From assembly GCA_023379265.1 (NCBI GenBank), contig JAMCUI010000013.1, positions 11,576 through 75,575 on the forward strand: DNA of 64,000 bases, written 5' to 3'. The position numbers and the translations under genes are program-made. The notes under the pieces were generated by a model. That model worked only from the letters and a program-made list of their open reading frames with translations, was not told the DNA's origin and searched no databases. The number at the start of each line of letters is the position of its first letter. Position 1 is the first letter of the stretch. Shown one piece after another: positions 1 through 64,000 of the stretch. Origin of the DNA: Patescibacteria group bacterium. GTDB lineage: Bacteria > Patescibacteriota > Microgenomatia > 2-02-FULL-39-11.

Positions 1-116
1 AGGTAGGAGGATATTGCTTTACCGGTTATATAAAAAGTTTCTTCGTTGAGTTGGTCGGGATAAGTGCCTCTAATATCGTAGTCGTGGAAAATTTTTGTAT
101 CAATATTTACAGACAT
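1..116 (-). CDS. phosphoglucomutase/phosphomannomutase family protein, N-terminal fragment (gene continues left of window)
   Basis: Reverse-complement of 1-116 translates to MSVNIDTKIFHDYDIRGTYPDQLNEETFYITGKAISSY, which matches the conserved N-terminus of alpha-D-phosphohexomutases (F..YDIRG...L.EE.....G.A). Translated by hand; not in the ORF track because it is partial. Confidence 0.5.
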   Translation of the reverse strand, partial: MSVNIDTKIFHDYDIRGTYPDQLNEETFYITGKAISSY

Positions 117-157
117 GTATGAAAAATTATGATATATGGATCAGTACAGAATTCATG

Positions 158-847
158 CTAAAGACTTAAAATAAAAATGTCAAGTAGCTCCCCCAACCGG
201 AAAGGGGTCTGGCCTGATTTTATATTATTTTCTATTGACAGAAGCTGTCGGTAGGCAGAAAGAAGTTTCTTTTTATCAAAATATCTGGATTGCTTTATAA
301 ACCTTAAGGCTTGCCATTGGGGCATACCCGGAAAACCTTTCTCGCCTTTGTCCTTTGCCAAAAGAAGAAGTCTTACCTGACGAAGGAACATGAGAAGTAT
401 AAGCTCAGCGGCACGCTGTGACAAGACTGATCTAAAGAGTGAAAGCGATTTGACGGGAGTATCAGCTCCCAAGGAATCCAGCAAACGGAAGAGAAGCATG
501 GGCGGCTGAGATAATATTTCCCGGCAGTTTGGGAAAATTTTTGACAACAACCTTTTGTCTACTTGTGTTTTTTCCCAGATGATGATGTCTGAAATTTTGC
601 TTTCATTTTGAAGAAATTGGATAATCTGGTCTTTTTGGGAAGACGCAGGTCTGGCAATCAGATTTTCTACTATGACAGTTTTTTTATCCTGAAAGAAGGA
701 ATGTGACTGGATAACTGTGGTAAGTTCTGTAATATCGGTTTTTATACCGTCTATATGGACTATCTCTGCGCTCTCCCTCCTCCCTTTTTCCATATCAAGA
801 GCTTTGAGAGAGGAGACTGTATCGTCGCCGTGAATGATGGTAATCAT
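158..847 (-). CDS. holA: DNA polymerase III delta subunit (HolA-like)
   Basis: 229-aa ORF with the HolA-like pattern: N-terminal Rossmann-like region followed by helical domains. Family assignment is from overall resemblance; no single diagnostic motif. Confidence 0.5.
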   Translation of the reverse strand: MITIIHGDDTVSSLKALDMEKGRRESAEIVHIDGIKTDITELTTVIQSHSFFQDKKTVIVENLIARPASSQKDQIIQFLQNESKISDIIIWEKTQVDKRLLSKIFPNCREILSQPPMLLFRLLDSLGADTPVKSLSLFRSVLSQRAAELILLMFLRQVRLLLLAKDKGEKGFPGMPQWQALRFIKQSRYFDKKKLLSAYRQLLSIENNIKSGQTPFRLGELLDIFILSL

Positions 848-1347
848 GTTTTTGCTTTCATTTCCTGAAAAAGGCTTTCCACTCGTCTTGCGTCTATCCT
901 TTTGCCGCGTCCTCTATGGGGCAGGAGCGAGCCGGAAAAATTACTGGGGATATGAAGAAGTTCGTGTATCAGTATCCTAGTTCTGTCGTCGTCTGATAAG
1001 TGGTCATAATGTTGGGAAAGCACTTCAATCACATAATGCGCCGGTAGGTTAAGAGCCATCTGCCAGACTTTGGGGAAACTCCATATCCTTGCCCTGGCTC
1101 TTGAGGATGACCCGGTACTGCGAAAGGAAACGATACGCTTGGGGTCAATATATTTCAACTCCAGCTTTTCTACAATCTTCTCAATCCCCTCTTGTATATC
1201 CGGAGCTTTTTGCCAGTCCATCTTTAGTGTTTTTTTGGATTTGCGTCTTAGTCTGAACAAAGTAAGTTCAATTATAAATTCATCTTCCTCCGGATTCAAT
1301 ATATTCCCTGAGGGCTGCGGCATTATTGCATCTTTCCTCTTTTGCAC
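844..1347 (-). CDS. putative zinc metallopeptidase-like protein (HExxH, DUF45/YgjP-like)
   Basis: Motif IHELLHIPSNFSGS resembles the HELxHxxxxNHS pattern of the DUF45/YgjP hydrolase family. The ORF N-terminus overlaps the next gene by 68 nt, so the true start is probably the internal Met near 1323. Confidence 0.4.
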   Translation of the reverse strand: MQKRKDAIMPQPSGNILNPEEDEFIIELTLFRLRRKSKKTLKMDWQKAPDIQEGIEKIVEKLELKYIDPKRIVSFRSTGSSSRARARIWSFPKVWQMALNLPAHYVIEVLSQHYDHLSDDDRTRILIHELLHIPSNFSGSLLPHRGRGKRIDARRVESLFQEMKAKT

Positions 1348-1645
1348 TAAAGACCAATGTCGCTTTGCCTTTCTTTATTTCTGATTTTAAGAGACCGACA
1401 ATGTCTTTTTTGGCTTTTAACTCGGTAAAATACCTTTTTTTGAACTCTTCCCATTTTTCCTTATCATGGTTGAACCACTTACGCAGGTTGTCGCTGGGAG
1501 CTATATCCTTTAACCAGAGATCAATTTTGGCTTTTTCCTTTGTTAATCCTCGTGGCCAAAGCCGGTCAACCAATATTCTTTTGCCGTCATCTTTTTCGGC
1601 CTTTTCGTAAACACGTTTTAGCGATATTATACTCATCATTTCCAA
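1280..1645 (-). CDS. DUF488 (YeaO-like) family protein
   Basis: RVYE..DG.RILVDRLWPRG..K......W.K..APS..LRKWFNHD pattern is typical of DUF488. Confidence 0.6.
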   Translation of the reverse strand: MEMMSIISLKRVYEKAEKDDGKRILVDRLWPRGLTKEKAKIDLWLKDIAPSDNLRKWFNHDKEKWEEFKKRYFTELKAKKDIVGLLKSEIKKGKATLVFSAKEERCNNAAALREYIESGGR

Positions 1646-1676
1646 ATTATAACACTCTGTAAAGCATTCTAAATTA

Positions 1677-3092
1677 CTAACGGGTTGGAGATGGGTTTGT
1701 GGTAACCGACGACGTGGGGACGGGAGTAGGACTGGACGGCTCTTGAGTCGGTTGTGAAGTGGGTACAGGAGTGTTTGTCGGGCTGACAGCTGTGGGATTT
1801 GAAGGGATGGATGTTACCGTTGGGTTTGTATTGTTATTGCTTGCTGAAGTAGGAGTAGGATTGGAGGAGGTTAAACTGCTAAACGCGACGCTTGGGCTAT
1901 GATTGTTTTGATCGGTAACCGTAAATGAACTCGACGTATCCTGGACGGACAGACTGACCGTACCTGAATTTTGCGAACTTACTGAAAATGAAACCTGGCC
2001 GTTTTGGGCTGTAAGATTTATGGGTGGTTTTGATCCATTTATTGTAAGACTGGAATCGTTGGAAGATTGGGAAATGGTAATGTTTTCATTTGAAGAAACT
2101 GTATTTTTGTTGCAATCCCTTATGACCACGCTAAATGTGACAGATGATCCTGTATTTGCAGATACCGGTGAAGCTGGGTAAACATCGGAGTACCAGGCAT
2201 TTGCTACGCCTGCCCCTGAGTTGCAATTGGAATTTCCAGATGAATTATTGGAAAAGGTGATAGACGGGTTATGGTTGTTTATATCGGTTATGGTAAATGA
2301 TTTAGTGGTATCCTGCACCATAAGTGTGACTGTACCAGAAGTTTGGGAACTGATATAAAAACTGGCCTGGCCGTTTTGGGCAGTCAACGTATAAGGAAGA
2401 CTGTTTCCGTTTATTTTTGTGTTCTGATCGCCTGAACTTAAAGAAATTTTTAACGTATCGTCCACCTGCGCCGTTTGCTTGTTGCAATCCCTTAAGACTA
2501 CAACCATTTCGACTGATCCCGTCGTTGTATTTATAGGCGGGTTTGGGTACACGTCAGAATACCAGGAGTTTGCCTCCCCGGTGCCTGTTGAACAATTGGG
2601 ATTACCGGTATTGGTACCGTTGTTTGAAGAGGAATTGGAGGAAGATGTGGGTACCGGAACAAGTGTCGGTAGGGGTGGTAAAGTCGGGTAGGGTGAGGTA
2701 TGTATAATTGGGCTTTTATAAACGGGTGCTGAATAATCTGCTGAACCCAACACATGGAGGTTTACCTCAGGAGTGGTAGGCAAAGCAAGAGTCGGCAAGG
2801 GATTATTTTGTGCGTGATAATAGAAGATATCGCTATTAGTTCTTTTCTCTGAAGTGTCCATTTTGGAAAGCAAATATCCTCTATACCACATCGCCAGTGA
2901 TACAAATGAAACAATTATAACTGAAATTACCACTGCCGCTTTGTGCCTGAAGAGAAAAATCAGGCTTTTTCTTACCGGCTTTATTTTTATTTTTGATAAA
3001 TGAGGAATATGGAATAATTTTCGTGGTTTTGACAGTTTAGGAAATTTTGGTAATTTTGGGAGATTAGGCAATTTAGGAAACTTAAACTTCAT
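1677..3092 (-). CDS. membrane-anchored surface protein with tandem Ig-like (Big-type) repeats and Ser/Thr/Pro-rich linkers
   Basis: N-terminal basic PKLP/KFPKL repeats, one TM helix (AAVVISVIIVSFVSLAMW), then two roughly 115-aa tandem repeats (C..G.G.AN.WYSDVYP...TGS...VIRDCNK...LTAQNGQ.SF) and an S/T/P-rich C-terminus. Confidence 0.6.
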   Translation of the reverse strand: MKFKFPKLPNLPKLPKFPKLSKPRKLFHIPHLSKIKIKPVRKSLIFLFRHKAAVVISVIIVSFVSLAMWYRGYLLSKMDTSEKRTNSDIFYYHAQNNPLPTLALPTTPEVNLHVLGSADYSAPVYKSPIIHTSPYPTLPPLPTLVPVPTSSSNSSSNNGTNTGNPNCSTGTGEANSWYSDVYPNPPINTTTGSVEMVVVLRDCNKQTAQVDDTLKISLSSGDQNTKINGNSLPYTLTAQNGQASFYISSQTSGTVTLMVQDTTKSFTITDINNHNPSITFSNNSSGNSNCNSGAGVANAWYSDVYPASPVSANTGSSVTFSVVIRDCNKNTVSSNENITISQSSNDSSLTINGSKPPINLTAQNGQVSFSVSSQNSGTVSLSVQDTSSSFTVTDQNNHSPSVAFSSLTSSNPTPTSASNNNTNPTVTSIPSNPTAVSPTNTPVPTSQPTQEPSSPTPVPTSSVTTNPSPTR

Positions 3093-3131
3093 AGCCTAAT
3101 TATACATCTAAAAATTAAGGAAAAATTCAGT

Positions 3132-3160
3132 TTAGCCAAAAGATCATCTTCTGATATAAT
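3132..3160 (+). promoter_or_regulatory. sigma70-like promoter upstream of ychF (TTAGCC-N17-TATAAT)
   Basis: Hexamers with 17-nt spacing seen directly in the sequence, 7 nt upstream of the ychF ATG at 3167. Weak -35. Confidence 0.3.
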
Positions 3161-3166
3161 TGCTTT

Positions 3167-4258
3167 ATGAACTTAACAATAGGGATTGTCGGACTTCCCA
3201 ATGTCGGTAAATCGACACTTTTCAACGCCCTTCTCAAAAAACAGGTTGCGGATGTAGCCAATTATCCTTTCTGTACCATAGAACCAAACGTAGGTGTGAT
3301 AGAAGTGCCTGATTCCCGCCTAGTCGTGCTCGCTAAAGTGGTAAACACACAAAAAATCATCCCTGCAGTAGTAGAATTCTACGATATTGCCGGGCTTGTC
3401 AAAGGAGCTTCAACAGGCGCCGGTCTTGGAAATAAATTCCTTTCCCACATAAGGGAGGTAGCTGCTATTGTCCACGTAGTCAGGTTTTTTGAGGATAGCA
3501 ATATCGCCCATGTATCGGAAAAAATCGATCCGGCCGATGATATAAAAACTATAAACACAGAGCTTATCTTGGCTGACATTGCAACATTGGAAAAGCAACC
3601 TGAACCCAGGATGAATGCTACCAAAGAAGAAAGATATACATATGACACTGTAAAAATTCTGATGGGCAAATTAAACCAAGACATTACAGCTAGGAATGCT
3701 AAACTTGATGGCGATCAGTTAAAGTCGGTTTCACAACTAAATCTCCTGACACTGAAACCTGTAATCTATGTACTAAACCTTTCCGAGAGACAGCTTGAAA
3801 AGATAAAAGATTTTGAAGAGAAGGCCAAGGAAATCCTCCATGAGGCAGGGGAAAAAGCAGATATCGTCAGTCTTTGCGCTAAACTCGAGAATGAAGTCCT
3901 GTCCCTAAACCCTGAAGAGCAGAAAGAGTATTTGGAGCAGTATTCACTCTCAGAGATCGGTCTAAACAGGTTAGTGAAAAAAACTTATGGCATCCTAAAC
4001 CTCATATCGTTTCTCACTGCAGGCGAAAAGGAAGTAAGGGCTTGGACAATTACTTTGGGCACGCTTGCCCCACAAGCTGCAGCTGTCATTCACACGGATT
4101 TTGAGAAGCACTTTATAAAAGCCGATATTGCCTCATATGAAGATTTTGTCAGTCTTGGGGGCTGGGTAAATGTAAGGGAAGAGGGAAAAGTTTTCTCAGC
4201 AGGCAAGGACTACCAGATGAAAGACGGTGATGTAGTGGAGTTTAAGATCGGCGTATAG
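3167..4258 (+). CDS. ychF: ribosome-binding ATPase YchF (Obg-like GTPase family)
   Basis: [18 protein letters not shown]-loop, YPFCTIEPN motif and C-terminal TGS domain; 363 aa is the canonical length. Confidence 0.9.
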
Positions 4259-4295
4259 GATAACGGGTGATGAGTTATGTGTTGTGAGTTAGTGA

Positions 4296-4856
4296 TTATT
4301 TTCTGATTTTGGCAGGTCGTTTGACGAGCTTTGCGATAAAGACAATTTCTCGCACTTCCCCATCTTCTCCCTCTATCTCATTGCTTCCCGACATGCGTTG
4401 GTATTCGGATAGATAATCCGAGAGAGCAGTATCCATCTCTTTTATCTCTGTTGTAAGAGCTTTGATTTTCTCATCTATCGCGGCTACATTTGGCTGTTTT
4501 AGGAGTTGCTGTTTGGTCTGACTTTTTACTCGTGCAGCCTCCTTGGCTTTCTCACTATGGAGATTGTATGTAGGATCATTCGTAAAGATATCATCCAGCA
4601 TCTGACGCTGTTCCTTGAGCTGTTTCCGGCGCGAATCTATGCCGGCAATATGGCTCTTGACCAGGTTTTCCAGATTTAGAAGTACGTCAGTCTGGCTTTC
4701 CTCAAGGGGTTTCTGTGTCTTTTCTTCACTAGGATCATCATTCATATTTCTAGGATAACCGAATCCCATATATTTTTGCAAGAGGAATTTTATATGTCTT
4801 TTCTTTATCCCGAATGTCTGGTATGATAAAAATATGTTAAAGCAAATCGTTGTCAA
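4296..4856 (-). CDS. hypothetical coiled-coil protein
   Basis: ORF only; charged helical composition. The start may be an internal Met. Confidence 0.3.
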   Translation of the reverse strand: MTTICFNIFLSYQTFGIKKRHIKFLLQKYMGFGYPRNMNDDPSEEKTQKPLEESQTDVLLNLENLVKSHIAGIDSRRKQLKEQRQMLDDIFTNDPTYNLHSEKAKEAARVKSQTKQQLLKQPNVAAIDEKIKALTTEIKEMDTALSDYLSEYQRMSGSNEIEGEDGEVREIVFIAKLVKRPAKIRK

Positions 4857-5178
4857 AGAGAAAATGGTGTCGGTAAAGCATCACGGGAAAGTGAAATACC
4901 TGGAGCTTGAATGCAATTTCTGCCACAGGCATTTTGATAAACAGGAGAGCTATGTACGCAAACAAAGCAGGATGAGGAAATCAGCCTGTTGCTTTTGCAG
5001 CATCGCCTGCCGCCTGAATTATTATAAAAAAGATCAAAAATCACCCAATCCTTCTATCAAATCAGAAAAGGTGGAGAAAAAACAGATTATAGTCGAGAAA
5101 TCAGAGGATAAAAAAGATACAAAAAAAAGGCCTCCGATAACAACTTTCTTGCGTAAGTTCTTCGGTCTGGATTATTGA
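4834..5178 (+). CDS. hypothetical zinc-ribbon protein with Lys-rich tail
   Basis: C-x2-C ... CC-x-C-x3-C cysteine pattern followed by a K/E-rich C-terminus. ORF only. Confidence 0.3.
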   Translation: MLKQIVVKEKMVSVKHHGKVKYLELECNFCHRHFDKQESYVRKQSRMRKSACCFCSIACRLNYYKKDQKSPNPSIKSEKVEKKQIIVEKSEDKKDTKKRPPITTFLRKFFGLDY

Positions 5179-5245
5179 CAGGTTACCACATTTTATAGCG
5201 GTTGCCATTTTCCCATTTCCTATATAATAATATTTATATACCTTT

Positions 5246-6619
5246 TTGCATATGAGATCTTCGTCTATATTTCTAGACCGCAGGATAGTGCTTGCCATTA
5301 CGTATGCCCCGGCAGGCCTTGGCCACTTGCGCGTGGCTGACGCCCTTTACCACGGCTTGCCCAAAGACGTGGTGCCGGTTCTTTTGGGTTCTGACGATAC
5401 CTCTATCACCTACATACACCGTTTCTCCAGTATCCATCCGCTTACGCGTGCCCTTATGGTTTTCTGGCAGCAGGGACTTCCCGAAAAAATTTTTACCTTT
5501 TTTTACAGACTTTATCTTCTGACAAGCACGGAGATAATTTATAAGCAGCTCAGGACCATCCTTTCTCAAAGGATAGACCCGGTAAAGACTCTTGTCGTTG
5601 TGGCTACACATTTTGGCCTGGCGCACCAGATTGCCGCAATAAAGGAGTATTTGGAAAAGAAAGAGGGTATAAAAATCATTCTTGTTGTCCAGGTGACAGA
5701 CGACTCTCCCCAACTGATATGGTATGTCAATGGTGCCGATATGATTTTTGTCCCAAGTGTCAGGACAAAAGAATCACTCCTGTCATATGGGCAAAAAGCT
5801 TACCGCAATTTCAAACAGCCCAAGTTCATCGTAGCACCCTACCCGGTAAACCCGCTTATGGCTATCAATCTGCCGCATTATGCTTTCCAGTCAAAATTAC
5901 GCCAGCTATCATCAGAGGAAGATGAAGAAATAAACATCTGTATCCCGCTCTCAGGTGCTGCCGTAGGCACAGATATACTTTATAAGATCATAAAGCTTCT
6001 CCCTGCAAACTCGACACGTTTCCGTTTCCATATCGTAGCCAAAGAAGCACCATACACGCAAAAGTTCATATTGGATCTTCTTAGTGACCCTCACACACTC
6101 TTACACATCGGGCGCTCAGACCGGGAAGTCATAGACCTTTATGACAGGCTATACCAATATCAGACAATTGCCCTTGAAATTACAAAACCCAGCGAGCAGG
6201 CATTCAAGGCTCTTTTTTCTCCACGGCAAAAAGGAGGAGCCATTCTCCTTTTCCTAAACCCTGTCGGTAAGCAGGAGTATGACAACCTGGATTTTTTACG
6301 CAGGCATGGCCTAATACCGTCAACAAAAATGAAAAAAATTCTTTGGGACTGGTCACAAGGCAATATATCGGTAAATAAGCATTTGGAAAACGAAATATTG
6401 AAAGAAGCACTAAACTGGAGAGGCATTGAACTACCCAAAAATTCATTTGATACGGTGGAATTTATAAACTTTTCCCTGAAAAAAGGAATTTTCTCCCAAA
6501 TGGCCAACTTCCACATGCCATCCTCTCTTACAGAAAATCATAAACAGGAGATCTCTCCCGAAGGTGTCGACATTTTCTGGGATAAAGTGGAAGAACACCT
6601 GGATCGGGTAGCCAGCTGA
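5246..6619 (+). CDS. GT-B glycosyltransferase-like protein (MGDG-synthase/GT28-like)
   Basis: N-terminal YAPAGLGHLRVADAL resembles the G-G-H motif of GT28 N-domains. C-terminal FLNPVGKQEYDNLDFL resembles the GQE.GN motif. Confidence 0.35.
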   Translation: MHMRSSSIFLDRRIVLAITYAPAGLGHLRVADALYHGLPKDVVPVLLGSDDTSITYIHRFSSIHPLTRALMVFWQQGLPEKIFTFFYRLYLLTSTEIIYKQLRTILSQRIDPVKTLVVVATHFGLAHQIAAIKEYLEKKEGIKIILVVQVTDDSPQLIWYVNGADMIFVPSVRTKESLLSYGQKAYRNFKQPKFIVAPYPVNPLMAINLPHYAFQSKLRQLSSEEDEEINICIPLSGAAVGTDILYKIIKLLPANSTRFRFHIVAKEAPYTQKFILDLLSDPHTLLHIGRSDREVIDLYDRLYQYQTIALEITKPSEQAFKALFSPRQKGGAILLFLNPVGKQEYDNLDFLRRHGLIPSTKMKKILWDWSQGNISVNKHLENEILKEALNWRGIELPKNSFDTVEFINFSLKKGIFSQMANFHMPSSLTENHKQEISPEGVDIFWDKVEEHLDRVAS

Positions 6620-7966
6620 TTATTCTTCCTTATCTTGCTTTACCGCTCTTGCGTCGTTAAACCACCTACTCTGTGAAAGTATTTTCCATATAGCATATGA
6701 AGAGGCTTGTACCACAGCGCTCACAAGATTTCTTCCCACAGTTGCGGAAGTCCCTCTTTCTCCCGCCAGTATTCCCAAAATAGAAACTGAGACTTCAGGT
6801 ATAGCTACACCCAGGATCATAGCCGCCATGGCAAACCTATCCTGCCTCTTTATATTTTGGGGATAGAGATTTTTAGCCAAAATCGTTGCCGCCATACCCA
6901 GTCCATTTACACCTATACGCACGTCTTTATCCCGGATAGTCTTCAGATTAAATTTGGCATTATTTGCCAAAGCCGAAAAATTCGCAATGTAGGCGGCAAT
7001 TACTAAACCAGCTAAAACCTGCGGATCGTGGATATCTTTGAGGAAAGGGAATAGGGCACCGGAGGCGGTAGTGGCGGTAGACAACCCTTCGCCAGCGGCG
7101 GTCATAACTGCTATGAGTATGGCGGCATTCCTGATCTTAACTACCGTCTCTTTTGGTACATCCAGTATCCCCATCAGCCTATCACTTTCAAGAGGCTCCA
7201 AAGTCGCAAGCCTCCTTACGATCCTGGCTTCTAGTATGAAAAGATCCTTTTTCCCGACAGGCCTATTCCCACTTGTGGATTTATTTTTCTCCAAACCAAT
7301 TAAAATACCGTATGATGTCAATAGATCCAATTCGCCGGCCATGTCCGGATGTGCCCGGAGAAATTTAGAGGACATTTCTTTATCTCCTGCTGCTTCCAAT
7401 AGTAAAACCAGCCTGCCTGTCACCTCCCGCCTTTCCCTTTGCCATTCCCTTCTTTGTCTTGAAAAGATTATTCCCTTTTTAGTTGGTTTCTTAGACATAA
7501 TTTCATCTGAAATTCTCTTTATCAAAGGAAACTGGTCCATAAAACCGGCTGCCTGGGAAATCTTGTCCTCAGAATGAACCGGTTTTTGAGTGGTATACTG
7601 CAGTCTTCCGACCAGCTGGGACAATCCCCACTGTTCTCCCCAGGATCCCAATTCCTGACTAATGTCTTTCCCTTCGAGAAGTTGGGTGAGTATTGGTTCC
7701 ATGGCAGATACCATCTCATCCTGTGTGGGGATTGGAAGGCCTGAATTCCGGTTTTTTTCCGCCTGCCAACCCGCCTGGCTTCGCGCCAGTTTCGTTGCCC
7801 ATTTCTGTGCAGGAGTTGGCCGACTCGTCATATCCCGAAGGAAATTTGAAGATTTTTGTTTTTCGATTACAGGCATAATAGATACTTTATGGAATTTGGG
7901 AATTATATCGCGATAATACCTTGACTGCAATACTATAAGCTTTTCTATATGTGCTAAAGATGGCAA
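6620..7966 (-). CDS. hypothetical membrane-associated protein
   Basis: 448-aa ORF with hydrophobic C-terminal segments. No family recognised. Confidence 0.4.
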   Translation of the reverse strand: MPSLAHIEKLIVLQSRYYRDIIPKFHKVSIMPVIEKQKSSNFLRDMTSRPTPAQKWATKLARSQAGWQAEKNRNSGLPIPTQDEMVSAMEPILTQLLEGKDISQELGSWGEQWGLSQLVGRLQYTTQKPVHSEDKISQAAGFMDQFPLIKRISDEIMSKKPTKKGIIFSRQRREWQRERREVTGRLVLLLEAAGDKEMSSKFLRAHPDMAGELDLLTSYGILIGLEKNKSTSGNRPVGKKDLFILEARIVRRLATLEPLESDRLMGILDVPKETVVKIRNAAILIAVMTAAGEGLSTATTASGALFPFLKDIHDPQVLAGLVIAAYIANFSALANNAKFNLKTIRDKDVRIGVNGLGMAATILAKNLYPQNIKRQDRFAMAAMILGVAIPEVSVSILGILAGERGTSATVGRNLVSAVVQASSYAIWKILSQSRWFNDARAVKQDKEE

Positions 7967-8104
7967 AAAAAAGAAGTACCCGCTCCGAAAATCAAAAGGT
8001 TTTTGAATGTTTTTTAATATATCTCTTTATTCAATTGTGAGAAGTGAGCGTATTAATCATGTGGTACAATTTATCAACAATAGATTAGTTAATTCTCTAT
8101 ATTC

Positions 8105-8764
8105 ATGGACCCTCCTGAACTTATTAAATCAAATGCGAAGTTGCCCTTTAGATTACCCAATGTTGATCTGCATAATAGAGCCCCTAATTGTTATTCAATT
8201 GGAACAAGTAGAGTTTTTTTGTATGAAAACTCTGGATGGTCACCACCTCTTCCTCCCCACGAAATAATTCAGGAATCACAACTTTTAAGAGAGCAAATGA
8301 GCCAAAATCCTAATGATCCTCCAATTGATATTGTCATTGCGAATAAAAAAACATCAGGCGACCAAACTGTGGTATCTGAATGCTTTTATCTAGAAAAACC
8401 TGATAGGTTCGTTGTGGCTGTGTATCCAAATATTCTTAATAAAGTACTATCTGAGGCTCAAACGCTTATGTCAAATACTGGGATTAATTTAGCTCCTGCA
8501 TCGGTACAAGCACTAGCTTGTATTTGGGAAGAAGTAACACATGCAATTAGAGTAGCCAGAAATCCTAGAGAAAGAAGACAGAAGTTTATAGAGGAATATC
8601 GATCTAGAGCCTTAGGAGGTCCATATAGAAAGTATCTAGAAGATGAGATCGAGTCAGAAGCACATAGAATAATAGAACAAAGGTTAAAACAAAAGTATCC
8701 ACAAAATAGGTATGAGACTGCTGGAAAATTGGTATTTGAACTGCCAATAGAAAATCCTACTTAA
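8105..8764 (+). CDS. hypothetical protein
   Basis: ORF only; lies in an AT-rich stretch on the 3' side of tRNA-Glu. Confidence 0.35.
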   Translation: MDPPELIKSNAKLPFRLPNVDLHNRAPNCYSIGTSRVFLYENSGWSPPLPPHEIIQESQLLREQMSQNPNDPPIDIVIANKKTSGDQTVVSECFYLEKPDRFVVAVYPNILNKVLSEAQTLMSNTGINLAPASVQALACIWEEVTHAIRVARNPRERRQKFIEEYRSRALGGPYRKYLEDEIESEAHRIIEQRLKQKYPQNRYETAGKLVFELPIENPT

Positions 8765-8781
8765 AAGAATTGATCACACCT

Positions 8782-9225
8782 TTATAAACGTTCGGCTAAT
8801 GCCTGAACATATAGATTTTTCACATATTTCTTGTCGTTTTCTAGTATATTTCCGTTTGTAGCAATTCGCCAGGCGACATCATCCTCCACATCAGAATAAT
8901 TATGCTTAAAAGCATCAAGACAAACGGTAGCAAGTTTTTCTCCGAAATGTGATAAACCTTTACTTTGTAGCTTACTTCTGTCTAAACCCAAATTTGACAA
9001 ACTGGCAGACCTTACTCTTATAACTTTGTTTTCCGCTTGTCTTCCCGAGGCTGGATATGTGTAGTGTTCTTTAATTCCAAAATTCATTATTCCAGTGGTT
9101 TCAAATCTTGTATTTCCTACACCTGAAAGATCAAAAAAAGGTAAATGATCAGTATGTATTGCTTCTTTTCTCAGTAATACTGATCTCTTTGGTGGATTTT
9201 GAAAGATTCCTTCATTAAATTCCAT
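8782..9225 (-). CDS. hypothetical protein
   Basis: ORF only; lies in an AT-rich stretch on the 3' side of tRNA-Glu. Confidence 0.35.
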   Translation of the reverse strand: MEFNEGIFQNPPKRSVLLRKEAIHTDHLPFFDLSGVGNTRFETTGIMNFGIKEHYTYPASGRQAENKVIRVRSASLSNLGLDRSKLQSKGLSHFGEKLATVCLDAFKHNYSDVEDDVAWRIATNGNILENDKKYVKNLYVQALAERL

Positions 9226-9303
9226 TTACCTTATTTTAACATTCTTTTATGACTACTAAAATATCGGGTCTAAACTGAGGAATTGCTTGGATTAAAAAAA
9301 GAG

Positions 9304-9377
9304 TACCCCGTGCCGGATTCGAACCGGCGATTCTCTGGCTGAAAACCAGATGTCCTGGGCCGCTAGACGAACGGGGC
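9304..9377 (-). tRNA. tRNA-Glu (anticodon UUC)
   Basis: Reverse-complement GCCCCGTTCGTCTAGCGGCCCAGGACATCTGGTTTTCAGCCAGAGAATCGCCGGTTCGAATCCGGCACGGGGTA folds as a cloverleaf. The D-arm GTCTAG.GGCCCAGGACA is characteristic of bacterial tRNA-Glu. Anticodon loop TTTTCAG gives UUC. CCA is not encoded. Confidence 0.8.
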
Positions 9378-9454
9378 TATCGATACACTGTCATTTATTC
9401 TAACAGATTCAATTCTAAAATTGTAAGTTCGGGCCGCTAGACGATTCGTCACTT

Positions 9455-10141
9455 TTACTTCTTACTTTTCGACAGTGATGATTCATCTATTTTCTTTATT
9501 ATCCCGGCAATTATCTTATCAGCATGGTCGCGTCCCCCAAGTCCGAATGCCAGTCCAAAAGCCAAAGACAGCATGGCTACAATCCCTGTGAATAAAATTT
9601 TAACCAGGTCCGCTGCCACGCCCAGTTGGGACAGGATTATCAGTGCCGTAAAAAATATCACTGAATACCTGGCGACATTCCCCAAAATCATGGCTTCCTT
9701 ACTCCCCAATCCCCTCAGACTATGTCGCACAACGTCAGACAATAACTTGGCTGTGACTAGACCGATCCAGCCGATGACTACAGCAACAAATACGTTTGGC
9801 AGGAAGATAAGCAACTGATTTAGTACATCCCCCACTTTTGGTACTCCCCATGTCTCTACAGCCGACGTCAGGAAAAGGAATATCACAGTCCAGCGTACCA
9901 GTTCTGCCAGGAGATTTGGCCAGACTTGCACGTCTTCTTTCTTGACTATCCCCGCAGTTTCCAGCCATTTCTCAATATGGAAATACCGGAATATAATTTT
10001 TATTATATCTTTCAAAAGGGAAGCTATCACAAGACCGATAAAAATGATAAGAAGGCCGGCAATAAACTTTGGCAGGTATCCTGAAATAAGGAGACCTGCA
10101 GAGCTGACGAAATTATTCAGTGTATCAGTGATGATATTCAT
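9455..10141 (-). CDS. integral membrane protein (conserved TM-helix repeat, MscS-associated type)
   Basis: Several predicted TM helices and a K-rich C-terminus. Confidence 0.45.
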   Translation of the reverse strand: MNIITDTLNNFVSSAGLLISGYLPKFIAGLLIIFIGLVIASLLKDIIKIIFRYFHIEKWLETAGIVKKEDVQVWPNLLAELVRWTVIFLFLTSAVETWGVPKVGDVLNQLLIFLPNVFVAVVIGWIGLVTAKLLSDVVRHSLRGLGSKEAMILGNVARYSVIFFTALIILSQLGVAADLVKILFTGIVAMLSLAFGLAFGLGGRDHADKIIAGIIKKIDESSLSKSKK

Positions 10142-10145
10142 AAAG

Positions 10146-11018
10146 TTACCTCCCTTTCATAAACTTTATAACGTCCTCATACCTATATTGTAGCTCTTTA
10201 GCACTGAAGCGTAAAGACATGGCTGCAGCGGCATTGGCAAACACTGCTGAGTAAACTTCATCCCTGGTCCTTACATACATAAAAGCATAAGCTGCGGCAA
10301 AAACATCTCCGGCTCCTGTTGAGTCAACCGACTTATAGACCTTAAAGGCTGCGGTGTCTTTAACTTTCCCCTCACTATATATGGTACTGCCTTTCTCAGC
10401 TCTCGTGACTATGCTTATTCTCCCATCCCTACCCCATCTGGCCGCAATCTCATCTATATCCTCATAATCTTCTTCTGATACGACTATAAGGTCAAACATT
10501 TGTACCATCTTTCCCTCCCCAATCCATTTTCTTTTCGCAACCCTGCCTGAAGACAAGACTTTCCTGAAAAATCCTTGCGCCAGAAGAACAAAATAGGCAT
10601 TGCCGGAAATTTCCTTCCATTTGGATATTTGCCTATACGTGAGGTTATTTAGTATCGGGGCGACCATCACTATTTTTTTCTCCGAAAAAAGGCTATCAGG
10701 AATTCCATAAATACTGTCAAAACCTGCACTAGGCAGGTTTTGGACAAACTGTTCCCTTTTCTTATCGGAAAGTAAAACATTACGGAAAATGAGCGTCTCA
10801 AGTGAAGTAGGAGATTGGGGATATAAAGATATATTTTCCAATACCGACTTGTCGAAATCTTTGCCAAATGGAGAAACTACTGCTGTAGGAAAATTTAGGT
10901 TCCGTAGTGTCCTTGCGCAAAAAAATGCCGATCCACCAGGAGAGATCGTCTTCCCTCTCTCAGTCAAATTATGATCTATGGTCAGGTTTCCCAATATGAG
11001 CGCTTTTTCTTTGGTCAT
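10146..11018 (-). CDS. PfkB-family carbohydrate kinase (ribokinase-like)
   Basis: C-terminal DSTGAGDVFAAAYA matches the PfkB DTxGAGD signature. 290 aa. Confidence 0.7.
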   Translation of the reverse strand: MTKEKALILGNLTIDHNLTERGKTISPGGSAFFCARTLRNLNFPTAVVSPFGKDFDKSVLENISLYPQSPTSLETLIFRNVLLSDKKREQFVQNLPSAGFDSIYGIPDSLFSEKKIVMVAPILNNLTYRQISKWKEISGNAYFVLLAQGFFRKVLSSGRVAKRKWIGEGKMVQMFDLIVVSEEDYEDIDEIAARWGRDGRISIVTRAEKGSTIYSEGKVKDTAAFKVYKSVDSTGAGDVFAAAYAFMYVRTRDEVYSAVFANAAAAMSLRFSAKELQYRYEDVIKFMKGR

Positions 11019-11023
11019 AGATA

Positions 11024-11428
11024 CTAAAACATGGAAATATTTTCATAATGTTTTATGCTTGGATGAAAAGAGGCACTAAGGTTTACGGCAATTAAGTCAA
11101 TCCGTAGGCTATCAGGAAGGCGGGGATGGTAGAGTTTGTAAAATTGCGCTGATTTTACCAGATTTCGCAGTTTGTAAGAGGTTATGGAGTCTTCGGGCGA
11201 TCCGAAAGATGTACCGGTACGCGTTTTTACCTCCACAAATACAAGAGTTTTTTCTTTTAGGGCTACGATATCAATATCACCGTACTGCTTGCGGAAATTT
11301 CGTTCTATTATGAGGTATCCCTTTTTTTTGAGGTATAATTCAGCCTCGTCTTCGCCTATTTTCCCTATTTTGAGGTTATTTTTTGGTTTCATTTGCCAAA
11401 GATGCGCTTGACTCGGGCCTCTCTTCAT
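11024..11428 (-). CDS. yraN: YraN-family endonuclease (UPF0102)
   Basis: [22 protein letters not shown] ... DIDIVA ... VFVEVKTR core. The ORF N-terminus overlaps rplS by about 50 nt, so the true start is probably later or non-ATG. Confidence 0.6.
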
Positions 11429-11837
11429 TCTTTTTAGTTTCTTTTGTATCTTCTTTTTCAGGCAATACCTTACCTCTTTCTTCGAGCTGTTCAGCTTTTT
11501 TCCCTACTTTGCCTCTGAGATAATATAGCTTGGCGCGCCTGACTTTTCCTCTTTTCTCTACAGTGATTTTCTTTATCCACGGTGATGAAAGCGGAAACAC
11601 CCTCTCCACTCCTATTCCTCCGGCTCCAATCCTACGGACTGTAAAACTGCGGTTTTCGGCTACACCCCTTATTGCTATCACTATCCCCTCAAAGATTTGA
11701 ATTCTTTCCCTTACTTCTTCTTTGACTTCCTTTTTTGTCTTGCCGGAAACCTTCTCTTTTTCGATCAGCTTATAATGTACTTTTATGGTGTCGCCGACGT
11801 TGAATTTTCTGTTTTCGTGTAGGGCCTGATTTGCCAT
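11376..11837 (-). CDS. rplS: 50S ribosomal protein L19 with K/E-rich C-terminal extension
   Basis: [15 protein letters not shown] ... [13 protein letters not shown] ... FTVRRI ... [11 protein letters not shown] ... RRAKLYYLR is colinear with bL19. There are about 40 extra charged residues at the C-terminus. Confidence 0.85.
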
Positions 11838-11930
11838 ATTGGAGGATTTTATCAGAAAGACGAATGAATTACAACCTCTTTATACGTCTCATCGGGAACC
11901 GGTTTAATTGCTTATCAGGTTATTTTGCAC

Positions 11931-12512
11931 TCAAATAAGTTTCAATACATTCCACCATGCCTCTATATACTCAGCTCTCCTGTTCTGGTATTTCAGGTAA
12001 TAAGCATGTTCCCACACATCAAGCCCAATTATGGGTTTGTGGCCTTTACCTGTGGGCGAATCCTGATTGGGCAGGGAGTAAATCTCCAGCTTGTTTTCAG
12101 TATTGCGGACAAGCCACGCCCAGCCGCTGCCAAAACGCGATATCGCAACCTGCGTGAATGTCTTTTTGAATTCATCAATTGATCCGAATTCCTTTTTCAG
12201 TTCATCGACCAAAACTTCATCAATTTCCTTTTTTGGCGCCATGATATCCCAATAAAGGCTGTGGTTTACCGCCCCGCCCGCGTTATTTATAAATGCCTGC
12301 TTATCCTTTTCATCAAACGGGGTCCGTGAGAGATTTGCCAGGAGACTCTCAACTGATTTTTCCAGGAGATCAGGATACTTTTCCATTAGAGTATTTACAT
12401 TATTTATATATGCCACATGATGTTTCCCGTAATGCACCTCCATTGTCTTTGTGTCGATATACGGCTCCAGAGCATCGAATGCATACGCCAAAGATTTTTG
12501 TGTATATTTCAT
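11931..12512 (-). CDS. sodA: Fe/Mn superoxide dismutase
   Basis: LPYAFDALEPYID..TMEVHYGKHH and the C-terminal DVWEHAYYLKYQNRR motif. AGGAGG lies 8 nt upstream of the ATG. Confidence 0.9.
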   Translation of the reverse strand: MKYTQKSLAYAFDALEPYIDTKTMEVHYGKHHVAYINNVNTLMEKYPDLLEKSVESLLANLSRTPFDEKDKQAFINNAGGAVNHSLYWDIMAPKKEIDEVLVDELKKEFGSIDEFKKTFTQVAISRFGSGWAWLVRNTENKLEIYSLPNQDSPTGKGHKPIIGLDVWEHAYYLKYQNRRAEYIEAWWNVLKLI

Positions 12513-12578
12513 AATTAATCCTCCTCTAAACTAGTATATTTCTGGTAACAGTTAATGTCAATAACAATTTTGTAACCC

Positions 12579-12607
12579 TTGACAACATATTCTAATCAGG
12601 TTAGTAT
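12579..12607 (+). promoter_or_regulatory. near-consensus sigma70 promoter (TTGACA-N17-TAGTAT)
   Basis: Exact TTGACA at 12579-12584, a 17-nt spacer and TAGTAT at 12602-12607. It lies about 20 nt upstream of the ATG at 12629. Confidence 0.45.
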
Positions 12608-12628
12608 CTTTTGAAATAGAATTCAAAA

Positions 12629-13030
12629 ATGCCTATGATTCTTGAAGCCAAAGGAAGTCAAAGAATATCTTCCGCCTCCCGCCAACCAAATGCAGAAATC
12701 CTCTTTCCGGAAATCAGTACAAAGAATGACATTCCTACTGGAGAAGGTATGCTCGGAAGGAAAATACGTGAAACAGTGCTTTTTGTTGCTTCGCTGCCTT
12801 TCACAACCAATACAAATGGTTTGCACATCACAGGAAGAGATAGGAGACGACAGGATAATGGACTTAAAAGACTTAACCCACAATTGGCTGGAGCTCTTGA
12901 TACGATACGATCTGCAAAAAGAGGTGATCCTACAGCAAAGGAGATTGTGAAGAAAGCTAAAGGGGCAAAAAAACTAAGGAGACGTGCACTTGAGTTTACC
13001 CGTCTTTTCCAAAACGGAGATGGGCACTAA
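12629..13030 (+). CDS. hypothetical small basic protein
   Basis: 133-aa ORF downstream of a strong promoter-like motif, with an R/K-rich C-terminus. An antisense ORF at 12623-12883 competes with it. Low confidence that either is real. Confidence 0.25.
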   Translation: MPMILEAKGSQRISSASRQPNAEILFPEISTKNDIPTGEGMLGRKIRETVLFVASLPFTTNTNGLHITGRDRRRQDNGLKRLNPQLAGALDTIRSAKRGDPTAKEIVKKAKGAKKLRRRALEFTRLFQNGDGH

Positions 13031-13175
13031 ATTTTCCTCCCCGTGTTTGGAACCACCTAATTTGTGAACCAACCTTCCCTAGAACCGAACACCCTTTATA
13101 ACTATTTGACTAGAGTTTACTATACTTTCCGTCAATTTAATATTCAAGTTCCTGCGTACGCATACGTAAACAATA

Positions 13176-13733
13176 ATGTCTAATTATCCTTTGTCTATTA
13201 AGTTACAGGAATTAGGTTCAGTATATCTTCAACGTGTTAAATGCGGCAAGATTAACTGTCATTGTAACGATGGGAGGTTACATAAAGCATATTATCACTA
13301 TTATCGTCAACCTGATGAGTTTGGTGTAGTTAGAATGGTTAAAAAATACATCAGAAGGTCAGATGTCAGAAAGATTAAAGCATGGATGCAGTACCAAAAG
13401 AACAAACGATTTCTTATTAAATTAGATGGCGCATGGTTTCAATATTCTGGTGAGGATATACCTACTTTACCACCAAAGTTTGAACTGTTGAAGCGAATAC
13501 ACATTATAAGAAAAAAGGCACTAAAGGAGAAAAAAAGATTAAATGAGCAAATATACAGGCAAATGTATGGAGAAAATTACCGAGAGGGACAATTAGCAGA
13601 AAAAAGGTTAAGTAGGATACTAAATAAAAAAAATATTGTTCCTGAATTATTTAACATTGAAGTTGATAAATTGGTTAAGGAATTAAACGAATATACGAAC
13701 TCACGCACGTCAAATCTACTATCTCCTCATTAG
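13176..13733 (+). CDS. DUF6788-like protein (CGKxNCxC zinc motif)
   Basis: LQRVKCGKINCHCNDGRLHKAYYHYY resembles the DUF6788 signature (C-G-K-x-N-C-x-C ... HGPY.Y), recalled from memory. Confidence 0.45.
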   Translation: MSNYPLSIKLQELGSVYLQRVKCGKINCHCNDGRLHKAYYHYYRQPDEFGVVRMVKKYIRRSDVRKIKAWMQYQKNKRFLIKLDGAWFQYSGEDIPTLPPKFELLKRIHIIRKKALKEKKRLNEQIYRQMYGENYREGQLAEKRLSRILNKKNIVPELFNIEVDKLVKELNEYTNSRTSNLLSPH

Positions 13734-13987
13734 CGTCTTAAAATGCGCGGCGAGTGTCCGATGTTTATTTAAAATAAGATATTTAGCACGTTCTGTCGGT
13801 TCAATATAAGAAATATGTGATAAATGTTGAATGATGGGATTTCTAGGACAATCTAGGAGCGTTATTTCCGTTACATAAGATTTTTTAACAGTTTAGATTA
13901 CTAAGATAAGATTATCTCTTATTAAAATAATCAGAAATAGCCTCAAATCAGTCTTCTTAACGCACTAGAAAAAATGTCTCATCTTAA

Positions 13988-14596
13988 TCATACGCTGAAT
14001 TGAAGAAAATTGATTGTTCGTGCTCTATTGAAAAAACTTCTTCGTAAATCTCTATTATGTGGATTTCTTACCTCTGTAAGATACTGTTCAACCGCTCTTC
14101 TAAAATCCAGCCAATATTTTGGGTCAATAAAGCGCCATACTCCTTTATTATGCTCCCAGCTATGTATTACTCCGGCAATACATCTAATATTTTGGCCATT
14201 AATATTTATTAACAAATTATCAATCTGATTATCAGTCAAATCTTGGCCTCCACCATGATTATAAACAATAAACTTTTTCCGTTTTATTGCATATTCGTGA
14301 GTTAAACCGCATCGTAAATCGTCGTATACTATATGAGGATTATTACGCCTTCTACCATTAAATCTACGTAATAACAAACGGTACTCTTCGCCCATTCTAG
14401 AAAAAAATGAATCAAATCTTTCACCTGAGTTACCATTAGGAAGAATAAACGAACCAATTACCTCTGAATAATTTAATAATCCTTGAGCAACTAGGAAATT
14501 AGCTTTTGCTTGAAACATTGCCCTTTTCGTATCTTCGCTCATCCAGCGTACCATTGTTTCAAACTTACGGATAAGCTCATCATTTGTTTGTTTCAT
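13988..14596 (-). CDS. hypothetical protein with an Rx4HxY (HEPN-like) motif; 4th gene of the RM-linked cassette
   Basis: 202-aa ORF lying 1 nt downstream of the preceding gene. LRCGLTHEY fits R-x4-H-x-Y. No other family recognised. Confidence 0.45.
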   Translation of the reverse strand: MKQTNDELIRKFETMVRWMSEDTKRAMFQAKANFLVAQGLLNYSEVIGSFILPNGNSGERFDSFFSRMGEEYRLLLRRFNGRRRNNPHIVYDDLRCGLTHEYAIKRKKFIVYNHGGGQDLTDNQIDNLLININGQNIRCIAGVIHSWEHNKGVWRFIDPKYWLDFRRAVEQYLTEVRNPHNRDLRRSFFNRARTINFLQFSV

Positions 14597-14597
14597 G

Positions 14598-15488
14598 TCA
14601 AGTTTTTTTATTTAATCCCTCAACAGTTGTTAAATATCGTTTAGCAATATCATCAAGTCTTTTATCAAATCCGAACTCAAATAATTTATCACACTCACCA
14701 ATTAAAGAATAATAGAAATCAAATACTGCTACCAAATTATTTTCAATCCAGTTTAACCCTGGACCAACCATGATATTTAGACCTAAACCACTATCTTTCA
14801 CATACTCATTAATTACTCGTACAGCCGTATGAGCAATCTGTGACTGTAAAGCATAAATTGTTCTGTAATTTCCTATACGTCCTATTTCCAAAGCCATATC
14901 ATAAATCGTTTTATCAGACCAACCAAACCTTTTATATTTATATTTCTCCTGAACCTCTTTTGCCATTTTAGTAACCTCTTCTATATTTGTATCTCCTGGT
15001 TGAGGACTAATTACTCTTCCTTCTATTTCTTTTAATATTTCCGGTTTTGTTTTTGCATAATCAAACATCTTTTTACGCAAAACCCAATCATAAGCAAAAT
15101 AGCGATTAATTCGGTAATCTGTTTTGTCTTTCAAGATGTACTGTAGAGTAACTAGTAATTCAAAAAGTGAACGTACTAGGATTGCTGCATCTTCTCCATA
15201 ACCTTCAGAGCATAAAATTAATACAGCCTCATGTGTTTTATACGCTTTACCTAGTGTAAAAGATGTATAAGCTTTCTTTGGAGTATCTGCATTGCATTTC
15301 TTCTTAAAAATATCATCAACAACGCCCTTTAGTTCTCTATTAAATCCAAACAGATTACTATACTCTTTATCAATGACTATCTTTATATCTTTTTCTGGTA
15401 GGAGTATTTGTTGATTTTTCGTTAAGCAGCATTTTTTATATTTTTTACCACTACCACAACGACAAGTGTCATTTCTACCAATTTTCAT
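14598..15488 (-). CDS. SEC-C motif protein with a C-terminal alpha-helical domain of unknown function (DUF5677-like?)
   Basis: N-terminal RNDTCRCGSGKKYKKCC is a canonical SEC-C zinc-binding motif. The remaining roughly 270 aa are unassigned. Confidence 0.55.
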   Translation of the reverse strand: MKIGRNDTCRCGSGKKYKKCCLTKNQQILLPEKDIKIVIDKEYSNLFGFNRELKGVVDDIFKKKCNADTPKKAYTSFTLGKAYKTHEAVLILCSEGYGEDAAILVRSLFELLVTLQYILKDKTDYRINRYFAYDWVLRKKMFDYAKTKPEILKEIEGRVISPQPGDTNIEEVTKMAKEVQEKYKYKRFGWSDKTIYDMALEIGRIGNYRTIYALQSQIAHTAVRVINEYVKDSGLGLNIMVGPGLNWIENNLVAVFDFYYSLIGECDKLFEFGFDKRLDDIAKRYLTTVEGLNKKT

Positions 15489-15493
15489 ATTTA

Positions 15494-16048
15494 TTAAGTA
15501 ATTTTTCCTTCTATGTATTGTTTTGCTACATTACCGAGCCAGACAATACAACGTGTTAGGTCAAATAAAGTTGAAATAAATTGAGTTTTTGTTAGTCCTA
15601 CAGCAAAACCCCAAGCCTCTATTTTCTGTCTTTTTTCTTCATCAGTATGATGATAAAAACCATACATCCAACGTCTTAATATTTCTTTTGGAGGTACTGC
15701 TATTTCGTTTTCAATTAACGACATTGGTGACCTATCTAAGGTATTTTGATAAACCTCACGGGTTTTTCTGATATTATCTTTAATTTGAGTATTAGTGATA
15801 TATCTTTCTAGAATTTCGCTAATCTTTGGAAAGTTAATCTTTTCTCGTGGTGAATAGAAGTTTCTAAAAACTAACAAAAAAGACCTTAATTGCTCTTCGT
15901 CAGGTGTAGTTGTTGTAGCAAGCCCTGTATTACCAGTAATATTTAATTTGAAACTTATTTGGTGTTTACTTTTCAACAAACTACAACTTAATAGTTCTTC
16001 AATTTTAGTTAAAAATAATTCTATTGTTTTTTTATCTTCATTATCCAT
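15494..16048 (-). CDS. hypothetical protein (2nd gene of the RM-linked cassette)
   Basis: 184-aa ORF with 5-6 nt gaps to the genes on either side. Confidence 0.45.
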   Translation of the reverse strand: MDNEDKKTIELFLTKIEELLSCSLLKSKHQISFKLNITGNTGLATTTTPDEEQLRSFLLVFRNFYSPREKINFPKISEILERYITNTQIKDNIRKTREVYQNTLDRSPMSLIENEIAVPPKEILRRWMYGFYHHTDEEKRQKIEAWGFAVGLTKTQFISTLFDLTRCIVWLGNVAKQYIEGKIT

Positions 16049-16054
16049 ATGGTT

Positions 16055-17134
16055 TTATCCCACAGTAGCGATTGGAATATTAGATACTTCCGGTTCTGTT
16101 TCTGATGGAATATTAGTAAGCTCGTTTATTAACTCTTGCTTAGAAGTTTCATCAATTTTGAGTTTTCGTAAGGTCATAGTATCTTTAGTTACTTGAACAA
16201 CATCTATTTCTGTCAATATTTTATCTATAAGACCTCTTTTTTGAGCGTATTGAATATATTCCTTTAGGAATACTTTCCCATATGAGAACTCACCGAATTT
16301 TCTTTTAACAATATTTTCTAGAATAAATAAATTATCCTTTTTGTGAACGATACGAACATTGCGTACATAACTTGCAGCTATAGATTTTTCGTAGAGAATG
16401 TGGACAGGATATTTGAAATCTAATACACCGATAAGCGAGTTCACTTTATTTAAGTAAACTGTGAAGTTATCTAAGGCAATATTAAAGCCTGACCGCTTTG
16501 CAATACTTCGTAGGTTTTTTATTTGTTGTAAATCTTCAAATAATTGGAAGTCTTCTTTCTGAAACCTTGAGAAATTAATTTTCCCTACTAGTTCGTCAAG
16601 TAATACTAATATATTTGCCATAATTTCAGAGTTTTCATACGAAATAAAATTAATTCCATGAGCAAACATCAACCCCTTTGCTCGTTTTTGGAAACCTTTA
16701 AGAGAAAAAATTACTGGGCAATAGTTATAACGTGTATCAAATAAAACGTCATATCTTAGTTGACCAAACTTTTTGGTGTTAATTCTTACATATTGACTGA
16801 CGTCAATAAATGCGCCGAGAAACTCACGAACAATCTTTAATCCAATTGGTTTGTTGTAATTTTTAGCTTCTAAAACTAACATTAAGGGGTTGATAAACGG
16901 AATACCTAGACTAAACTGCTTAAAAAAATCTGGGTCATAGGTAGCTCCTCTTCCGTGTAATTTCTTTTGATTTAATGTGACTTGCATACCAGTTACATCG
17001 GTTGAAAAGCCCGCCTTGATTAATAGTAATTGAAGGATTTTTTCAAATAATTTCCCTTTGATGTATGACTTTGAGCCAGAATATTTAGCTAGTGCTTCTC
17101 CTTTTTGTTTCTTTATGTGTTTTTTCTTAACCAT
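16055..17134 (-). CDS. Mrr-like PD-(D/E)xK nuclease domain fused to an unknown C-terminal domain
   Basis: N-terminal region has GKLFEKILQLLLIKAGF ... YDPDFF ... LMLVLEAKNY, i.e. a D ... E-x-K arrangement like the Mrr catalytic domain. The C-terminal roughly 220 aa are unassigned. Starts 12 nt after the hsdS stop. Confidence 0.5.
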   Translation of the reverse strand: MVKKKHIKKQKGEALAKYSGSKSYIKGKLFEKILQLLLIKAGFSTDVTGMQVTLNQKKLHGRGATYDPDFFKQFSLGIPFINPLMLVLEAKNYNKPIGLKIVREFLGAFIDVSQYVRINTKKFGQLRYDVLFDTRYNYCPVIFSLKGFQKRAKGLMFAHGINFISYENSEIMANILVLLDELVGKINFSRFQKEDFQLFEDLQQIKNLRSIAKRSGFNIALDNFTVYLNKVNSLIGVLDFKYPVHILYEKSIAASYVRNVRIVHKKDNLFILENIVKRKFGEFSYGKVFLKEYIQYAQKRGLIDKILTEIDVVQVTKDTMTLRKLKIDETSKQELINELTNIPSETEPEVSNIPIATVG

Positions 17135-17146
17135 TGTAATTAGCCC

Positions 17147-18361
17147 CTAATTCTTATTAAATGTTTTTGCCAAAATAGCTTGTGTAAGTTTTGATACTCG
17201 TGTTTCTGCGCTTTCAATCTGTTTTTCCGCTTGATTAGCTATACTGAAATATTCCTGAATTATTTTTACAATTTCAATTTGTTCATCATAAGTTGGAAGA
17301 TGTAGTGAAATATTCTTTATCATTTCTTGATTAACTGTATTTTGTCCAGCGCTAGAAACCATATTTTGATTGATATAATTCCTAACTTCATCTAATTGAG
17401 AAAAATATAAGAGGAATGCAGAACTAATATTTGACTTTAATCTAATTCTGATGAAATGGTCACAATAAGCCCAATCGTTTATCTCCCTTATGAGAATAAA
17501 ATTACCAACAATTTGTGGACTACCGTTTACGCGAATAATCAAAATATCTTCTTTATTAAGTTTATATTTCTCTTTTTCTTTCAATGACATTTTAATTTTC
17601 CGAACATGTTCTGTTTGTGTTTCATAGTTCCTTATGTCTGCAAGCCGTAGTACAACCGTTTCTTGACCTTCGTTAGCGTATCTTTTGGATAAACCATTTT
17701 GAAAATTGTTTATAAAGTCACCTAAGATACCCTTTCCCCAATCATCTATTTTTTTATTATTTTTTTCTCGCCAATCTTCTGTGAGTTTTCCAGTAATCGC
17801 AGCAGATAAAATTGCTTGACGAAACTTAGTAATTATGTTTCTAGCTCTACTTATTTTTAATTTGGTTTGCTCAATAAAACTAGTAGCCTTTTTCAAGGTT
17901 GTAGTAATTTTTTCCTGTACCTCTTCACTAGGTAATTTAATCGGGATATTTTTCAATGCGGATTGATTAAGTTTTAGTCTTGTAGTCCCTCCGACAAAAT
18001 CCGTAAAATCAAAATAATCAAGATAATACTTAATAAACCAATTATTAGTCATCCCATTTTTTGCTCGTAATACGTGCGCGTGATTGTTGACCCAACTTCT
18101 TCCGTTTATAAGGTATGCAATGGGTTTAGATTTGTCCAAAAAAGGAGCTCCGTCTTCGCCTACTAAAACTAATTCTTCATTAAATAAAAAGTCATCAATC
18201 CATCCAACCAGACCAGTTGCACCGTAGTAAGGTATCTTACCTTGTCTTTTTTCTCTATCACTAGAATTAACTGGTACTCGTTGGTTATCTAATATATCAA
18301 CGCAGTCTTTTAATAGATAGTTTTTCCACTCGTAATTATTTTCCGTTTTCAAGTTCTGCAT
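17147..18361 (-). CDS. hsdS: Type I restriction-modification specificity subunit HsdS (two target-recognition domains)
   Basis: 404 aa with two TRD-like halves separated by the conserved central helical spacer (ITGKLTEDWREKN) and the C-terminal KLTQAILAKTF helix. Overlaps the hsdM stop. Confidence 0.85.
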   Translation of the reverse strand: MQNLKTENNYEWKNYLLKDCVDILDNQRVPVNSSDREKRQGKIPYYGATGLVGWIDDFLFNEELVLVGEDGAPFLDKSKPIAYLINGRSWVNNHAHVLRAKNGMTNNWFIKYYLDYFDFTDFVGGTTRLKLNQSALKNIPIKLPSEEVQEKITTTLKKATSFIEQTKLKISRARNIITKFRQAILSAAITGKLTEDWREKNNKKIDDWGKGILGDFINNFQNGLSKRYANEGQETVVLRLADIRNYETQTEHVRKIKMSLKEKEKYKLNKEDILIIRVNGSPQIVGNFILIREINDWAYCDHFIRIRLKSNISSAFLLYFSQLDEVRNYINQNMVSSAGQNTVNQEMIKNISLHLPTYDEQIEIVKIIQEYFSIANQAEKQIESAETRVSKLTQAILAKTFNKN

Positions 18362-19781
18362 AGATTTTCTCTAAATTGTTTGTAGCTTCCTTCAACTCGG
18401 AAAGAACCTCAGTAATAAGCCCCTGGGGGTCAGCTATTTCGCCTCCATCGTCAATATCCTTATCTTTCAACCATTTGAAGCTATCCAGTTTGTAATTTCT
18501 CTCTTTTATTTGCGAAATGCTAAACTTTTTCCAGCGATTTTCTTTTGAGTGACTTTCGTCACGCTTTGATTGACCATTAGCGTTTTCTCCGTAACACTTC
18601 TCAAAATCTTCAAAATGCTTAGATGATAATGGTCTATCTTTTACAGTAATGCCAGGTACATTGGTTCTAGCATCATAAATCCATGTATTCTCGGTTGGCA
18701 TTCCTTTGGTAAAAAACACTACATTTGCTTTTACTCCTTGGCTATAAGGAGTAAACGTACCATTGGGAAGGCGAAGTATAGTGTGTACATTACAATCCTG
18801 CATGAGAATTTTGAATACTTCTGCCGCTTGGTCGGCAAATAGTACGTTGTCGGGCAGTACAATAGCCGCTCTGCCGCCTGGTTTAAGAATAGTAAGGACA
18901 TGTTGGACGAAGTTAAGCTGTTTATTACTGGTGGAGACTGTAAAATCTTGCCTTTCAGGAGCTTGATTAGCCCCTTTCGTGCCAAAAGGAGGATTAGTTA
19001 GCACTACATCGTATCTATCACCATGGTCAGGTTCATAAAGACTATCACCTAATCGGATATTTGAAATAATTCCGTGTAAATAAAGGTTCATAAGAGCCAA
19101 TCTTCTAGGTCTTGCTACAAGCTCTGTCCCAAAATAAGTATTTTTCTTAATTCTGTCTAAATCTTCTCGGTTTATCGCACTTCCGGTTTGCTGTAAAAAC
19201 CACTCATAAGCGGATAGAAGGAAACCACCTGTACCTGCTGCTGGGTCACAAATAGTGAAGTCTTTAGCTTTTCTAGGGTCTGGTTTCATCACTCTCACTA
19301 TTGTTTGGATAAGTATACGGGGCGTAAAATATTGTCCCGCTCCTTTTTTGCCTTCTGCGGCTGATTTTTCCAGTAATCCTTCGTATGCTTGTGCTTTTAC
19401 GTCTATATTCAATCCTGACCATTCAATCTCATCAATTAGGTCAATAAGTCTTTTAAGATTTACCGGTTTAGTAAACTTTGATAATGCTTCTGTAAATATG
19501 GCTCCGAGCAATCCTTCTTGTTTGGCAAGTCCTCGTAATAGTTCACTATAAAAATCAATAAGCTCTGTACCCGATTTTGTTTTCAGTACTGCCCAAGAAT
19601 ACTCTTTTGGGATATTAGCTCCTTTTTCCTCTGCCATTTTAAGAAAAAGAAGATATGTTAACTGTTCTACGTAATCACCATAGTCCATTCCATCATGGCG
19701 TAATACATGACAATATCCCCATAATTTGTTAACGATATTTGTATTAGTTTGCATAGGCGTAAACAGCAGGAATAGTTGCAT
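18336..19781 (-). CDS. hsdM: Type I restriction-modification N6-adenine DNA methyltransferase HsdM
   Basis: N-terminal HsdM_N region, AdoMet motif DPAAGTGGFL and catalytic NPPFG. The ORF N-terminus overlaps hsdR by 38 nt, so the true start is probably the internal Met near 19754. Confidence 0.9.
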   Translation of the reverse strand: MQLFLLFTPMQTNTNIVNKLWGYCHVLRHDGMDYGDYVEQLTYLLFLKMAEEKGANIPKEYSWAVLKTKSGTELIDFYSELLRGLAKQEGLLGAIFTEALSKFTKPVNLKRLIDLIDEIEWSGLNIDVKAQAYEGLLEKSAAEGKKGAGQYFTPRILIQTIVRVMKPDPRKAKDFTICDPAAGTGGFLLSAYEWFLQQTGSAINREDLDRIKKNTYFGTELVARPRRLALMNLYLHGIISNIRLGDSLYEPDHGDRYDVVLTNPPFGTKGANQAPERQDFTVSTSNKQLNFVQHVLTILKPGGRAAIVLPDNVLFADQAAEVFKILMQDCNVHTILRLPNGTFTPYSQGVKANVVFFTKGMPTENTWIYDARTNVPGITVKDRPLSSKHFEDFEKCYGENANGQSKRDESHSKENRWKKFSISQIKERNYKLDSFKWLKDKDIDDGGEIADPQGLITEVLSELKEATNNLEKIYAELENGK

Positions 19782-22446
19782 TTAATTCTTGTAAAAATGG
19801 TATCAATTTCCCATCAAAGTCGGCATCAATTCGTTTATAACTTCCACCAAGATTAGTAAAGATGGGCATTTCACCAAAATCGTCTACATCAATCGTAAGA
19901 TTTTCAATGAGATGGAGTTTAATTAGGTTTAACCATTGTTCTTGTTTTTCTGTAACTTTTTTTGTGCCTAAAACTTTCTTCATGGCTAAATCAATCCTCT
20001 CTTTTGCCGAAAGTAAAGGTTCATCTTTCGCAGCGTGTTTAACCATTGAAATAATATCAGCAAGAGGATATTTATAAGCTCTGCGTAAATTATCTTCTGT
20101 ATAGCGTTCTGGTTGTTTGGAAAGTGAAGTCCGCAGTTCCTTTAATGCTTTTGTATCCCAATTTTTAGGTTTATTTATTACGATACTAATAGCCTCAATA
20201 TGCTCAGGATTATCTTTTACAAACCTCTCAAACTGTTTGATGTAGTCGTCAGGTTTTAGCTCTCTTCCGTCAGTAGTCCGAAATATATACTCTGATGTGA
20301 CAGTATCTTCTTGCTCAATAGCACGTATAAACCTTAATGGAGGCCGTGGATAATGTTTTAGTAGGTCAATAAACTTTTCATCTGTTAAGATTTTAAGCGT
20401 AGCTACTCGTTCTTTAGTTAAAGCATCAGGCAGGTTTTTAGCAAAGGCAGAGATGTCGCCATCTGGAATGTACTTTACGAACATTTCTCGTCCTTCGGCA
20501 GTAATATTTTTGGCAATTCGTTGAAGTCTCTTTACCAGACAGCGAGTATTGTATTCAACGTCAATATTATTATTTATTGCCTCTATTATTTCTTCAATAG
20601 TACGTACAGGATTGACTGGTGGAATTTGTGTTATTCCAGTTGTATTTTTGAACGCTTCAAGTAATGTTCCATCAAAACAATCAAAAACAGTGAAGTGATT
20701 TTTTGCTCGCGTCCCAAGTCCATTGGGAAAATTATTACAAAGTCGTGTACCCCGACCTAACATTTGCTCAAATAAAATACGGGATTTTACAGGACGTAGG
20801 AAAACGATATTTTCAATAGATGGAATATCAACGCCAGTTGATAGCATATCAACAGTAATTACTATATGCGGGTCGGGTCTATTTCTAAACTCTTTAATAC
20901 GAGTAAGTGGTCTATCAACGGTAGGTGAACCCGTAATCTTTTGTACGAAAGCATCCCCTTTACCGAAAATATCTCGGCAAATGTTTATTAGTTGGTCAGC
21001 GTGTGATATGTGAGGTAAATCATTATCAGCAAAGATGAGAGTTTTGGGGAAACGACCTAATTCTTTTTCTTGTTCAAGCGCATATTTAGCAAACTCCTGA
21101 ATAATTTTCCGATTACTTTCAGGTGCAGTAATATCCCTTTCTACGTCTGCGACTTCAAAATGTCTTTCATCTTCTAATAAATCCAGTTGCTGTGCACCTG
21201 TTTGCGTGTCAACCTGTTCAATTTCTTCGCCTTCTTTCAAAGTAATACCCTTAATCCTGACACCAGAGGAGACTTTTACAGCATCATAATCCACTAAAAA
21301 ACCATCTTGAACAGCTTTTTCATAAGTATAGCGATATGCGATTTCCTTAAAATAGCTTGTTGTATGTGCAGCGGGTGTTGCAGTAAGTCCAATTTTTATT
21401 GCATCAAAATGATTGAGAACTCCACGCCATTTACTTACTTCGTGTGAAGTATAACCTCTATGACACTCGTCAGCTATGATAGTGTCAAAAGCGTTAATAG
21501 GCATATCAATCTTGTCGGCATCATCGTCTGGGTCATAATCACCGCTATAGCTAAACATTCCCTCTTTGCCATAAAGATTAATTTGCATACGTTGTATTGT
21601 TGAAACATAGACGAATACTTGATTACCGTCTGGGTCTGTAAGGTAGCTGGTAGGAATAGTGTTAAAATCTACTTTTTCTTCACTTTCAAAATCATCAATT
21701 TTGAACTTTTGACTATAAACTTGGTAGATTTGGTTAAACTTCAAACCATTTTCTGCTTCGTAACTAGCAAACTCTGTTACTGCTTGTGCAGCCAACGCTT
21801 TGCGGTCAACTAAGAAAAGAATACGTTTACTTACTCCTGATTTAAGTAAACGATATACAAGAGACGCAATAGTGAAAGTCTTACCTGTTCCTGTAGCCAT
21901 AGCGACCAGCATTGAGCGTTTATTATTAGCGATGGCATTTTCTATGGCGATAATTGCATCTCGCTGGTAGTATCGCAACTTACTATAGTTAGGTGGATTT
22001 TCAGAAAACCACCTAGTATTTTCCTGTGTTTTTATTGTTAAATATTCAATCAGTGCTTTTGGAGTATGAAACTCTTGTATTTGTCGTGAGCGGCTAGTAG
22101 ATAATCGTAAATCTTGAAACCAGATTATTTCACCGTTTGTGGAATAAATAAAAGGAACTTCCAATCCTTGCTCCTTAGCTCCTTTTACATATCGTTGAGC
22201 TTGTGATAAAACATTTTGAGGGCCGAGTGTAATCTTCTTTGCCTCAACAAAAGCAACGAGCTTTCCATTAGTAAATAAGGCATAATCTACTGGGCCTGTT
22301 GCAGTAGGATATTCCTCTACAGCATTTTTGTGAAGCACCGATATATCTAACCCCTCTTTATAAGGGATAATATTTTCCCATCCAGATTTTTTCAATTTTT
22401 CATCAATCCACTTTTTACGAGTGGCTTTTTCATTTACATTTTCCAT
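19744..22446 (-). CDS. hsdR: Type I restriction enzyme R subunit HsdR (nuclease plus SF2 helicase)
   Basis: N-terminal HsdR nuclease region, Walker A MATGTGKT, DECH box (IIADECHRGY), and helicase C and C-terminal domains. 900 aa. Confidence 0.9.
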   Translation of the reverse strand: MENVNEKATRKKWIDEKLKKSGWENIIPYKEGLDISVLHKNAVEEYPTATGPVDYALFTNGKLVAFVEAKKITLGPQNVLSQAQRYVKGAKEQGLEVPFIYSTNGEIIWFQDLRLSTSRSRQIQEFHTPKALIEYLTIKTQENTRWFSENPPNYSKLRYYQRDAIIAIENAIANNKRSMLVAMATGTGKTFTIASLVYRLLKSGVSKRILFLVDRKALAAQAVTEFASYEAENGLKFNQIYQVYSQKFKIDDFESEEKVDFNTIPTSYLTDPDGNQVFVYVSTIQRMQINLYGKEGMFSYSGDYDPDDDADKIDMPINAFDTIIADECHRGYTSHEVSKWRGVLNHFDAIKIGLTATPAAHTTSYFKEIAYRYTYEKAVQDGFLVDYDAVKVSSGVRIKGITLKEGEEIEQVDTQTGAQQLDLLEDERHFEVADVERDITAPESNRKIIQEFAKYALEQEKELGRFPKTLIFADNDLPHISHADQLINICRDIFGKGDAFVQKITGSPTVDRPLTRIKEFRNRPDPHIVITVDMLSTGVDIPSIENIVFLRPVKSRILFEQMLGRGTRLCNNFPNGLGTRAKNHFTVFDCFDGTLLEAFKNTTGITQIPPVNPVRTIEEIIEAINNNIDVEYNTRCLVKRLQRIAKNITAEGREMFVKYIPDGDISAFAKNLPDALTKERVATLKILTDEKFIDLLKHYPRPPLRFIRAIEQEDTVTSEYIFRTTDGRELKPDDYIKQFERFVKDNPEHIEAISIVINKPKNWDTKALKELRTSLSKQPERYTEDNLRRAYKYPLADIISMVKHAAKDEPLLSAKERIDLAMKKVLGTKKVTEKQEQWLNLIKLHLIENLTIDVDDFGEMPIFTNLGGSYKRIDADFDGKLIPFLQELNATIPAVYAYAN

Positions 22447-22455
22447 AATAAGTAT

Positions 22456-22641
22456 CTATCTACCTACGAGTTTTTTTAGAAAACGTTTAATATCTTCTTT
22501 TTTATAGCGTCTGTCTCCTCTGTTACTGATTATTACTGCTTTTAATTTTCCTGTTTTATCCCAACGTCTTAAAGTTTCAGGATTAACTCCTAACATTTCT
22601 GCTGCTTGGCGTATTTTTATTAGTTTTACATTCCTTGGCAT
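22456..22641 (-). CDS. HTH_17 (excisionase/MerR-like) small DNA-binding protein
   Basis: IKIRQAAEMLGVNPETLRRWDKTGKL is a typical HTH_17. Lies 9 nt upstream of hsdR on the same strand. Confidence 0.65.
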   Translation of the reverse strand: MPRNVKLIKIRQAAEMLGVNPETLRRWDKTGKLKAVIISNRGDRRYKKEDIKRFLKKLVGR

Positions 22642-22751
22642 TTTGTCCCAAAATTAGAATAGTAACTTCTACTCAATTATACATCACATCTGATACAATT
22701 ACCCTATAATTGAATAGGCTAAATTGTTGAATAGAAAAATTAATTGATTTT

Positions 22752-23288
22752 ATGATTTTATCTCAGAAAGCTATTGACGAGTTCAAGGCTATTTTTGAAA
22801 AAAAATATCATAAGAAGTTAACTAATGCAGAAGCATCAGAATCCGCGCATAATCTAGTAGGATTCTTTGAGGTGTTATATGAGATTGCAGAGCGTGAGGC
22901 AATAAGAACTAAACGCCTTGAGAAAGAGCCGAAAGGATTTTATTTAGAGGACGATGGTAAGGTGTATAACTGTCTCATCTGCCACAACACAATATCAGGC
23001 AAGACTGGTTGGTGGGATAAATGGGGTCAGAAGTGTCTTAACTGTCAAAGGAACATTAATGCTGGTGTGATACCACCAGATATATGCAAAAACGATAAAA
23101 TATGGTTTAAGAATTGGCAGTTGAAAGAGTATTTCGGCATCCATCCTTCAAAAGTACAAAAGTTAAGAAGAACCGGAGAATTAAAAGGGATAGACTTGTT
23201 GGATGAAAAAGGGTGGACGTACCTTACAGTGTTTTTAGTCAAGGATAATGTATCTTTTTTGAAAAAGTACTCAAAAAATAAGAAATAA
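22752..23288 (+). CDS. hypothetical zinc-finger protein
   Basis: CLICHN ... CLNCQ four-cysteine cluster. ORF only. Diverges from the hsd operon. Confidence 0.4.
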   Translation: MILSQKAIDEFKAIFEKKYHKKLTNAEASESAHNLVGFFEVLYEIAEREAIRTKRLEKEPKGFYLEDDGKVYNCLICHNTISGKTGWWDKWGQKCLNCQRNINAGVIPPDICKNDKIWFKNWQLKEYFGIHPSKVQKLRRTGELKGIDLLDEKGWTYLTVFLVKDNVSFLKKYSKNKK

Positions 23289-23602
23289 TTTATAAGAGTT
23301 GTATAGATTTTTATTGATTTCAATAGAATAAAAGACTATCAGTCCGAAGTCTTAGCAATTATTTCCCCTGAACACCGTACCTACTCACTCATGTTTCATT
23401 GACCCACTATTGACATACGTGATGTACCACTTACACTCAAATCATAAACTTAATTTAGATAGATAGAGCGATACGACAATGAAAATTAAAAGCATCAAAA
23501 AATCCATTTTCCCCACCCAAAGAGACGCCATAAAGAAGATTAACCGTTTAACTCGTAAATCCTATAAGTATATTGATTTTCTTATTTGGAGAGGAGCTAT
23601 TT

Positions 23603-24205
23603 ATGGACAAAAGATATGAGCCCCATTTAATCGGAGATTATGTTTTTGACGAGACAGCCTCGGCCTTGCAAAAAAGTATTCGCAGGGGTCTGGAATACGA
23701 AAGTTGCTGGTGGGGTTTCATAATACACCAGAGTGGCTATGGCCAGTATCTATGGCGCAGGTTAAATATTATAACGGCAGAAGATGTTGGGTTAGGTAAT
23801 CCTAGTGCATTAATTCTAGTTTCTGCACTACAGCAGTCATGGCTGTTGTTTCACAAGCATGATAAAGCGCCTACTCTGGACAAATATTTGCTATGCTGTC
23901 AGGCAATCTTGCATCTTTGTCGTTCTCCCAAATCCCGTGAAGCTGATAGCCTAACGAATTTGATTGAGGAAAACTATAAATCAGGCAAACGATTGGCAGT
24001 CGCGGAATACGCTTTGGATTCACACTGTGAAAAAGGACGTCAAAGATGGGGTAGTTTCGGCAACAGAACTGACGGAAAAGAAAAGAAGCGATTGGACATG
24101 TGGTTTAAAGTTTGGTCGTATATTGAAAACCAAGCATACCCCGATAAGTGGATAGATGAACTTAAAAGTATATGGTACGGCAGAACAAAGGAAGGTAAGC
24201 CATGA
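23603..24205 (+). CDS. stand-alone MgsA/RarA C-terminal-domain-like protein (no AAA+ module)
   Basis: ALQKSIRRG ... ITAEDVGLGNPSAL ... HLCRSPKSREA parallels the MgsA_C block SA.QKSIRGS ... IASEDIGLADP.AL ... YLA.APKSN. Start set at the Met preceded by GGAGAGGAG. The track ORF begins 30 nt earlier at 23573. Confidence 0.5.
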   Translation: MDKRYEPHLIGDYVFDETASALQKSIRRGLEYESCWWGFIIHQSGYGQYLWRRLNIITAEDVGLGNPSALILVSALQQSWLLFHKHDKAPTLDKYLLCCQAILHLCRSPKSREADSLTNLIEENYKSGKRLAVAEYALDSHCEKGRQRWGSFGNRTDGKEKKRLDMWFKVWSYIENQAYPDKWIDELKSIWYGRTKEGKP

Positions 24206-25104
24206 AAAAAATTACGAGTCTAGAGTTAGGTTTTAATAGTTACCCAAGAAAAATCTTTGACAATCTGGACGTCAGTGAAAGCACACGGGTTGATTATAAC
24301 TACAGGATTGGTTTATTCCTTACATTTATTAAATACAATCATTTTGTCAGTAACAGCTTTTTGGATTTCAAGCGGTATCTTTCAAAAAGGAATGATTATG
24401 CAGTCTCTACTAAGAATAAATACCTTATAACAGCAAAAGTCTTTCTAAAAGAGCTTAACAGGTTAGGGTTTCTGCCCATAAATATCACGCAGAATGTTAA
24501 ATTATTCCAGCAGAATAGGAAACACAAGAGAATTGGATTGAGTGAAAGCGAAGTATTGCTTCTATCAGAAAAAATCAAACAATTACCCATCACGATGAAA
24601 AACACACGGTTAAGAGCTATTCTATGCTGTTTGGTGCTACAGGGGCTTCGTCAGAAGGAGATAATCGGACTGGCAGTCCGAGATTTGGATTTAGTAAATC
24701 AAACCATATCAATCACTGGTAAGGGAAGGGAAGACAAAGAGATGGTTGATTTGCATCCAGAAACGGTAAAAGCTTTGTCAGAATACCTTGTTACAAACAA
24801 AATTGCAGACGGCCCGTTATTTGTTAGCCAAAGCAACCACAAGCGCAATAACAGACTAACTACACGAGGATTGAGAGGAATAGTAAAAGCAATGTTAAAA
24901 GAGCTAAATATAAACAAGTGCGTGCATGGGTTCCGACATTATTTTGCCACTAAACTAATTAAAACGTATAAAGGCGACTTGCTTGCAGTCGCCCAATATA
25001 CTCGCCACAAGAGTATTGATACTTTGCAGATTTATAACGACAGCATTAAGCATAAGGAAGATTTACCTCGTTTCTACCGAGCCTTTCAAGGGATTCAATT
25101 TTAA
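24202..25104 (+). CDS. tyrosine site-specific recombinase (phage-integrase/XerD-like)
   Basis: N-terminal SAM-like region and a C-terminal catalytic domain with R (LRQKEI), HGFRHYFAT and a conserved Y near the C-terminus (TLQIY). Start overlaps the previous stop (ATGA). Confidence 0.8.
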   Translation: MKKITSLELGFNSYPRKIFDNLDVSESTRVDYNYRIGLFLTFIKYNHFVSNSFLDFKRYLSKRNDYAVSTKNKYLITAKVFLKELNRLGFLPINITQNVKLFQQNRKHKRIGLSESEVLLLSEKIKQLPITMKNTRLRAILCCLVLQGLRQKEIIGLAVRDLDLVNQTISITGKGREDKEMVDLHPETVKALSEYLVTNKIADGPLFVSQSNHKRNNRLTTRGLRGIVKAMLKELNINKCVHGFRHYFATKLIKTYKGDLLAVAQYTRHKSIDTLQIYNDSIKHKEDLPRFYRAFQGIQF

Positions 25105-25407
25105 CTGATTTTCAGTTCCAACTTCTCATAATACACATTACAGGAAATACAATTATAGGACACTAACTTTCTGTCTATTACGCACAAGGTCTAAATAACT
25201 CTAAAGAATTCTATAAAAGTATAGTCTGTCCTATAATCAATTAGAGCGTCCTATCGCTTAAATCCCTATTGACATCGGTATTGTTTTTGATATTATTAAA
25301 ATAAGTTAACAAATTACCGAAGTCCCACAAGGGGACGGGTTGATAGATACCCAAAGGCACATGGGATTAGTGTCAAGGGTATCTTTTTTTGTGGGAAAAA
25401 ATGAAAA

Positions 25408-25656
25408 ATGAATAACAACTATTGGACTACTTCTGATTTTACCTCCGCCTGTATAGCACGAGCCTCTGGAATACCTCTGATTGACCTTATCAAAGATAAA
25501 CCACATTCAATTACCTTCGTTTTTAGTGAAGAACCCCAAAAATGCGAGGCCATTCTGAAATCACATTGGGATAGAAGTCTCAAGCTAGAGACACGTTTAC
25601 TTTTTGAAACCATTAACGAGCTAAAAACAAGGATTTATGAGCGATTAAAACAGTAA
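25408..25656 (+). CDS. hypothetical small protein
   Basis: 82-aa ORF inside the island. Confidence 0.3.
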   Translation: MNNNYWTTSDFTSACIARASGIPLIDLIKDKPHSITFVFSEEPQKCEAILKSHWDRSLKLETRLLFETINELKTRIYERLKQ

Positions 25657-25684
25657 AAAGAATGTTTTTTAATGTAAATGAAAT

Positions 25685-26239
25685 ATGGAAAATCGTTACC
25701 ACATCAAATGGGAAGGATTAAGAAAAATGATTAGAAACCCTAATATACAATCTATTCACAAGGTTATTTTAGTTGACTTACTTTTATATTCAGGTGTAGA
25801 TGGCAATTGCTTTCCATCACAAAAGACATTAGCAATAAATCAAGGCAAATCAGAGCGTTATATTAGATTAAAGCTACATGAACTCCAAAAATTAGGTTTA
25901 ATTTCTTGGGAACGTGGTGGATTTGGATGTTCAAATAATTATTCTCTCAATAAGGAACTATATATCCTCACTGATGATGACAAAGGGTCTTCTATATCCT
26001 CTAAGATAGGAAATCAATATCCTTTACGAATAGGAAATACTCTACCTACTAATGTAATCAAATTAAATAATCAAACTAATAATAGTCAATCGCAAATTAA
26101 TAAAACGAACCCATCCTATTTCATTCCTTGTAATCAAAAAGGGTGTTCTGGTGGACGAATTTTCAATACAAAAAAAAATACTGCATCTAAATGTGATTGT
26201 TTAATTTCCTTTGAAAAGTGTAAAAAGAATGGAGACTAA
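25685..26239 (+). CDS. helix-turn-helix (HTH_36-like) DNA-binding protein, replication-initiator-like
   Basis: FPSQKTLAINQGKSERYIRLKLHELQKLGLISWER is typical of winged-HTH domains in phage or plasmid replication proteins. Confidence 0.45.
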   Translation: MENRYHIKWEGLRKMIRNPNIQSIHKVILVDLLLYSGVDGNCFPSQKTLAINQGKSERYIRLKLHELQKLGLISWERGGFGCSNNYSLNKELYILTDDDKGSSISSKIGNQYPLRIGNTLPTNVIKLNNQTNNSQSQINKTNPSYFIPCNQKGCSGGRIFNTKKNTASKCDCLISFEKCKKNGD

Positions 26240-26412
26240 TTTAAGTACCGAAAATCATAATTCACACGAAAAGCAATTATTAACTTCAAACGATGTTGAA
26301 AATCGGATGCGGATTATAGCTAACCTTATTATTGATAAATATCTTGACGATAAAAAGAACAAATTATTGAAAACATTAAATGAACCAACTACACTAAAAA
26401 TATAAATAAAAT

Positions 26413-28158
26413 ATGAAAATGTACGATGCTGTCGCTGCACTTAGAGTATCATCAACAAAACAAGGATTAGCTGGTGATAGCCCTGACGACCAACAATTAC
26501 AGATTGAAAACAAAGCGAAATTATTAGGTATAGATACCTCCAACATTAAATATTTTACTTTTATTCAATCTGCTTCAGGCATTGTACAGCCTTCTCAAGA
26601 AGCAATTGATTTTTGTAAGGAAAATCAGGGTAAAGTTAAGTATTTTTTCATTAAATCTATAGATAGATTTACTCGTGGTGGTGTCTATTCTTACCTTCAA
26701 TTAAAAGCTCAACTCATTAAATATGGTGTACATTTAGTTGATGTATTAGGAGTAATCAATGAACAAAAAATAAATACTCTACAACATCTAGGACTAGAAT
26801 ATCGTTGGAGTGTTTATAATCCATCTTTTGCAAATGAACTCCTCAAAGTTGAGGAAGCAAAGAACGAAGTTTGTTCAATTCTTACTCGTCTCATTGGAGC
26901 TTCAATTCGTTATGTACGAATGGGGTATCGTGTTAGACAATCTCCGATGGGTTATCAAAATAGCAAAATTGAGACAACTGATGGGTTGAGAGTTGTTTTA
27001 ATACCTCATTCTATTGAAGCGAGATGGTTCATTAGAATGTTTGAGTTGAGAATACAAGGTAATTTATCTGATGAAGAAATAGTGAAAGAGGTTAATAGCA
27101 TGGGTTTTAAGTCTAGATTATTAAAGATACATGATAAAGTAGAAAGAACAAAAGTGATTAATTACAAAGGAAGTCTACCGCTCAATGTTAAACAATTTCA
27201 AAGATACATACAAAATCCTATTTATGCCGGTGTAAATACTGAAAAATGGACTAATGGTCAGCCGATTAAGACTAAGTTTGATGGGTTAGTAACTATAGAA
27301 ATGTTTAATAAAGCAAACCGCGGAAAAATTATGATTATTGAAGATGGGGATACGGTAAGGATTTACAAAGGTAAACTTCCGGAATGGCTTGTAAAGAAAG
27401 ATAAAGACAATCCACTGTATCCATATAAGAAACAGGTTCTTTGTCCCATATGCAGAAACCCTTTACTCGGCAGCGCACCAAAAAATAAAGCAGGCGACCA
27501 TATTCCCCGTTATCATTGTGGAATAACGAAGTTTCGTAATCACAAGTATTGGAGTGTAAATAAAAAGATATTTGACAAAACGATTAACAATTTTGTACAC
27601 ACGATTAGGTTTAGTGAGAAGTTTAAGAAACGACTTGAAGAAATCGTACTTGAAGAGTGGGAAAAAAGAAGTCAAAAATTAGTTTCCGATACGATAGATA
27701 TAAGAGAACAAGTTAATAAAATAGATTTTGATATTTTGCAACTTAAAGAAAGAATAAAACAGCTTACATCAACGACTGTAATTCAAATGCTTGAAGCTGA
27801 TATAGATGGATTAGTGCAAAAGAAAACAGGTTTAATTGTTGATTGTAATAAGAAAGAAGATGAGGATGTAGATATTCAGACACTAATCAACTACACAAAA
27901 TACTTAATGGAACACCTAGAAGAATTATTATTAGGAGGCTCTGACCCGCTTAAAAATGCTGCTCTTTTTGGACTAATTTTTGATACACCACCGACTTATC
28001 AAGATTTAGTAAATGGAACACCAGTTTTATCGCCTCTATTCCAGCTAAACGAGGATTTCAATTCTTCTAAATCTTTTTCTGTGAGCCCGGAGAGATTCGA
28101 ACTCTCAACCAACAGCTTAAAAGGCTGCTGCTCTACCGTTGAGCTACAGGCCCAGTAA
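26413..28158 (+). CDS. large serine recombinase (resolvase/invertase-type catalytic domain plus recombinase and zinc-ribbon domains)
   Basis: N-terminal AALRVSSTKQ has the catalytic Ser. DRFTRGG follows, then a recombinase domain, a CPICRNP ... HCG zinc ribbon and a coiled coil. The last roughly 24 codons are antisense to tRNA-Lys, so the true C-terminus is uncertain. Confidence 0.75.
   Translation: MKMYDAVAALRVSSTKQGLAGDSPDDQQLQIENKAKLLGIDTSNIKYFTFIQSASGIVQPSQEAIDFCKENQGKVKYFFIKSIDRFTRGGVYSYLQLKAQLIKYGVHLVDVLGVINEQKINTLQHLGLEYRWSVYNPSFANELLKVEEAKNEVCSILTRLIGASIRYVRMGYRVRQSPMGYQNSKIETTDGLRVVLIPHSIEARWFIRMFELRIQGNLSDEEIVKEVNSMGFKSRLLKIHDKVERTKVINYKGSLPLNVKQFQRYIQNPIYAGVNTEKWTNGQPIKTKFDGLVTIEMFNKANRGKIMIIEDGDTVRIYKGKLPEWLVKKDKDNPLYPYKKQVLCPICRNPLLGSAPKNKAGDHIPRYHCGITKFRNHKYWSVNKKIFDKTINNFVHTIRFSEKFKKRLEEIVLEEWEKRSQKLVSDTIDIREQVNKIDFDILQLKERIKQLTSTTVIQMLEADIDGLVQKKTGLIVDCNKKEDEDVDIQTLINYTKYLMEHLEELLLGGSDPLKNAALFGLIFDTPPTYQDLVNGTPVLSPLFQLNEDFNSSKSFSVSPERFELSTNSLKGCCSTVELQAQ
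28082..28153 (-). tRNA. tRNA-Lys (anticodon UUU)
   Basis: Reverse-complement GGGCCTGTAGCTCAACGGTAGAGCAGCAGCCTTTTAAGCTGTTGGTTGAGAGTTCGAATCTCTCCGGGCTCA folds as a cloverleaf with two G-U pairs in the acceptor stem. Anticodon loop CTTTTAA gives UUU. T-loop TTCGAAT. Confidence 0.8.
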
Positions 28159-28180
28159 AATTGCGACCAATTTTACTGGG
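28151..28180. repeat. perfect 12-6-12 inverted repeat (CCCAGTAAAATT-GCGACC-AATTTTACTGGG)
   Basis: Seen directly in the sequence. It overlaps the first 3 nt of tRNA-Lys and the stop codon of the serine recombinase ORF. A third CCCAGTA copy lies at 28186. Confidence 0.8.
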
Positions 28181-28340
28181 TAAACCCCAGTATTATTATC
28201 TTATTTTTCCGAATTATATGATTATACCAGCATAAAAAAATCATATCAACAACATTCATAGACACTTCTCACGTACTTTTGTTGGACAAATTTGTAAAAG
28301 AGATATAAACTGAATTTATAGTCTTTCATTATTATTTATT

Positions 28341-30704
28341 ATGGATTATACCGGCCTGTCCTCCAAAGAAGCTCTTGAAAAACTAAAAACTCTAGGACTA
28401 AACGAAATACCCGAAGTCAAAGAAAAATTCATCACAAAACTGGCAAAGAGGTTTGTCTCCCCCATCTCACTCATGCTGCTTGCAGCATCGATACTTTCTC
28501 TTGGTGGCCACAAGGTTTTTGATTTTTACTTTATTCTTTTTTTACTTCTTCTAAACGTTTTTATTGCTCTCTGGCAGGAAAGCAAAGCAGACAATGCCAT
28601 CGCCAAACTAAACCAGCATCTGGCTACAAAAGTAATGACTTTACGTGACGGCACCTGGCAAAAAATAGACTCAAGGGAGATAGTACCAGGGGATATCATA
28701 AAGCTTACTACAGGAAATATCATACCGGGCGACGGAAAAGTATTGGACGCCAGAAGCGTTACGGTAAATGAAGCTGCATTAACCGGAGAATCTTTACCCA
28801 AGGATAAAAATAAAAGGGATAAGATTTTCTCAGGAGCCTTCCTTATTACGGGACTTATGGTTTTTGAAGTGACGGCAACAGGAAGATCTACATATTTTGG
28901 CAAAACACTTATTTCTGTGGAAAGAGTAAGGAAACGTAGCCTCCTTGAGGAAGATATTATCAGTATATCCAAATTTTTATCAATACTCAGTCTTGCCGCT
29001 GTCGTCGTTCTCTCTGTCGTTTTCCTTTATGAGAAAGCTCCTATATTTGAACTGTTATCCCTTGATCTTTCCCTTGTCATCGCTGGTATACCTGTAAGCC
29101 TGCCTACCGTCATGACATTAATAATCGAATTTGGAGTACTTGCCCTTGCCGCCAAAAATGCAATCGTGCGCAGGCTTTCCGCACTTGAAGATCTGGCCAA
29201 TGTTGATCTTCTTTTGACTGATAAGACCGGCACTCTCACCCAGAACAGGATTACCGTCAATGAAATCATAAACTACAAAGGATACCAACCAAATGATGTG
29301 CTTTTTTATGCACTCCAAGTCTGCCTTCCAGACCAAAATAACTCAATAAACAAAGCTATTTTTGAAAAAGCTCAGGAAGCAAAAATCTCTGAAGCCGGTA
29401 TCAAAAACTCCGATTTTATTCCGGCTGATTCCGTCAGAAAAAGAGCCACCATAACCGTAGAAAAGGACGGTAAGAAAATTCTTTTATCTCTGGGAGCACC
29501 TCAGGTTGTCGCTTCACTTTGCAAGATTGATTCCGGGTTGAAATCCCGTTTCGAAAAGGAAGTAGAGAGTCTAGCCCAAAAGGGGTATAGGACGCTTGCC
29601 GTTTCGTATAAAGAAAATTCCAGTGAAGAGAAAGACATGTCTCTGGTGGGTGTTTTGGCCCTATCTGACATATTGAGGGATGATGCCAAGGATGTCGTCA
29701 GTTTTCTTGAAACAAACAATATCGGCGTAGCGTTGCTTACCGGCGACAACAGGGCTATCAGCCGGGAAATTGCCAGAAGACTGGATTTGAGTAATGGTAA
29801 AGTAGTCACCGGGGATGAGCTCCATAAAATCGGCTGGAAAAACATGACGCCAGAGATGTACCACCAGACCGGAGCCTTTTCCGAAATTCTTCCGGATGAC
29901 AAGTTTGAGCTTGTCAAGGCCGCCAAACGTTTTTTTGTCGTCGCTGCAAACGGGGACGGAGTAAATGACCTTCCGGCCATAAAGGAAGCTAATGTCGGCA
30001 TAGCGGTAAAAAATGCTGTTGACGCACTGAAATCCACTGCCGATATAGTTCTCCTGACAAGCGGCATATCAGTCATAAGGGACGCCCTTATAGAAAGCAG
30101 GAAAATCTTTGCACGTCTTTATACCTACTCCCTTTATAGAATCTCAGAAAGTCTCAGGCTTATTATCACTATAGCGATTCTGGGCCTTATATACCGCCAA
30201 TATCCTATGACGCCGTTACAGATTATACTGATTGCCCTCTTAAACGATATTCCTATCATCTCCCTTGCCTGGGATAGAGTAAGGATTGCCCAAAGGCCGG
30301 AAAAGATAAAAGTCAAGGAAAGATTTCTCCTGAGCTCCCTATACGGCCTGGCTGGGATCGGCAATAGCCTGATATTGTTTTTTATTCTTACCAAAATTCC
30401 CCAAGTCACTTGGAGTATGATACAGACAATTTATTTTCTAAAGCTAACCGTGTCCGGACACATGCTGATATTTGTTGCGCATACCAAAGCACGCTGGTTT
30501 AGGTTCCTCCCAAGCCGCCAGGTCATAATTGCTACTTTGACTACACAGGTTATCGCCTCAATCCTAGCTCTGACAGGATTTTTTATGCCCAGCCCGATAC
30601 CAATTATTTGGGTGGTAATTGTCTGGGTTTGGGCATTTTGTTGGATGCAAATTACTGAGCTGATGAAGGAAATCCAGCCAAGGATTTATAAGGAAACCGG
30701 CTAG
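28341..30704 (+). CDS. P-type ATPase, type III (H+/Mg2+-transporting family)
   Basis: DKTGTLT phosphorylation motif, GDGVNDLPAI hinge motif, TGES motif (LTGESLP), and an N-terminal GLSSKEALEKLKTLGLNEIPE cation-ATPase N-domain. Confidence 0.85.
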   Translation: MDYTGLSSKEALEKLKTLGLNEIPEVKEKFITKLAKRFVSPISLMLLAASILSLGGHKVFDFYFILFLLLLNVFIALWQESKADNAIAKLNQHLATKVMTLRDGTWQKIDSREIVPGDIIKLTTGNIIPGDGKVLDARSVTVNEAALTGESLPKDKNKRDKIFSGAFLITGLMVFEVTATGRSTYFGKTLISVERVRKRSLLEEDIISISKFLSILSLAAVVVLSVVFLYEKAPIFELLSLDLSLVIAGIPVSLPTVMTLIIEFGVLALAAKNAIVRRLSALEDLANVDLLLTDKTGTLTQNRITVNEIINYKGYQPNDVLFYALQVCLPDQNNSINKAIFEKAQEAKISEAGIKNSDFIPADSVRKRATITVEKDGKKILLSLGAPQVVASLCKIDSGLKSRFEKEVESLAQKGYRTLAVSYKENSSEEKDMSLVGVLALSDILRDDAKDVVSFLETNNIGVALLTGDNRAISREIARRLDLSNGKVVTGDELHKIGWKNMTPEMYHQTGAFSEILPDDKFELVKAAKRFFVVAANGDGVNDLPAIKEANVGIAVKNAVDALKSTADIVLLTSGISVIRDALIESRKIFARLYTYSLYRISESLRLIITIAILGLIYRQYPMTPLQIILIALLNDIPIISLAWDRVRIAQRPEKIKVKERFLLSSLYGLAGIGNSLILFFILTKIPQVTWSMIQTIYFLKLTVSGHMLIFVAHTKARWFRFLPSRQVIIATLTTQVIASILALTGFFMPSPIPIIWVVIVWVWAFCWMQITELMKEIQPRIYKETG

Positions 30705-31480
30705 AACAATGTTTTTTGCTGCACTCCCTTTGTTTTTATATGCAAAGCAGCTTCGCGATAGCGGCAGAAATCACAATCCGGGGAACTTTCTGGCAGGTCG
30801 TCTTTTATTAGAATACTTTTCACTTCAGAAAGGATAGGACCTATCCAATCTGTATTCCCCACGTAGGGTAATATTGAGATGTCAAACTCAAGTTTACAGT
30901 CAAAAGCCTCCTTGTCTGAATTTCCGTTGCAATAGACAAAATAGCCCGTATTTGAGACCTTAAAACCGTTTTTCTTAAAAAGCCATTGGTAAATTTCCAT
31001 CTGCCTCTTATATCCTCCCTGCCAATCAGCATCAATCCCAACCTGTCCGCTTTTGGCTGTTGCTTTGTAATCTACGATAATTAACTCATCTTCATGATTT
31101 ATCCAAACATCATCTATTCCCCCAAATATTTCAAAGCCTGTTTCCTCATGGAAATATGAGATCCCTCTCTTGGGATCACGCCATTTTGGTAAGTCAGGAT
31201 GCTGGTATGGCACAGCATCAATTCTGTAAGTCTTCATGAGAGGATGACTTGTTTTTGCTGACCTGTGTATATCAAATTCCTTCTTCAGGAGCCTATCGAC
31301 TGCTGAATTCAGACTGAAAGGATATCCGGGGGGCTGGGCGATACCCAATTTCACATCCATATAAAAGCACTGGTGACAGTTGACATATGATTCAATCTTG
31401 CTTCTACTCAGGCGGAAAGGTCTATCCGCTTTCGGATCATAAAGATTGTATTTACGCTGGGGGTTATAATAGGATGACAT
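30701..31480 (-). CDS. Cas4/RecB-like PD-(D/E)xK nuclease (DUF83 family), orphan
   Basis: IIVDYK (D-x-K), RQMEIYQWLF (QxxxY), an N-terminal CHQC and C-terminal CDFC cysteines consistent with an Fe-S cluster. No cas genes or CRISPR nearby. Confidence 0.55.
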   Translation of the reverse strand: MSSYYNPQRKYNLYDPKADRPFRLSRSKIESYVNCHQCFYMDVKLGIAQPPGYPFSLNSAVDRLLKKEFDIHRSAKTSHPLMKTYRIDAVPYQHPDLPKWRDPKRGISYFHEETGFEIFGGIDDVWINHEDELIIVDYKATAKSGQVGIDADWQGGYKRQMEIYQWLFKKNGFKVSNTGYFVYCNGNSDKEAFDCKLEFDISILPYVGNTDWIGPILSEVKSILIKDDLPESSPDCDFCRYREAALHIKTKGVQQKTLF

Positions 31481-31483
31481 ATC

Positions 31484-32932
31484 TTATGTAAGCTCCTTCA
31501 CATTATGCGATTTACTTTCCCTGAAACCGGCCTCAGTTATACGGATGAAACGTGAATTCCTGTGGAGTTCTTTTATGCTCATTGCATTGCAATAACTCAT
31601 ACCAGACCTTAACGCTCCCAGAAGCTGGTCTACCACGTCCATAACTTTTCCCTTATAGGGAATAAGCGCCTCTACCCCCTCCGGGACTATTGTGTTTAAC
31701 TTGTCAACCGTCATTTCTTCTCCTGCCATTTTCCGGTCTGCTACAGCCAAAAAGGATGCGGCACCCCTGTGGGCTTTATATTTCATGCCATTTCTGAAAA
31801 TTATCCCTCCTGGGGCCTCATCGGTACCGGCAAACCAGCCGGCCAGCATACACGCTGATGCTCCAGCTGCAAGGGCTTTGACCAAATCTCCTGGATAATT
31901 TGTCCCGCCGTCGGCGATAATCGGAACACCGTACTTTCTGGCAGCCCGGCTGCACTCAGAAACAGCAGTAAATTGCGGTACACCCACTCCCGCTACAATC
32001 CTTGTGGTACAAAGGCCCCCTGGACCGATCCCCACTTTTATTGCATCAACACCCAATTTGATGAGGTCTTTCACCCCACCTTCTGTTGCTACATTACCTC
32101 CTATTATGTCAATATCTTTGAATAATTTCCTTATTTTTTCCACTGCTTCCAAGGCCACTTCATTGTGTCCATGCGCTACATCTATAACTAGTACATCTAC
32201 CCCGGCGTCAACCAGCGCTGAGGCCCTTTGGACAAAGTCTCCCACCGCACCTATTGCTGCCCCGACACGCAACCTTCCATATCTGTCTTTGGTGGAGCCG
32301 GGATATCGTGTATAGTGTTCCAGGCTTCTTGATGTGATTAGTCCTCTCAACTGCCTCTTTCCGTCGATAAGGGGTAGTTTTTCTATCTTATATTTCCTTA
32401 TGAGAATTCTGGCTTTTTCCAATGTAATATTGGGGGAAGCATAAATCATTTTTTCAAAAGGAGTCATAAGCTTGGCAATTTTTGTGTCTTTTTCATCGAT
32501 AAAAAGCATATCGCGTCTAGTCAGTATACCCACTACATTTTCCTTATCATCAACAACTATAAAACTTTCAACCTTATTTGCTTCAGTCGTTTTTTTGGCA
32601 TCTGAAAGCGAAGCGTTTGCTGAAATTGTAAATGGCCGGTAAAGTATAAACCCTTCGTGCCGTTTTACCCTCTTTACCTCATCCACTTGCCTTTGGACAG
32701 TCATGAACCTATGGATTATGCCAATACCTCCCGCGTGAGCCATAGCAATTGCCATGGAGCTTTCCGTAACCGTATCCATATTGGCGGAAATGAAGGGAAC
32801 GTTCAGAGTAATATTTTTGGTCAGGTTTGCCATTGTGGAAACCATAGCCCTGTGGGCTACTCTACCTTTTTGGGGAATAAGAAGCACATCATCATAAGTA
32901 AGACCGAGTGAATAATCTTTAATTTGCGGCAT
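31484..32932 (-). CDS. guaB: IMP dehydrogenase
   Basis: TIM-barrel IMPDH with a tandem CBS insert. Catalytic-loop region GIGPGGLCTTR. Confidence 0.9.
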   Translation of the reverse strand: MPQIKDYSLGLTYDDVLLIPQKGRVAHRAMVSTMANLTKNITLNVPFISANMDTVTESSMAIAMAHAGGIGIIHRFMTVQRQVDEVKRVKRHEGFILYRPFTISANASLSDAKKTTEANKVESFIVVDDKENVVGILTRRDMLFIDEKDTKIAKLMTPFEKMIYASPNITLEKARILIRKYKIEKLPLIDGKRQLRGLITSRSLEHYTRYPGSTKDRYGRLRVGAAIGAVGDFVQRASALVDAGVDVLVIDVAHGHNEVALEAVEKIRKLFKDIDIIGGNVATEGGVKDLIKLGVDAIKVGIGPGGLCTTRIVAGVGVPQFTAVSECSRAARKYGVPIIADGGTNYPGDLVKALAAGASACMLAGWFAGTDEAPGGIIFRNGMKYKAHRGAASFLAVADRKMAGEEMTVDKLNTIVPEGVEALIPYKGKVMDVVDQLLGALRSGMSYCNAMSIKELHRNSRFIRITEAGFRESKSHNVKELT

Positions 32933-32936
32933 AATT

Positions 32937-34199
32937 TTAATGAATTTTTATAACAGAATTTCTGTCCGCACCCACGGAAACAATACTTATAGGTACACCC
33001 AACATTTTTTCAATTGATTCTATATATACACGGCATGTTTTTGGGAGATCGGAATATTTTTTGGCTTTTGATATATCTTCCTTCCAGCCCGGAAACTCTT
33101 TATATACAGGTTTGCACATGCCCAACTGGGAAAGTGAAGTTGGGAAATCTTCTGTCTCTTTATTGCCAATTTTATATTTTACCGCGATTTTAAGCTTTTT
33201 TAGTCCCGTCAAGACATCAAGCTTTGTGACAGCAATATCAGTAAAGCCGTTCAATCTCCTGGCATAAAGTAGCATCACCATATCCAGCCAGCCGCAGCGT
33301 CTCCTCCTTTTTGATACCGTACCGAATTCCCCACCCTTTTCCTGCATATATTCGCCAGTACTGTCAAAAAGCTCTGCCGGAAACGGCCCGCCGCCAACGC
33401 GTGTAGTGTATGCCTTGACTACTCCGGTTACTTTCAGTTTTTGTGGAGGTATACCGCAATAAGGAAAAACAGCGCCGGATATGGTATTTACGGCAGTGGT
33501 AAAAGGATATGTTCCGAAGTTGCCGTCCAGAAATGTACCATGCGCTCCTTCAAATAAGACATTTTTATCTTTCATCTCTTTTGCCAAAATCAGGCTTACG
33601 TCTCCTGCATATTTCTTCAATTTTAAGCCGTACATATTATACTCCGTAAAAATTTCATTTGCGGTCAAACTCACTTTGTATCCGAAGACTTTCTCAATTC
33701 TTTTTTTGACGCTGGGGAAATATGAAGAAATTTTCTCTTTTAGTATTTTTTTGTTTATGAGATCCTCCAATCTTATGCCGTGCCTGTTGTTTCTGTCTTC
33801 ATAACAATACCCTATCCCAAGCTTCAGGCTTCCGACTTTCTTATCTCCTTTTGCTTCTTCAGTAGCCGCATCAAGGAGTTTATGGTAAGGCATGACTATG
33901 TTCGTCCGAAAATCAATTGTCAAACCTACCTTTAACCCTCTCCCTATAAAAAAATCTATTTCCCTCAAAAGGACATCGGGGGCAACAACAGCTCCCTGTG
34001 CTATAAGTAGCTTTTTCTGCCACAAAACACCAGAAGGCAAAAGTGATAAAGGAAACTTTTCGTTTGCGACAACGACTGTATGTCCGGCATTATTTCCGCC
34101 GTTAAACCTGACGACAATATCGTTTTTTGCCGCAAGAAGATCGACAATCTTGCCTTTTCCCTCATCCCCCCATTGTGAACCGACTATTACAGTATGCAT
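32937..34199 (-). CDS. purA: adenylosuccinate synthetase
   Basis: N-terminal GSQWGDEGKGKIVDLL P-loop and GNNAGHTVV motif. Confidence 0.9.
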   Translation of the reverse strand: MHTVIVGSQWGDEGKGKIVDLLAAKNDIVVRFNGGNNAGHTVVVANEKFPLSLLPSGVLWQKKLLIAQGAVVAPDVLLREIDFFIGRGLKVGLTIDFRTNIVMPYHKLLDAATEEAKGDKKVGSLKLGIGYCYEDRNNRHGIRLEDLINKKILKEKISSYFPSVKKRIEKVFGYKVSLTANEIFTEYNMYGLKLKKYAGDVSLILAKEMKDKNVLFEGAHGTFLDGNFGTYPFTTAVNTISGAVFPYCGIPPQKLKVTGVVKAYTTRVGGGPFPAELFDSTGEYMQEKGGEFGTVSKRRRRCGWLDMVMLLYARRLNGFTDIAVTKLDVLTGLKKLKIAVKYKIGNKETEDFPTSLSQLGMCKPVYKEFPGWKEDISKAKKYSDLPKTCRVYIESIEKMLGVPISIVSVGADRNSVIKIH

Positions 34200-35584
34200 T
34201 ATTCTTCCTTTGTACTTAAGGCAACGTCTATAATTTGCTTTGTCAAACCCTGATATTTCTTTAAGCTGTCTATCTTTAAGAATTCTTTTTCCTTTTTTTT
34301 GATTGGCAGTCCGTCAATAAGATCATAAACATCCTTTCTAGTCAGTACATTGCCGCGGGTCTTGTCTTTCAAGAGCTCAAAAGCTTTTGTCCCACCGCAG
34401 GATCGCAAATAAGTCTGCAGGCCTTCTGAAAATATTTCCCAGTGACTGTCTAGGTCTTCTTCCATTTTTTCTTTGTTGGGACTCACGCGGGAAAATCCGG
34501 ACAGAAGGCTATCCCAAGCCAAAAGTGTAAACCCGAATGCCAGACCAAAATCCCTTTTTATTGTACTGTCTGACAGATCCCTCTGTAGCCTGGATGATGA
34601 AAGTTTTCTTCCGAAAAACTCAAACATTGTGTTTGCAAGCTGCAGGTTTCCTTCCGCATTTTCAAAAGTAATCGGGTTAACCTTATGTGACATTGTCGAG
34701 GAGCCCACTTCTTCTTCCTTTTTCTTCTGATGGAAATAGTCAAGACTGATATACCACCACATATCCTGAGCCAAATTATTCAGTATATAATTTGTACGCT
34801 TGACGCTGTCAAAAAAGGCCAACCAATTGTCGTAGGGGATAATCTGTGTCGTCACGACATTTGGGGAAAGGCTTAGAGACCTGATAAATTTTCTACTTTG
34901 CTCCAACCAGTCATATTGCGGGTATACAAAACTTAAAGCGTTATAGTTGCCTACCGCGCCTGTAAGTTTTGCCTCAAAATTCCATTTATAAAGATTTTTG
35001 AATTCCTTCTTTAGCCTCTGGTAAAATACCGCCAGCTCTTTTCCCATGGTGGTGGGTAAAGCGGGTTGACCATGTGTCCTTCCCAACATGCTCATTTCTG
35101 ATGTTAATCTGACAAGCCCGCTCAGTTTTTCCATCAGGATTCCCAATCTGGCCAGAAGGACTTCTTTTCTGAAGCCGTCCAGCATCTGAGCGTATGCGGG
35201 GATATTTACGTCATATGAGGTAAGCCCTATATGAATAAAAGGCTCTAATTTTGACAATTTCAGCAAAGAGAACTTATCCCGCAAAAAATACTCCACAGCT
35301 TTTACATCATGGTTTATTTTTGCTTCATGCTGCTTTATGATGTGGGCATCCTTCTTACTGAAATCCTGCCAAATTTCATTCATTTGCCTTTTCATTTCTT
35401 TCCCCAATCCGGGAATTATTTTTGTATTTTCCGAGAGGAAAATTATATAAAGAATTTCTGTTTTGACGCGGTATTTCATCAGGGCAAATTCGGAGAAATA
35501 ATCCCGCACATCCTCCATCTTGTCCCAATTTCTTCCGTCTAGTATAGAAATTGCTTTTAGCTGATGAAAATTGTCATTATCCAT
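34199..35584 (-). CDS. purB: adenylosuccinate lyase
   Basis: Fumarase/ASL superfamily signature SSTMSHKVNPITFENAEGN. 461 aa. Confidence 0.85.
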   Translation of the reverse strand: MDNDNFHQLKAISILDGRNWDKMEDVRDYFSEFALMKYRVKTEILYIIFLSENTKIIPGLGKEMKRQMNEIWQDFSKKDAHIIKQHEAKINHDVKAVEYFLRDKFSLLKLSKLEPFIHIGLTSYDVNIPAYAQMLDGFRKEVLLARLGILMEKLSGLVRLTSEMSMLGRTHGQPALPTTMGKELAVFYQRLKKEFKNLYKWNFEAKLTGAVGNYNALSFVYPQYDWLEQSRKFIRSLSLSPNVVTTQIIPYDNWLAFFDSVKRTNYILNNLAQDMWWYISLDYFHQKKKEEEVGSSTMSHKVNPITFENAEGNLQLANTMFEFFGRKLSSSRLQRDLSDSTIKRDFGLAFGFTLLAWDSLLSGFSRVSPNKEKMEEDLDSHWEIFSEGLQTYLRSCGGTKAFELLKDKTRGNVLTRKDVYDLIDGLPIKKKEKEFLKIDSLKKYQGLTKQIIDVALSTKEE

Positions 35585-35585
35585 A

Positions 35586-36656
35586 TTAGGTTGTTATTTT
35601 ACCGATACTTCCTGTTTCTATTGCCTTTTTTATCTCCCGGGCAATGCGCAGTCCGAAACTGACCGGTTCACCAAAATGGTACTGGCTGTATGGGGTAAAA
35701 CTGGTCCCCGGGGATCCGGGCATCCTTAAAGAGAGGTCATAGACGACAATCCTCTCTTTTGGCGGACCGGCAAGAACAGCTGATTGCAGGGCAAATGGAC
35801 CTATTATTCCCGGAGGAACATAAGTTTTGGCGGCGTCAACCAGTCTTTCGGCTATATGGAAAGCTTGTTCCAATAGTGACTCTTTCACAGTGACAGCTAT
35901 ATGTCCTGTTTCTATATACGAAGGCTTCACATACTCGCTAATCTCTTTTTGCTCTTCAAACGGCACTCTAAGTAAACCGTCTATATTGGTTTGGCGCCTT
36001 ATGTCTGTGCCTAAAAGTTCCAAACTGTCAGTCAGGGGAGAGTAGAAAAAATTGAAATTAACCTGTGCACCTACAAGGTATTCTTCGATAACAGCCTCAT
36101 TAAGGTCTTTTTGCGTAATTATCCCGGATTCCAATAATTTTTCTGAGCTTTCTTCGTATTCTTTGAAGTTTCTGGCAAAAAAGAAAGCCCTTTCGTAATT
36201 TCTTTGAGCTTCCTTTACTTTGACAATCACCAGCCGGTCGATGTCTTTTGCGTTTTTGAAGCGCTGAGGATAATCTACTTGGGCATTGTAAAAAAGCTGG
36301 TACTGGTTAAAGGCACCTGTTCTTTCCTCATACTTTAGAAGATATTTATTGCCGAAAATCGGGACGGGAAATTTGTTTTCCAATGCCGCAATGTCACAAT
36401 ATACCTGGCAATAGCGGTGTGGGATAAAAATAGAATTTTCAAGCTGCAGTTTTATTATTGTTTCCTTTTCAGTTAGCTTTGCGAAAGATTCTACCAAAAC
36501 ACATTTATCAACGATGTTCTTAAAATATTGGGTATATGTCTTATCCCGGCCCTGCATTGCGACAACCAACGTCTTAAATCCTTCTTTCTTTGCTCCCAGA
36601 CATATCTCAAGGGCGCTATGGCCGCCAAGTGTCGCTATGGTATTTATCTTATCCAT
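35586..36656 (-). CDS. purP: 5-formaminoimidazole-4-carboxamide ribonucleotide synthetase PurP-like (ATP-grasp, archaeal type), paralog 1
   Basis: N-terminal IATLGGHSALEICLGAKKEGFKT, the hallmark PurP start. ATP-grasp length of about 355 aa. Lies between purB and the second paralog. Confidence 0.65.
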   Translation of the reverse strand: MDKINTIATLGGHSALEICLGAKKEGFKTLVVAMQGRDKTYTQYFKNIVDKCVLVESFAKLTEKETIIKLQLENSIFIPHRYCQVYCDIAALENKFPVPIFGNKYLLKYEERTGAFNQYQLFYNAQVDYPQRFKNAKDIDRLVIVKVKEAQRNYERAFFFARNFKEYEESSEKLLESGIITQKDLNEAVIEEYLVGAQVNFNFFYSPLTDSLELLGTDIRRQTNIDGLLRVPFEEQKEISEYVKPSYIETGHIAVTVKESLLEQAFHIAERLVDAAKTYVPPGIIGPFALQSAVLAGPPKERIVVYDLSLRMPGSPGTSFTPYSQYHFGEPVSFGLRIAREIKKAIETGSIGKITT

Positions 36657-36669
36657 CAGTTTTATAGTT

Positions 36670-37695
36670 TTAATCCAATATTTTAGAAAGGCGTCCTTCC
36701 TTAGAAGCTTCTTTTATTTCCCTGGCAATCCTTCTTCCCGTACTCATAGGTATCCCGTAAGTCAGATCAGAATAAGGGGAGCCGTTTATAAAAAGATTAG
36801 TCCCGGCAACTATTCTACATGATATTTCTATTGTATAAAATAGCTGATCTGGGGTCACAATTGTTTCTATACAAAAGGGACCATATAGACCTTTTGGGGG
36901 CATAAGTTTTTGGGAAGCTGAAACCAACCTTTCTCCCATAGCATAGATTTCAGGCAGAAGTGATTCCCTTACAACTATGGGAAAGTTGCCTATGACAGTA
37001 TATGAGGGTTCTACGCTAAATTCATCATCCATATTGTGAGGAATGCGCGCTAAACCGTCAACGTTTGATTCGTACCTTCTGTCAATTCCCATAAGTTCCA
37101 CCGATTTTTTTATGGTGGAGTAAAAATACTGGAGATAAACTGGGGTTCCCACAATGTATTCCTGAATAATAAATTTCTGATCGGCAAATTTAGAAATCTT
37201 TTTATCAAATTGCTTTTTATCACCAGCTATAAAATAACCGCTTCCGCCTTTGGCTCCAAACATTTTTACTATCACCGGTTTGTCGATGCCTGAGGAATTT
37301 TTATATACCTTTGGAACTCTCAATCCGGCTTTTTTTAGCCATTCCATCTGTTTTTCTCTATCAATCTCCCACGACAATACCTCCTTATTGCCAAAATGCG
37401 CTATACTGATCCTATTCCCGTAGTCAGGACCAAGATAGGCAGTAATTGAACCGTGAGGAATAAGAATAAAATCCTTTGTTTTTAGCTCCTTTTCCCTATC
37501 ATAAAACTCAGTATAATTTTCTATCGAAATAATGCTGTCTATAAATGGAAACCTTTTATAGAAAGATGCCCTGCCGGACAAGGATATGGCACAAGTTGCA
37601 AAACCTTCGTCTTTGGCACCTTTGAGGATTTGGAGAGCCGAATGTGAGGCAAGAGTCGCAATTGTATATTTTTTCTTTTCCATATCAGAACTCAT
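36670..37695 (-). CDS. purP: PurP-like ATP-grasp protein, paralog 2
   Basis: N-terminal YTIATLASHSALQILKGAKDEGFAT. Colinear with paralog 1, with about 35-40% identity by eye. Confidence 0.65.
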   Translation of the reverse strand: MSSDMEKKKYTIATLASHSALQILKGAKDEGFATCAISLSGRASFYKRFPFIDSIISIENYTEFYDREKELKTKDFILIPHGSITAYLGPDYGNRISIAHFGNKEVLSWEIDREKQMEWLKKAGLRVPKVYKNSSGIDKPVIVKMFGAKGGSGYFIAGDKKQFDKKISKFADQKFIIQEYIVGTPVYLQYFYSTIKKSVELMGIDRRYESNVDGLARIPHNMDDEFSVEPSYTVIGNFPIVVRESLLPEIYAMGERLVSASQKLMPPKGLYGPFCIETIVTPDQLFYTIEISCRIVAGTNLFINGSPYSDLTYGIPMSTGRRIAREIKEASKEGRLSKILD

Positions 37696-37761
37696 ATCTA
37701 TATTTTTTATATTCGATTATGTTATTCCCTCAGGCTTGAAAAAGAGATTCTGAGATAGCTT

Positions 37762-38898
37762 CTAGTTTTTTATGGAATAACTCTCGGATTTGTAAATAAT
37801 ATTTTTGGGTTTGATTACCACTTCGCGCGTACCCTTTTTTATATAACCAGCCACTATGCTTTCAAATTTGTTACTTTTTATAATATTTTGGGCTTTTTCC
37901 GTATCGCCTGCCGGCATAAAGAGAGCATAGTCCATACCCATATTAAAAGTCTGGTACATCTCATGATCCGACAAATGCAGATTATTCTTTATGAAAGAAA
38001 ATACACCTGTCGGTTTGAATATTTTCTCTACTATATAAGTAAATTTTTGTCTGGCCCGCATCAATTTTCTTAGGCCGTGGCCCGTGATGTTTACGATATA
38101 ATGTATATCGATATTGTGATTAAGCAAATCCTGTACCAGGTTCGCATAAATATTGGTAGGGGACAAAAGAGCTTCGCCAAAAGATAAACCATTATCCAAC
38201 CTGCTTTTGTATCCGCCGGTAAGTTTTCCTGCCAGTGACCTGGCCAAGGAAACTCCGTTGGCATTTATGCCGTTGCTTTTCAAAAAAAGTATCCTATCCC
38301 CTCCCTTTAATTTTCTTTCTGAAATTAGCCTTTCTTTAGGACTGATGATCCCTACGGCTGAACCGGCCAAATCGGCGGTATCAGGGAATATAATCCCTTT
38401 TAGAGTCGAAGTCTCTCCGCCGCCCCAGACGGCCCCTGCCAAATTACATGCATTTGTCCAACCGTTTATAAAATCAGTCATTTTTCTTTTATCGCAAATA
38501 AATTTGTTGTCACCAATAGCCCAATAGGCGTTTACCACAAGCGGTTTTGCCCCTACAGTAACGAGATCATTAATAAATGTAGCCACCGTATCTTGCGCAA
38601 TTACGTCATAGTATGTCTTTCCTGTATGCTTTCTCATTTCATCGGCTATTAGATTTTTGGTACCCAAGCACTCGGTCACCGAAGCCATAAAATACTTTCC
38701 CTGGTCCCAGACAAAGGCGGATTCTCCTCTAAATCCCTCCAACTCTTCAAAACCACACGATTTAAGGTTGTTGCCTGTCTTTTTAGCCTGGCTGAGTGCA
38801 TACCTTAAAACCGGGTCTTTAGTTGCGTAATTATCCCCTACTTGAGAATACGTTATTGTTTTATCTTTTACATGTGTTTTTTTCATTCTCTTAGCCAC
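37762..38898 (-). CDS. purM: AIR synthetase-related protein (probable PurM, divergent)
   Basis: PurM-like N and C domains: ECLGTKNLIA against DGVGTKL.LA, and GGGETSTLKG against GGETAEMPG. The pur operon context fits. Confidence 0.55.
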   Translation of the reverse strand: MAKRMKKTHVKDKTITYSQVGDNYATKDPVLRYALSQAKKTGNNLKSCGFEELEGFRGESAFVWDQGKYFMASVTECLGTKNLIADEMRKHTGKTYYDVIAQDTVATFINDLVTVGAKPLVVNAYWAIGDNKFICDKRKMTDFINGWTNACNLAGAVWGGGETSTLKGIIFPDTADLAGSAVGIISPKERLISERKLKGGDRILFLKSNGINANGVSLARSLAGKLTGGYKSRLDNGLSFGEALLSPTNIYANLVQDLLNHNIDIHYIVNITGHGLRKLMRARQKFTYIVEKIFKPTGVFSFIKNNLHLSDHEMYQTFNMGMDYALFMPAGDTEKAQNIIKSNKFESIVAGYIKKGTREVVIKPKNIIYKSESYSIKN

Positions 38899-39776
38899 TC
38901 CATACCTAAAAGATTGATAATCCCGTCAAAATTCGACAATACTTTTTTTATTCCTTTCTCAAACAGGATAATCGTATGGAATGAGAAAATCGGCAGATTA
39001 TGATCAAGACTGGTAATTCGCGGTTCAAAAGTAAAGGCACAGTTGTCGCTTATTTCGTATTTCTCCTGACGATTTATAAAAATTCTTGCCTCACTTATTG
39101 CTTTATTTATCTGATCAGGATTTCCCGAATTTACTTTGCTTGTTTCAGCTTTATCAGGATCCCTGTCGATAAAGGGGACAGTATGCCCAAAATCAAATCC
39201 GGTTTTATCTGTTTTTCCAACAACAAAACTAACCAAATTATGGTTTTTCAATGTCTTCTCGGAAAATACACACAATTCCTGGAAAGTCATTCCGGCTTTA
39301 ATACTGTCTATCAGTTCAGTATAGACCACATAACTTTTTCTGTAATGGTCTCTCATTTTAACCATTTCACCCAAATAATAAGTCATACCAAAATCGCCTA
39401 TAATTGGCAGGTTCTGGAACATCGTATACGGAGAAACAAATATGTAGCCGAATCCCTCATTTTGGAAAAAAACATCAGGCCTTGGCCAATACTTTTTATC
39501 CCGCAATGTCGGATAATTCAGTCGATTGTAGTCTTCTTCTTTGCAAAAAATAGAAGCGATACCACCAGGCGGCGGATCATACCAGCAATCAATAAAACCG
39601 CTTTTCCATTCTTTCTCCAATTCCTTATTCCACCTGTTCCTGAAATTCATTTCAGATATTTTTTCTTTTTTATTTACGATCTGCTGTAATGTCAAAAGAC
39701 ATGTATGAGCGGCGATATTCCTTATCTTAATACAGGCTTCAAGCCTGACTGCCTTATGGTCGTTATTTATTCCCAT
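38883..39776 (-). CDS. M24 (pita-bread fold) metallohydrolase-like protein of unknown role, embedded in the pur operon
   Basis: Metal-ligand-like blocks are colinear with the M24 family: IGDFGMTYYLGEMVKMRD, GFDFGHTVPFID, NCAFTFEPRI, SFHTIILFEKG. Start and stop overlap the neighbouring pur genes. Confidence 0.45.
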   Translation of the reverse strand: MGINNDHKAVRLEACIKIRNIAAHTCLLTLQQIVNKKEKISEMNFRNRWNKELEKEWKSGFIDCWYDPPPGGIASIFCKEEDYNRLNYPTLRDKKYWPRPDVFFQNEGFGYIFVSPYTMFQNLPIIGDFGMTYYLGEMVKMRDHYRKSYVVYTELIDSIKAGMTFQELCVFSEKTLKNHNLVSFVVGKTDKTGFDFGHTVPFIDRDPDKAETSKVNSGNPDQINKAISEARIFINRQEKYEISDNCAFTFEPRITSLDHNLPIFSFHTIILFEKGIKKVLSNFDGIINLLGMEWLRE

Positions 39777-41734
39777 AAACTCTCCTCTAATCCTTTCAGC
39801 CCGATATCTTTTCTATAATGCATCCCGGAAAAATGAATGACTTTTTTACCTATATTTCCGTAAGTAAGTTTCATAGCTTTTGCCAAATTACTACCTTTTC
39901 CCGTCACACCCAGGACTCTACCGGAATTTGTCAATATTTTACCCTTTTCCTCTTTTGTCCCTGAATGAAACACGGATAGATGATTATCCAAGTCCGCACT
40001 GTCCAAACCTTTGACTACATCACCTTTTCTGTACTTCCCTGGATATCCTTTTGAGGAAAGGACTACGCATACGGCTGCACCTTTTTGCCAGGCAAGTTTC
40101 AGGTTTTTCACCTTTTTCGCCAGTATTGCCTGGCATATTTCCATTAGGTCATTTTTCAGAAGCATCATAAGAGGCTGAGTTTCCGGATCGCCAAAACGGC
40201 AATTAAATTCCAAAACCTTTGGTCCTTCATCAGTCAAAATCAGGCCAGGATAAAGGATTCCTTCATAAAGGCAACCCTCTTTCCTTAATGCTTCAATTGT
40301 GGGTCTGACTATATCTTTTTCTATCCGTTTTAGCAGTTTTTTGTGCAAAAAGGGAACAGGAGCATAAGCGCCCATCCCCCCGGTATTTGGGCCCTTATCT
40401 TTATCATTGATCTTTTTATGGTCCTGTGAAGGAAGCAGAGAGACGAAATTGAAACCGTCTGTAACCACCATAAATGATATTTCCTGTCCACAAAGGTATT
40501 CCTCGACTAACACTCTTTTGCCTTCATCGCCGAATATTTTTCTTACCATAACATCCTTCAAAAAACTTTGCGCTTCCAGGCTGTTCTTGCAGACTGCAAC
40601 TCCCTTACCAAAACACTGCCCTTCTGCCTTTATAACCAATGGATATTTTTGCGTCTTCAAAAATTCTCTGGCGTATTTGTAATCATCAAAAATGGCGAAT
40701 TCCCCCGTGGGGATTTTATATTTCAGCATCAATTTCTTGGCAAATACTTTTGATCCTTCAATTGCAGCGGCGTTTTTTCTAGGACCGATAATTTTGAGGT
40801 CATTTTTTTGGAAAAGATCAGCAATTCCTGCTATTAGCGGTGCTTCAGGACCGACGAAGGTCAGGTCAATTTTCTCTTTCTTGGCAAATCTCAAAAGGCC
40901 ATCTATGTCACTTGAGGATATTTCAACATTTTGGGCAATCTTTTTGGTACCCGGATTACCGGGCGCACAAAATATTTTTGACACCTTTTTCGATTGCGAA
41001 AACCTCCAGGCAAGCGCGTGTTCCCTTCCCCCTGATCCAATAATAAGAATTTTCATTTTTCCATCATCTCCATTTTTGTCTCCAATTTTTCCTTCACAAA
41101 ATAAATTTATTGCTTTTGGCAGTATATTATGCTCTTCTTTTTTCATCCTTTCATAAAGCCTCCCAACAGTATCATCAGCCATTATTCTGACTTCGCTTCT
41201 TATGATAACCGGCCCCTGATCCACTTTCTCTGTTATGAAATGGACAGTTGATCCTGTAACAGGAAAATGGTGATCTATGGCGTATTGTACTGCTGCATCT
41301 GTATGCAGACCGCGTATGGCTTTTATCTTTTTGCCGTCCCTTAATGTTACGAAATCCTCATCCCCGTCGGGTAAAAGTCCGGGATGAAGGTTCATTATAC
41401 GGTTTGGGAAATATTTGATGAAATTTCCGGAAAGGATAAGCATCCACCCGGCCAAAACAATAAGATCTGGCTGGAATTTTTTCTTTACAAATTTGCCTAG
41501 ATCGTCATCATATTCATTTCTGCTTTTACCTTTTCTTTTATACTCACTCAAATCCCTTATGATTGTCTGTATTCCTGCCTTTTTGGCAATATTCAAGCCG
41601 AGAGCATCTTTTTTGTTTGAGACTACCACCACGATTTTCCCATTTCTGATTTTCTTTTTATGGATAGCCTCGATAATCGCGTCAAGATTGGAACCGGTGC
41701 CTTTATCAGAAATAAATACAGCAATTTTTTTCAT
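39767..41734 (-). CDS. purND: bifunctional GAR formyltransferase / GAR synthetase (PurN-PurD fusion)
   Basis: N-terminal roughly 215 aa is PurN (KIAVFISDKGTGSNL ... MNLHPGLLP ... GSTVHFITEKVDQGPVI). The C-terminus is PurD (MKILIIGSGGREHALAW ... ATP-grasp). Confidence 0.8.
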   Translation of the reverse strand: MKKIAVFISDKGTGSNLDAIIEAIHKKKIRNGKIVVVVSNKKDALGLNIAKKAGIQTIIRDLSEYKRKGKSRNEYDDDLGKFVKKKFQPDLIVLAGWMLILSGNFIKYFPNRIMNLHPGLLPDGDEDFVTLRDGKKIKAIRGLHTDAAVQYAIDHHFPVTGSTVHFITEKVDQGPVIIRSEVRIMADDTVGRLYERMKKEEHNILPKAINLFCEGKIGDKNGDDGKMKILIIGSGGREHALAWRFSQSKKVSKIFCAPGNPGTKKIAQNVEISSSDIDGLLRFAKKEKIDLTFVGPEAPLIAGIADLFQKNDLKIIGPRKNAAAIEGSKVFAKKLMLKYKIPTGEFAIFDDYKYAREFLKTQKYPLVIKAEGQCFGKGVAVCKNSLEAQSFLKDVMVRKIFGDEGKRVLVEEYLCGQEISFMVVTDGFNFVSLLPSQDHKKINDKDKGPNTGGMGAYAPVPFLHKKLLKRIEKDIVRPTIEALRKEGCLYEGILYPGLILTDEGPKVLEFNCRFGDPETQPLMMLLKNDLMEICQAILAKKVKNLKLAWQKGAAVCVVLSSKGYPGKYRKGDVVKGLDSADLDNHLSVFHSGTKEEKGKILTNSGRVLGVTGKGSNLAKAMKLTYGNIGKKVIHFSGMHYRKDIGLKGLEESLWE

Positions 41735-41815
41735 TCACTGACAAACCAACCTTCTCCTAAAGCAGAGATTGTCTTCTTCTGTAACAAAATCGGCATTCGC
41801 ATTGACGGTTCTTGT

Positions 41816-43156
41816 TTAACCTTCTCCTGGAACAGGAAATTTACTTGAGAATTTTTTTATTTCCTTACCCAGTGCCAATAGTCTCTTGTTTCCCCAAAGT
41901 TCTGCCTTAGTCTTTTTTATAAACATTGCCCTATCTTCCTTTTTTTCTGGTAAACGGAAATGGCCCACTTCCTTTACCACATCAACAATCCATTTACCAA
42001 TTTTTCTCATCTCTTTTTCTTTCATCTTCCGTGTAGTTAATATGGGCGTACCCAGACGGACGCCTGATGGGTACATCGGCGGGTTCTGGTCGTGCGGCAC
42101 TGTATTGTAATTGGCCACAATATTTGCCACTTCCAAAGCTTCAGCAACAATATTCCCTATCACCATTTGCGGCCTAAGATCGATAACTATAAGATGGCTA
42201 TCCGTTCCGTCAGTAGTCAGTTTCAAACCGTTTTCCTTCAATGTATCAGCCAATACTTTAGCGTTTGCGACAATCTGTTTGGCATACTTCTTAAATGAAG
42301 GAGTTGCTGCTTCCTTAAAACAAACCGCTATAGCCGCTGTCACGTTATCGTGTGGCCCGCCTGATAAACCCGGAAACACGGCCTTATCTATTTTTTTAGC
42401 CATTTCCGGATCACGTTTGAGACCCCTTTGTGTCACCATAAGTACCGCGCCTCTTGGACCCCTTATTGTCTTATGCGTGGTAAACATCACCACATCAGCG
42501 TATGGTGCAGGAGAAGGATACACTCCACCAGCTACCATCCCTGCTACATGCGCGATATCGGCTAAAAAGAATGCACCCACGCTATCAGCTATTTCCCGCC
42601 ATTTTTTCCAATCGAGGAAACGGGGATAAGCGGTGGTACCGATGGCAAGCATTTTTGGTTTTTCCTTCCTTGCTAATTTTGCGACCTTTTCCATATCTAT
42701 CCAGCCATCCGGCTCAACATCAAACTGCGTTGACCGGAAATATTTACCGGAAAACGTCACGTCAGGATGTCCATGAGTCAAATGTCCTCCTCCGGAAAGT
42801 TTTAAGCCCATGATTTTATCTCCGGGATTAAGGAGTGCAAAATATACTGCCGAGTTGGCCGGTGAACCTGAATACGGCTGGACATTGGCATGCGGAACAT
42901 TGAATAGTTTCTGGCAGCGAAGCCTTGCTAATGTCTCTATCTCATCGATATATCTATTTCCCTGATAATACCGCCGTGAAGAATATCCTTCGGAATATTT
43001 ATTTGTTAAGACTGAGCCAAGCGCTTCACGTACGGCAAGGGAAGTATAATTTTCTGATGGAATCATTTCCAAAACATCTTTTTGCCTTTGATCTTCTTTT
43101 TTTATCCAACCTGCTATTTCCGGATCTTCTTTAGTTAAATTTTTTAAGCTTATCAT
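41816..43156 (-). CDS. glyA: serine hydroxymethyltransferase
   Basis: HLTHGHP block and PLP-lysine region TTHKTIRGPRGA. Confidence 0.9.
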   Translation of the reverse strand: MISLKNLTKEDPEIAGWIKKEDQRQKDVLEMIPSENYTSLAVREALGSVLTNKYSEGYSSRRYYQGNRYIDEIETLARLRCQKLFNVPHANVQPYSGSPANSAVYFALLNPGDKIMGLKLSGGGHLTHGHPDVTFSGKYFRSTQFDVEPDGWIDMEKVAKLARKEKPKMLAIGTTAYPRFLDWKKWREIADSVGAFFLADIAHVAGMVAGGVYPSPAPYADVVMFTTHKTIRGPRGAVLMVTQRGLKRDPEMAKKIDKAVFPGLSGGPHDNVTAAIAVCFKEAATPSFKKYAKQIVANAKVLADTLKENGLKLTTDGTDSHLIVIDLRPQMVIGNIVAEALEVANIVANYNTVPHDQNPPMYPSGVRLGTPILTTRKMKEKEMRKIGKWIVDVVKEVGHFRLPEKKEDRAMFIKKTKAELWGNKRLLALGKEIKKFSSKFPVPGEG

Positions 43157-43291
43157 ATTATCTCCTTAAATTGTTTAATACAATAACTTTATAACTTTCC
43201 AAGCCTTCAAACTTTATGAACTTTTAAACTGATTATTATGTCAGATCATATATGAAAGCGTTTTTCCTTATATCAGGAAAAACGTCCTCTT
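43157..43291 (-). terminator. weak hairpin after purF (CGTTTTTCC-N8-GGAAAAACG followed by a U-rich tail)
   Basis: 9-bp inverted repeat at about 43245-43271. AT-rich stem with an imperfect T-run. Low confidence. Confidence 0.25.
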
Positions 43292-44710
43292 CTAACAATT
43301 ACTCTCAAAAACATTTTTCCTGAAATTTGTATTGACTTTTACTGGATATTCTCCGCTAAAACAGGCGTGACAAAGGTTATTCTTATCTTGCCGGGAAGCT
43401 TCAATCAGTCCCGAAAGACTCAAATAGTGCAAAGAGTCTGCCCCGATATACTTTTTTATCTGTGAGACTGTTTTGCCGTTGGCAATAAACTGTTTCTTAT
43501 CCGGAGTATCGACACCATAATAACACGGCCAGCGTATCGGCGGAGAGGTAATACGTAAATGTATTTCGGCAATACCGCATTTTCTTAACACCTCTACAAT
43601 TTTCTTCATCGTCGTCCCCCTGACAATTGAATCATCAACTATCACTATTCGTTTTCCTTCAATAATTTTTCTCATAGGGTTGAATTTTATTTTTACCCCC
43701 TGTTCCCTTATGTGCTGTTCAGGCTGGATGAATGTCCTGCCTATATATCGGTTTTTTATTAACACTTCCCCAAATGGTATGCCAAGAGCCCTAGCAAAAC
43801 CTATTGCAGCTGAAGTACCCGAATCAGGTACAGCCGCTACCAAATCCGCCTTGACGGGTGCCTCTTTGGCCAGTATCTGCCCACTTCGTGTTCTGACCTC
43901 GTGGACCAATTGCTGATTAAAAATACTGTCAGGACGAGCCAAATATACATATTCGAAAAGGCAGAATTTTCTGTTTGGTTTTGCTATATAGCCCAACACT
44001 CTGAATCCCTTTTTCCCCACCTCAATTACTTCTCCTGGGTTCACATCCCTTATATATCGCGCCCCAATAGTTTCCAGAGCGCATGTTTCTGATGCTACTG
44101 CATAATAGCCATTCAGGCGGCCGATAACAAGAGGTCTTATACCCCATGGATCACGAAAAGCATAAAGTCTTTTTTTAGAACAGGCGACTATCGAATAAGC
44201 CCCTTGAAATAGCGGCGCGGCGTTCATAATTTTCTCTGACCATTTCATACCTTTTGCTTTGTTTATAGTATGCACCAAGACTTCAGTATCGCTTGTTGAA
44301 ATGCGCTTCTGATTTCCCAATTTTTTGGAAAGTTCAAGAGCGTTTACTATATTGCCATTGTGGGAAGCCGCAAAGACTTTGCCCCTGCTGGAAATGATCA
44401 CAGGTTGTATATTGTTTTTTGTATTCCCGCCGGTAGTAGAATATCTATTATGCCCGATGGCAATATAGCCCTTTAATTTATTAAGGTTATTCTCATTAAA
44501 AACTGAAGTGACTAACCCTAAATTTCGGATGCTTCTTAGCTTTCCGCCGTCAGATACGGCAATACCAGCACTCTCCTGTCCACGGTGCTGCAGACTGTGC
44601 AAGGCAAAATACGTAATCTTGGACACTTCTTCACCGGGAGCATAGATGCCGAAAACTCCGCAATGATCTTTAAGCGCCTCCTGCCTTTTCAGACTGAGAA
44701 TATCAATCAT
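43292..44710 (-). CDS. purF: amidophosphoribosyltransferase
   Basis: N-terminal CGVFGI Ntn-hydrolase start and a PRTase domain. Confidence 0.9.
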   Translation of the reverse strand: MIDILSLKRQEALKDHCGVFGIYAPGEEVSKITYFALHSLQHRGQESAGIAVSDGGKLRSIRNLGLVTSVFNENNLNKLKGYIAIGHNRYSTTGGNTKNNIQPVIISSRGKVFAASHNGNIVNALELSKKLGNQKRISTSDTEVLVHTINKAKGMKWSEKIMNAAPLFQGAYSIVACSKKRLYAFRDPWGIRPLVIGRLNGYYAVASETCALETIGARYIRDVNPGEVIEVGKKGFRVLGYIAKPNRKFCLFEYVYLARPDSIFNQQLVHEVRTRSGQILAKEAPVKADLVAAVPDSGTSAAIGFARALGIPFGEVLIKNRYIGRTFIQPEQHIREQGVKIKFNPMRKIIEGKRIVIVDDSIVRGTTMKKIVEVLRKCGIAEIHLRITSPPIRWPCYYGVDTPDKKQFIANGKTVSQIKKYIGADSLHYLSLSGLIEASRQDKNNLCHACFSGEYPVKVNTNFRKNVFESNC

Positions 44711-45165
44711 AAGCTCTTGTCCTCTGATATAACCTTATCCCTTAAACTTTTTTGATAATCTCTGATTTTATTTCTTAACCTGACATTAGTTGAAGCAAGT
44801 ATTTTAGCTGCAGCAACCGCTGCCTGTTCTGGCTCAAGCACTGTTACGGCGCCAACACCTGAAGGCATCCGTAGACTTGAGAGAATATCCATACCTGAAT
44901 ATTTATCGCTATAGGGGGGGCAATTTATAACCGGATGTGCCGTTTGTGCATCAACATAACCTCCAAGAGCATTTGACCGGCCGGCCACACAGATATAGAC
45001 TACATCTTCTTTTTCATATTTTTTTACGATACCCGAAAGGTATTCCGGAGTCTTATGTGCCGATCCTATTCTGATTTTGTTTTCAACTTCCAGCCCTTTC
45101 AAACTTTGGGAAATTTTCTCTCCCCAAGGCAAATCAGATTTTGACCCCAAAATAATTACAACCAT
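44707..45165 (-). CDS. purE: PurE (N5-CAIR mutase / AIR carboxylase catalytic subunit)
   Basis: VVIILGSKSDLP ... AGRSNALGGYV is the canonical PurE fold. No purK in the window. Confidence 0.85.
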   Translation of the reverse strand: MVVIILGSKSDLPWGEKISQSLKGLEVENKIRIGSAHKTPEYLSGIVKKYEKEDVVYICVAGRSNALGGYVDAQTAHPVINCPPYSDKYSGMDILSSLRMPSGVGAVTVLEPEQAAVAAAKILASTNVRLRNKIRDYQKSLRDKVISEDKSL

Positions 45166-45178
45166 ATTATTTCTCCTT

Positions 45179-46177
45179 TCACGAAAAATATTTTTTTATA
45201 CTTAATGCAATTTCTTTCACAAGCGGGTATTTACCAGCGATAAATTTCCTGCCGGTAATCATTTCGTAAATTTTTATATATCTTTCTGAAGTTGCAATTT
45301 GCAGCTCTTTTGACATGTTCGGTGGTTCCCCATCTCCACGGTAATTCTTTTTAGCGTACCAAAGCCTCAAAAATTCCTTATCAAAGTTCTCAGGTTCCAA
45401 TCCTTTTGCGAATCTTTCTCTATAAGTATCGGCTTTCCAAAATCTTGAAGAGTCGGGTGTATGGATTTCATCAATCAACATAAGCTGTCCATTGTAATCG
45501 GCAAACTCATACTTGGTATCAACCAGAATTAAACCCTTCCTTTTGCAGATATCACTTCCCCTGGCAAAAAGTGCTAGAGCTGCTTTTTCCATTTTATGGT
45601 ATATATCCGGTTTCACCAGTTTGCGTGAAATTATCTCTTCTCTAGTCAACCTCTCGTCATGCGCACCATGCTCAGCTTTGGTAGTTGGGGTAATCACTGG
45701 TCTCTCAAGCTTTTGGTTTTTACTTAAACCATGGGGAAACTTTATCCCATAAATCACTCTTTCCCCGCTTTCATATGCTTTCCAGATTGAAGTTTTTGTT
45801 ACCCCTGAAATATAACCTCTAACAACCATCTCGACTGGATATGGCCTGGCGTTCTTGGCCACGGCGACATTAGGGTGGGGAACTGAAACCAAATGATTGG
45901 CTACAATATCCTTTGTCTTTTCAAACCAAAATTGGGAAAGCTGGTTTAACACCTGCCCTTTATAAGGGATGTATCCCAAAACCCTGTCGAAAGCGGAAAT
46001 TCTGTCGGTTGTAATAAGTATCCTGTAATCTCCAAATAAATATATATCCCGGACTTTACCCTGATGTTTATCGCCAAATCCTGATAGCTCTATTGTTCTT
46101 AGAAGATGTTTGATTGATTTCTGAATTGTATTCTTTTTCAGCATATTACTTCTCCTTTTTAAATTAATAATTGTCAA
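45179..46177 (-). CDS. purC: SAICAR synthetase (long form)
   Basis: GKVRDIYLFGDYRILITTDRISAFD block. 332 aa. Confidence 0.85.
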   Translation of the reverse strand: MTIINLKRRSNMLKKNTIQKSIKHLLRTIELSGFGDKHQGKVRDIYLFGDYRILITTDRISAFDRVLGYIPYKGQVLNQLSQFWFEKTKDIVANHLVSVPHPNVAVAKNARPYPVEMVVRGYISGVTKTSIWKAYESGERVIYGIKFPHGLSKNQKLERPVITPTTKAEHGAHDERLTREEIISRKLVKPDIYHKMEKAALALFARGSDICKRKGLILVDTKYEFADYNGQLMLIDEIHTPDSSRFWKADTYRERFAKGLEPENFDKEFLRLWYAKKNYRGDGEPPNMSKELQIATSERYIKIYEMITGRKFIAGKYPLVKEIALSIKKYFS

Positions 46178-46180
46178 ATT

Positions 46181-46981
46181 TCAATGAAGAAAATAGTTAA
46201 CCGCATTCCTAAAAATCTGTGCACTATCAGAGTATAAGGGAAACTTCTTCCCAAGACGTTTACATTTCTCCTTTATTACTCCCCAATCAGGACGCTGAAA
46301 AGCATAAATTCCCCGTTCTGGATGAGGCATCATGCCAAGTATCCTCCCGCTTTCGTCAATAATTCCTGCAATATCTTTCGTAGAGCCGTTGGGATTGGCA
46401 GCATAATCCAAGTATGTGCTCATTTTCCCTTTGGTATACACTAAGGCAATTAGCTTCCTTTGTCTTATTTTTTCCAAATTCTCAGGGGTTGCATAAAATT
46501 TGCCCTCGCCGTGTGCAATCGGCGCAGAAAAAGTATCCATACCGGCCAACCAGGGACTTTTTGCCGACACTTTCATGTCAACCCAGCGGCAAATAAGACG
46601 TGCCGTACGGTTGGGTAACAGTGCCGCCTGAACTTGACCATATCTTTTTTCCAATGCAGGAACCATCCCCAAATTCACCAATATTTGGAAACCGTTACAT
46701 ATGCCTATCACCAACTTATCCCCATTTATAAATTTCTGTATTCCGTCCCAAAGATGGTTTTTCAACTTATGTGCATATGCGTTGCCTGCACCTGTATCAT
46801 CCCCGTAAGAAAAACCTCCGGGTAAAGCCAATATTTGGTATTTTCCCAATGCGCAGTAGCCATCGATAAGGTCATTTATATGAACAATATCAGCCTTTGC
46901 ACCGAAAAGTTCGAAGCAGTATTTTGTTTCTTCTTCCGAATGGATACCGTAACCTGAAAAAACTAAAACTTTCGGTTTCAT
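46181..46981 (-). CDS. purQ: FGAM synthase glutaminase subunit PurQ
   Basis: Class I GATase of 266 aa immediately downstream of purL. Confidence 0.8.
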   Translation of the reverse strand: MKPKVLVFSGYGIHSEEETKYCFELFGAKADIVHINDLIDGYCALGKYQILALPGGFSYGDDTGAGNAYAHKLKNHLWDGIQKFINGDKLVIGICNGFQILVNLGMVPALEKRYGQVQAALLPNRTARLICRWVDMKVSAKSPWLAGMDTFSAPIAHGEGKFYATPENLEKIRQRKLIALVYTKGKMSTYLDYAANPNGSTKDIAGIIDESGRILGMMPHPERGIYAFQRPDWGVIKEKCKRLGKKFPLYSDSAQIFRNAVNYFLH

Positions 46982-46982
46982 A

Positions 46983-49976
46983 TTAATAGTCCTTAAATGT
47001 TTTACGGTAGGCTTTTAACAGCTTACCAACACTTGTATCAACAACATTAATCCCGTTTAATCCTTTTATTCTGAAAGTACCTCCTGAAACTATTTTGCCT
47101 ATTTGAGCAAAAGAACAACCTTGCATCAGCCTTTCAAAAATTTTTTGGTTTTTTGGGGAAACCGTGACCAATATTCTGCCCTGGCTTTCCGAATACAGAA
47201 TAAAATCATTACGGGAAGACTTAAAAAGGCTATGCATAAGGTTTACATCCACTCCAAGCATCCCTCCTATGGCAGTTTTCGCAAGCGCTACAGCAAGTCC
47301 CCCAATGCCCAAGCTCTGAGCCGAAGCAACCAGCCCCCTTCGTACACACTCAAAATATGATTTGTATAACCTCATATTTCTCCTCGCATCTACCCGAGGA
47401 ACGTTATTGCCAATGTCGTTCTTTTTAGCCCTTTCATTCATCATGATAAAATACTCGGATGCACCCAACTCGTCAGACGTTTCACCCAGAACATATACAA
47501 GATCACCTGTTGCTTTGGCATCAAGTGATACGGCAAACGTGACATCATTAATAATTCCCAGAGAACTTATTAAAAGCGTCGGAGGAATCGATATGTTTAC
47601 CTGGTTTCCTTTACTGTCAAAGCCGTGGAAGTCATTGAACATGCTATCCTTCCCTGAAATAAACGGTGTACCGTATGCTTTGGCAAGATCATAACACGCC
47701 TGGACTGCGCGTTTTAGCTCCCACAGCCTTTCCGGCTCATTTGAAGAACACCAGCAGAAATTATCCAAAAGGGCGATATTATTAGGATCAGCTCCGGCAG
47801 TCACACAATTTCTGACGGCGCAATCAAGCGAAGAAGCTGCCATATGGTATGTATCAATATCACTATATCGAGGATATAAACCCTGGCTTAATACAAGTCC
47901 CTTTTTAGAGCTTAAGAGCGGACGGGTTACTGACGCCTCTGCGTTAACCCTGCCTTTTCCCTGAAGTGGCCCCAATACAGAACCACCCAAAACCACATAG
48001 TCATATTGCTCGGATATAAATTCATAACTGGCGATATTCAACCGTCCTACCATTTCCAGAAGTGTGTTTGTAAGACCCCTTTTAATTGGAATTTTTGGTT
48101 CCTTATTATGCACAATCTTTTGAGAACTCTTCTGAATTCTTTTGGGCAGACCGTAATGCAAGAATGTCATATCCAAATCCATAACTGTTCTTCCACGGTA
48201 ATAAACAGTGCATTTACCCGAATTTGTAAATTCTCCGATAACAGTTGCTTCCACGCCTCTTCTTTCCATAAGTGAAGACAGTTTTTTCCATTTGTTTTTA
48301 GGAACTGCAAGAGTCATTCTTTCCTGGGATTCCGACAACCAGATTTCCCAAGGGGCAAGACCCGGATATTTTAAAGGAACTTTTTCTAGTTCCACCATAC
48401 ATCCTCCCGCCTCTTTGGCCATTTCAGCTACCGAACTGGATAGTCCTCCGGCACCGTTATCAGTAATACTGTCATAAAGAAGCATTTCTCTTGCTTCACG
48501 GACCATAACGTCACTTAATTTCTTCTGTGTAATCGGATCACCTATTTGGACTGCCGTTGCCGGACTGCCTTCATTCAGGGATTCGGAGGAAAACGTGGCA
48601 CCGTGAATCCCGTCTTTTCCCACCCTCCCCCCTGCCATCACTATATAGTCTCCAGGCTTTGCATGTTTCTTCCATGCCATCTTATTTTTTATTTTTTTGG
48701 GGATAAGACCGACTGTTCCGACAAATACGAGCGGTTTTCCCCTATACTTTTCGTCAAAAAAAACAAAGCCCTGAGGAGTGGGGATACCGGACTGATTGCC
48801 GCCGGCGTTCACTCCTTCAACCACACCATCCAATATCCTCCTGCTGGATAAAATCCTCTGCTTTTTCTTGGGGCCTTTAAATAGAGTAATATCAATCCTG
48901 GGGTCGGCAAAACAATACCCGTAAAAATTGGCGACCGGTTTGGCTCCCAAGCCAAAACCAAGCGTGTCGCGGTTTACGCCGACAATCCCTGTTATGGCTC
49001 CGCCAAACGGATCAAGGGCAGATGGACTATTATGAGTTTCTACTTTGTGAGTAATAAGAAAATCGTGGTCAAAGGCAATCGCTCCGGAATTATCTGAAAA
49101 AACAGAAACGCAAAAATCCTTTTTTCCCTTTTTGCGCCTGATCTCTTCTGTTGCGCGCTTGATATAGGATTTGAACAATCCTTCCTTCAAATCATCAAGA
49201 GGGTCGGCGAAAATTGTATGTTTGCAATGTTCAGACCAGGTTTGTCCTAATGATTCTAATTCTACATCGGTTGGTTTCCGGCCGGTTTTACGGAAATATT
49301 TTTGGATAGTCTTCATGAAATATAAATCAAGAGCAAGGGGACCACGTCTTGTTCCATCAGGATTGGCGATTCCTTTCTTCCCGATTTCGGCGAGCTTATC
49401 ATCGGAAATCTCAAGACTTACTTCTTCTACCTTTGTACCTGAATTTTCCAACCTGACAACTGGGACTACCGTATCCATACCACCATCATTAGTGTATTGT
49501 CTGTAACTTTTCAGGTGAACTCTCTGTATAAGTGGATTGTAAAGCGATGAAGCGATTTTTTCTATCTGTAAAGGAGTAAGTTTTCCCAGGATATAGGTTG
49601 ACTGGGAAGTATATATATTTTCACCTGAGGAAAAAGAGATTTTGAGAAGGTCTTCAATAATTTCTTTAGCGGTTCTGGCTATATTATCAGTCACGCCAGG
49701 TAAAAAACCTACCTCAATTACCCAGTCGAATTTTCCAAGAATCTTGGCTTTATTAAATTTTTTGTGGCTAAGCACAGCATACTGGCTTAGAGGATTTGCC
49801 AATGCTTCTCCCGCTTTCTGAAATTGGTTTTGGGTCAAATTCTTATCAACAGTGTAGACATCGACTATTTGTATATTTTTGATAGAGTAACCATCAAATC
49901 CCTGTCTTAACTTATTTAACCTAACTTTCTCCCTTGCGTCGGGAATTGCCTCAAAGATTTCAATTCTTCTTGCCAT
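46983..49976 (-). CDS. purSL: FGAM synthase PurL with N-terminal PurS-like domain (PurS-PurL fusion)
   Basis: 997 aa. The first roughly 85 aa (RIEIFEAIPDAREKVRLNKLRQ ...) are PurS-like. The rest has the PurL/AIRS-related repeats. Confidence 0.85.
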   Translation of the reverse strand: MARRIEIFEAIPDAREKVRLNKLRQGFDGYSIKNIQIVDVYTVDKNLTQNQFQKAGEALANPLSQYAVLSHKKFNKAKILGKFDWVIEVGFLPGVTDNIARTAKEIIEDLLKISFSSGENIYTSQSTYILGKLTPLQIEKIASSLYNPLIQRVHLKSYRQYTNDGGMDTVVPVVRLENSGTKVEEVSLEISDDKLAEIGKKGIANPDGTRRGPLALDLYFMKTIQKYFRKTGRKPTDVELESLGQTWSEHCKHTIFADPLDDLKEGLFKSYIKRATEEIRRKKGKKDFCVSVFSDNSGAIAFDHDFLITHKVETHNSPSALDPFGGAITGIVGVNRDTLGFGLGAKPVANFYGYCFADPRIDITLFKGPKKKQRILSSRRILDGVVEGVNAGGNQSGIPTPQGFVFFDEKYRGKPLVFVGTVGLIPKKIKNKMAWKKHAKPGDYIVMAGGRVGKDGIHGATFSSESLNEGSPATAVQIGDPITQKKLSDVMVREAREMLLYDSITDNGAGGLSSSVAEMAKEAGGCMVELEKVPLKYPGLAPWEIWLSESQERMTLAVPKNKWKKLSSLMERRGVEATVIGEFTNSGKCTVYYRGRTVMDLDMTFLHYGLPKRIQKSSQKIVHNKEPKIPIKRGLTNTLLEMVGRLNIASYEFISEQYDYVVLGGSVLGPLQGKGRVNAEASVTRPLLSSKKGLVLSQGLYPRYSDIDTYHMAASSLDCAVRNCVTAGADPNNIALLDNFCWCSSNEPERLWELKRAVQACYDLAKAYGTPFISGKDSMFNDFHGFDSKGNQVNISIPPTLLISSLGIINDVTFAVSLDAKATGDLVYVLGETSDELGASEYFIMMNERAKKNDIGNNVPRVDARRNMRLYKSYFECVRRGLVASAQSLGIGGLAVALAKTAIGGMLGVDVNLMHSLFKSSRNDFILYSESQGRILVTVSPKNQKIFERLMQGCSFAQIGKIVSGGTFRIKGLNGINVVDTSVGKLLKAYRKTFKDY

Positions 49977-50012
49977 GAAAATAAAAAAGCGCTCTTTTGT
50001 GAGCGCTTCTCA
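49977..50012 (-). terminator. rho-independent-terminator-like hairpin (AAGCGCTC-N6-GAGCGCTT plus T-run) between pyrG and purSL
   Basis: On the minus strand: GAGAAGCGCTCACAAAAGAGCGCTTTTTTATTTTC, immediately followed by the ATG of purSL. Confidence 0.5.
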
Positions 50013-50151
50013 ATTATTTTTAAGAACCACTATCATGTTGGAAAATTTCATCTCTGTCAGCAATATCTTTTTCCTATTCAAAAGTAAATACATCTTCCTA
50101 TAGATTAAGAATTCAATACTCTCTAATTTCTTATGGCAATTACCTAAATAA

Positions 50152-51807
50152 TCATTTGCTAATACAAGCTGATATAAATTCCAAAAATAGCGGATGCGGA
50201 TTTAACGGCCTGGCCTTAAACTCCGGATGGAACTGTGTTCCCACGAAAAAAGGATGGTCGGAAAGTTCTATAGCCTCAACCAGCAATCCGTCCGGCGAAA
50301 CTCCTGAAAAAACCATCCCATTTTTCTCGAATATTTTTTTATACTTATTGTTAAACTCATATCTATGCCTATGGCGTTCTTCCACCTCAGGCAGCTTATA
50401 TTGCGTATTTACTCCCAGTTTTGTCCATTTATTGTATGCTTCATATATGAGTGATCCTTTTTTGAGGACACAGGGCCAAGCACCGAGCCTCATGGTACCT
50501 CCATACTGTCTTTTGGCTAAATAATCTTTTTGATTTGGCATAATATGTATTACCGGATTTTTGGTTTTAGGATCTGCCTCTTCAGTGTTTGCTTCCTGCA
50601 GCTTACACATATTTCGGGCAAATTCTATAGCTGCCAGCTGCATTCCGAAACATAATCCTAAATAGGGGATTTTATGTTTCCTTGCATAAGAAGCAGTCTT
50701 TATTTTTCCCTCTATTCCGCGGCTTCCCCATCCTTGGGGCACTATAAGTCCGTCAAACCCTGACAGTACAGCGTCTTCCCCTTTTTTCTCCACATCAAGG
50801 GAATCGATCCAAATAATCTCCGGTTCTATACCATTCCACCATGATGCCTGCTTTACCGCTTCAATTACACAAACGTATGAATCTTCCAGAGAAAAATCTC
50901 CGCTCCTGAAATATTTTCCTACTATACCTATTTTTAACTTTTTCCTTGAGCTCAATATCTTTTGGATAAAAAGATGCCACTTTGACAGATCAGATGAACG
51001 CCTTTGTAGACCCAATTTATCCAGAATCCTGTCCGTTATTCCTTGATTCTCCAGGTACTCAGGAACTTGGTAAATGGTAGGCAGGTCAGGATTTGAGAAA
51101 ACATCGTTTATATCAATTGAACAAAATGTAGCAATTTTTTCCTTCCTGGCGCGATCCACTTCTTTGACAGCCCTTCCAATTATGATGTCAGGAGTCACGC
51201 CAGCCATATGCATAAGCTGTACCGATGTTTGAACCGGCTTTGATTTGAGCTCTCCTAACGAAGGAGGAAGAGGCAAATAAGCAACATGAATATTGAGAAC
51301 GTCTTTAGGATTACTGAGGGCTAATTCTCGCGCTGCTTCAAGAAACATGGCATTCTGGTATTCTCCTACTGTACCGCCGATTTCCAATATGACAAAATCA
51401 GCCTTGGACTTAGTCGCCAAAGCCTTTAGACGTCTTATAATTTCTCTGGGTATATGCGGTATTGTTTCTACGCAGACGCCTTCATATTCAAGTCTACGTT
51501 CTCTTTCTATTACGGATAGGTATACCTGACCAGCTGTCATATAATTCAGTTTTGTCAGGTTCTCATCAATGAATCTTTCGTAATGCCCTAAATCCTGATC
51601 TGTTTCCAAGCCGTCTTCTGTTACGAACGTTTCTCCGTGTATTATAGGATTCATTGTGCCCGCGTCCAGATTTAGGTATGGATCAGCTTTTATGGGAGAG
51701 ACTTTGAAACCTGCGGATTTTAGAAGAATTGCAATTGAGGCGGCGGTAATACCTTTTCCTAATCCTGATATTACACCTCCTGATACAAATATATATTTGG
51801 TCGGCAT
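50152..51807 (-). CDS. pyrG: CTP synthase
   Basis: N-terminal IFVSGGVISGLGKG synthetase domain and a C-terminal GATase with GLCFGMQ. Confidence 0.9.
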   Translation of the reverse strand: MPTKYIFVSGGVISGLGKGITAASIAILLKSAGFKVSPIKADPYLNLDAGTMNPIIHGETFVTEDGLETDQDLGHYERFIDENLTKLNYMTAGQVYLSVIERERRLEYEGVCVETIPHIPREIIRRLKALATKSKADFVILEIGGTVGEYQNAMFLEAARELALSNPKDVLNIHVAYLPLPPSLGELKSKPVQTSVQLMHMAGVTPDIIIGRAVKEVDRARKEKIATFCSIDINDVFSNPDLPTIYQVPEYLENQGITDRILDKLGLQRRSSDLSKWHLFIQKILSSRKKLKIGIVGKYFRSGDFSLEDSYVCVIEAVKQASWWNGIEPEIIWIDSLDVEKKGEDAVLSGFDGLIVPQGWGSRGIEGKIKTASYARKHKIPYLGLCFGMQLAAIEFARNMCKLQEANTEEADPKTKNPVIHIMPNQKDYLAKRQYGGTMRLGAWPCVLKKGSLIYEAYNKWTKLGVNTQYKLPEVEERHRHRYEFNNKYKKIFEKNGMVFSGVSPDGLLVEAIELSDHPFFVGTQFHPEFKARPLNPHPLFLEFISACISK

Positions 51808-51882
51808 GTTTTAAGATACCAGAAAAATATGCGAACTGTCAACTGGGAAATTGTGTATTTATTCTTTTTGAGACGACTTCTA

Positions 51883-52572
51883 TCATAGTCCCATTTTCCC
51901 TGCCCACGCGGGAGGATTCTCAAACCACAAATCTACTTTTTCTTTTTCCGCTTTCTTCAAATAACCCATAGAAAAAGCAGTCTCCACAATAATTTTCCCT
52001 GTTGTTAAAGCCAAAAGTGACACCTTATTTGCGGCCAAAGTCTCCTGTGATTTTCTAGTTTCATATGTAGTTGTCGCAATACAGAAATCCACTTTACCTC
52101 CCAACTCTCTTATTGATTGAACATTACCAGCCACACTTTCGGCTGTTGAGATATGGTCTTCCACAATCAGCGCTTTTGCTCCCTTTTTTACGAAACCTTC
52201 AACTTTATTACCCTTCCCGTACGACTTTGTTGACGGACGGACAAAAACCATTGGCAATCCCAACCTGTCCGCCACCCATGCACCCTGAGGAATTGCTGCT
52301 GTTGCTGTAGCAGATATCCACTCAACATTTTTTAGGCTGATCTTTTCTTTTATGACCTGTATGTAAAAATCGATTATTTGATTGCGGACCGACGGATAAG
52401 ACATGACCAACCTGTTATCAAGATAAATTGGACTTTTCAATCCGGATGTAAATGTATAAGGCGGATCAAATCTGAAAGTTACCGCATTGATTTTCAAAAG
52501 GCATTTTGCTACCTCTTCTGCGATATCTGTATTTTTTATATTTTGAGATAAATTCATATTTTCTCCTTTCAA
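51883..52572 (-). CDS. pyrE: orotate phosphoribosyltransferase
   Basis: FTFTSGLKSPIYLDNR and the PRPP-binding loop LIVEDHISTAES. Confidence 0.75.
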   Translation of the reverse strand: MKGENMNLSQNIKNTDIAEEVAKCLLKINAVTFRFDPPYTFTSGLKSPIYLDNRLVMSYPSVRNQIIDFYIQVIKEKISLKNVEWISATATAAIPQGAWVADRLGLPMVFVRPSTKSYGKGNKVEGFVKKGAKALIVEDHISTAESVAGNVQSIRELGGKVDFCIATTTYETRKSQETLAANKVSLLALTTGKIIVETAFSMGYLKKAEKEKVDLWFENPPAWAGKMGL

Positions 52573-53393
52573 TTTTTACGGTATAAATTAATCTCATCTT
52601 TTAGTTTCTTCGCCTCTTTTTGAGCCGCCAATGCGAAATCATCTCCTTCTGAGGCAAAAATTATGCCTCTTGAAGAGTTTATGATAGCATTTCCACCATC
52701 ATTATCTACTCCTGCCTTTACGGTCTTTTCCACATCGCCTCCTTGTGCTCCTATTCCCGGAATTAAGATCGGCATATTACCCACAATATGTCGTACAATA
52801 TCCAACTCAGCAGGGTAGGTAGCACCTACGACAATCCCACAATTACCACTGCTGTTCCAATCTGACGAAACTTTTTGTGCCACGATCTCAAATAACTTTT
52901 TACCTAAAAAAGTTAAATCCTGGAATTCGCCTGCCCCGGGGTTTGATGTCCGGCATAATATAAATATGCCTTTTTCTTTCCTTTCCAGGAAAGGTTTTAG
53001 GGATTCGCCACCCAAATAAGGATGTAGAGTTACCGCATCAGCCCCGTAATAGTCAAAGACGTATTTGACATATCCGGTGTTGGTGTTGCCTATATCTGCT
53101 CTCTTGGCATCCAGGATTATGGGAATATCCTTATAACTAGATTTTAAGTAGTCGATTGTATTTTTCAGCGAAACTAATCCTTCAGGCCCTTGTGCCTCAT
53201 AAAAAGCGATATTTGGTTTATAAGCGCAAACAAAATCTGAAGTCGCATCAATAATGGCTTTATTAAATTCGAATTGAGGTTTATCCCGCTTTCTTATAAA
53301 AAGAGGTATTTTGTTAAAATCTGTATCCAACCCGATACAAAGCAGGCTTTTGTTTTTTTTAGATATAAAGTTTAATCTGGATTGAAAGTTCAT
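52569..53393 (-). CDS. pyrF: orotidine-5'-phosphate decarboxylase (type 2, long form)
   Basis: LCIGLDTD ... ILDAKRADIGNT motifs. 274 aa. Confidence 0.8.
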   Translation of the reverse strand: MNFQSRLNFISKKNKSLLCIGLDTDFNKIPLFIRKRDKPQFEFNKAIIDATSDFVCAYKPNIAFYEAQGPEGLVSLKNTIDYLKSSYKDIPIILDAKRADIGNTNTGYVKYVFDYYGADAVTLHPYLGGESLKPFLERKEKGIFILCRTSNPGAGEFQDLTFLGKKLFEIVAQKVSSDWNSSGNCGIVVGATYPAELDIVRHIVGNMPILIPGIGAQGGDVEKTVKAGVDNDGGNAIINSSRGIIFASEGDDFALAAQKEAKKLKDEINLYRKN

Positions 53394-53575
53394 TTGTTTG
53401 AAAAAAGGAGAAATATGCCAAATGCCGAAAATAAAAGACCTAATACAGTATTCTTTGTAAAAAAGGGGTCTTTCAGATTGGAAGCCAGCTTTCTGAAAAC
53501 ATCAGATACCCCGACTATGCCTATGGCTGCAATAGCATACAAAACCCGACTCATATCAAAAATGCGCTGCTCCAA
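53390..53575 (-). CDS. hypothetical small membrane protein (possibly spurious)
   Basis: 61-aa hydrophobic ORF that fills the pyrD-pyrF gap. Confidence 0.2.
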   Translation of the reverse strand: MEQRIFDMSRVLYAIAAIGIVGVSDVFRKLASNLKDPFFTKNTVLGLLFSAFGIFLLFSNK

Positions 53576-54515
53576 CCAGTTCAGCTAAGCCTTTAATATT
53601 CTTCTTTGCCATAAAACTAGATAAACCATTCTTTAACTCGTCGTATACTTTCATCCCTTTAAGATATGTTGCCGTACCGACTCCCACGAGTGTTGCTCCC
53701 GCCATCACCACTTCCACCACATCCTGCCATTTAGAAATCCCACCCATACCTATAATGGGTATCTTCACCGCTTCATAGATTTCGTAAATACATCTTACGG
53801 TTACTGGTAATATTCCAGGCCCGGACACTCCTCCTTTTTTGGCTCCAAGCACCGGTTTTCTTTTTTCTATATCTATAATCATTCCAGGCCCGACGGTGTT
53901 TATGGCTACAATCCCATCAGCACCTGAGTCCTCACAGTTCTTGGCAATATCCGCAATATCATTCACGTTTGGAGATAATTTTGCCAATACCGGAATTTTT
54001 TCAGATATCTTTTTCACCTGTTTCACTATTTTCCCTGCTGCTCCTTTCTCCATTCCCAACGGCTTACCAAATTCATCATCTACATTTGGACATGAGAGGT
54101 TTAATTCAATAAACTGTGGACTTAGCGGGACAATTTTTTCCACCAGATAAAGGAATTCCTTTACCTTTGTGGCAAAAAGGCTGACAATAACAGGAGTATT
54201 CTTATTGCTTTTTAGAAATTCTCCTATCTCACGGCTTCCATCTTCAATGCCTGCGTTTCGAAGTCCCACGGAATTTATCATGCCGCAATCGTACTTCCAG
54301 ACACGGGGTAAAGGATTACCTTCCCTTTTTTCAAAAGTTAACGATTTTAGCGTCACCCCTCCAACTCCTGCTTCAATTGCCCGCCTATGCTCGGGAATTT
54401 CTGTTATTATTCCAGAAGGAAGAATGAATGGATTATTGAAATTTACGTTGCAGTATTTGACATTGAGGTTGTCCATATTCGCAAATAATGTAACACAACT
54501 AAAGGATTTAGACAA
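53556..54515 (-). CDS. pyrD: dihydroorotate dehydrogenase catalytic subunit (class 1)
   Basis: FMN-binding TIM barrel with LNLSCPN and the GGI.. C-terminal motif. Confidence 0.85.
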   Translation of the reverse strand: MSKSFSCVTLFANMDNLNVKYCNVNFNNPFILPSGIITEIPEHRRAIEAGVGGVTLKSLTFEKREGNPLPRVWKYDCGMINSVGLRNAGIEDGSREIGEFLKSNKNTPVIVSLFATKVKEFLYLVEKIVPLSPQFIELNLSCPNVDDEFGKPLGMEKGAAGKIVKQVKKISEKIPVLAKLSPNVNDIADIAKNCEDSGADGIVAINTVGPGMIIDIEKRKPVLGAKKGGVSGPGILPVTVRCIYEIYEAVKIPIIGMGGISKWQDVVEVVMAGATLVGVGTATYLKGMKVYDELKNGLSSFMAKKNIKGLAELVGAAHF

Positions 54516-54550
54516 TAAGGGTATTAATTGACAAAATTGATATTTACCAT

Positions 54551-55984
54551 ATGATAAGTGCTATGAATAAATGGCGAAACGAATCAGATTCACTAGGTAA
54601 ATTAAAAATCCCCACAAATGCTTACTGGGGAATACATACTCAAAGGGCTATAACAAACTTTCCCTTCGCGAGTGTCAAACAGCATTCTGAATATATTTTA
54701 GCGACTGTAATAATAAAAAGAGCTGCAGCCGCAATAAACAATAAATTGGGAATTATATCCAACAAGAAAAGTTTGGCGATTATAAATGCATGTGATGAAA
54801 TTTTAGCCGGAAAATTTTCTGATCAATTCGTAGTAAATCCCTATCAGGCAGGAGCAGGAACTTCTCACAATATGAATGTGAATGAAGTGATCGCCAACCG
54901 CGCCAACCAGATTTTGGGAGCACCTTTGGGCAGTTATCGCTTCATAAATCCCAATGACGACATCAACATGTCACAGTCCACCAATGATGTAATTCCCTCA
55001 GCCATAAGAATTTCCACTCTTATGATCCTGCCAAAGTTTTTTGAATCGCTCAAAGCGCTTGTCGAAAGTCTTGGAGAGAAATCAAAAGAATTTTCCCATT
55101 TTATAAAGTCTGGTCGTACGCATCTTAGAGACGCTCTTCCGATCACATTAGGGCAGGAATTTAAGTCTTATGCCAAAGCCCTAGACAACGATAGAAATAG
55201 GATCCTAAAAGCAGAAAAAAATCTTTACCTGATAGGTATAGGAGGAACTGCTGTAGGCACAGGGATAAACTCTCACCCCCAATACCATAAACTTATGGTT
55301 AAGGAACTTACGAGATTAACAGATTTGGACCTGAAATCGTCCGGGAACCTTTTTGAATCAGCCAATAATACAGCTGATTTTCTTGACCTTTCAGGATCAC
55401 TAAAAATTCTAGCGCATACTCTTGTTCGTGTCGGCAATGATCTGCGTTTACTTTCTTCTGGCCCCAGAACTGGGTTATCTGAGATAGCATTACCTCCGGT
55501 ACAGGCTGGTTCATCAATAATGCCGGGCAAAATAAACCCTTCGGTTATCGAAATGCTATCGATGGTCTGTTTTCAGGTAATCGGCTATGACCAGGCAATA
55601 CTCCTTTCCTCAATTTCAGGTCAATTGGAACTAAATGTCATGCTGCCTCTTATTGCTTTTGACCTTCTTGACGGCATCAAAATTCTGACCCGCGCCATTG
55701 AAATATTTGATAAAAGATGTACCAGAAATATAAAAGCAAATAGGAGTATGTGCCGATACTGGCTAGAGACAAGCTCGGGAATTGCAGCAGTTCTCAACCC
55801 GTATATAGGCTATGATAAAACGGCAAAATTAGTACAAAAATCACTAGAAACCGGAAAGACAGTAAAGCAGTTGACAATAGAATCAGGCTATATTTCTAAA
55901 CAGTTGGCTGGAGAGATATTTAATATAAGAAATATGACCGGACCCAATATTAAATCACAAATCCAAACAAATGAAAAAAAATAA
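54551..55984 (+). CDS. aspA: aspartate ammonia-lyase / class II fumarase family (AspA-like)
   Basis: Signature QAGSSIMPGKINPSVIEMLSMVCFQVIGYD. The flanking residues (QAGSS ... CFQVIG.D) are closer to AspA than to FumC. Confidence 0.7.
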   Translation: MISAMNKWRNESDSLGKLKIPTNAYWGIHTQRAITNFPFASVKQHSEYILATVIIKRAAAAINNKLGIISNKKSLAIINACDEILAGKFSDQFVVNPYQAGAGTSHNMNVNEVIANRANQILGAPLGSYRFINPNDDINMSQSTNDVIPSAIRISTLMILPKFFESLKALVESLGEKSKEFSHFIKSGRTHLRDALPITLGQEFKSYAKALDNDRNRILKAEKNLYLIGIGGTAVGTGINSHPQYHKLMVKELTRLTDLDLKSSGNLFESANNTADFLDLSGSLKILAHTLVRVGNDLRLLSSGPRTGLSEIALPPVQAGSSIMPGKINPSVIEMLSMVCFQVIGYDQAILLSSISGQLELNVMLPLIAFDLLDGIKILTRAIEIFDKRCTRNIKANRSMCRYWLETSSGIAAVLNPYIGYDKTAKLVQKSLETGKTVKQLTIESGYISKQLAGEIFNIRNMTGPNIKSQIQTNEKK

Positions 55985-57119
55985 ATACAATGAACCTCTA
56001 CAGCTTCATCGGAAATTAAGGGGAAAACTCCTTGTAAAATCAAAAATAAGAATTAAAACTCGCAGTATACTATCCAAAGTATATACTCCGGGTGTGGCAC
56101 AAGCTGTCAAAAGAATAGCCCAAAATTCTACAGATCTTTTTGATCTCACCATAAAATCAAACACTGTAGCAGTTATTTCTGATGGATCAGCTGTTCTGGG
56201 TTTGGGAAATGTAGGCGCTGAAGCGGCGTTACCTGTAATGGAAGGAAAATGTGCCATCTTTCGCGAGTTTGCCGGTATAAATGCCTTTCCGATTTGCCTT
56301 AATACACAAAATTCCAACGAAATAGTTGATACGATAAAGAATATATCCCCAGTTTTCGGTGCGATAAATCTTGAAGATATTTCAGCGCCGCGCTGTTTTG
56401 AAATAGAAGAAAAATTGAAGATTCTTAACATCCCGGTTATGCATGATGACCAGCATGCCACGGCAATTGTCGTTCTGGCGGGTCTAATCAATTCGGCGAA
56501 AATTGTGAATAAGGACCTTAAGTCATGTAAAATAGTAATTAACGGAGTCGGGGCCGCAGGTTGTGCAATTGCCAAATTATTAAACTTCTATGGTATTTAC
56601 AATCTTATACTTGTTGACAGCCGGGGAATTATAAATAAAAAAAGAAATGATTTGCTTCCGTATAAGAAGGACCTTTTAAATATCTCTAACCCCAATAACA
56701 TTGATGGTGACTTGCTTAAAGCAGCAAAATCTTCCGATATTTTAATCGGAGTATCACAAAAAGACTTATTTACCTCAAATATAATTAAATCTATGGCACT
56801 AAACAGTATTGTATTTGCCCTGGCAAACCCGGACCCTGAAGTGTCGAGGAAAAATGCACAAAAATGGGGTATCTCTATATATGCAAACGGTCGCTCCGAT
56901 TGCAGAAACCAGATAAACAATGCGCTTGTTTTCCCGGGATTTTTCAAGGGACTCCTAAAATCTAAATCCCGTAAAGTGACAAATATGATGAAGGTTGCCG
57001 CCGCCCAAACACTTGCTTCCTTGATTCCTCACCCCACCGCTAACCGTTTTATTCCTTCCATTTTTGACAAAAGGGTCGTACCAGTACTTGAAAAAAGCGT
57101 AATTCAATCATCCATTTGA
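55971..57119 (+). CDS. NAD(P)-dependent malic enzyme (short bacterial form)
   Basis: VYTPGVA ... NGAGAAG-type dinucleotide fold (INGVGAAGCAIAKLL). 382 aa. Confidence 0.8.
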   Translation: MKKNKYNEPLQLHRKLRGKLLVKSKIRIKTRSILSKVYTPGVAQAVKRIAQNSTDLFDLTIKSNTVAVISDGSAVLGLGNVGAEAALPVMEGKCAIFREFAGINAFPICLNTQNSNEIVDTIKNISPVFGAINLEDISAPRCFEIEEKLKILNIPVMHDDQHATAIVVLAGLINSAKIVNKDLKSCKIVINGVGAAGCAIAKLLNFYGIYNLILVDSRGIINKKRNDLLPYKKDLLNISNPNNIDGDLLKAAKSSDILIGVSQKDLFTSNIIKSMALNSIVFALANPDPEVSRKNAQKWGISIYANGRSDCRNQINNALVFPGFFKGLLKSKSRKVTNMMKVAAAQTLASLIPHPTANRFIPSIFDKRVVPVLEKSVIQSSI

Positions 57120-58171
57120 ACTTGTTTCCCAAAACCTTCTTTTACCAAAACTTTCCCTTCTGAAAATACTTTAGTACCCCGTATGAACACATTTTTAATT
57201 TTCCCCCTTATTTCCCAACCTGCATACGGACTCCAACCGCATTTTGTGAATAAATTTTTATTTTCAATAATATATTTTTCTTGTGTATCTACCTCTATAT
57301 AAGTTTCTTTATCCTGCTTAAAACCAAAGATTTTCTGCGGATTAACATTAATCAGTCTTACTAAATCGTCCAGAGATAATCTTTCTTGAGATACCGCATT
57401 TAACATTAAAGGAACCATTGTTTCTACTCCTGGTAAACCAAATGGTGGAATTTCACCTTTTTTTTCTTCGGAAGTATGAGGTGCATGATCTGTAGCTATG
57501 CAATCAATAAACCCTAGATTCTCCCAAAGAAAGTCAACATCATCCTCTGAAGCAAGAGGCGGCTTTACCATAGCAAAACCTTTCATTGACTTGAGTTTAT
57601 CTTCAGTTAAAAACAGATGGTGGGGCGTCACGTCGCATGTTATTTTCAAACCTTCCTTTTTAGCTTTAATTATTTTTTTAAGTGAATACTTATTACTCAC
57701 ATGGGTAATATGCAACCTATTTTGATATTTTGAAGCTAATCTAATTGCCAAATCTATACTTTCATCTTCGGCATGCACCACTATGTTTTTTTTCTTTGGC
57801 CATTTTTTAAAAATTAGACTAACCAGGTCTGGATTCCCAACTACATACTTCCCCGTCGTCAAACTTAGATATAATTTTAGACCTACTACTCGTCTTGCAA
57901 CTTTTTCAAATAACTCAGTATTTTTGCCATCTGTCCCAAAATACAAACCATAATCACAGACAGCTTTTTCTCTCGCTTCCCGTTCTTTTTTTTCAAGCGC
58001 CTCAATGGAAAATATAGGCTCAAGATTATTGGGCATGTCAAAAACAGAGGTCACTCCACCCGCTATTGCTGCACATGTACCGGTGTAAAAATCTTCTTTG
58101 TTGGTTTGTCCTGGATCACGTAAATGGACGTGGATATCGATAAAACCGGGAAGACGAAGTATTTTGGGCAT
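57104..58171 (-). CDS. pyrC: dihydroorotase
   Basis: N-terminal LPGFIDIHVHLRDPG metal-binding HxH motif. Amidohydrolase fold. Confidence 0.8.
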   Translation of the reverse strand: MPKILRLPGFIDIHVHLRDPGQTNKEDFYTGTCAAIAGGVTSVFDMPNNLEPIFSIEALEKKEREAREKAVCDYGLYFGTDGKNTELFEKVARRVVGLKLYLSLTTGKYVVGNPDLVSLIFKKWPKKKNIVVHAEDESIDLAIRLASKYQNRLHITHVSNKYSLKKIIKAKKEGLKITCDVTPHHLFLTEDKLKSMKGFAMVKPPLASEDDVDFLWENLGFIDCIATDHAPHTSEEKKGEIPPFGLPGVETMVPLMLNAVSQERLSLDDLVRLINVNPQKIFGFKQDKETYIEVDTQEKYIIENKNLFTKCGWSPYAGWEIRGKIKNVFIRGTKVFSEGKVLVKEGFGKQVQMDD

Positions 58172-59106
58172 TATTGGTTTCTTAAAATAAGATCCAGTAT
58201 AGCCATTCTGACATACATTCCGTTTCTTACCTGTTTGGTCATAAAGATGGATCTGGGATCACCATCAATTTCAGAATCTATTTCGCCCACCCTGGGCAAA
58301 CAGTGCATAATTATGCTGTTTTTTTTCATTTTACTAATCAATTTTCTATCTACAACATAACTTCCTTGGACTTTATGATAAAGTTCCTCTGACATATATT
58401 CCTTTTTAACACGTGTAACATAAAGCACATCAACTTTAGGAAGAAGATTATCAAATTCATTGTATTCTTCAAAAGATATATTGTGCTCTTTCAAATATTT
58501 TCGTACGTTATCAGGTAGCGAGACCTCCTCAGGAGTAGCAAAACTCATCTTAATACCAGGATAGTTAACCAATAATTTAGCTAGAGAATTTGTAGGTCGG
58601 TAGTGTGCCAAATCCCCGATCATAAGAATATGGAGGTTATTTAATCTTTTGAATGCCTGTTTTATGGTAAACAAATCGATTAACGCCTGACTGGGATGTT
58701 CATTTATTCCGTCACCCGCATTGACTACAGGGATTTCGGCAAATTTAGCAGCTATGCCCGCTGCACCCCCAGTTGGATGGCGCATCACGATTATATCGGC
58801 GTACGAAGAAAATACTTTCGCTGTATCCTCTAAAGTCTCTCCTTTAGCAATCGACGTATTGGCCATGCCGTTTAGAGGAATTATGCCTCCTCCCAGTCTT
58901 TGCATGGAGGTGATAAAAGAGGAAAAAGTCCTACTTGAAGGTTCAAAAAAAAGTGCAGCCATTATCCTGCCTTTCAAACTATCATTTCCGCCTCTCTTGC
59001 CTACCAGCTTTTCCATCTCTTCTGCCTTTTCAAAGATAAGATGAACATTATCCCTATTTAGATTATCTACAGTAATAAGATCTTTTTGGAAAAGAATATT
59101 CTTCAT
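58171..59106 (-). CDS. pyrB: aspartate carbamoyltransferase catalytic subunit
   Basis: FFEPSSRTFSSF (STRT motif) and the HCLP motif (HCLPRVGEI). Confidence 0.85.
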   Translation of the reverse strand: MKNILFQKDLITVDNLNRDNVHLIFEKAEEMEKLVGKRGGNDSLKGRIMAALFFEPSSRTFSSFITSMQRLGGGIIPLNGMANTSIAKGETLEDTAKVFSSYADIIVMRHPTGGAAGIAAKFAEIPVVNAGDGINEHPSQALIDLFTIKQAFKRLNNLHILMIGDLAHYRPTNSLAKLLVNYPGIKMSFATPEEVSLPDNVRKYLKEHNISFEEYNEFDNLLPKVDVLYVTRVKKEYMSEELYHKVQGSYVVDRKLISKMKKNSIIMHCLPRVGEIDSEIDGDPRSIFMTKQVRNGMYVRMAILDLILRNQ

Positions 59107-59116
59107 ACTTCAATAA

Positions 59117-62100
59117 TTATTTCACATATTCATCCCAGGATTTTATTTGCAATTTATCTAGATTATACCTGAAAAGGGCTTCAACAAATATATTGGCAAT
59201 TGTTGCTTTAGTAAATAAAGGTATATTTACATCAACCGCGGCCCTTCTTATAAGAAAACCGTCTGTTTCTTCCTTAATTTGGTGTTTAATTGCCAAATCA
59301 CTTCTATCGGAAAGATTTATTACCATACCGACTTTCCTGCTATTTATTATGTCTACTACGTTTGGAAATCCTTTCTCATGTACCTTGTAAACAAACTTTG
59401 CCGGAATGCCGTTTTCCTTCAAAAAACTTGAAGTATTCTGGGTAGCATACAACTTAAAACCCATAAAGTGAAGCGTCTTTACTGTAGAAAGAAGCCGCTC
59501 TTTACCCTCTTCTCCTCCCAGTGACACTAGAGCGCTTTTTTTGGGAAACTCAAGACCGGTTGAAAGAAGTGACTTAAGATAAGCCTCGTAGATATCTTTT
59601 CCGAAGCTGGCTACCTCTCCTGTTGAAGCCATCTCGACCCTTAAGACAGGATCAACATGGCGCAATCTTGTGAAAGAAAAATGAGGCACTTTTACCCCAT
59701 AACCCCGACTATGTTTTTCTCTGACTTTTGGTACGTTCTTTAAGAGCATAATCGATGTCGCGACGGTGATAAAATTTAATCCCATTACTTTTGATACGAA
59801 CGGAAAACTCCTCGAAGATCGCAAATTAGCTTCTATTACCAATATTTCTGGCATTCTGCAGCCGGTTTCGTTTATAATATACTGAATATTGAACGGACCA
59901 TCTATATTCAAAGCTTTACATATTTTCTGAGAGATTTTTTTAATTTCCCTCACTGACTCTGTCGAAAGGGAAAAATTTGGCAATACGAGTGAAGCGTCAC
60001 CCGAATGAACTCCTGCATGCTCAATATGTTCTGAAATTGCAAAGACCTTAACCTTGCCCTTTTGGGCTACAGCGTCAAAGTCCACTTCTTTTGCTCCCCT
60101 TATAAATTTTGAAATGACCATTGGATATTCAGGATTAAGAAGCACTCCCGTTTGGGAAAGATAATCTGAAAATTGTTGAGAAGAATAAGCGACAAACATC
60201 GCTCTTCCTGAAAGGACATAAGATGGCCTTACCAATACCGGATACCCTATTTTTTGCGCAAAGTTAAGCGCTTCATTTCTATTTGACAGGCGTCTCCATT
60301 GGGGCTGCAATATCTTAAGTTTATCAAGAAGTGCAGAAAATTTTTGCCTGTCCTCTGCCATATCGATTGACTTAGCACTTGTACCAAGAATTTTTACTCC
60401 TGAATCAACCAGTTTCGGAGCAAGTGTGTTTGGGATTTGTCCCCCAACCGATACGATAAACGGACATTTTTCAAAATCGGAAATATCCAAAACCCTTTCT
60501 AAAGTCAGTTCTTCAAAATATAGTTTATCGGAAATATCATAATCTGTTGACACAGTCTCAGGATTACAGTTAATCATAATTGTTTGGTAACCGAGCTTTC
60601 TTGCAGTAATTACGCTATTTACAGCACACCAGTCAAATTCTACTGAAGACCCTATCTGATATGATCCGCCACCCAAAACCGCTACCTTTTTACCGGTACT
60701 TTGGGAAATATCGTCCTGTTGCCTGTGATACGACATGTACAAATAATTTGTTTTTGCAGGGAACTCACCGGCCAAAGTATCAATCTGACAGACTTTTGGT
60801 ATGATGCCGTTTTTCTTCCTAAATAGTCTCATGTCATGTTCAGTCTTTTTGAAAATCATACCCAACTGCTTATCTGAATATCCCAGTTTTTTGGCTTTAA
60901 GGATAAGATAAGGGGTTTCAACTTTCTTTTCCAGCATACTTTTCAGGTGATCGGCAATATTCTTGATTCTTTCCAGAAACCATTTGTCTATCCCTGTTTG
61001 TTTATAAATATCATCAATATTTTGGCCAAAGAATATATTGTGGGCGATCTTGTAAGGACGTGACGGGGTTGGACTCAAGTCCGGAAAAATATTACATTCA
61101 GCCTCTCTTCCACCTTCTAAAAGAGCCATAACCGAATCGGAAATAATCCCTTCGTACTTTATATCAAGTGATCTTATGGCTTTTTGGAATGCCTCTTCGA
61201 AAGTACGGCCGATAGACATTACTTCGCCTACGCTTTGCATTTCGCTACCTATCAATTCTTCAGCATCCTTGAACTTCAAAAAATCCCACCTTGGGATTTT
61301 CACTACGACATAATCAAGTGCAGGCTCAAAAAAGGCACTGGTAGCTCCGGTTACTTGATTTTGGATTTCGGAAAGAGAGTAACCTAAGGCTAACTTTGCG
61401 GCGATATATGCTAGAGGGTAACCGGTCGCTTTTGAAGCAAGAGCGCTCGAACGAGACAATCTGGCGTTTACTTCTATTATTCTGTAATCACCATTTTTGG
61501 GACTTAGACCGAACTGTATATTGCATTCTCCCACCACCGGAAGGGATTTGACAACTTCAATCGCAATTTTCCTTAAAGAATGGTATTCTTTATTGTTTAA
61601 GGTCTGTGAGGGCGCCACGACAATTGACTCTCCAGTATGAATACCCATCGGGTCAAAGTTTTCCATGTTACAGACGGTAATTGTATTATCATATGCATCA
61701 CGGACAACTTCATATTCTATCTCCTTCCAGTGTTCAAGATATTCCTCTATTAATATCTGCGGAGTCAGAGCCAATGCTTTTGAACCAATTTTTATCAGCT
61801 CCTCTATATTTCTGGCTACGCCCGATCCCAGCCCCCCAAGTGAAAAACCCGCACGGACAATTACGGGAAAAGATAACCCCCCAATCACAGTTTTAAGTTT
61901 GTTAGTATCCCTGCAAACAACACTTTTTGGTACCTTAAACCCTAAATCCATTATGCACTTTCTGAAAAGAAGACGGTCTTCAGTTTTTTCTATCGCACTG
62001 ACAGGTGTTCCCAGAATCTTCACATGATATTTTTTGAAAACTCCCTTTTTAGCCAATGTTAGACCACAATTTAGGGCAGTTTGACCACCAAATCCTAGAA

Positions 62101-62362
62101 GAATTCCATCCGGTTTTTCCTTTTCAATCACTTTCTGGACAAAATAAGGTGTAACTGGAAGAAAATAAATCTTATCGGCAAAATCAGAAGATGTCTGAAT
62201 GGTGGCAATGTTCGGGTTAATAATAATCGTTTTTATGCCCTCTTCACGCAATGCCTTCGCAGCTTGGGAACCTGAATAGTCGAATTCACCTGCCTCTCCT
62301 ATCTTAAGAGCGCCTGAACCCAAGAGTATAACTTTTTTTAGTTTTGAATTTTTTGAAACCAT
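59117..62362 (-). CDS. carB: carbamoyl-phosphate synthase large subunit
   Basis: 1081 aa with duplicated ATP-grasp halves and a C-terminal MGS-like domain. Confidence 0.9.
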   Translation of the reverse strand: MVSKNSKLKKVILLGSGALKIGEAGEFDYSGSQAAKALREEGIKTIIINPNIATIQTSSDFADKIYFLPVTPYFVQKVIEKEKPDGILLGFGGQTALNCGLTLAKKGVFKKYHVKILGTPVSAIEKTEDRLLFRKCIMDLGFKVPKSVVCRDTNKLKTVIGGLSFPVIVRAGFSLGGLGSGVARNIEELIKIGSKALALTPQILIEEYLEHWKEIEYEVVRDAYDNTITVCNMENFDPMGIHTGESIVVAPSQTLNNKEYHSLRKIAIEVVKSLPVVGECNIQFGLSPKNGDYRIIEVNARLSRSSALASKATGYPLAYIAAKLALGYSLSEIQNQVTGATSAFFEPALDYVVVKIPRWDFLKFKDAEELIGSEMQSVGEVMSIGRTFEEAFQKAIRSLDIKYEGIISDSVMALLEGGREAECNIFPDLSPTPSRPYKIAHNIFFGQNIDDIYKQTGIDKWFLERIKNIADHLKSMLEKKVETPYLILKAKKLGYSDKQLGMIFKKTEHDMRLFRKKNGIIPKVCQIDTLAGEFPAKTNYLYMSYHRQQDDISQSTGKKVAVLGGGSYQIGSSVEFDWCAVNSVITARKLGYQTIMINCNPETVSTDYDISDKLYFEELTLERVLDISDFEKCPFIVSVGGQIPNTLAPKLVDSGVKILGTSAKSIDMAEDRQKFSALLDKLKILQPQWRRLSNRNEALNFAQKIGYPVLVRPSYVLSGRAMFVAYSSQQFSDYLSQTGVLLNPEYPMVISKFIRGAKEVDFDAVAQKGKVKVFAISEHIEHAGVHSGDASLVLPNFSLSTESVREIKKISQKICKALNIDGPFNIQYIINETGCRMPEILVIEANLRSSRSFPFVSKVMGLNFITVATSIMLLKNVPKVREKHSRGYGVKVPHFSFTRLRHVDPVLRVEMASTGEVASFGKDIYEAYLKSLLSTGLEFPKKSALVSLGGEEGKERLLSTVKTLHFMGFKLYATQNTSSFLKENGIPAKFVYKVHEKGFPNVVDIINSRKVGMVINLSDRSDLAIKHQIKEETDGFLIRRAAVDVNIPLFTKATIANIFVEALFRYNLDKLQIKSWDEYVK

Positions 62363-62363
62363 T

Positions 62364-62560
62364 TATAAAATAATCAAACAGCCGCTCAGTATCCGTGGGT
62401 CCTGGACTCAATGTTTCTTCACCCGGTCCTCAGAGCGTTTGATAAAATAGTCAAACAGCCGCTCAGTATCCGTGGGTCCTGGACTCAATGTTTCTTCACC
62501 CGGTCCTCAGAGCGTTTGATAAAATAGTCAAAAAGCCATTCAGTATCCGTGGGACCTGGA
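62364..62560. repeat. 77-bp tandem repeat x about 2.6, derived from the 3' end of carA
   Basis: Units start at about 62364, 62441 and 62518. Copies A and B are near-identical. Copy C is the authentic carA 3' coding sequence, which diverges after about 45 nt. Confidence 0.8.
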
Positions 62561-63606
62561 CTTGCTTCGGGATGAAACTGTACACTGAAAAATGGTAATG
62601 TCTTGTGATGAATACCCTCATTGGTACCATCATTTAGGTTCGTAAACCATATTTTCCAATCCTTTGACAAGGTTGAAGGAATAGATGCATACCCATGATT
62701 TTGGGAAGTAATATAACACTTATCTGTCAGCTCGTTTTTCACCGGCTGGTTCTGACTGCGATGCCCATATTTCAGTTTATAAATCTCTCCACCGGCAGCA
62801 AGAGTAAGCACCTGATGTCCCAAACAGATACCAAAGGTCGGGATTTTCCTTCTTAGTACTTCTTTCACCGTTTCTATTGTCTCTCTCATTGTTCTAGCAT
62901 CTCCCGGACCGTTACTAATGAATACGGCATCAAATTTGATATTATTATCGCTCTGGAATGGATTATAATCCCATGGAACTTGAATGACGGTAGTATCATA
63001 TTTTGTAAGAATCCTAATCTGGTTATACTTTAACCCGCAATCAATAAATAATATTTTTATACTTCCGTTTCCATACCGGGCTATTTTTTTACAGCTTACA
63101 AATGGTATAAGATTATCTTTATTAATATCATAAAAAGTAAACCCCGATAAATTTCGGGGTTTTTCAAATGTAACTATACCTCTCATGACGCCTTTTTCGC
63201 GAAGGGTTTTAGTTAAAGTCCGGGTGTCAATTCCTGATAATGCCGGAACGCCTTCTTCCTTTAACCACGTTGACAGTGTTTTTCCTGACTGCCAATGACT
63301 TGTGCCATCAATATTACTTTCAACCACCAAACCTCTTATTTGTATTTTTCCAGATTCAAACAAACCGTCAATCTTCCGATTTTTGCTGCTTGAAGGCACG
63401 CCGTAATTCCCTATAAGGGGATACGTCATCACCAATATCTGTCCGAAGTATGAAGGATCAGTAAAACTTTCAGGGTATCCCACCATTCCTGTATTAAAAA
63501 CAACTTCTCCTTTAATTTCCTTTTCATCTCCAAAGGACTCACCTTCAAGAACATCTCCATTTTCCAGTATCAAATATCCTTTTTTAGCCATAATAAAACA
63601 CTTCAC
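62485..63606 (-). CDS. carA: carbamoyl-phosphate synthase small subunit (glutaminase)
   Basis: N-terminal CPSase_sm domain and a class I GATase (GICLGHQ). The stop codon lies inside repeat copy B. Confidence 0.9.
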   Translation of the reverse strand: MKCFIMAKKGYLILENGDVLEGESFGDEKEIKGEVVFNTGMVGYPESFTDPSYFGQILVMTYPLIGNYGVPSSSKNRKIDGLFESGKIQIRGLVVESNIDGTSHWQSGKTLSTWLKEEGVPALSGIDTRTLTKTLREKGVMRGIVTFEKPRNLSGFTFYDINKDNLIPFVSCKKIARYGNGSIKILFIDCGLKYNQIRILTKYDTTVIQVPWDYNPFQSDNNIKFDAVFISNGPGDARTMRETIETVKEVLRRKIPTFGICLGHQVLTLAAGGEIYKLKYGHRSQNQPVKNELTDKCYITSQNHGYASIPSTLSKDWKIWFTNLNDGTNEGIHHKTLPFFSVQFHPEASPGPTDTEWLFDYFIKRSEDRVKKH

Positions 63607-63779
63607 GACTAATAGTTTGATTATCCACTTTTATACGGGTTTGTATTAAACTAAAGGACAGACTTTTTTCAAAAGGTAGTTCTGGGATTATATTTTAGTT
63701 ATTTTTTCAGTGTTTAGCAAGTGCTTTCGTACTTATAAAATAAGAGATTGTATTGGATCTTGTATCGGATGGATCTTGT

Positions 63780-64000
63780 TTATGGCATGGATCGTGGCCG
63801 TCTGCGCCGAAGCACTTTCAAAGCAATAACTGATCTTCTGAAAAGAGCCTGAGCCTCAAGAAGAGCTGTACCGCTTGGTTTTGATTTTAAGGCTGCCTCG
63901 GCCCTTTCCTTAGCTTCCAATACTTCTTTCTCATTTATTTCTTCAGCATGATAAGCTGATGTAACAAGGATTGTTGTTTTCTGCGGGGTTACCTCTATAA
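63780..64000 (-). CDS. atpC: F-type ATP synthase epsilon subunit, C-terminal fragment (gene continues right of window)
   Basis: Reverse-complement frame gives ...AYHAEEINEKEVLEAKERAEAALKSKPSGTALLEAQALFRRSVIALKVLRRRRPRSMP*. This resembles the epsilon C-terminal helical hairpin (AEEID..RA.EA..RAE..L ... A.A.L..A.ARLRV). Hand-translated; not in the ORF track. Confidence 0.45.
   Translation of the reverse strand, partial: IEVTPQKTTILVTSAYHAEEINEKEVLEAKERAEAALKSKPSGTALLEAQALFRRSVIALKVLRRRRPRSMP

Follow-up and report, generated by a model that had tools for sequence, protein, structure and literature searches.

The window analysed here, a 64,000-nt stretch of a Patescibacteria contig, carries a Type I restriction-modification operon that is set in a low-GC island. 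Downstream of hsdS, four minus-strand ORFs, each initiated by ATG, follow in the order P1, P2, P3, P4 (Table 1). Re-reading the sequence reproduced the coordinates given for them in the first-pass annotation as well as the gaps of 12, 6, 5 and 1 nt at the hsdS/P1, P1/P2, P2/P3 and P3/P4 junctions. The GC content of the four genes is similar and low (0.30-0.34). An ORF of the MerR/HTH_17 type, which we infer to encode a regulator or an excisionase-like protein, ends 9 nt before hsdR and is the first gene of the co-oriented run, which therefore comprises eight genes. A convergent DUF6788 gene is located downstream of P4. The island also contains a tyrosine integrase and a recombinase-like ORF and is adjoined by a tRNA-Lys gene. 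In the search for att repeats no exact repeat of at least 12 nt was found between the tRNA-Lys region and the interval of 11-27.5 kb, and the island borders are thus undefined.

Table 1. Genes of the co-oriented run, listed from first to last, with window positions and supporting matches.
Gene	Product	Positions	Strand	Support
MerR/HTH_17 ORF	DNA-binding protein of MerR/HTH_17 type, 61 aa	22456..22641	-	Pfam MerR_1 1.9e-11, HTH_17 2.4e-11
hsdR	Type I restriction subunit, 900 aa, EcoEI_R_C type	19744..22446	-	Pfam ResIII 1.2e-36, EcoEI_R_C 1.9e-35, HSDR_N, Helicase_C; PADLOC REase_I 2.7e-99
hsdM	Type I methyltransferase, 481 aa	18336..19781	-	Pfam N6_Mtase 3.2e-64, HsdM_N; PADLOC MTase_I 3.5e-171
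hsdS	Type I specificity subunit, 404 aa	17147..18361	-	Pfam Methylase_S 3.4e-30, two stretches; PADLOC Specificity_I 2.4e-60
P1	359 aa; PD-(D/E)xK nuclease domain, helical linker, beta-rich C-terminal domain	16055..17134	-	
P2	184 aa; family of 12 clusters	15494..16048	-	matches no known family
P3	296 aa; SEC-C (residues 5-22) and DUF5677 (residues 74-233)	14598..15488	-	Pfam
P4	202 aa; helical bundle with beta insert, R95-x4-H100-x-Y102	13988..14596	-	alignment, fold search

The four ORFs had been proposed to form one operon with the Type I genes. Judged from the spacing, a single operon of eight genes is plausible. In promoter and terminator scans it could not be told apart from shuffled sequence (45 promoter-like sites versus 40.2 +/- 6.7 in the shuffles).

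P1 carries an intact Mrr/AF1548-like PD-(D/E)xK nuclease domain, as shown by its fold and its invariant catalytic residues, so that the Mrr-like core suspected initially was confirmed. The domain occupies approximately residues 11-165 at the N-terminus and includes the motifs YDPD (D69) and VLEAKNY (E89, K91). Residues E31, D69, E89, K91 and Q114 do not vary among 20 family members down to 35% identity, and the fold search recovered the alpha-beta-beta-beta-alpha-beta core of the PD-(D/E)xK superfamily in a form resembling Mrr, AF1548 and MspJI. The Pfam model Mrr_cat (PF04471) scored 14.9 bits (E 0.03), below its cut-off of 21. When the unassigned C-terminal domain (approximately residues 231-340) was examined for a modified-DNA reader of the kind present in Type IV restriction enzymes (SRA, EVE, winged helix and similar), Foldseek gave just FERM/PH-like matches with probabilities of at most 0.33. 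Neither Pfam nor the fold search matched P1 to an ATPase or a HEPN protein, and neither an ABC ATPase nor a sensor domain of another kind was found in it. Sequence and profile searches of the PDB with the P1, P2, P4 and DUF5677 families returned nothing except the SEC-C motif. In a scan of viral contigs P1, P2 and P4 had no relatives, and matches of P3 were confined to SEC-C.

P1 and its relatives are embedded in an hsd operon next to hsdS in 11 of 14 informative contexts, a count that rests on about 14 independent loci with most relatives on short metagenomic contigs. In 9 contexts P1 directly adjoins hsdS, on either side, and in a tenth (L029) one gene lies between them; this adjacency spans two or more HsdR families. 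Relatives with 38-51% identity directly adjoin a Pfam-confirmed HsdS in L001, L024, L026, L027 and L033, and in L020 the neighbor is an hsdS fragment detected by tblastn. The locus L039 is an orthologous operon, with 85%, 85% and 79% identity to the window for HsdR, HsdM and P1, respectively, and its DNA synteny with the window stops at window position ~16118, the 3'-end of P1. The Type I genes of L038 belong to another family (~30% identity), yet its P1 is 77% identical and occupies the same slot after hsdS. Both operons end at P1 and are followed by a gene on the opposite strand. These comparisons suggest that P1 transfers between Type I families while keeping its position beside hsdS. Three relatives (L003/4, L005, L037) are solo genes in other defence islands; hence, coupling of P1 to Type I systems is not obligatory. 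Distant P1 genes are preceded by a conserved ORF of ~220 aa, for which a relationship to P1 or P2 was considered and rejected (probabilities <1%). Overall, P1 is an uncatalogued predicted DNA nuclease that recurs beside hsdS in CPR bacteria and apparent archaea.

P2 was initially described as lacking a recognizable domain, and searches of Pfam, NCBIfam and PHROGs indeed gave no match; PADLOC returned only a weak hit to RTasDUF1848 (E 0.0014). Matches to NF-YC and RpoA in the PDB were weak (E >=0.07) and were rejected. The family alignment is characterized by the blocks LRSFLLxFRNFYSP and RRWxYGxYHHT. Elsewhere, the usual downstream partner of P2 is a protein combining DUF7380 and EMARD_N that corresponds to the PADLOC candidate PDC-S39. 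A literature search for EMARD, DUF7380 and DUF4209 turned up nothing but articles about an acronym for a human myopathy. Since P2 is translationally coupled to PDC-S39-type proteins in these other genomes, it may assist or regulate larger effectors.

The SEC-C motif (PF02810) reported at the start of P3 was recovered with 31.9 bits (cut-off 20.4, E 1.2e-7), and in the PDB search it matched SecA and YchJ peptides. The helical domain behind it, first regarded as unassigned, is Pfam DUF5677 (PF18928; 127.4 bits, cut-off 27.1, E 7.2e-37). This family comprises 1533 clusters at 50% identity, the majority of which are devoid of SEC-C, and R106, W190 and H220 are invariant in it. In PADLOC, P3 was matched only via the 20 residues of the SEC-C motif, and PDC-S52 scored 0.042. 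The closest relative of P3 (74% identity) follows a HARE-HTH/PDDEXK_5 protein and is not followed by P4.

The HEPN-type motif that had been noticed tentatively in P4 is conserved in the family alignment. Within the stretch RCGLTHEY, all 20 aligned members share R95, H100 and Y102, and the fold search ranked HEPN proteins highest, among them HepT (7ae2) and AbiV (9bj5). P4 is a probable HEPN-type RNase, although no sequence model of the HEPN clan in Pfam, NCBIfam or PADLOC matched it and the PDB profile search was empty. An MNT nucleotidyltransferase is present neither beside P4, where P3 lies upstream and the DUF6788 gene downstream, nor beside its relatives. A scan of genome contigs found P4 at 2 loci only. 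The gene preceding its closest relatives encodes PDC-S54, a protease, or a HEPN_LA2681 protein, and relatives were also found between two large serine recombinases. A toxin-antitoxin pair of P3 and P4, suggested by the 1-nt gap, was dismissed, since P4 is missing beside the closest relatives of P3 and vice versa.

The first-pass annotation had read the four genes as a candidate module linked to restriction-modification. The linkage to Type I systems holds for P1; P2, P3 and P4 each have different neighbors elsewhere. The combination P1-P4 was absent from all of ~40 related loci searched by HMM and tblastn, and the L039 and L038 operons stop at P1. No other examined contig has two or more of the four families adjoining, and the match lists of P1, P2 and P4 overlap solely in the window's own contig. 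That the genes correspond to no named system remained correct: PADLOC-DB v2 contains no match to P1 or P4 and no significant one to the protein body of P2 (a weak hit of 0.0014) or P3. The neighbors of the relatives are defence genes or candidates, including PDC-S39, PDC-M33, PDC-S54, an OLD-family nuclease, a BrxC/D-like protein, Dcm/Vsr and HEPN_LA2681. In a separate comparison, descent of P2, P3 and P4 from a common ancestor as diverged paralogs (e.g. all HEPN) was rejected, with hhalign probabilities <1%.

We favor, with a probability of roughly 0.6, the reading that the locus is a composite stack consisting of a Type I operon, the conserved passenger P1, and the single-gene passengers P2, P3 and P4. 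[quoted passage not shown] Cutting of incoming DNA that lacks modification would fall to the Type I enzyme, P1 would serve as a second DNA nuclease, and P4 would be an RNase of the abortive-infection type. P1 may cover DNA that escapes the Type I enzyme, in the way of Mrr or of TgvAB, an embedded Type IV system; alternatively, the HsdM/S complex may restrain it, in the way that PrrC is restrained.

A single obligate multi-component system, in which the nuclease, P2, the zinc/helical protein and the HEPN effector only work together in connection with restriction-modification, is highly improbable. It would account for the co-orientation, the short gaps and the similar low GC content, and gaps of 1-12 nt are also compatible with a lineage-specific functional unit. 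Partial pairings can be cited in its favor. L006/L007 contain a P2 relative and, at a distance of ~2.5 kb, a P3 homolog with 52% identity, and in L029 a probable remote P2 homolog directly follows P1 in an operon that also encodes a Pfam HEPN protein. Against these stand the lack of the combination in any of the ~40 loci and the different partners elsewhere: for the closest relatives of P3 the HARE-HTH/PDDEXK_5 protein, for those of P4 PDC-S54, the protease or HEPN_LA2681, and for P2, as its usual partner, PDC-S39. From the comparative data an obligate four-gene system appears already largely refuted. The genes could also be selfish or addiction cargo of an integrative island, with a homing-type nuclease and a toxin-like HEPN protein gathered at a permissive operon end and no role in defence. 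The integrase, the recombinase-like ORF, the neighboring tRNA-Lys and the P4 relatives flanked by serine recombinases agree with this, HEPN proteins are common as toxins (PMC3710099), and the one DUF5677 ORF assayed in a separate experimental study did not belong to the ORFs that gave protection (10.1101/2025.10.07.681051). We nevertheless consider cargo clearly improbable: P4 has no antitoxin-like partner such as MNT, the neighbors elsewhere are overwhelmingly restriction-modification genes, defence genes or defence candidates, and random accumulation does not readily explain why P1 is specifically adjacent to hsdS.

That adjacency, seen with at least two HsdR families, is one argument for the idea that P1 is a guard in the manner of PrrC or Ronin, i.e. 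a latent DNase silenced by HsdM/HsdS that is freed once a phage has put the Type I enzyme out of action with an anti-restriction protein and then kills the cell or degrades DNA. Besides these two precedents, the frequency of embedding, which is as high as that described for PrrC (10.1101/2024.01.29.577857), argues for it. However, the 77%-identical P1 accompanied by Hsd proteins of only ~30% identity argues against tight co-evolved contacts, three relatives occur solo in other defence islands, and P1 is devoid of an ABC ATPase or any different sensor domain. On balance, a guard function seems rather unlikely. P1 might even represent a new class of Type I-dependent effector, the DNase counterpart of PrrC, that docks on HsdM/HsdS as an alternative nuclease arm or guard and fires when phage anti-restriction proteins disable restriction-modification, with a small P2-like partner as regulator in some lineages. 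This extended proposal is quite unlikely.

P1 is the part of the locus most worth following. It is a concrete uncatalogued candidate whose place beside hsdS is kept across unrelated Type I systems in bacteria and apparent archaea. Should P1 depend on the Type I complex, the principle of guarding restriction-modification known from PrrC and Ronin would be extended to a DNase; a P1 that acts alone would instead add a compact restriction nuclease encoded by one gene. As a Type I-dependent effector it would provide a built-in anti-anti-restriction layer for CPR bacteria and DPANN archaea, where CRISPR is rare. CRISPR-Cas is largely absent from CPR bacteria (PMC4742961), which may seem poor in defences partly because existing tools fail to detect some of their systems (PMC12259885). 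A more general lesson is that genes closely spaced on one strand at the end of a defence operon cannot be taken on these grounds for a multi-gene system.

The P1-P4 locus adds to a known theme, as defence genes embedded in Type I operons have precedent (PMC11411939, 10.1101/2024.01.29.577857, PMC3710099). As in the PrrC/EcoprrI system, the hsd operon houses an additional nuclease gene adjacent to hsdS; PrrC is almost always embedded. PrrC, found in a Type Ic hsd operon, combines an ABC-ATPase with a HEPN RNase that cuts tRNA-Lys, whereas P1 has a DNase-type PD-(D/E)xK fold and no ATPase. In E. coli K-12 Mrr is located beside hsdRMS; the catalytic domain of P1 is Mrr-like and N-terminal but remains below the Pfam Mrr_cat threshold. 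TgvAB, a GmrSD-like Type IV system embedded in the Type I operon of Vibrio cholerae VPI-2, likewise places a second, independent DNA nuclease with complementary coverage alongside a Type I system (PMC11411939). P1 differs from TgvAB in having no DUF262 or DUF1524 domains. Ronin resembles the P1 locus in the tight linkage of its effector to hsdS and hsdM, and release of RonA by anti-restriction proteins has been proposed. RonA is a 61-aa membrane protein in a system without hsdR, in contrast to the window, where hsdR is intact and P1 is a predicted soluble nuclease of 359 aa. P4 shares the R-x4-H-x-Y motif with HepT of the HepT-MntA system. The PDCs and HECs of Payne et al. 2024, included in PADLOC, are likewise uncharacterized genes nested in Type I operons, and three of them (PDC-S39, PDC-M33 and PDC-S54) are neighbors of P2 and P4 elsewhere. 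Their catalogue was built from RefSeq, whereas the P1-P4 families come from CPR and DPANN metagenomes.

The four minus-strand ORFs located 3' of hsdS, designated P1 (nearest to hsdS) to P4 (farthest), do not form a unit. Their coordinates and the gaps of 12, 6, 5 and 1 nt that follow the hsdS stop were exact in the first-pass annotation, and domain matches bore out the upstream hsdR-M-S genes as a bona fide Type I system (hsdR: ResIII, EcoEI_R_C, HSDR_N; hsdM: N6_Mtase, 3e-64; hsdS: Methylase_S, 3e-30). The proposed four-gene module was not supported. In profile HMM and tblastn searches of about 40 loci carrying a relative of P1, P2, P3 or P4 (loci are designated L001, L002 and so on), the P1-P4 combination was never recovered, and the homolog lists of P1, P2 and P4 overlapped solely in the window's own contig. 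The decisive case is the orthologous operon L039 (identity: HsdR 85%, HsdM 85%, P1 79%). Its DNA similarity extends across hsdR-hsdM, resumes at the hsdS 3'-end, runs through P1 and stops at about position 16118 of the window, where P1 ends. The gene after P1 lies on the opposite strand. The operon of the near relative L038 also ends at P1, and P2, P3 and P4 each occur in contexts of their own elsewhere. Recurrences are loose only, namely homologs of P2 and P3 (the latter 52% identical) 2.5 kb apart (L006/L007), and P1 with a P2-like ORF (L029).

Most relatives of the four genes are on short contigs; after removal of duplicates, 14 P1 contexts were informative. Type I-type R-M loci accounted for 11 of these. 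P1 follows hsdS in the window, L039 and L038, and precedes it, usually overlapping, in L001/2/19, L020, L024/25/36, L026, L027 and L033/34, the last with hsdM-like and hsdS genes and hsdR absent within the contig. In L029 the order is P1, P2-like ORF, hsdS, and in L031 hsdR is followed by two ORFs and then P1. HsdS was identified by Pfam in L001, L024, L026, L027, L029 and L033; in L020 tblastn matched a fragment of hsdS. The remaining three contexts were solo occurrences in other defence-like neighbourhoods: between an OLD-family nuclease and a helicase/BrxC-D-like/TerB cluster (L003/4), near DndB (L005), and after a LexA-like repressor (L037). Because of this distribution, P1 is regarded as a mobile module of one gene that strongly but not absolutely prefers the hsdS boundary in Type I operons. 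HsdR families differ among its loci (EcoEI_R_C in the window, L024 and L029; T1R_D3-like and T1RH-like_C in L001; T1R_D3-like in L026), and in L038 P1 is 77% identical, yet the Hsd proteins are only about 30% identical to those of the window.

Coordinates of features in the window and in loci carrying relatives of P1-P4
Sequence	Feature	Position	Strand	Size
Window	P1	16055-17134	minus	359 aa
Window	P2	15494-16048	minus	184 aa
Window	P3	14598-15488	minus	296 aa
Window	P4	13988-14596	minus	202 aa
Window	DUF6788 protein	13176-13733	plus	
Window	MerR/HTH_17 ORF	22456-22641	minus	61 aa
Window	Low-GC island	13000-29000		
Window	Tyrosine integrase (island)	24202-25104		
Window	HTH_36 protein (island)	25685-26239		
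Window	ORF, weak 'Recombinase' match, overlaps tRNA-Lys(ttt)	26413-28158		581 aa
Window	tRNA-Lys(ttt)	28081-28153	opposite to 581-aa ORF	
L001	hsd operon region	12203-20475		
L009	PDC-M33A/B/C, PDC-S54, P4 homolog	3246-8609		
L024	ORF 5' of P1	7145-8005		about 220 aa
L024	Genes nested hsdS-hsdM	10182-13050		
L029	ORF 5' of P1	7316-7972		about 220 aa
L029	HEPN (PF05168) protein	10673-11542		289 aa
L031	ORF 5' of P1	3603-4280		about 220 aa
L033	ORF 5' of P1	5605-6333		about 220 aa
L040	HARE-HTH protein and closest P3 relative	193-1875		

The Mrr-like PD-(D/E)xK core claimed for P1 scored below threshold against Pfam Mrr_cat (14.9 vs 21 bits) and was confirmed by the Foldseek fold (AF1548, probability 1.00; MspJI, 0.97) and by the active-site residues E31, D69, E89-A-K91 and Q114, invariant in 20 members down to 35% identity. 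The family comprises 32 clusters among 5.8 billion proteins. A beta-rich domain at the C-terminus of P1 (about residues 231-340) is kept across the family and found no convincing structural match in Foldseek.

In a distant P1 clade an ORF of about 220 aa with the motif EKTDGSFxQIGIRP lies directly 5' of P1. The four copies are 51-65% identical, have no Pfam match and, in the L029 copy tested, no PADLOC match; hhalign ruled out a relationship to P1 or P2. This ORF is possibly a second P1 partner specific to the clade. Further genes are embedded in P1-containing operons. A Pfam HEPN protein of a family unrelated to P4 lies between hsdS and hsdM in L029, an operon that brings together a nuclease, a HEPN protein and a small helical protein. 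In L024 the hsdS-hsdM interval contains two predicted membrane proteins of 141 and 272 aa, together with a NOV_C-domain protein of 421 aa. On the archaeal-looking contig L001, with a PCNA gene nearby, a 536-aa uncharacterised gene separates hsdS from hsdR; next come YgjP-like, SLFN_AlbA_2 and a 496-aa ORF with a weak Piwi match (E 0.0016). This ORF could be a short Argonaute-like gene.

As noted at first pass, P2 is without a recognisable domain: Pfam, NCBIfam and PHROGs gave no match, PADLOC only a weak one (RTasDUF1848, E 0.0014), and the PDB no relative. The 12 clusters of this family share strongly conserved blocks. Its usual, translationally coupled partner (L006, L007, L012) is a DUF7380+EMARD_N protein of about 595 aa, the PADLOC candidate PDC-S39 (4e-49). 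The L029 ORF directly 3' of P1 is probably a remote P2 homolog, as suggested by a collinear hhalign alignment over 126 columns (38% probability) and by phmmer, which ranked all P2-family members above all decoys among 2,446 ORFs (best E 0.0018 vs 0.36 for the first decoy). A relationship of P2, P3 and P4 to one another was rejected (hhalign probabilities below 1%).

In P3, Pfam found the expected SEC-C motif and assigned the supposedly unassigned helical remainder to DUF5677, a family of 1533 clusters at 50% identity, the majority without SEC-C, with invariant R106, W190 and H220 (P3 numbering). No solved structure was found among P3 relatives. Recombinase-linked defence contigs of Bacillota were found to be enriched in DUF5677, and the DUF5677 ORF tested there fell outside the protective set (10.1101/2025.10.07.681051). 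A HARE-HTH protein of 256 aa with a faint match to PDDEXK_5 lies 9 nt before the closest P3 relative (L040, 74% identity, with SEC-C), a hint that nucleases may be frequent neighbours of DUF5677 proteins; P4 is absent after this relative.

P4 had no family match in Pfam, NCBIfam, PADLOC or PHROGs. The HEPN-type spacing noticed earlier held in its family of 41 clusters as an invariant YDDLR-C-GL-x-HEY (R95-x4-H100-x-Y102, invariant in 20 members), and the structure model is confident (pLDDT 89.8); P4 is probably, though not provenly, a HEPN protein. Its relatives follow PDC-M33A/B/C and PDC-S54 beside Dcm/Vsr (L009-11), follow a trypsin-like protease between two large serine recombinases (L013-15), follow a TPR-HEPN_LA2681 protein in a Woesearchaeota MAG (L016), or occur without any partner in a Saccharibacteria MAG (L017). 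The head-to-tail run in L009, adjoining Dcm and Vsr, is a string of candidate defences, none validated.

Judged by spacing, the hsd genes and P1-P4 would form an operon. With the MerR/HTH_17 ORF, placed 9 nt upstream of hsdR, the co-oriented run comprises eight genes. This ORF may encode a controller or excisionase-like protein for the operon or island. GC content of the block is 0.30-0.385 per gene vs 0.39 in the whole window and at least 0.41 in the flanks, and the surrounding island (0.31-0.38 vs 0.41 or more) contains a tyrosine integrase, a recombinase-like ORF and tRNA-Lys. No att-like repeats were detected; the ends of the island are undefined, since the tRNA region lacks a direct repeat of at least 12 nt. 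A DUF6788 gene (E 8e-8) converges with P4; no terminator-like site was detected in the AT-rich 254-nt spacer. The exact proteins are labelled hypothetical on an 80,434-bp contig of a Patescibacteria MAG, and 2.9 million viral contigs yielded no relatives of P1, P2 or P4.

It is well established that Type I operons can harbour defence genes; the principle is already known. More than half of the embedded genes have no clear function (Payne et al., 10.1101/2024.01.29.577857). Apart from the weak match of P2 and the short SEC-C motif of P3, P1-P4 matched none of the PADLOC models, including these embedded candidates; hence their families are uncatalogued. The initial impression was likewise that the four-gene combination is no named system. 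The interest lies mainly in P1 and its linkage to hsdS, which spans different Type I families in CPR/DPANN-type organisms. Such organisms rarely have CRISPR (PMC4742961), and their defensome may include systems that go undetected (PMC12259885).

P1 combines an intact nuclease active site and fold with an hsdS-adjacent habit, and the HEPN-type motif of P4 is conserved. The operon may express independent layers, in which the Type I enzyme would restrict unmodified DNA, P1 would contribute a second DNA nuclease and P4 an abortive-infection RNase. Two models may apply to P1. Its solo occurrences and its transfer between Hsd families argue for an independent complementary nuclease, similar to TgvAB, which is embedded in the Type I operon of Vibrio (PMC11411939). 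A guard under HsdM/S control, for which PrrC/Ronin provide the precedent (10.1101/2023.04.06.535777; PMC3710099), is favoured by the very high rate at which P1 is embedded and by its specific position next to hsdS.
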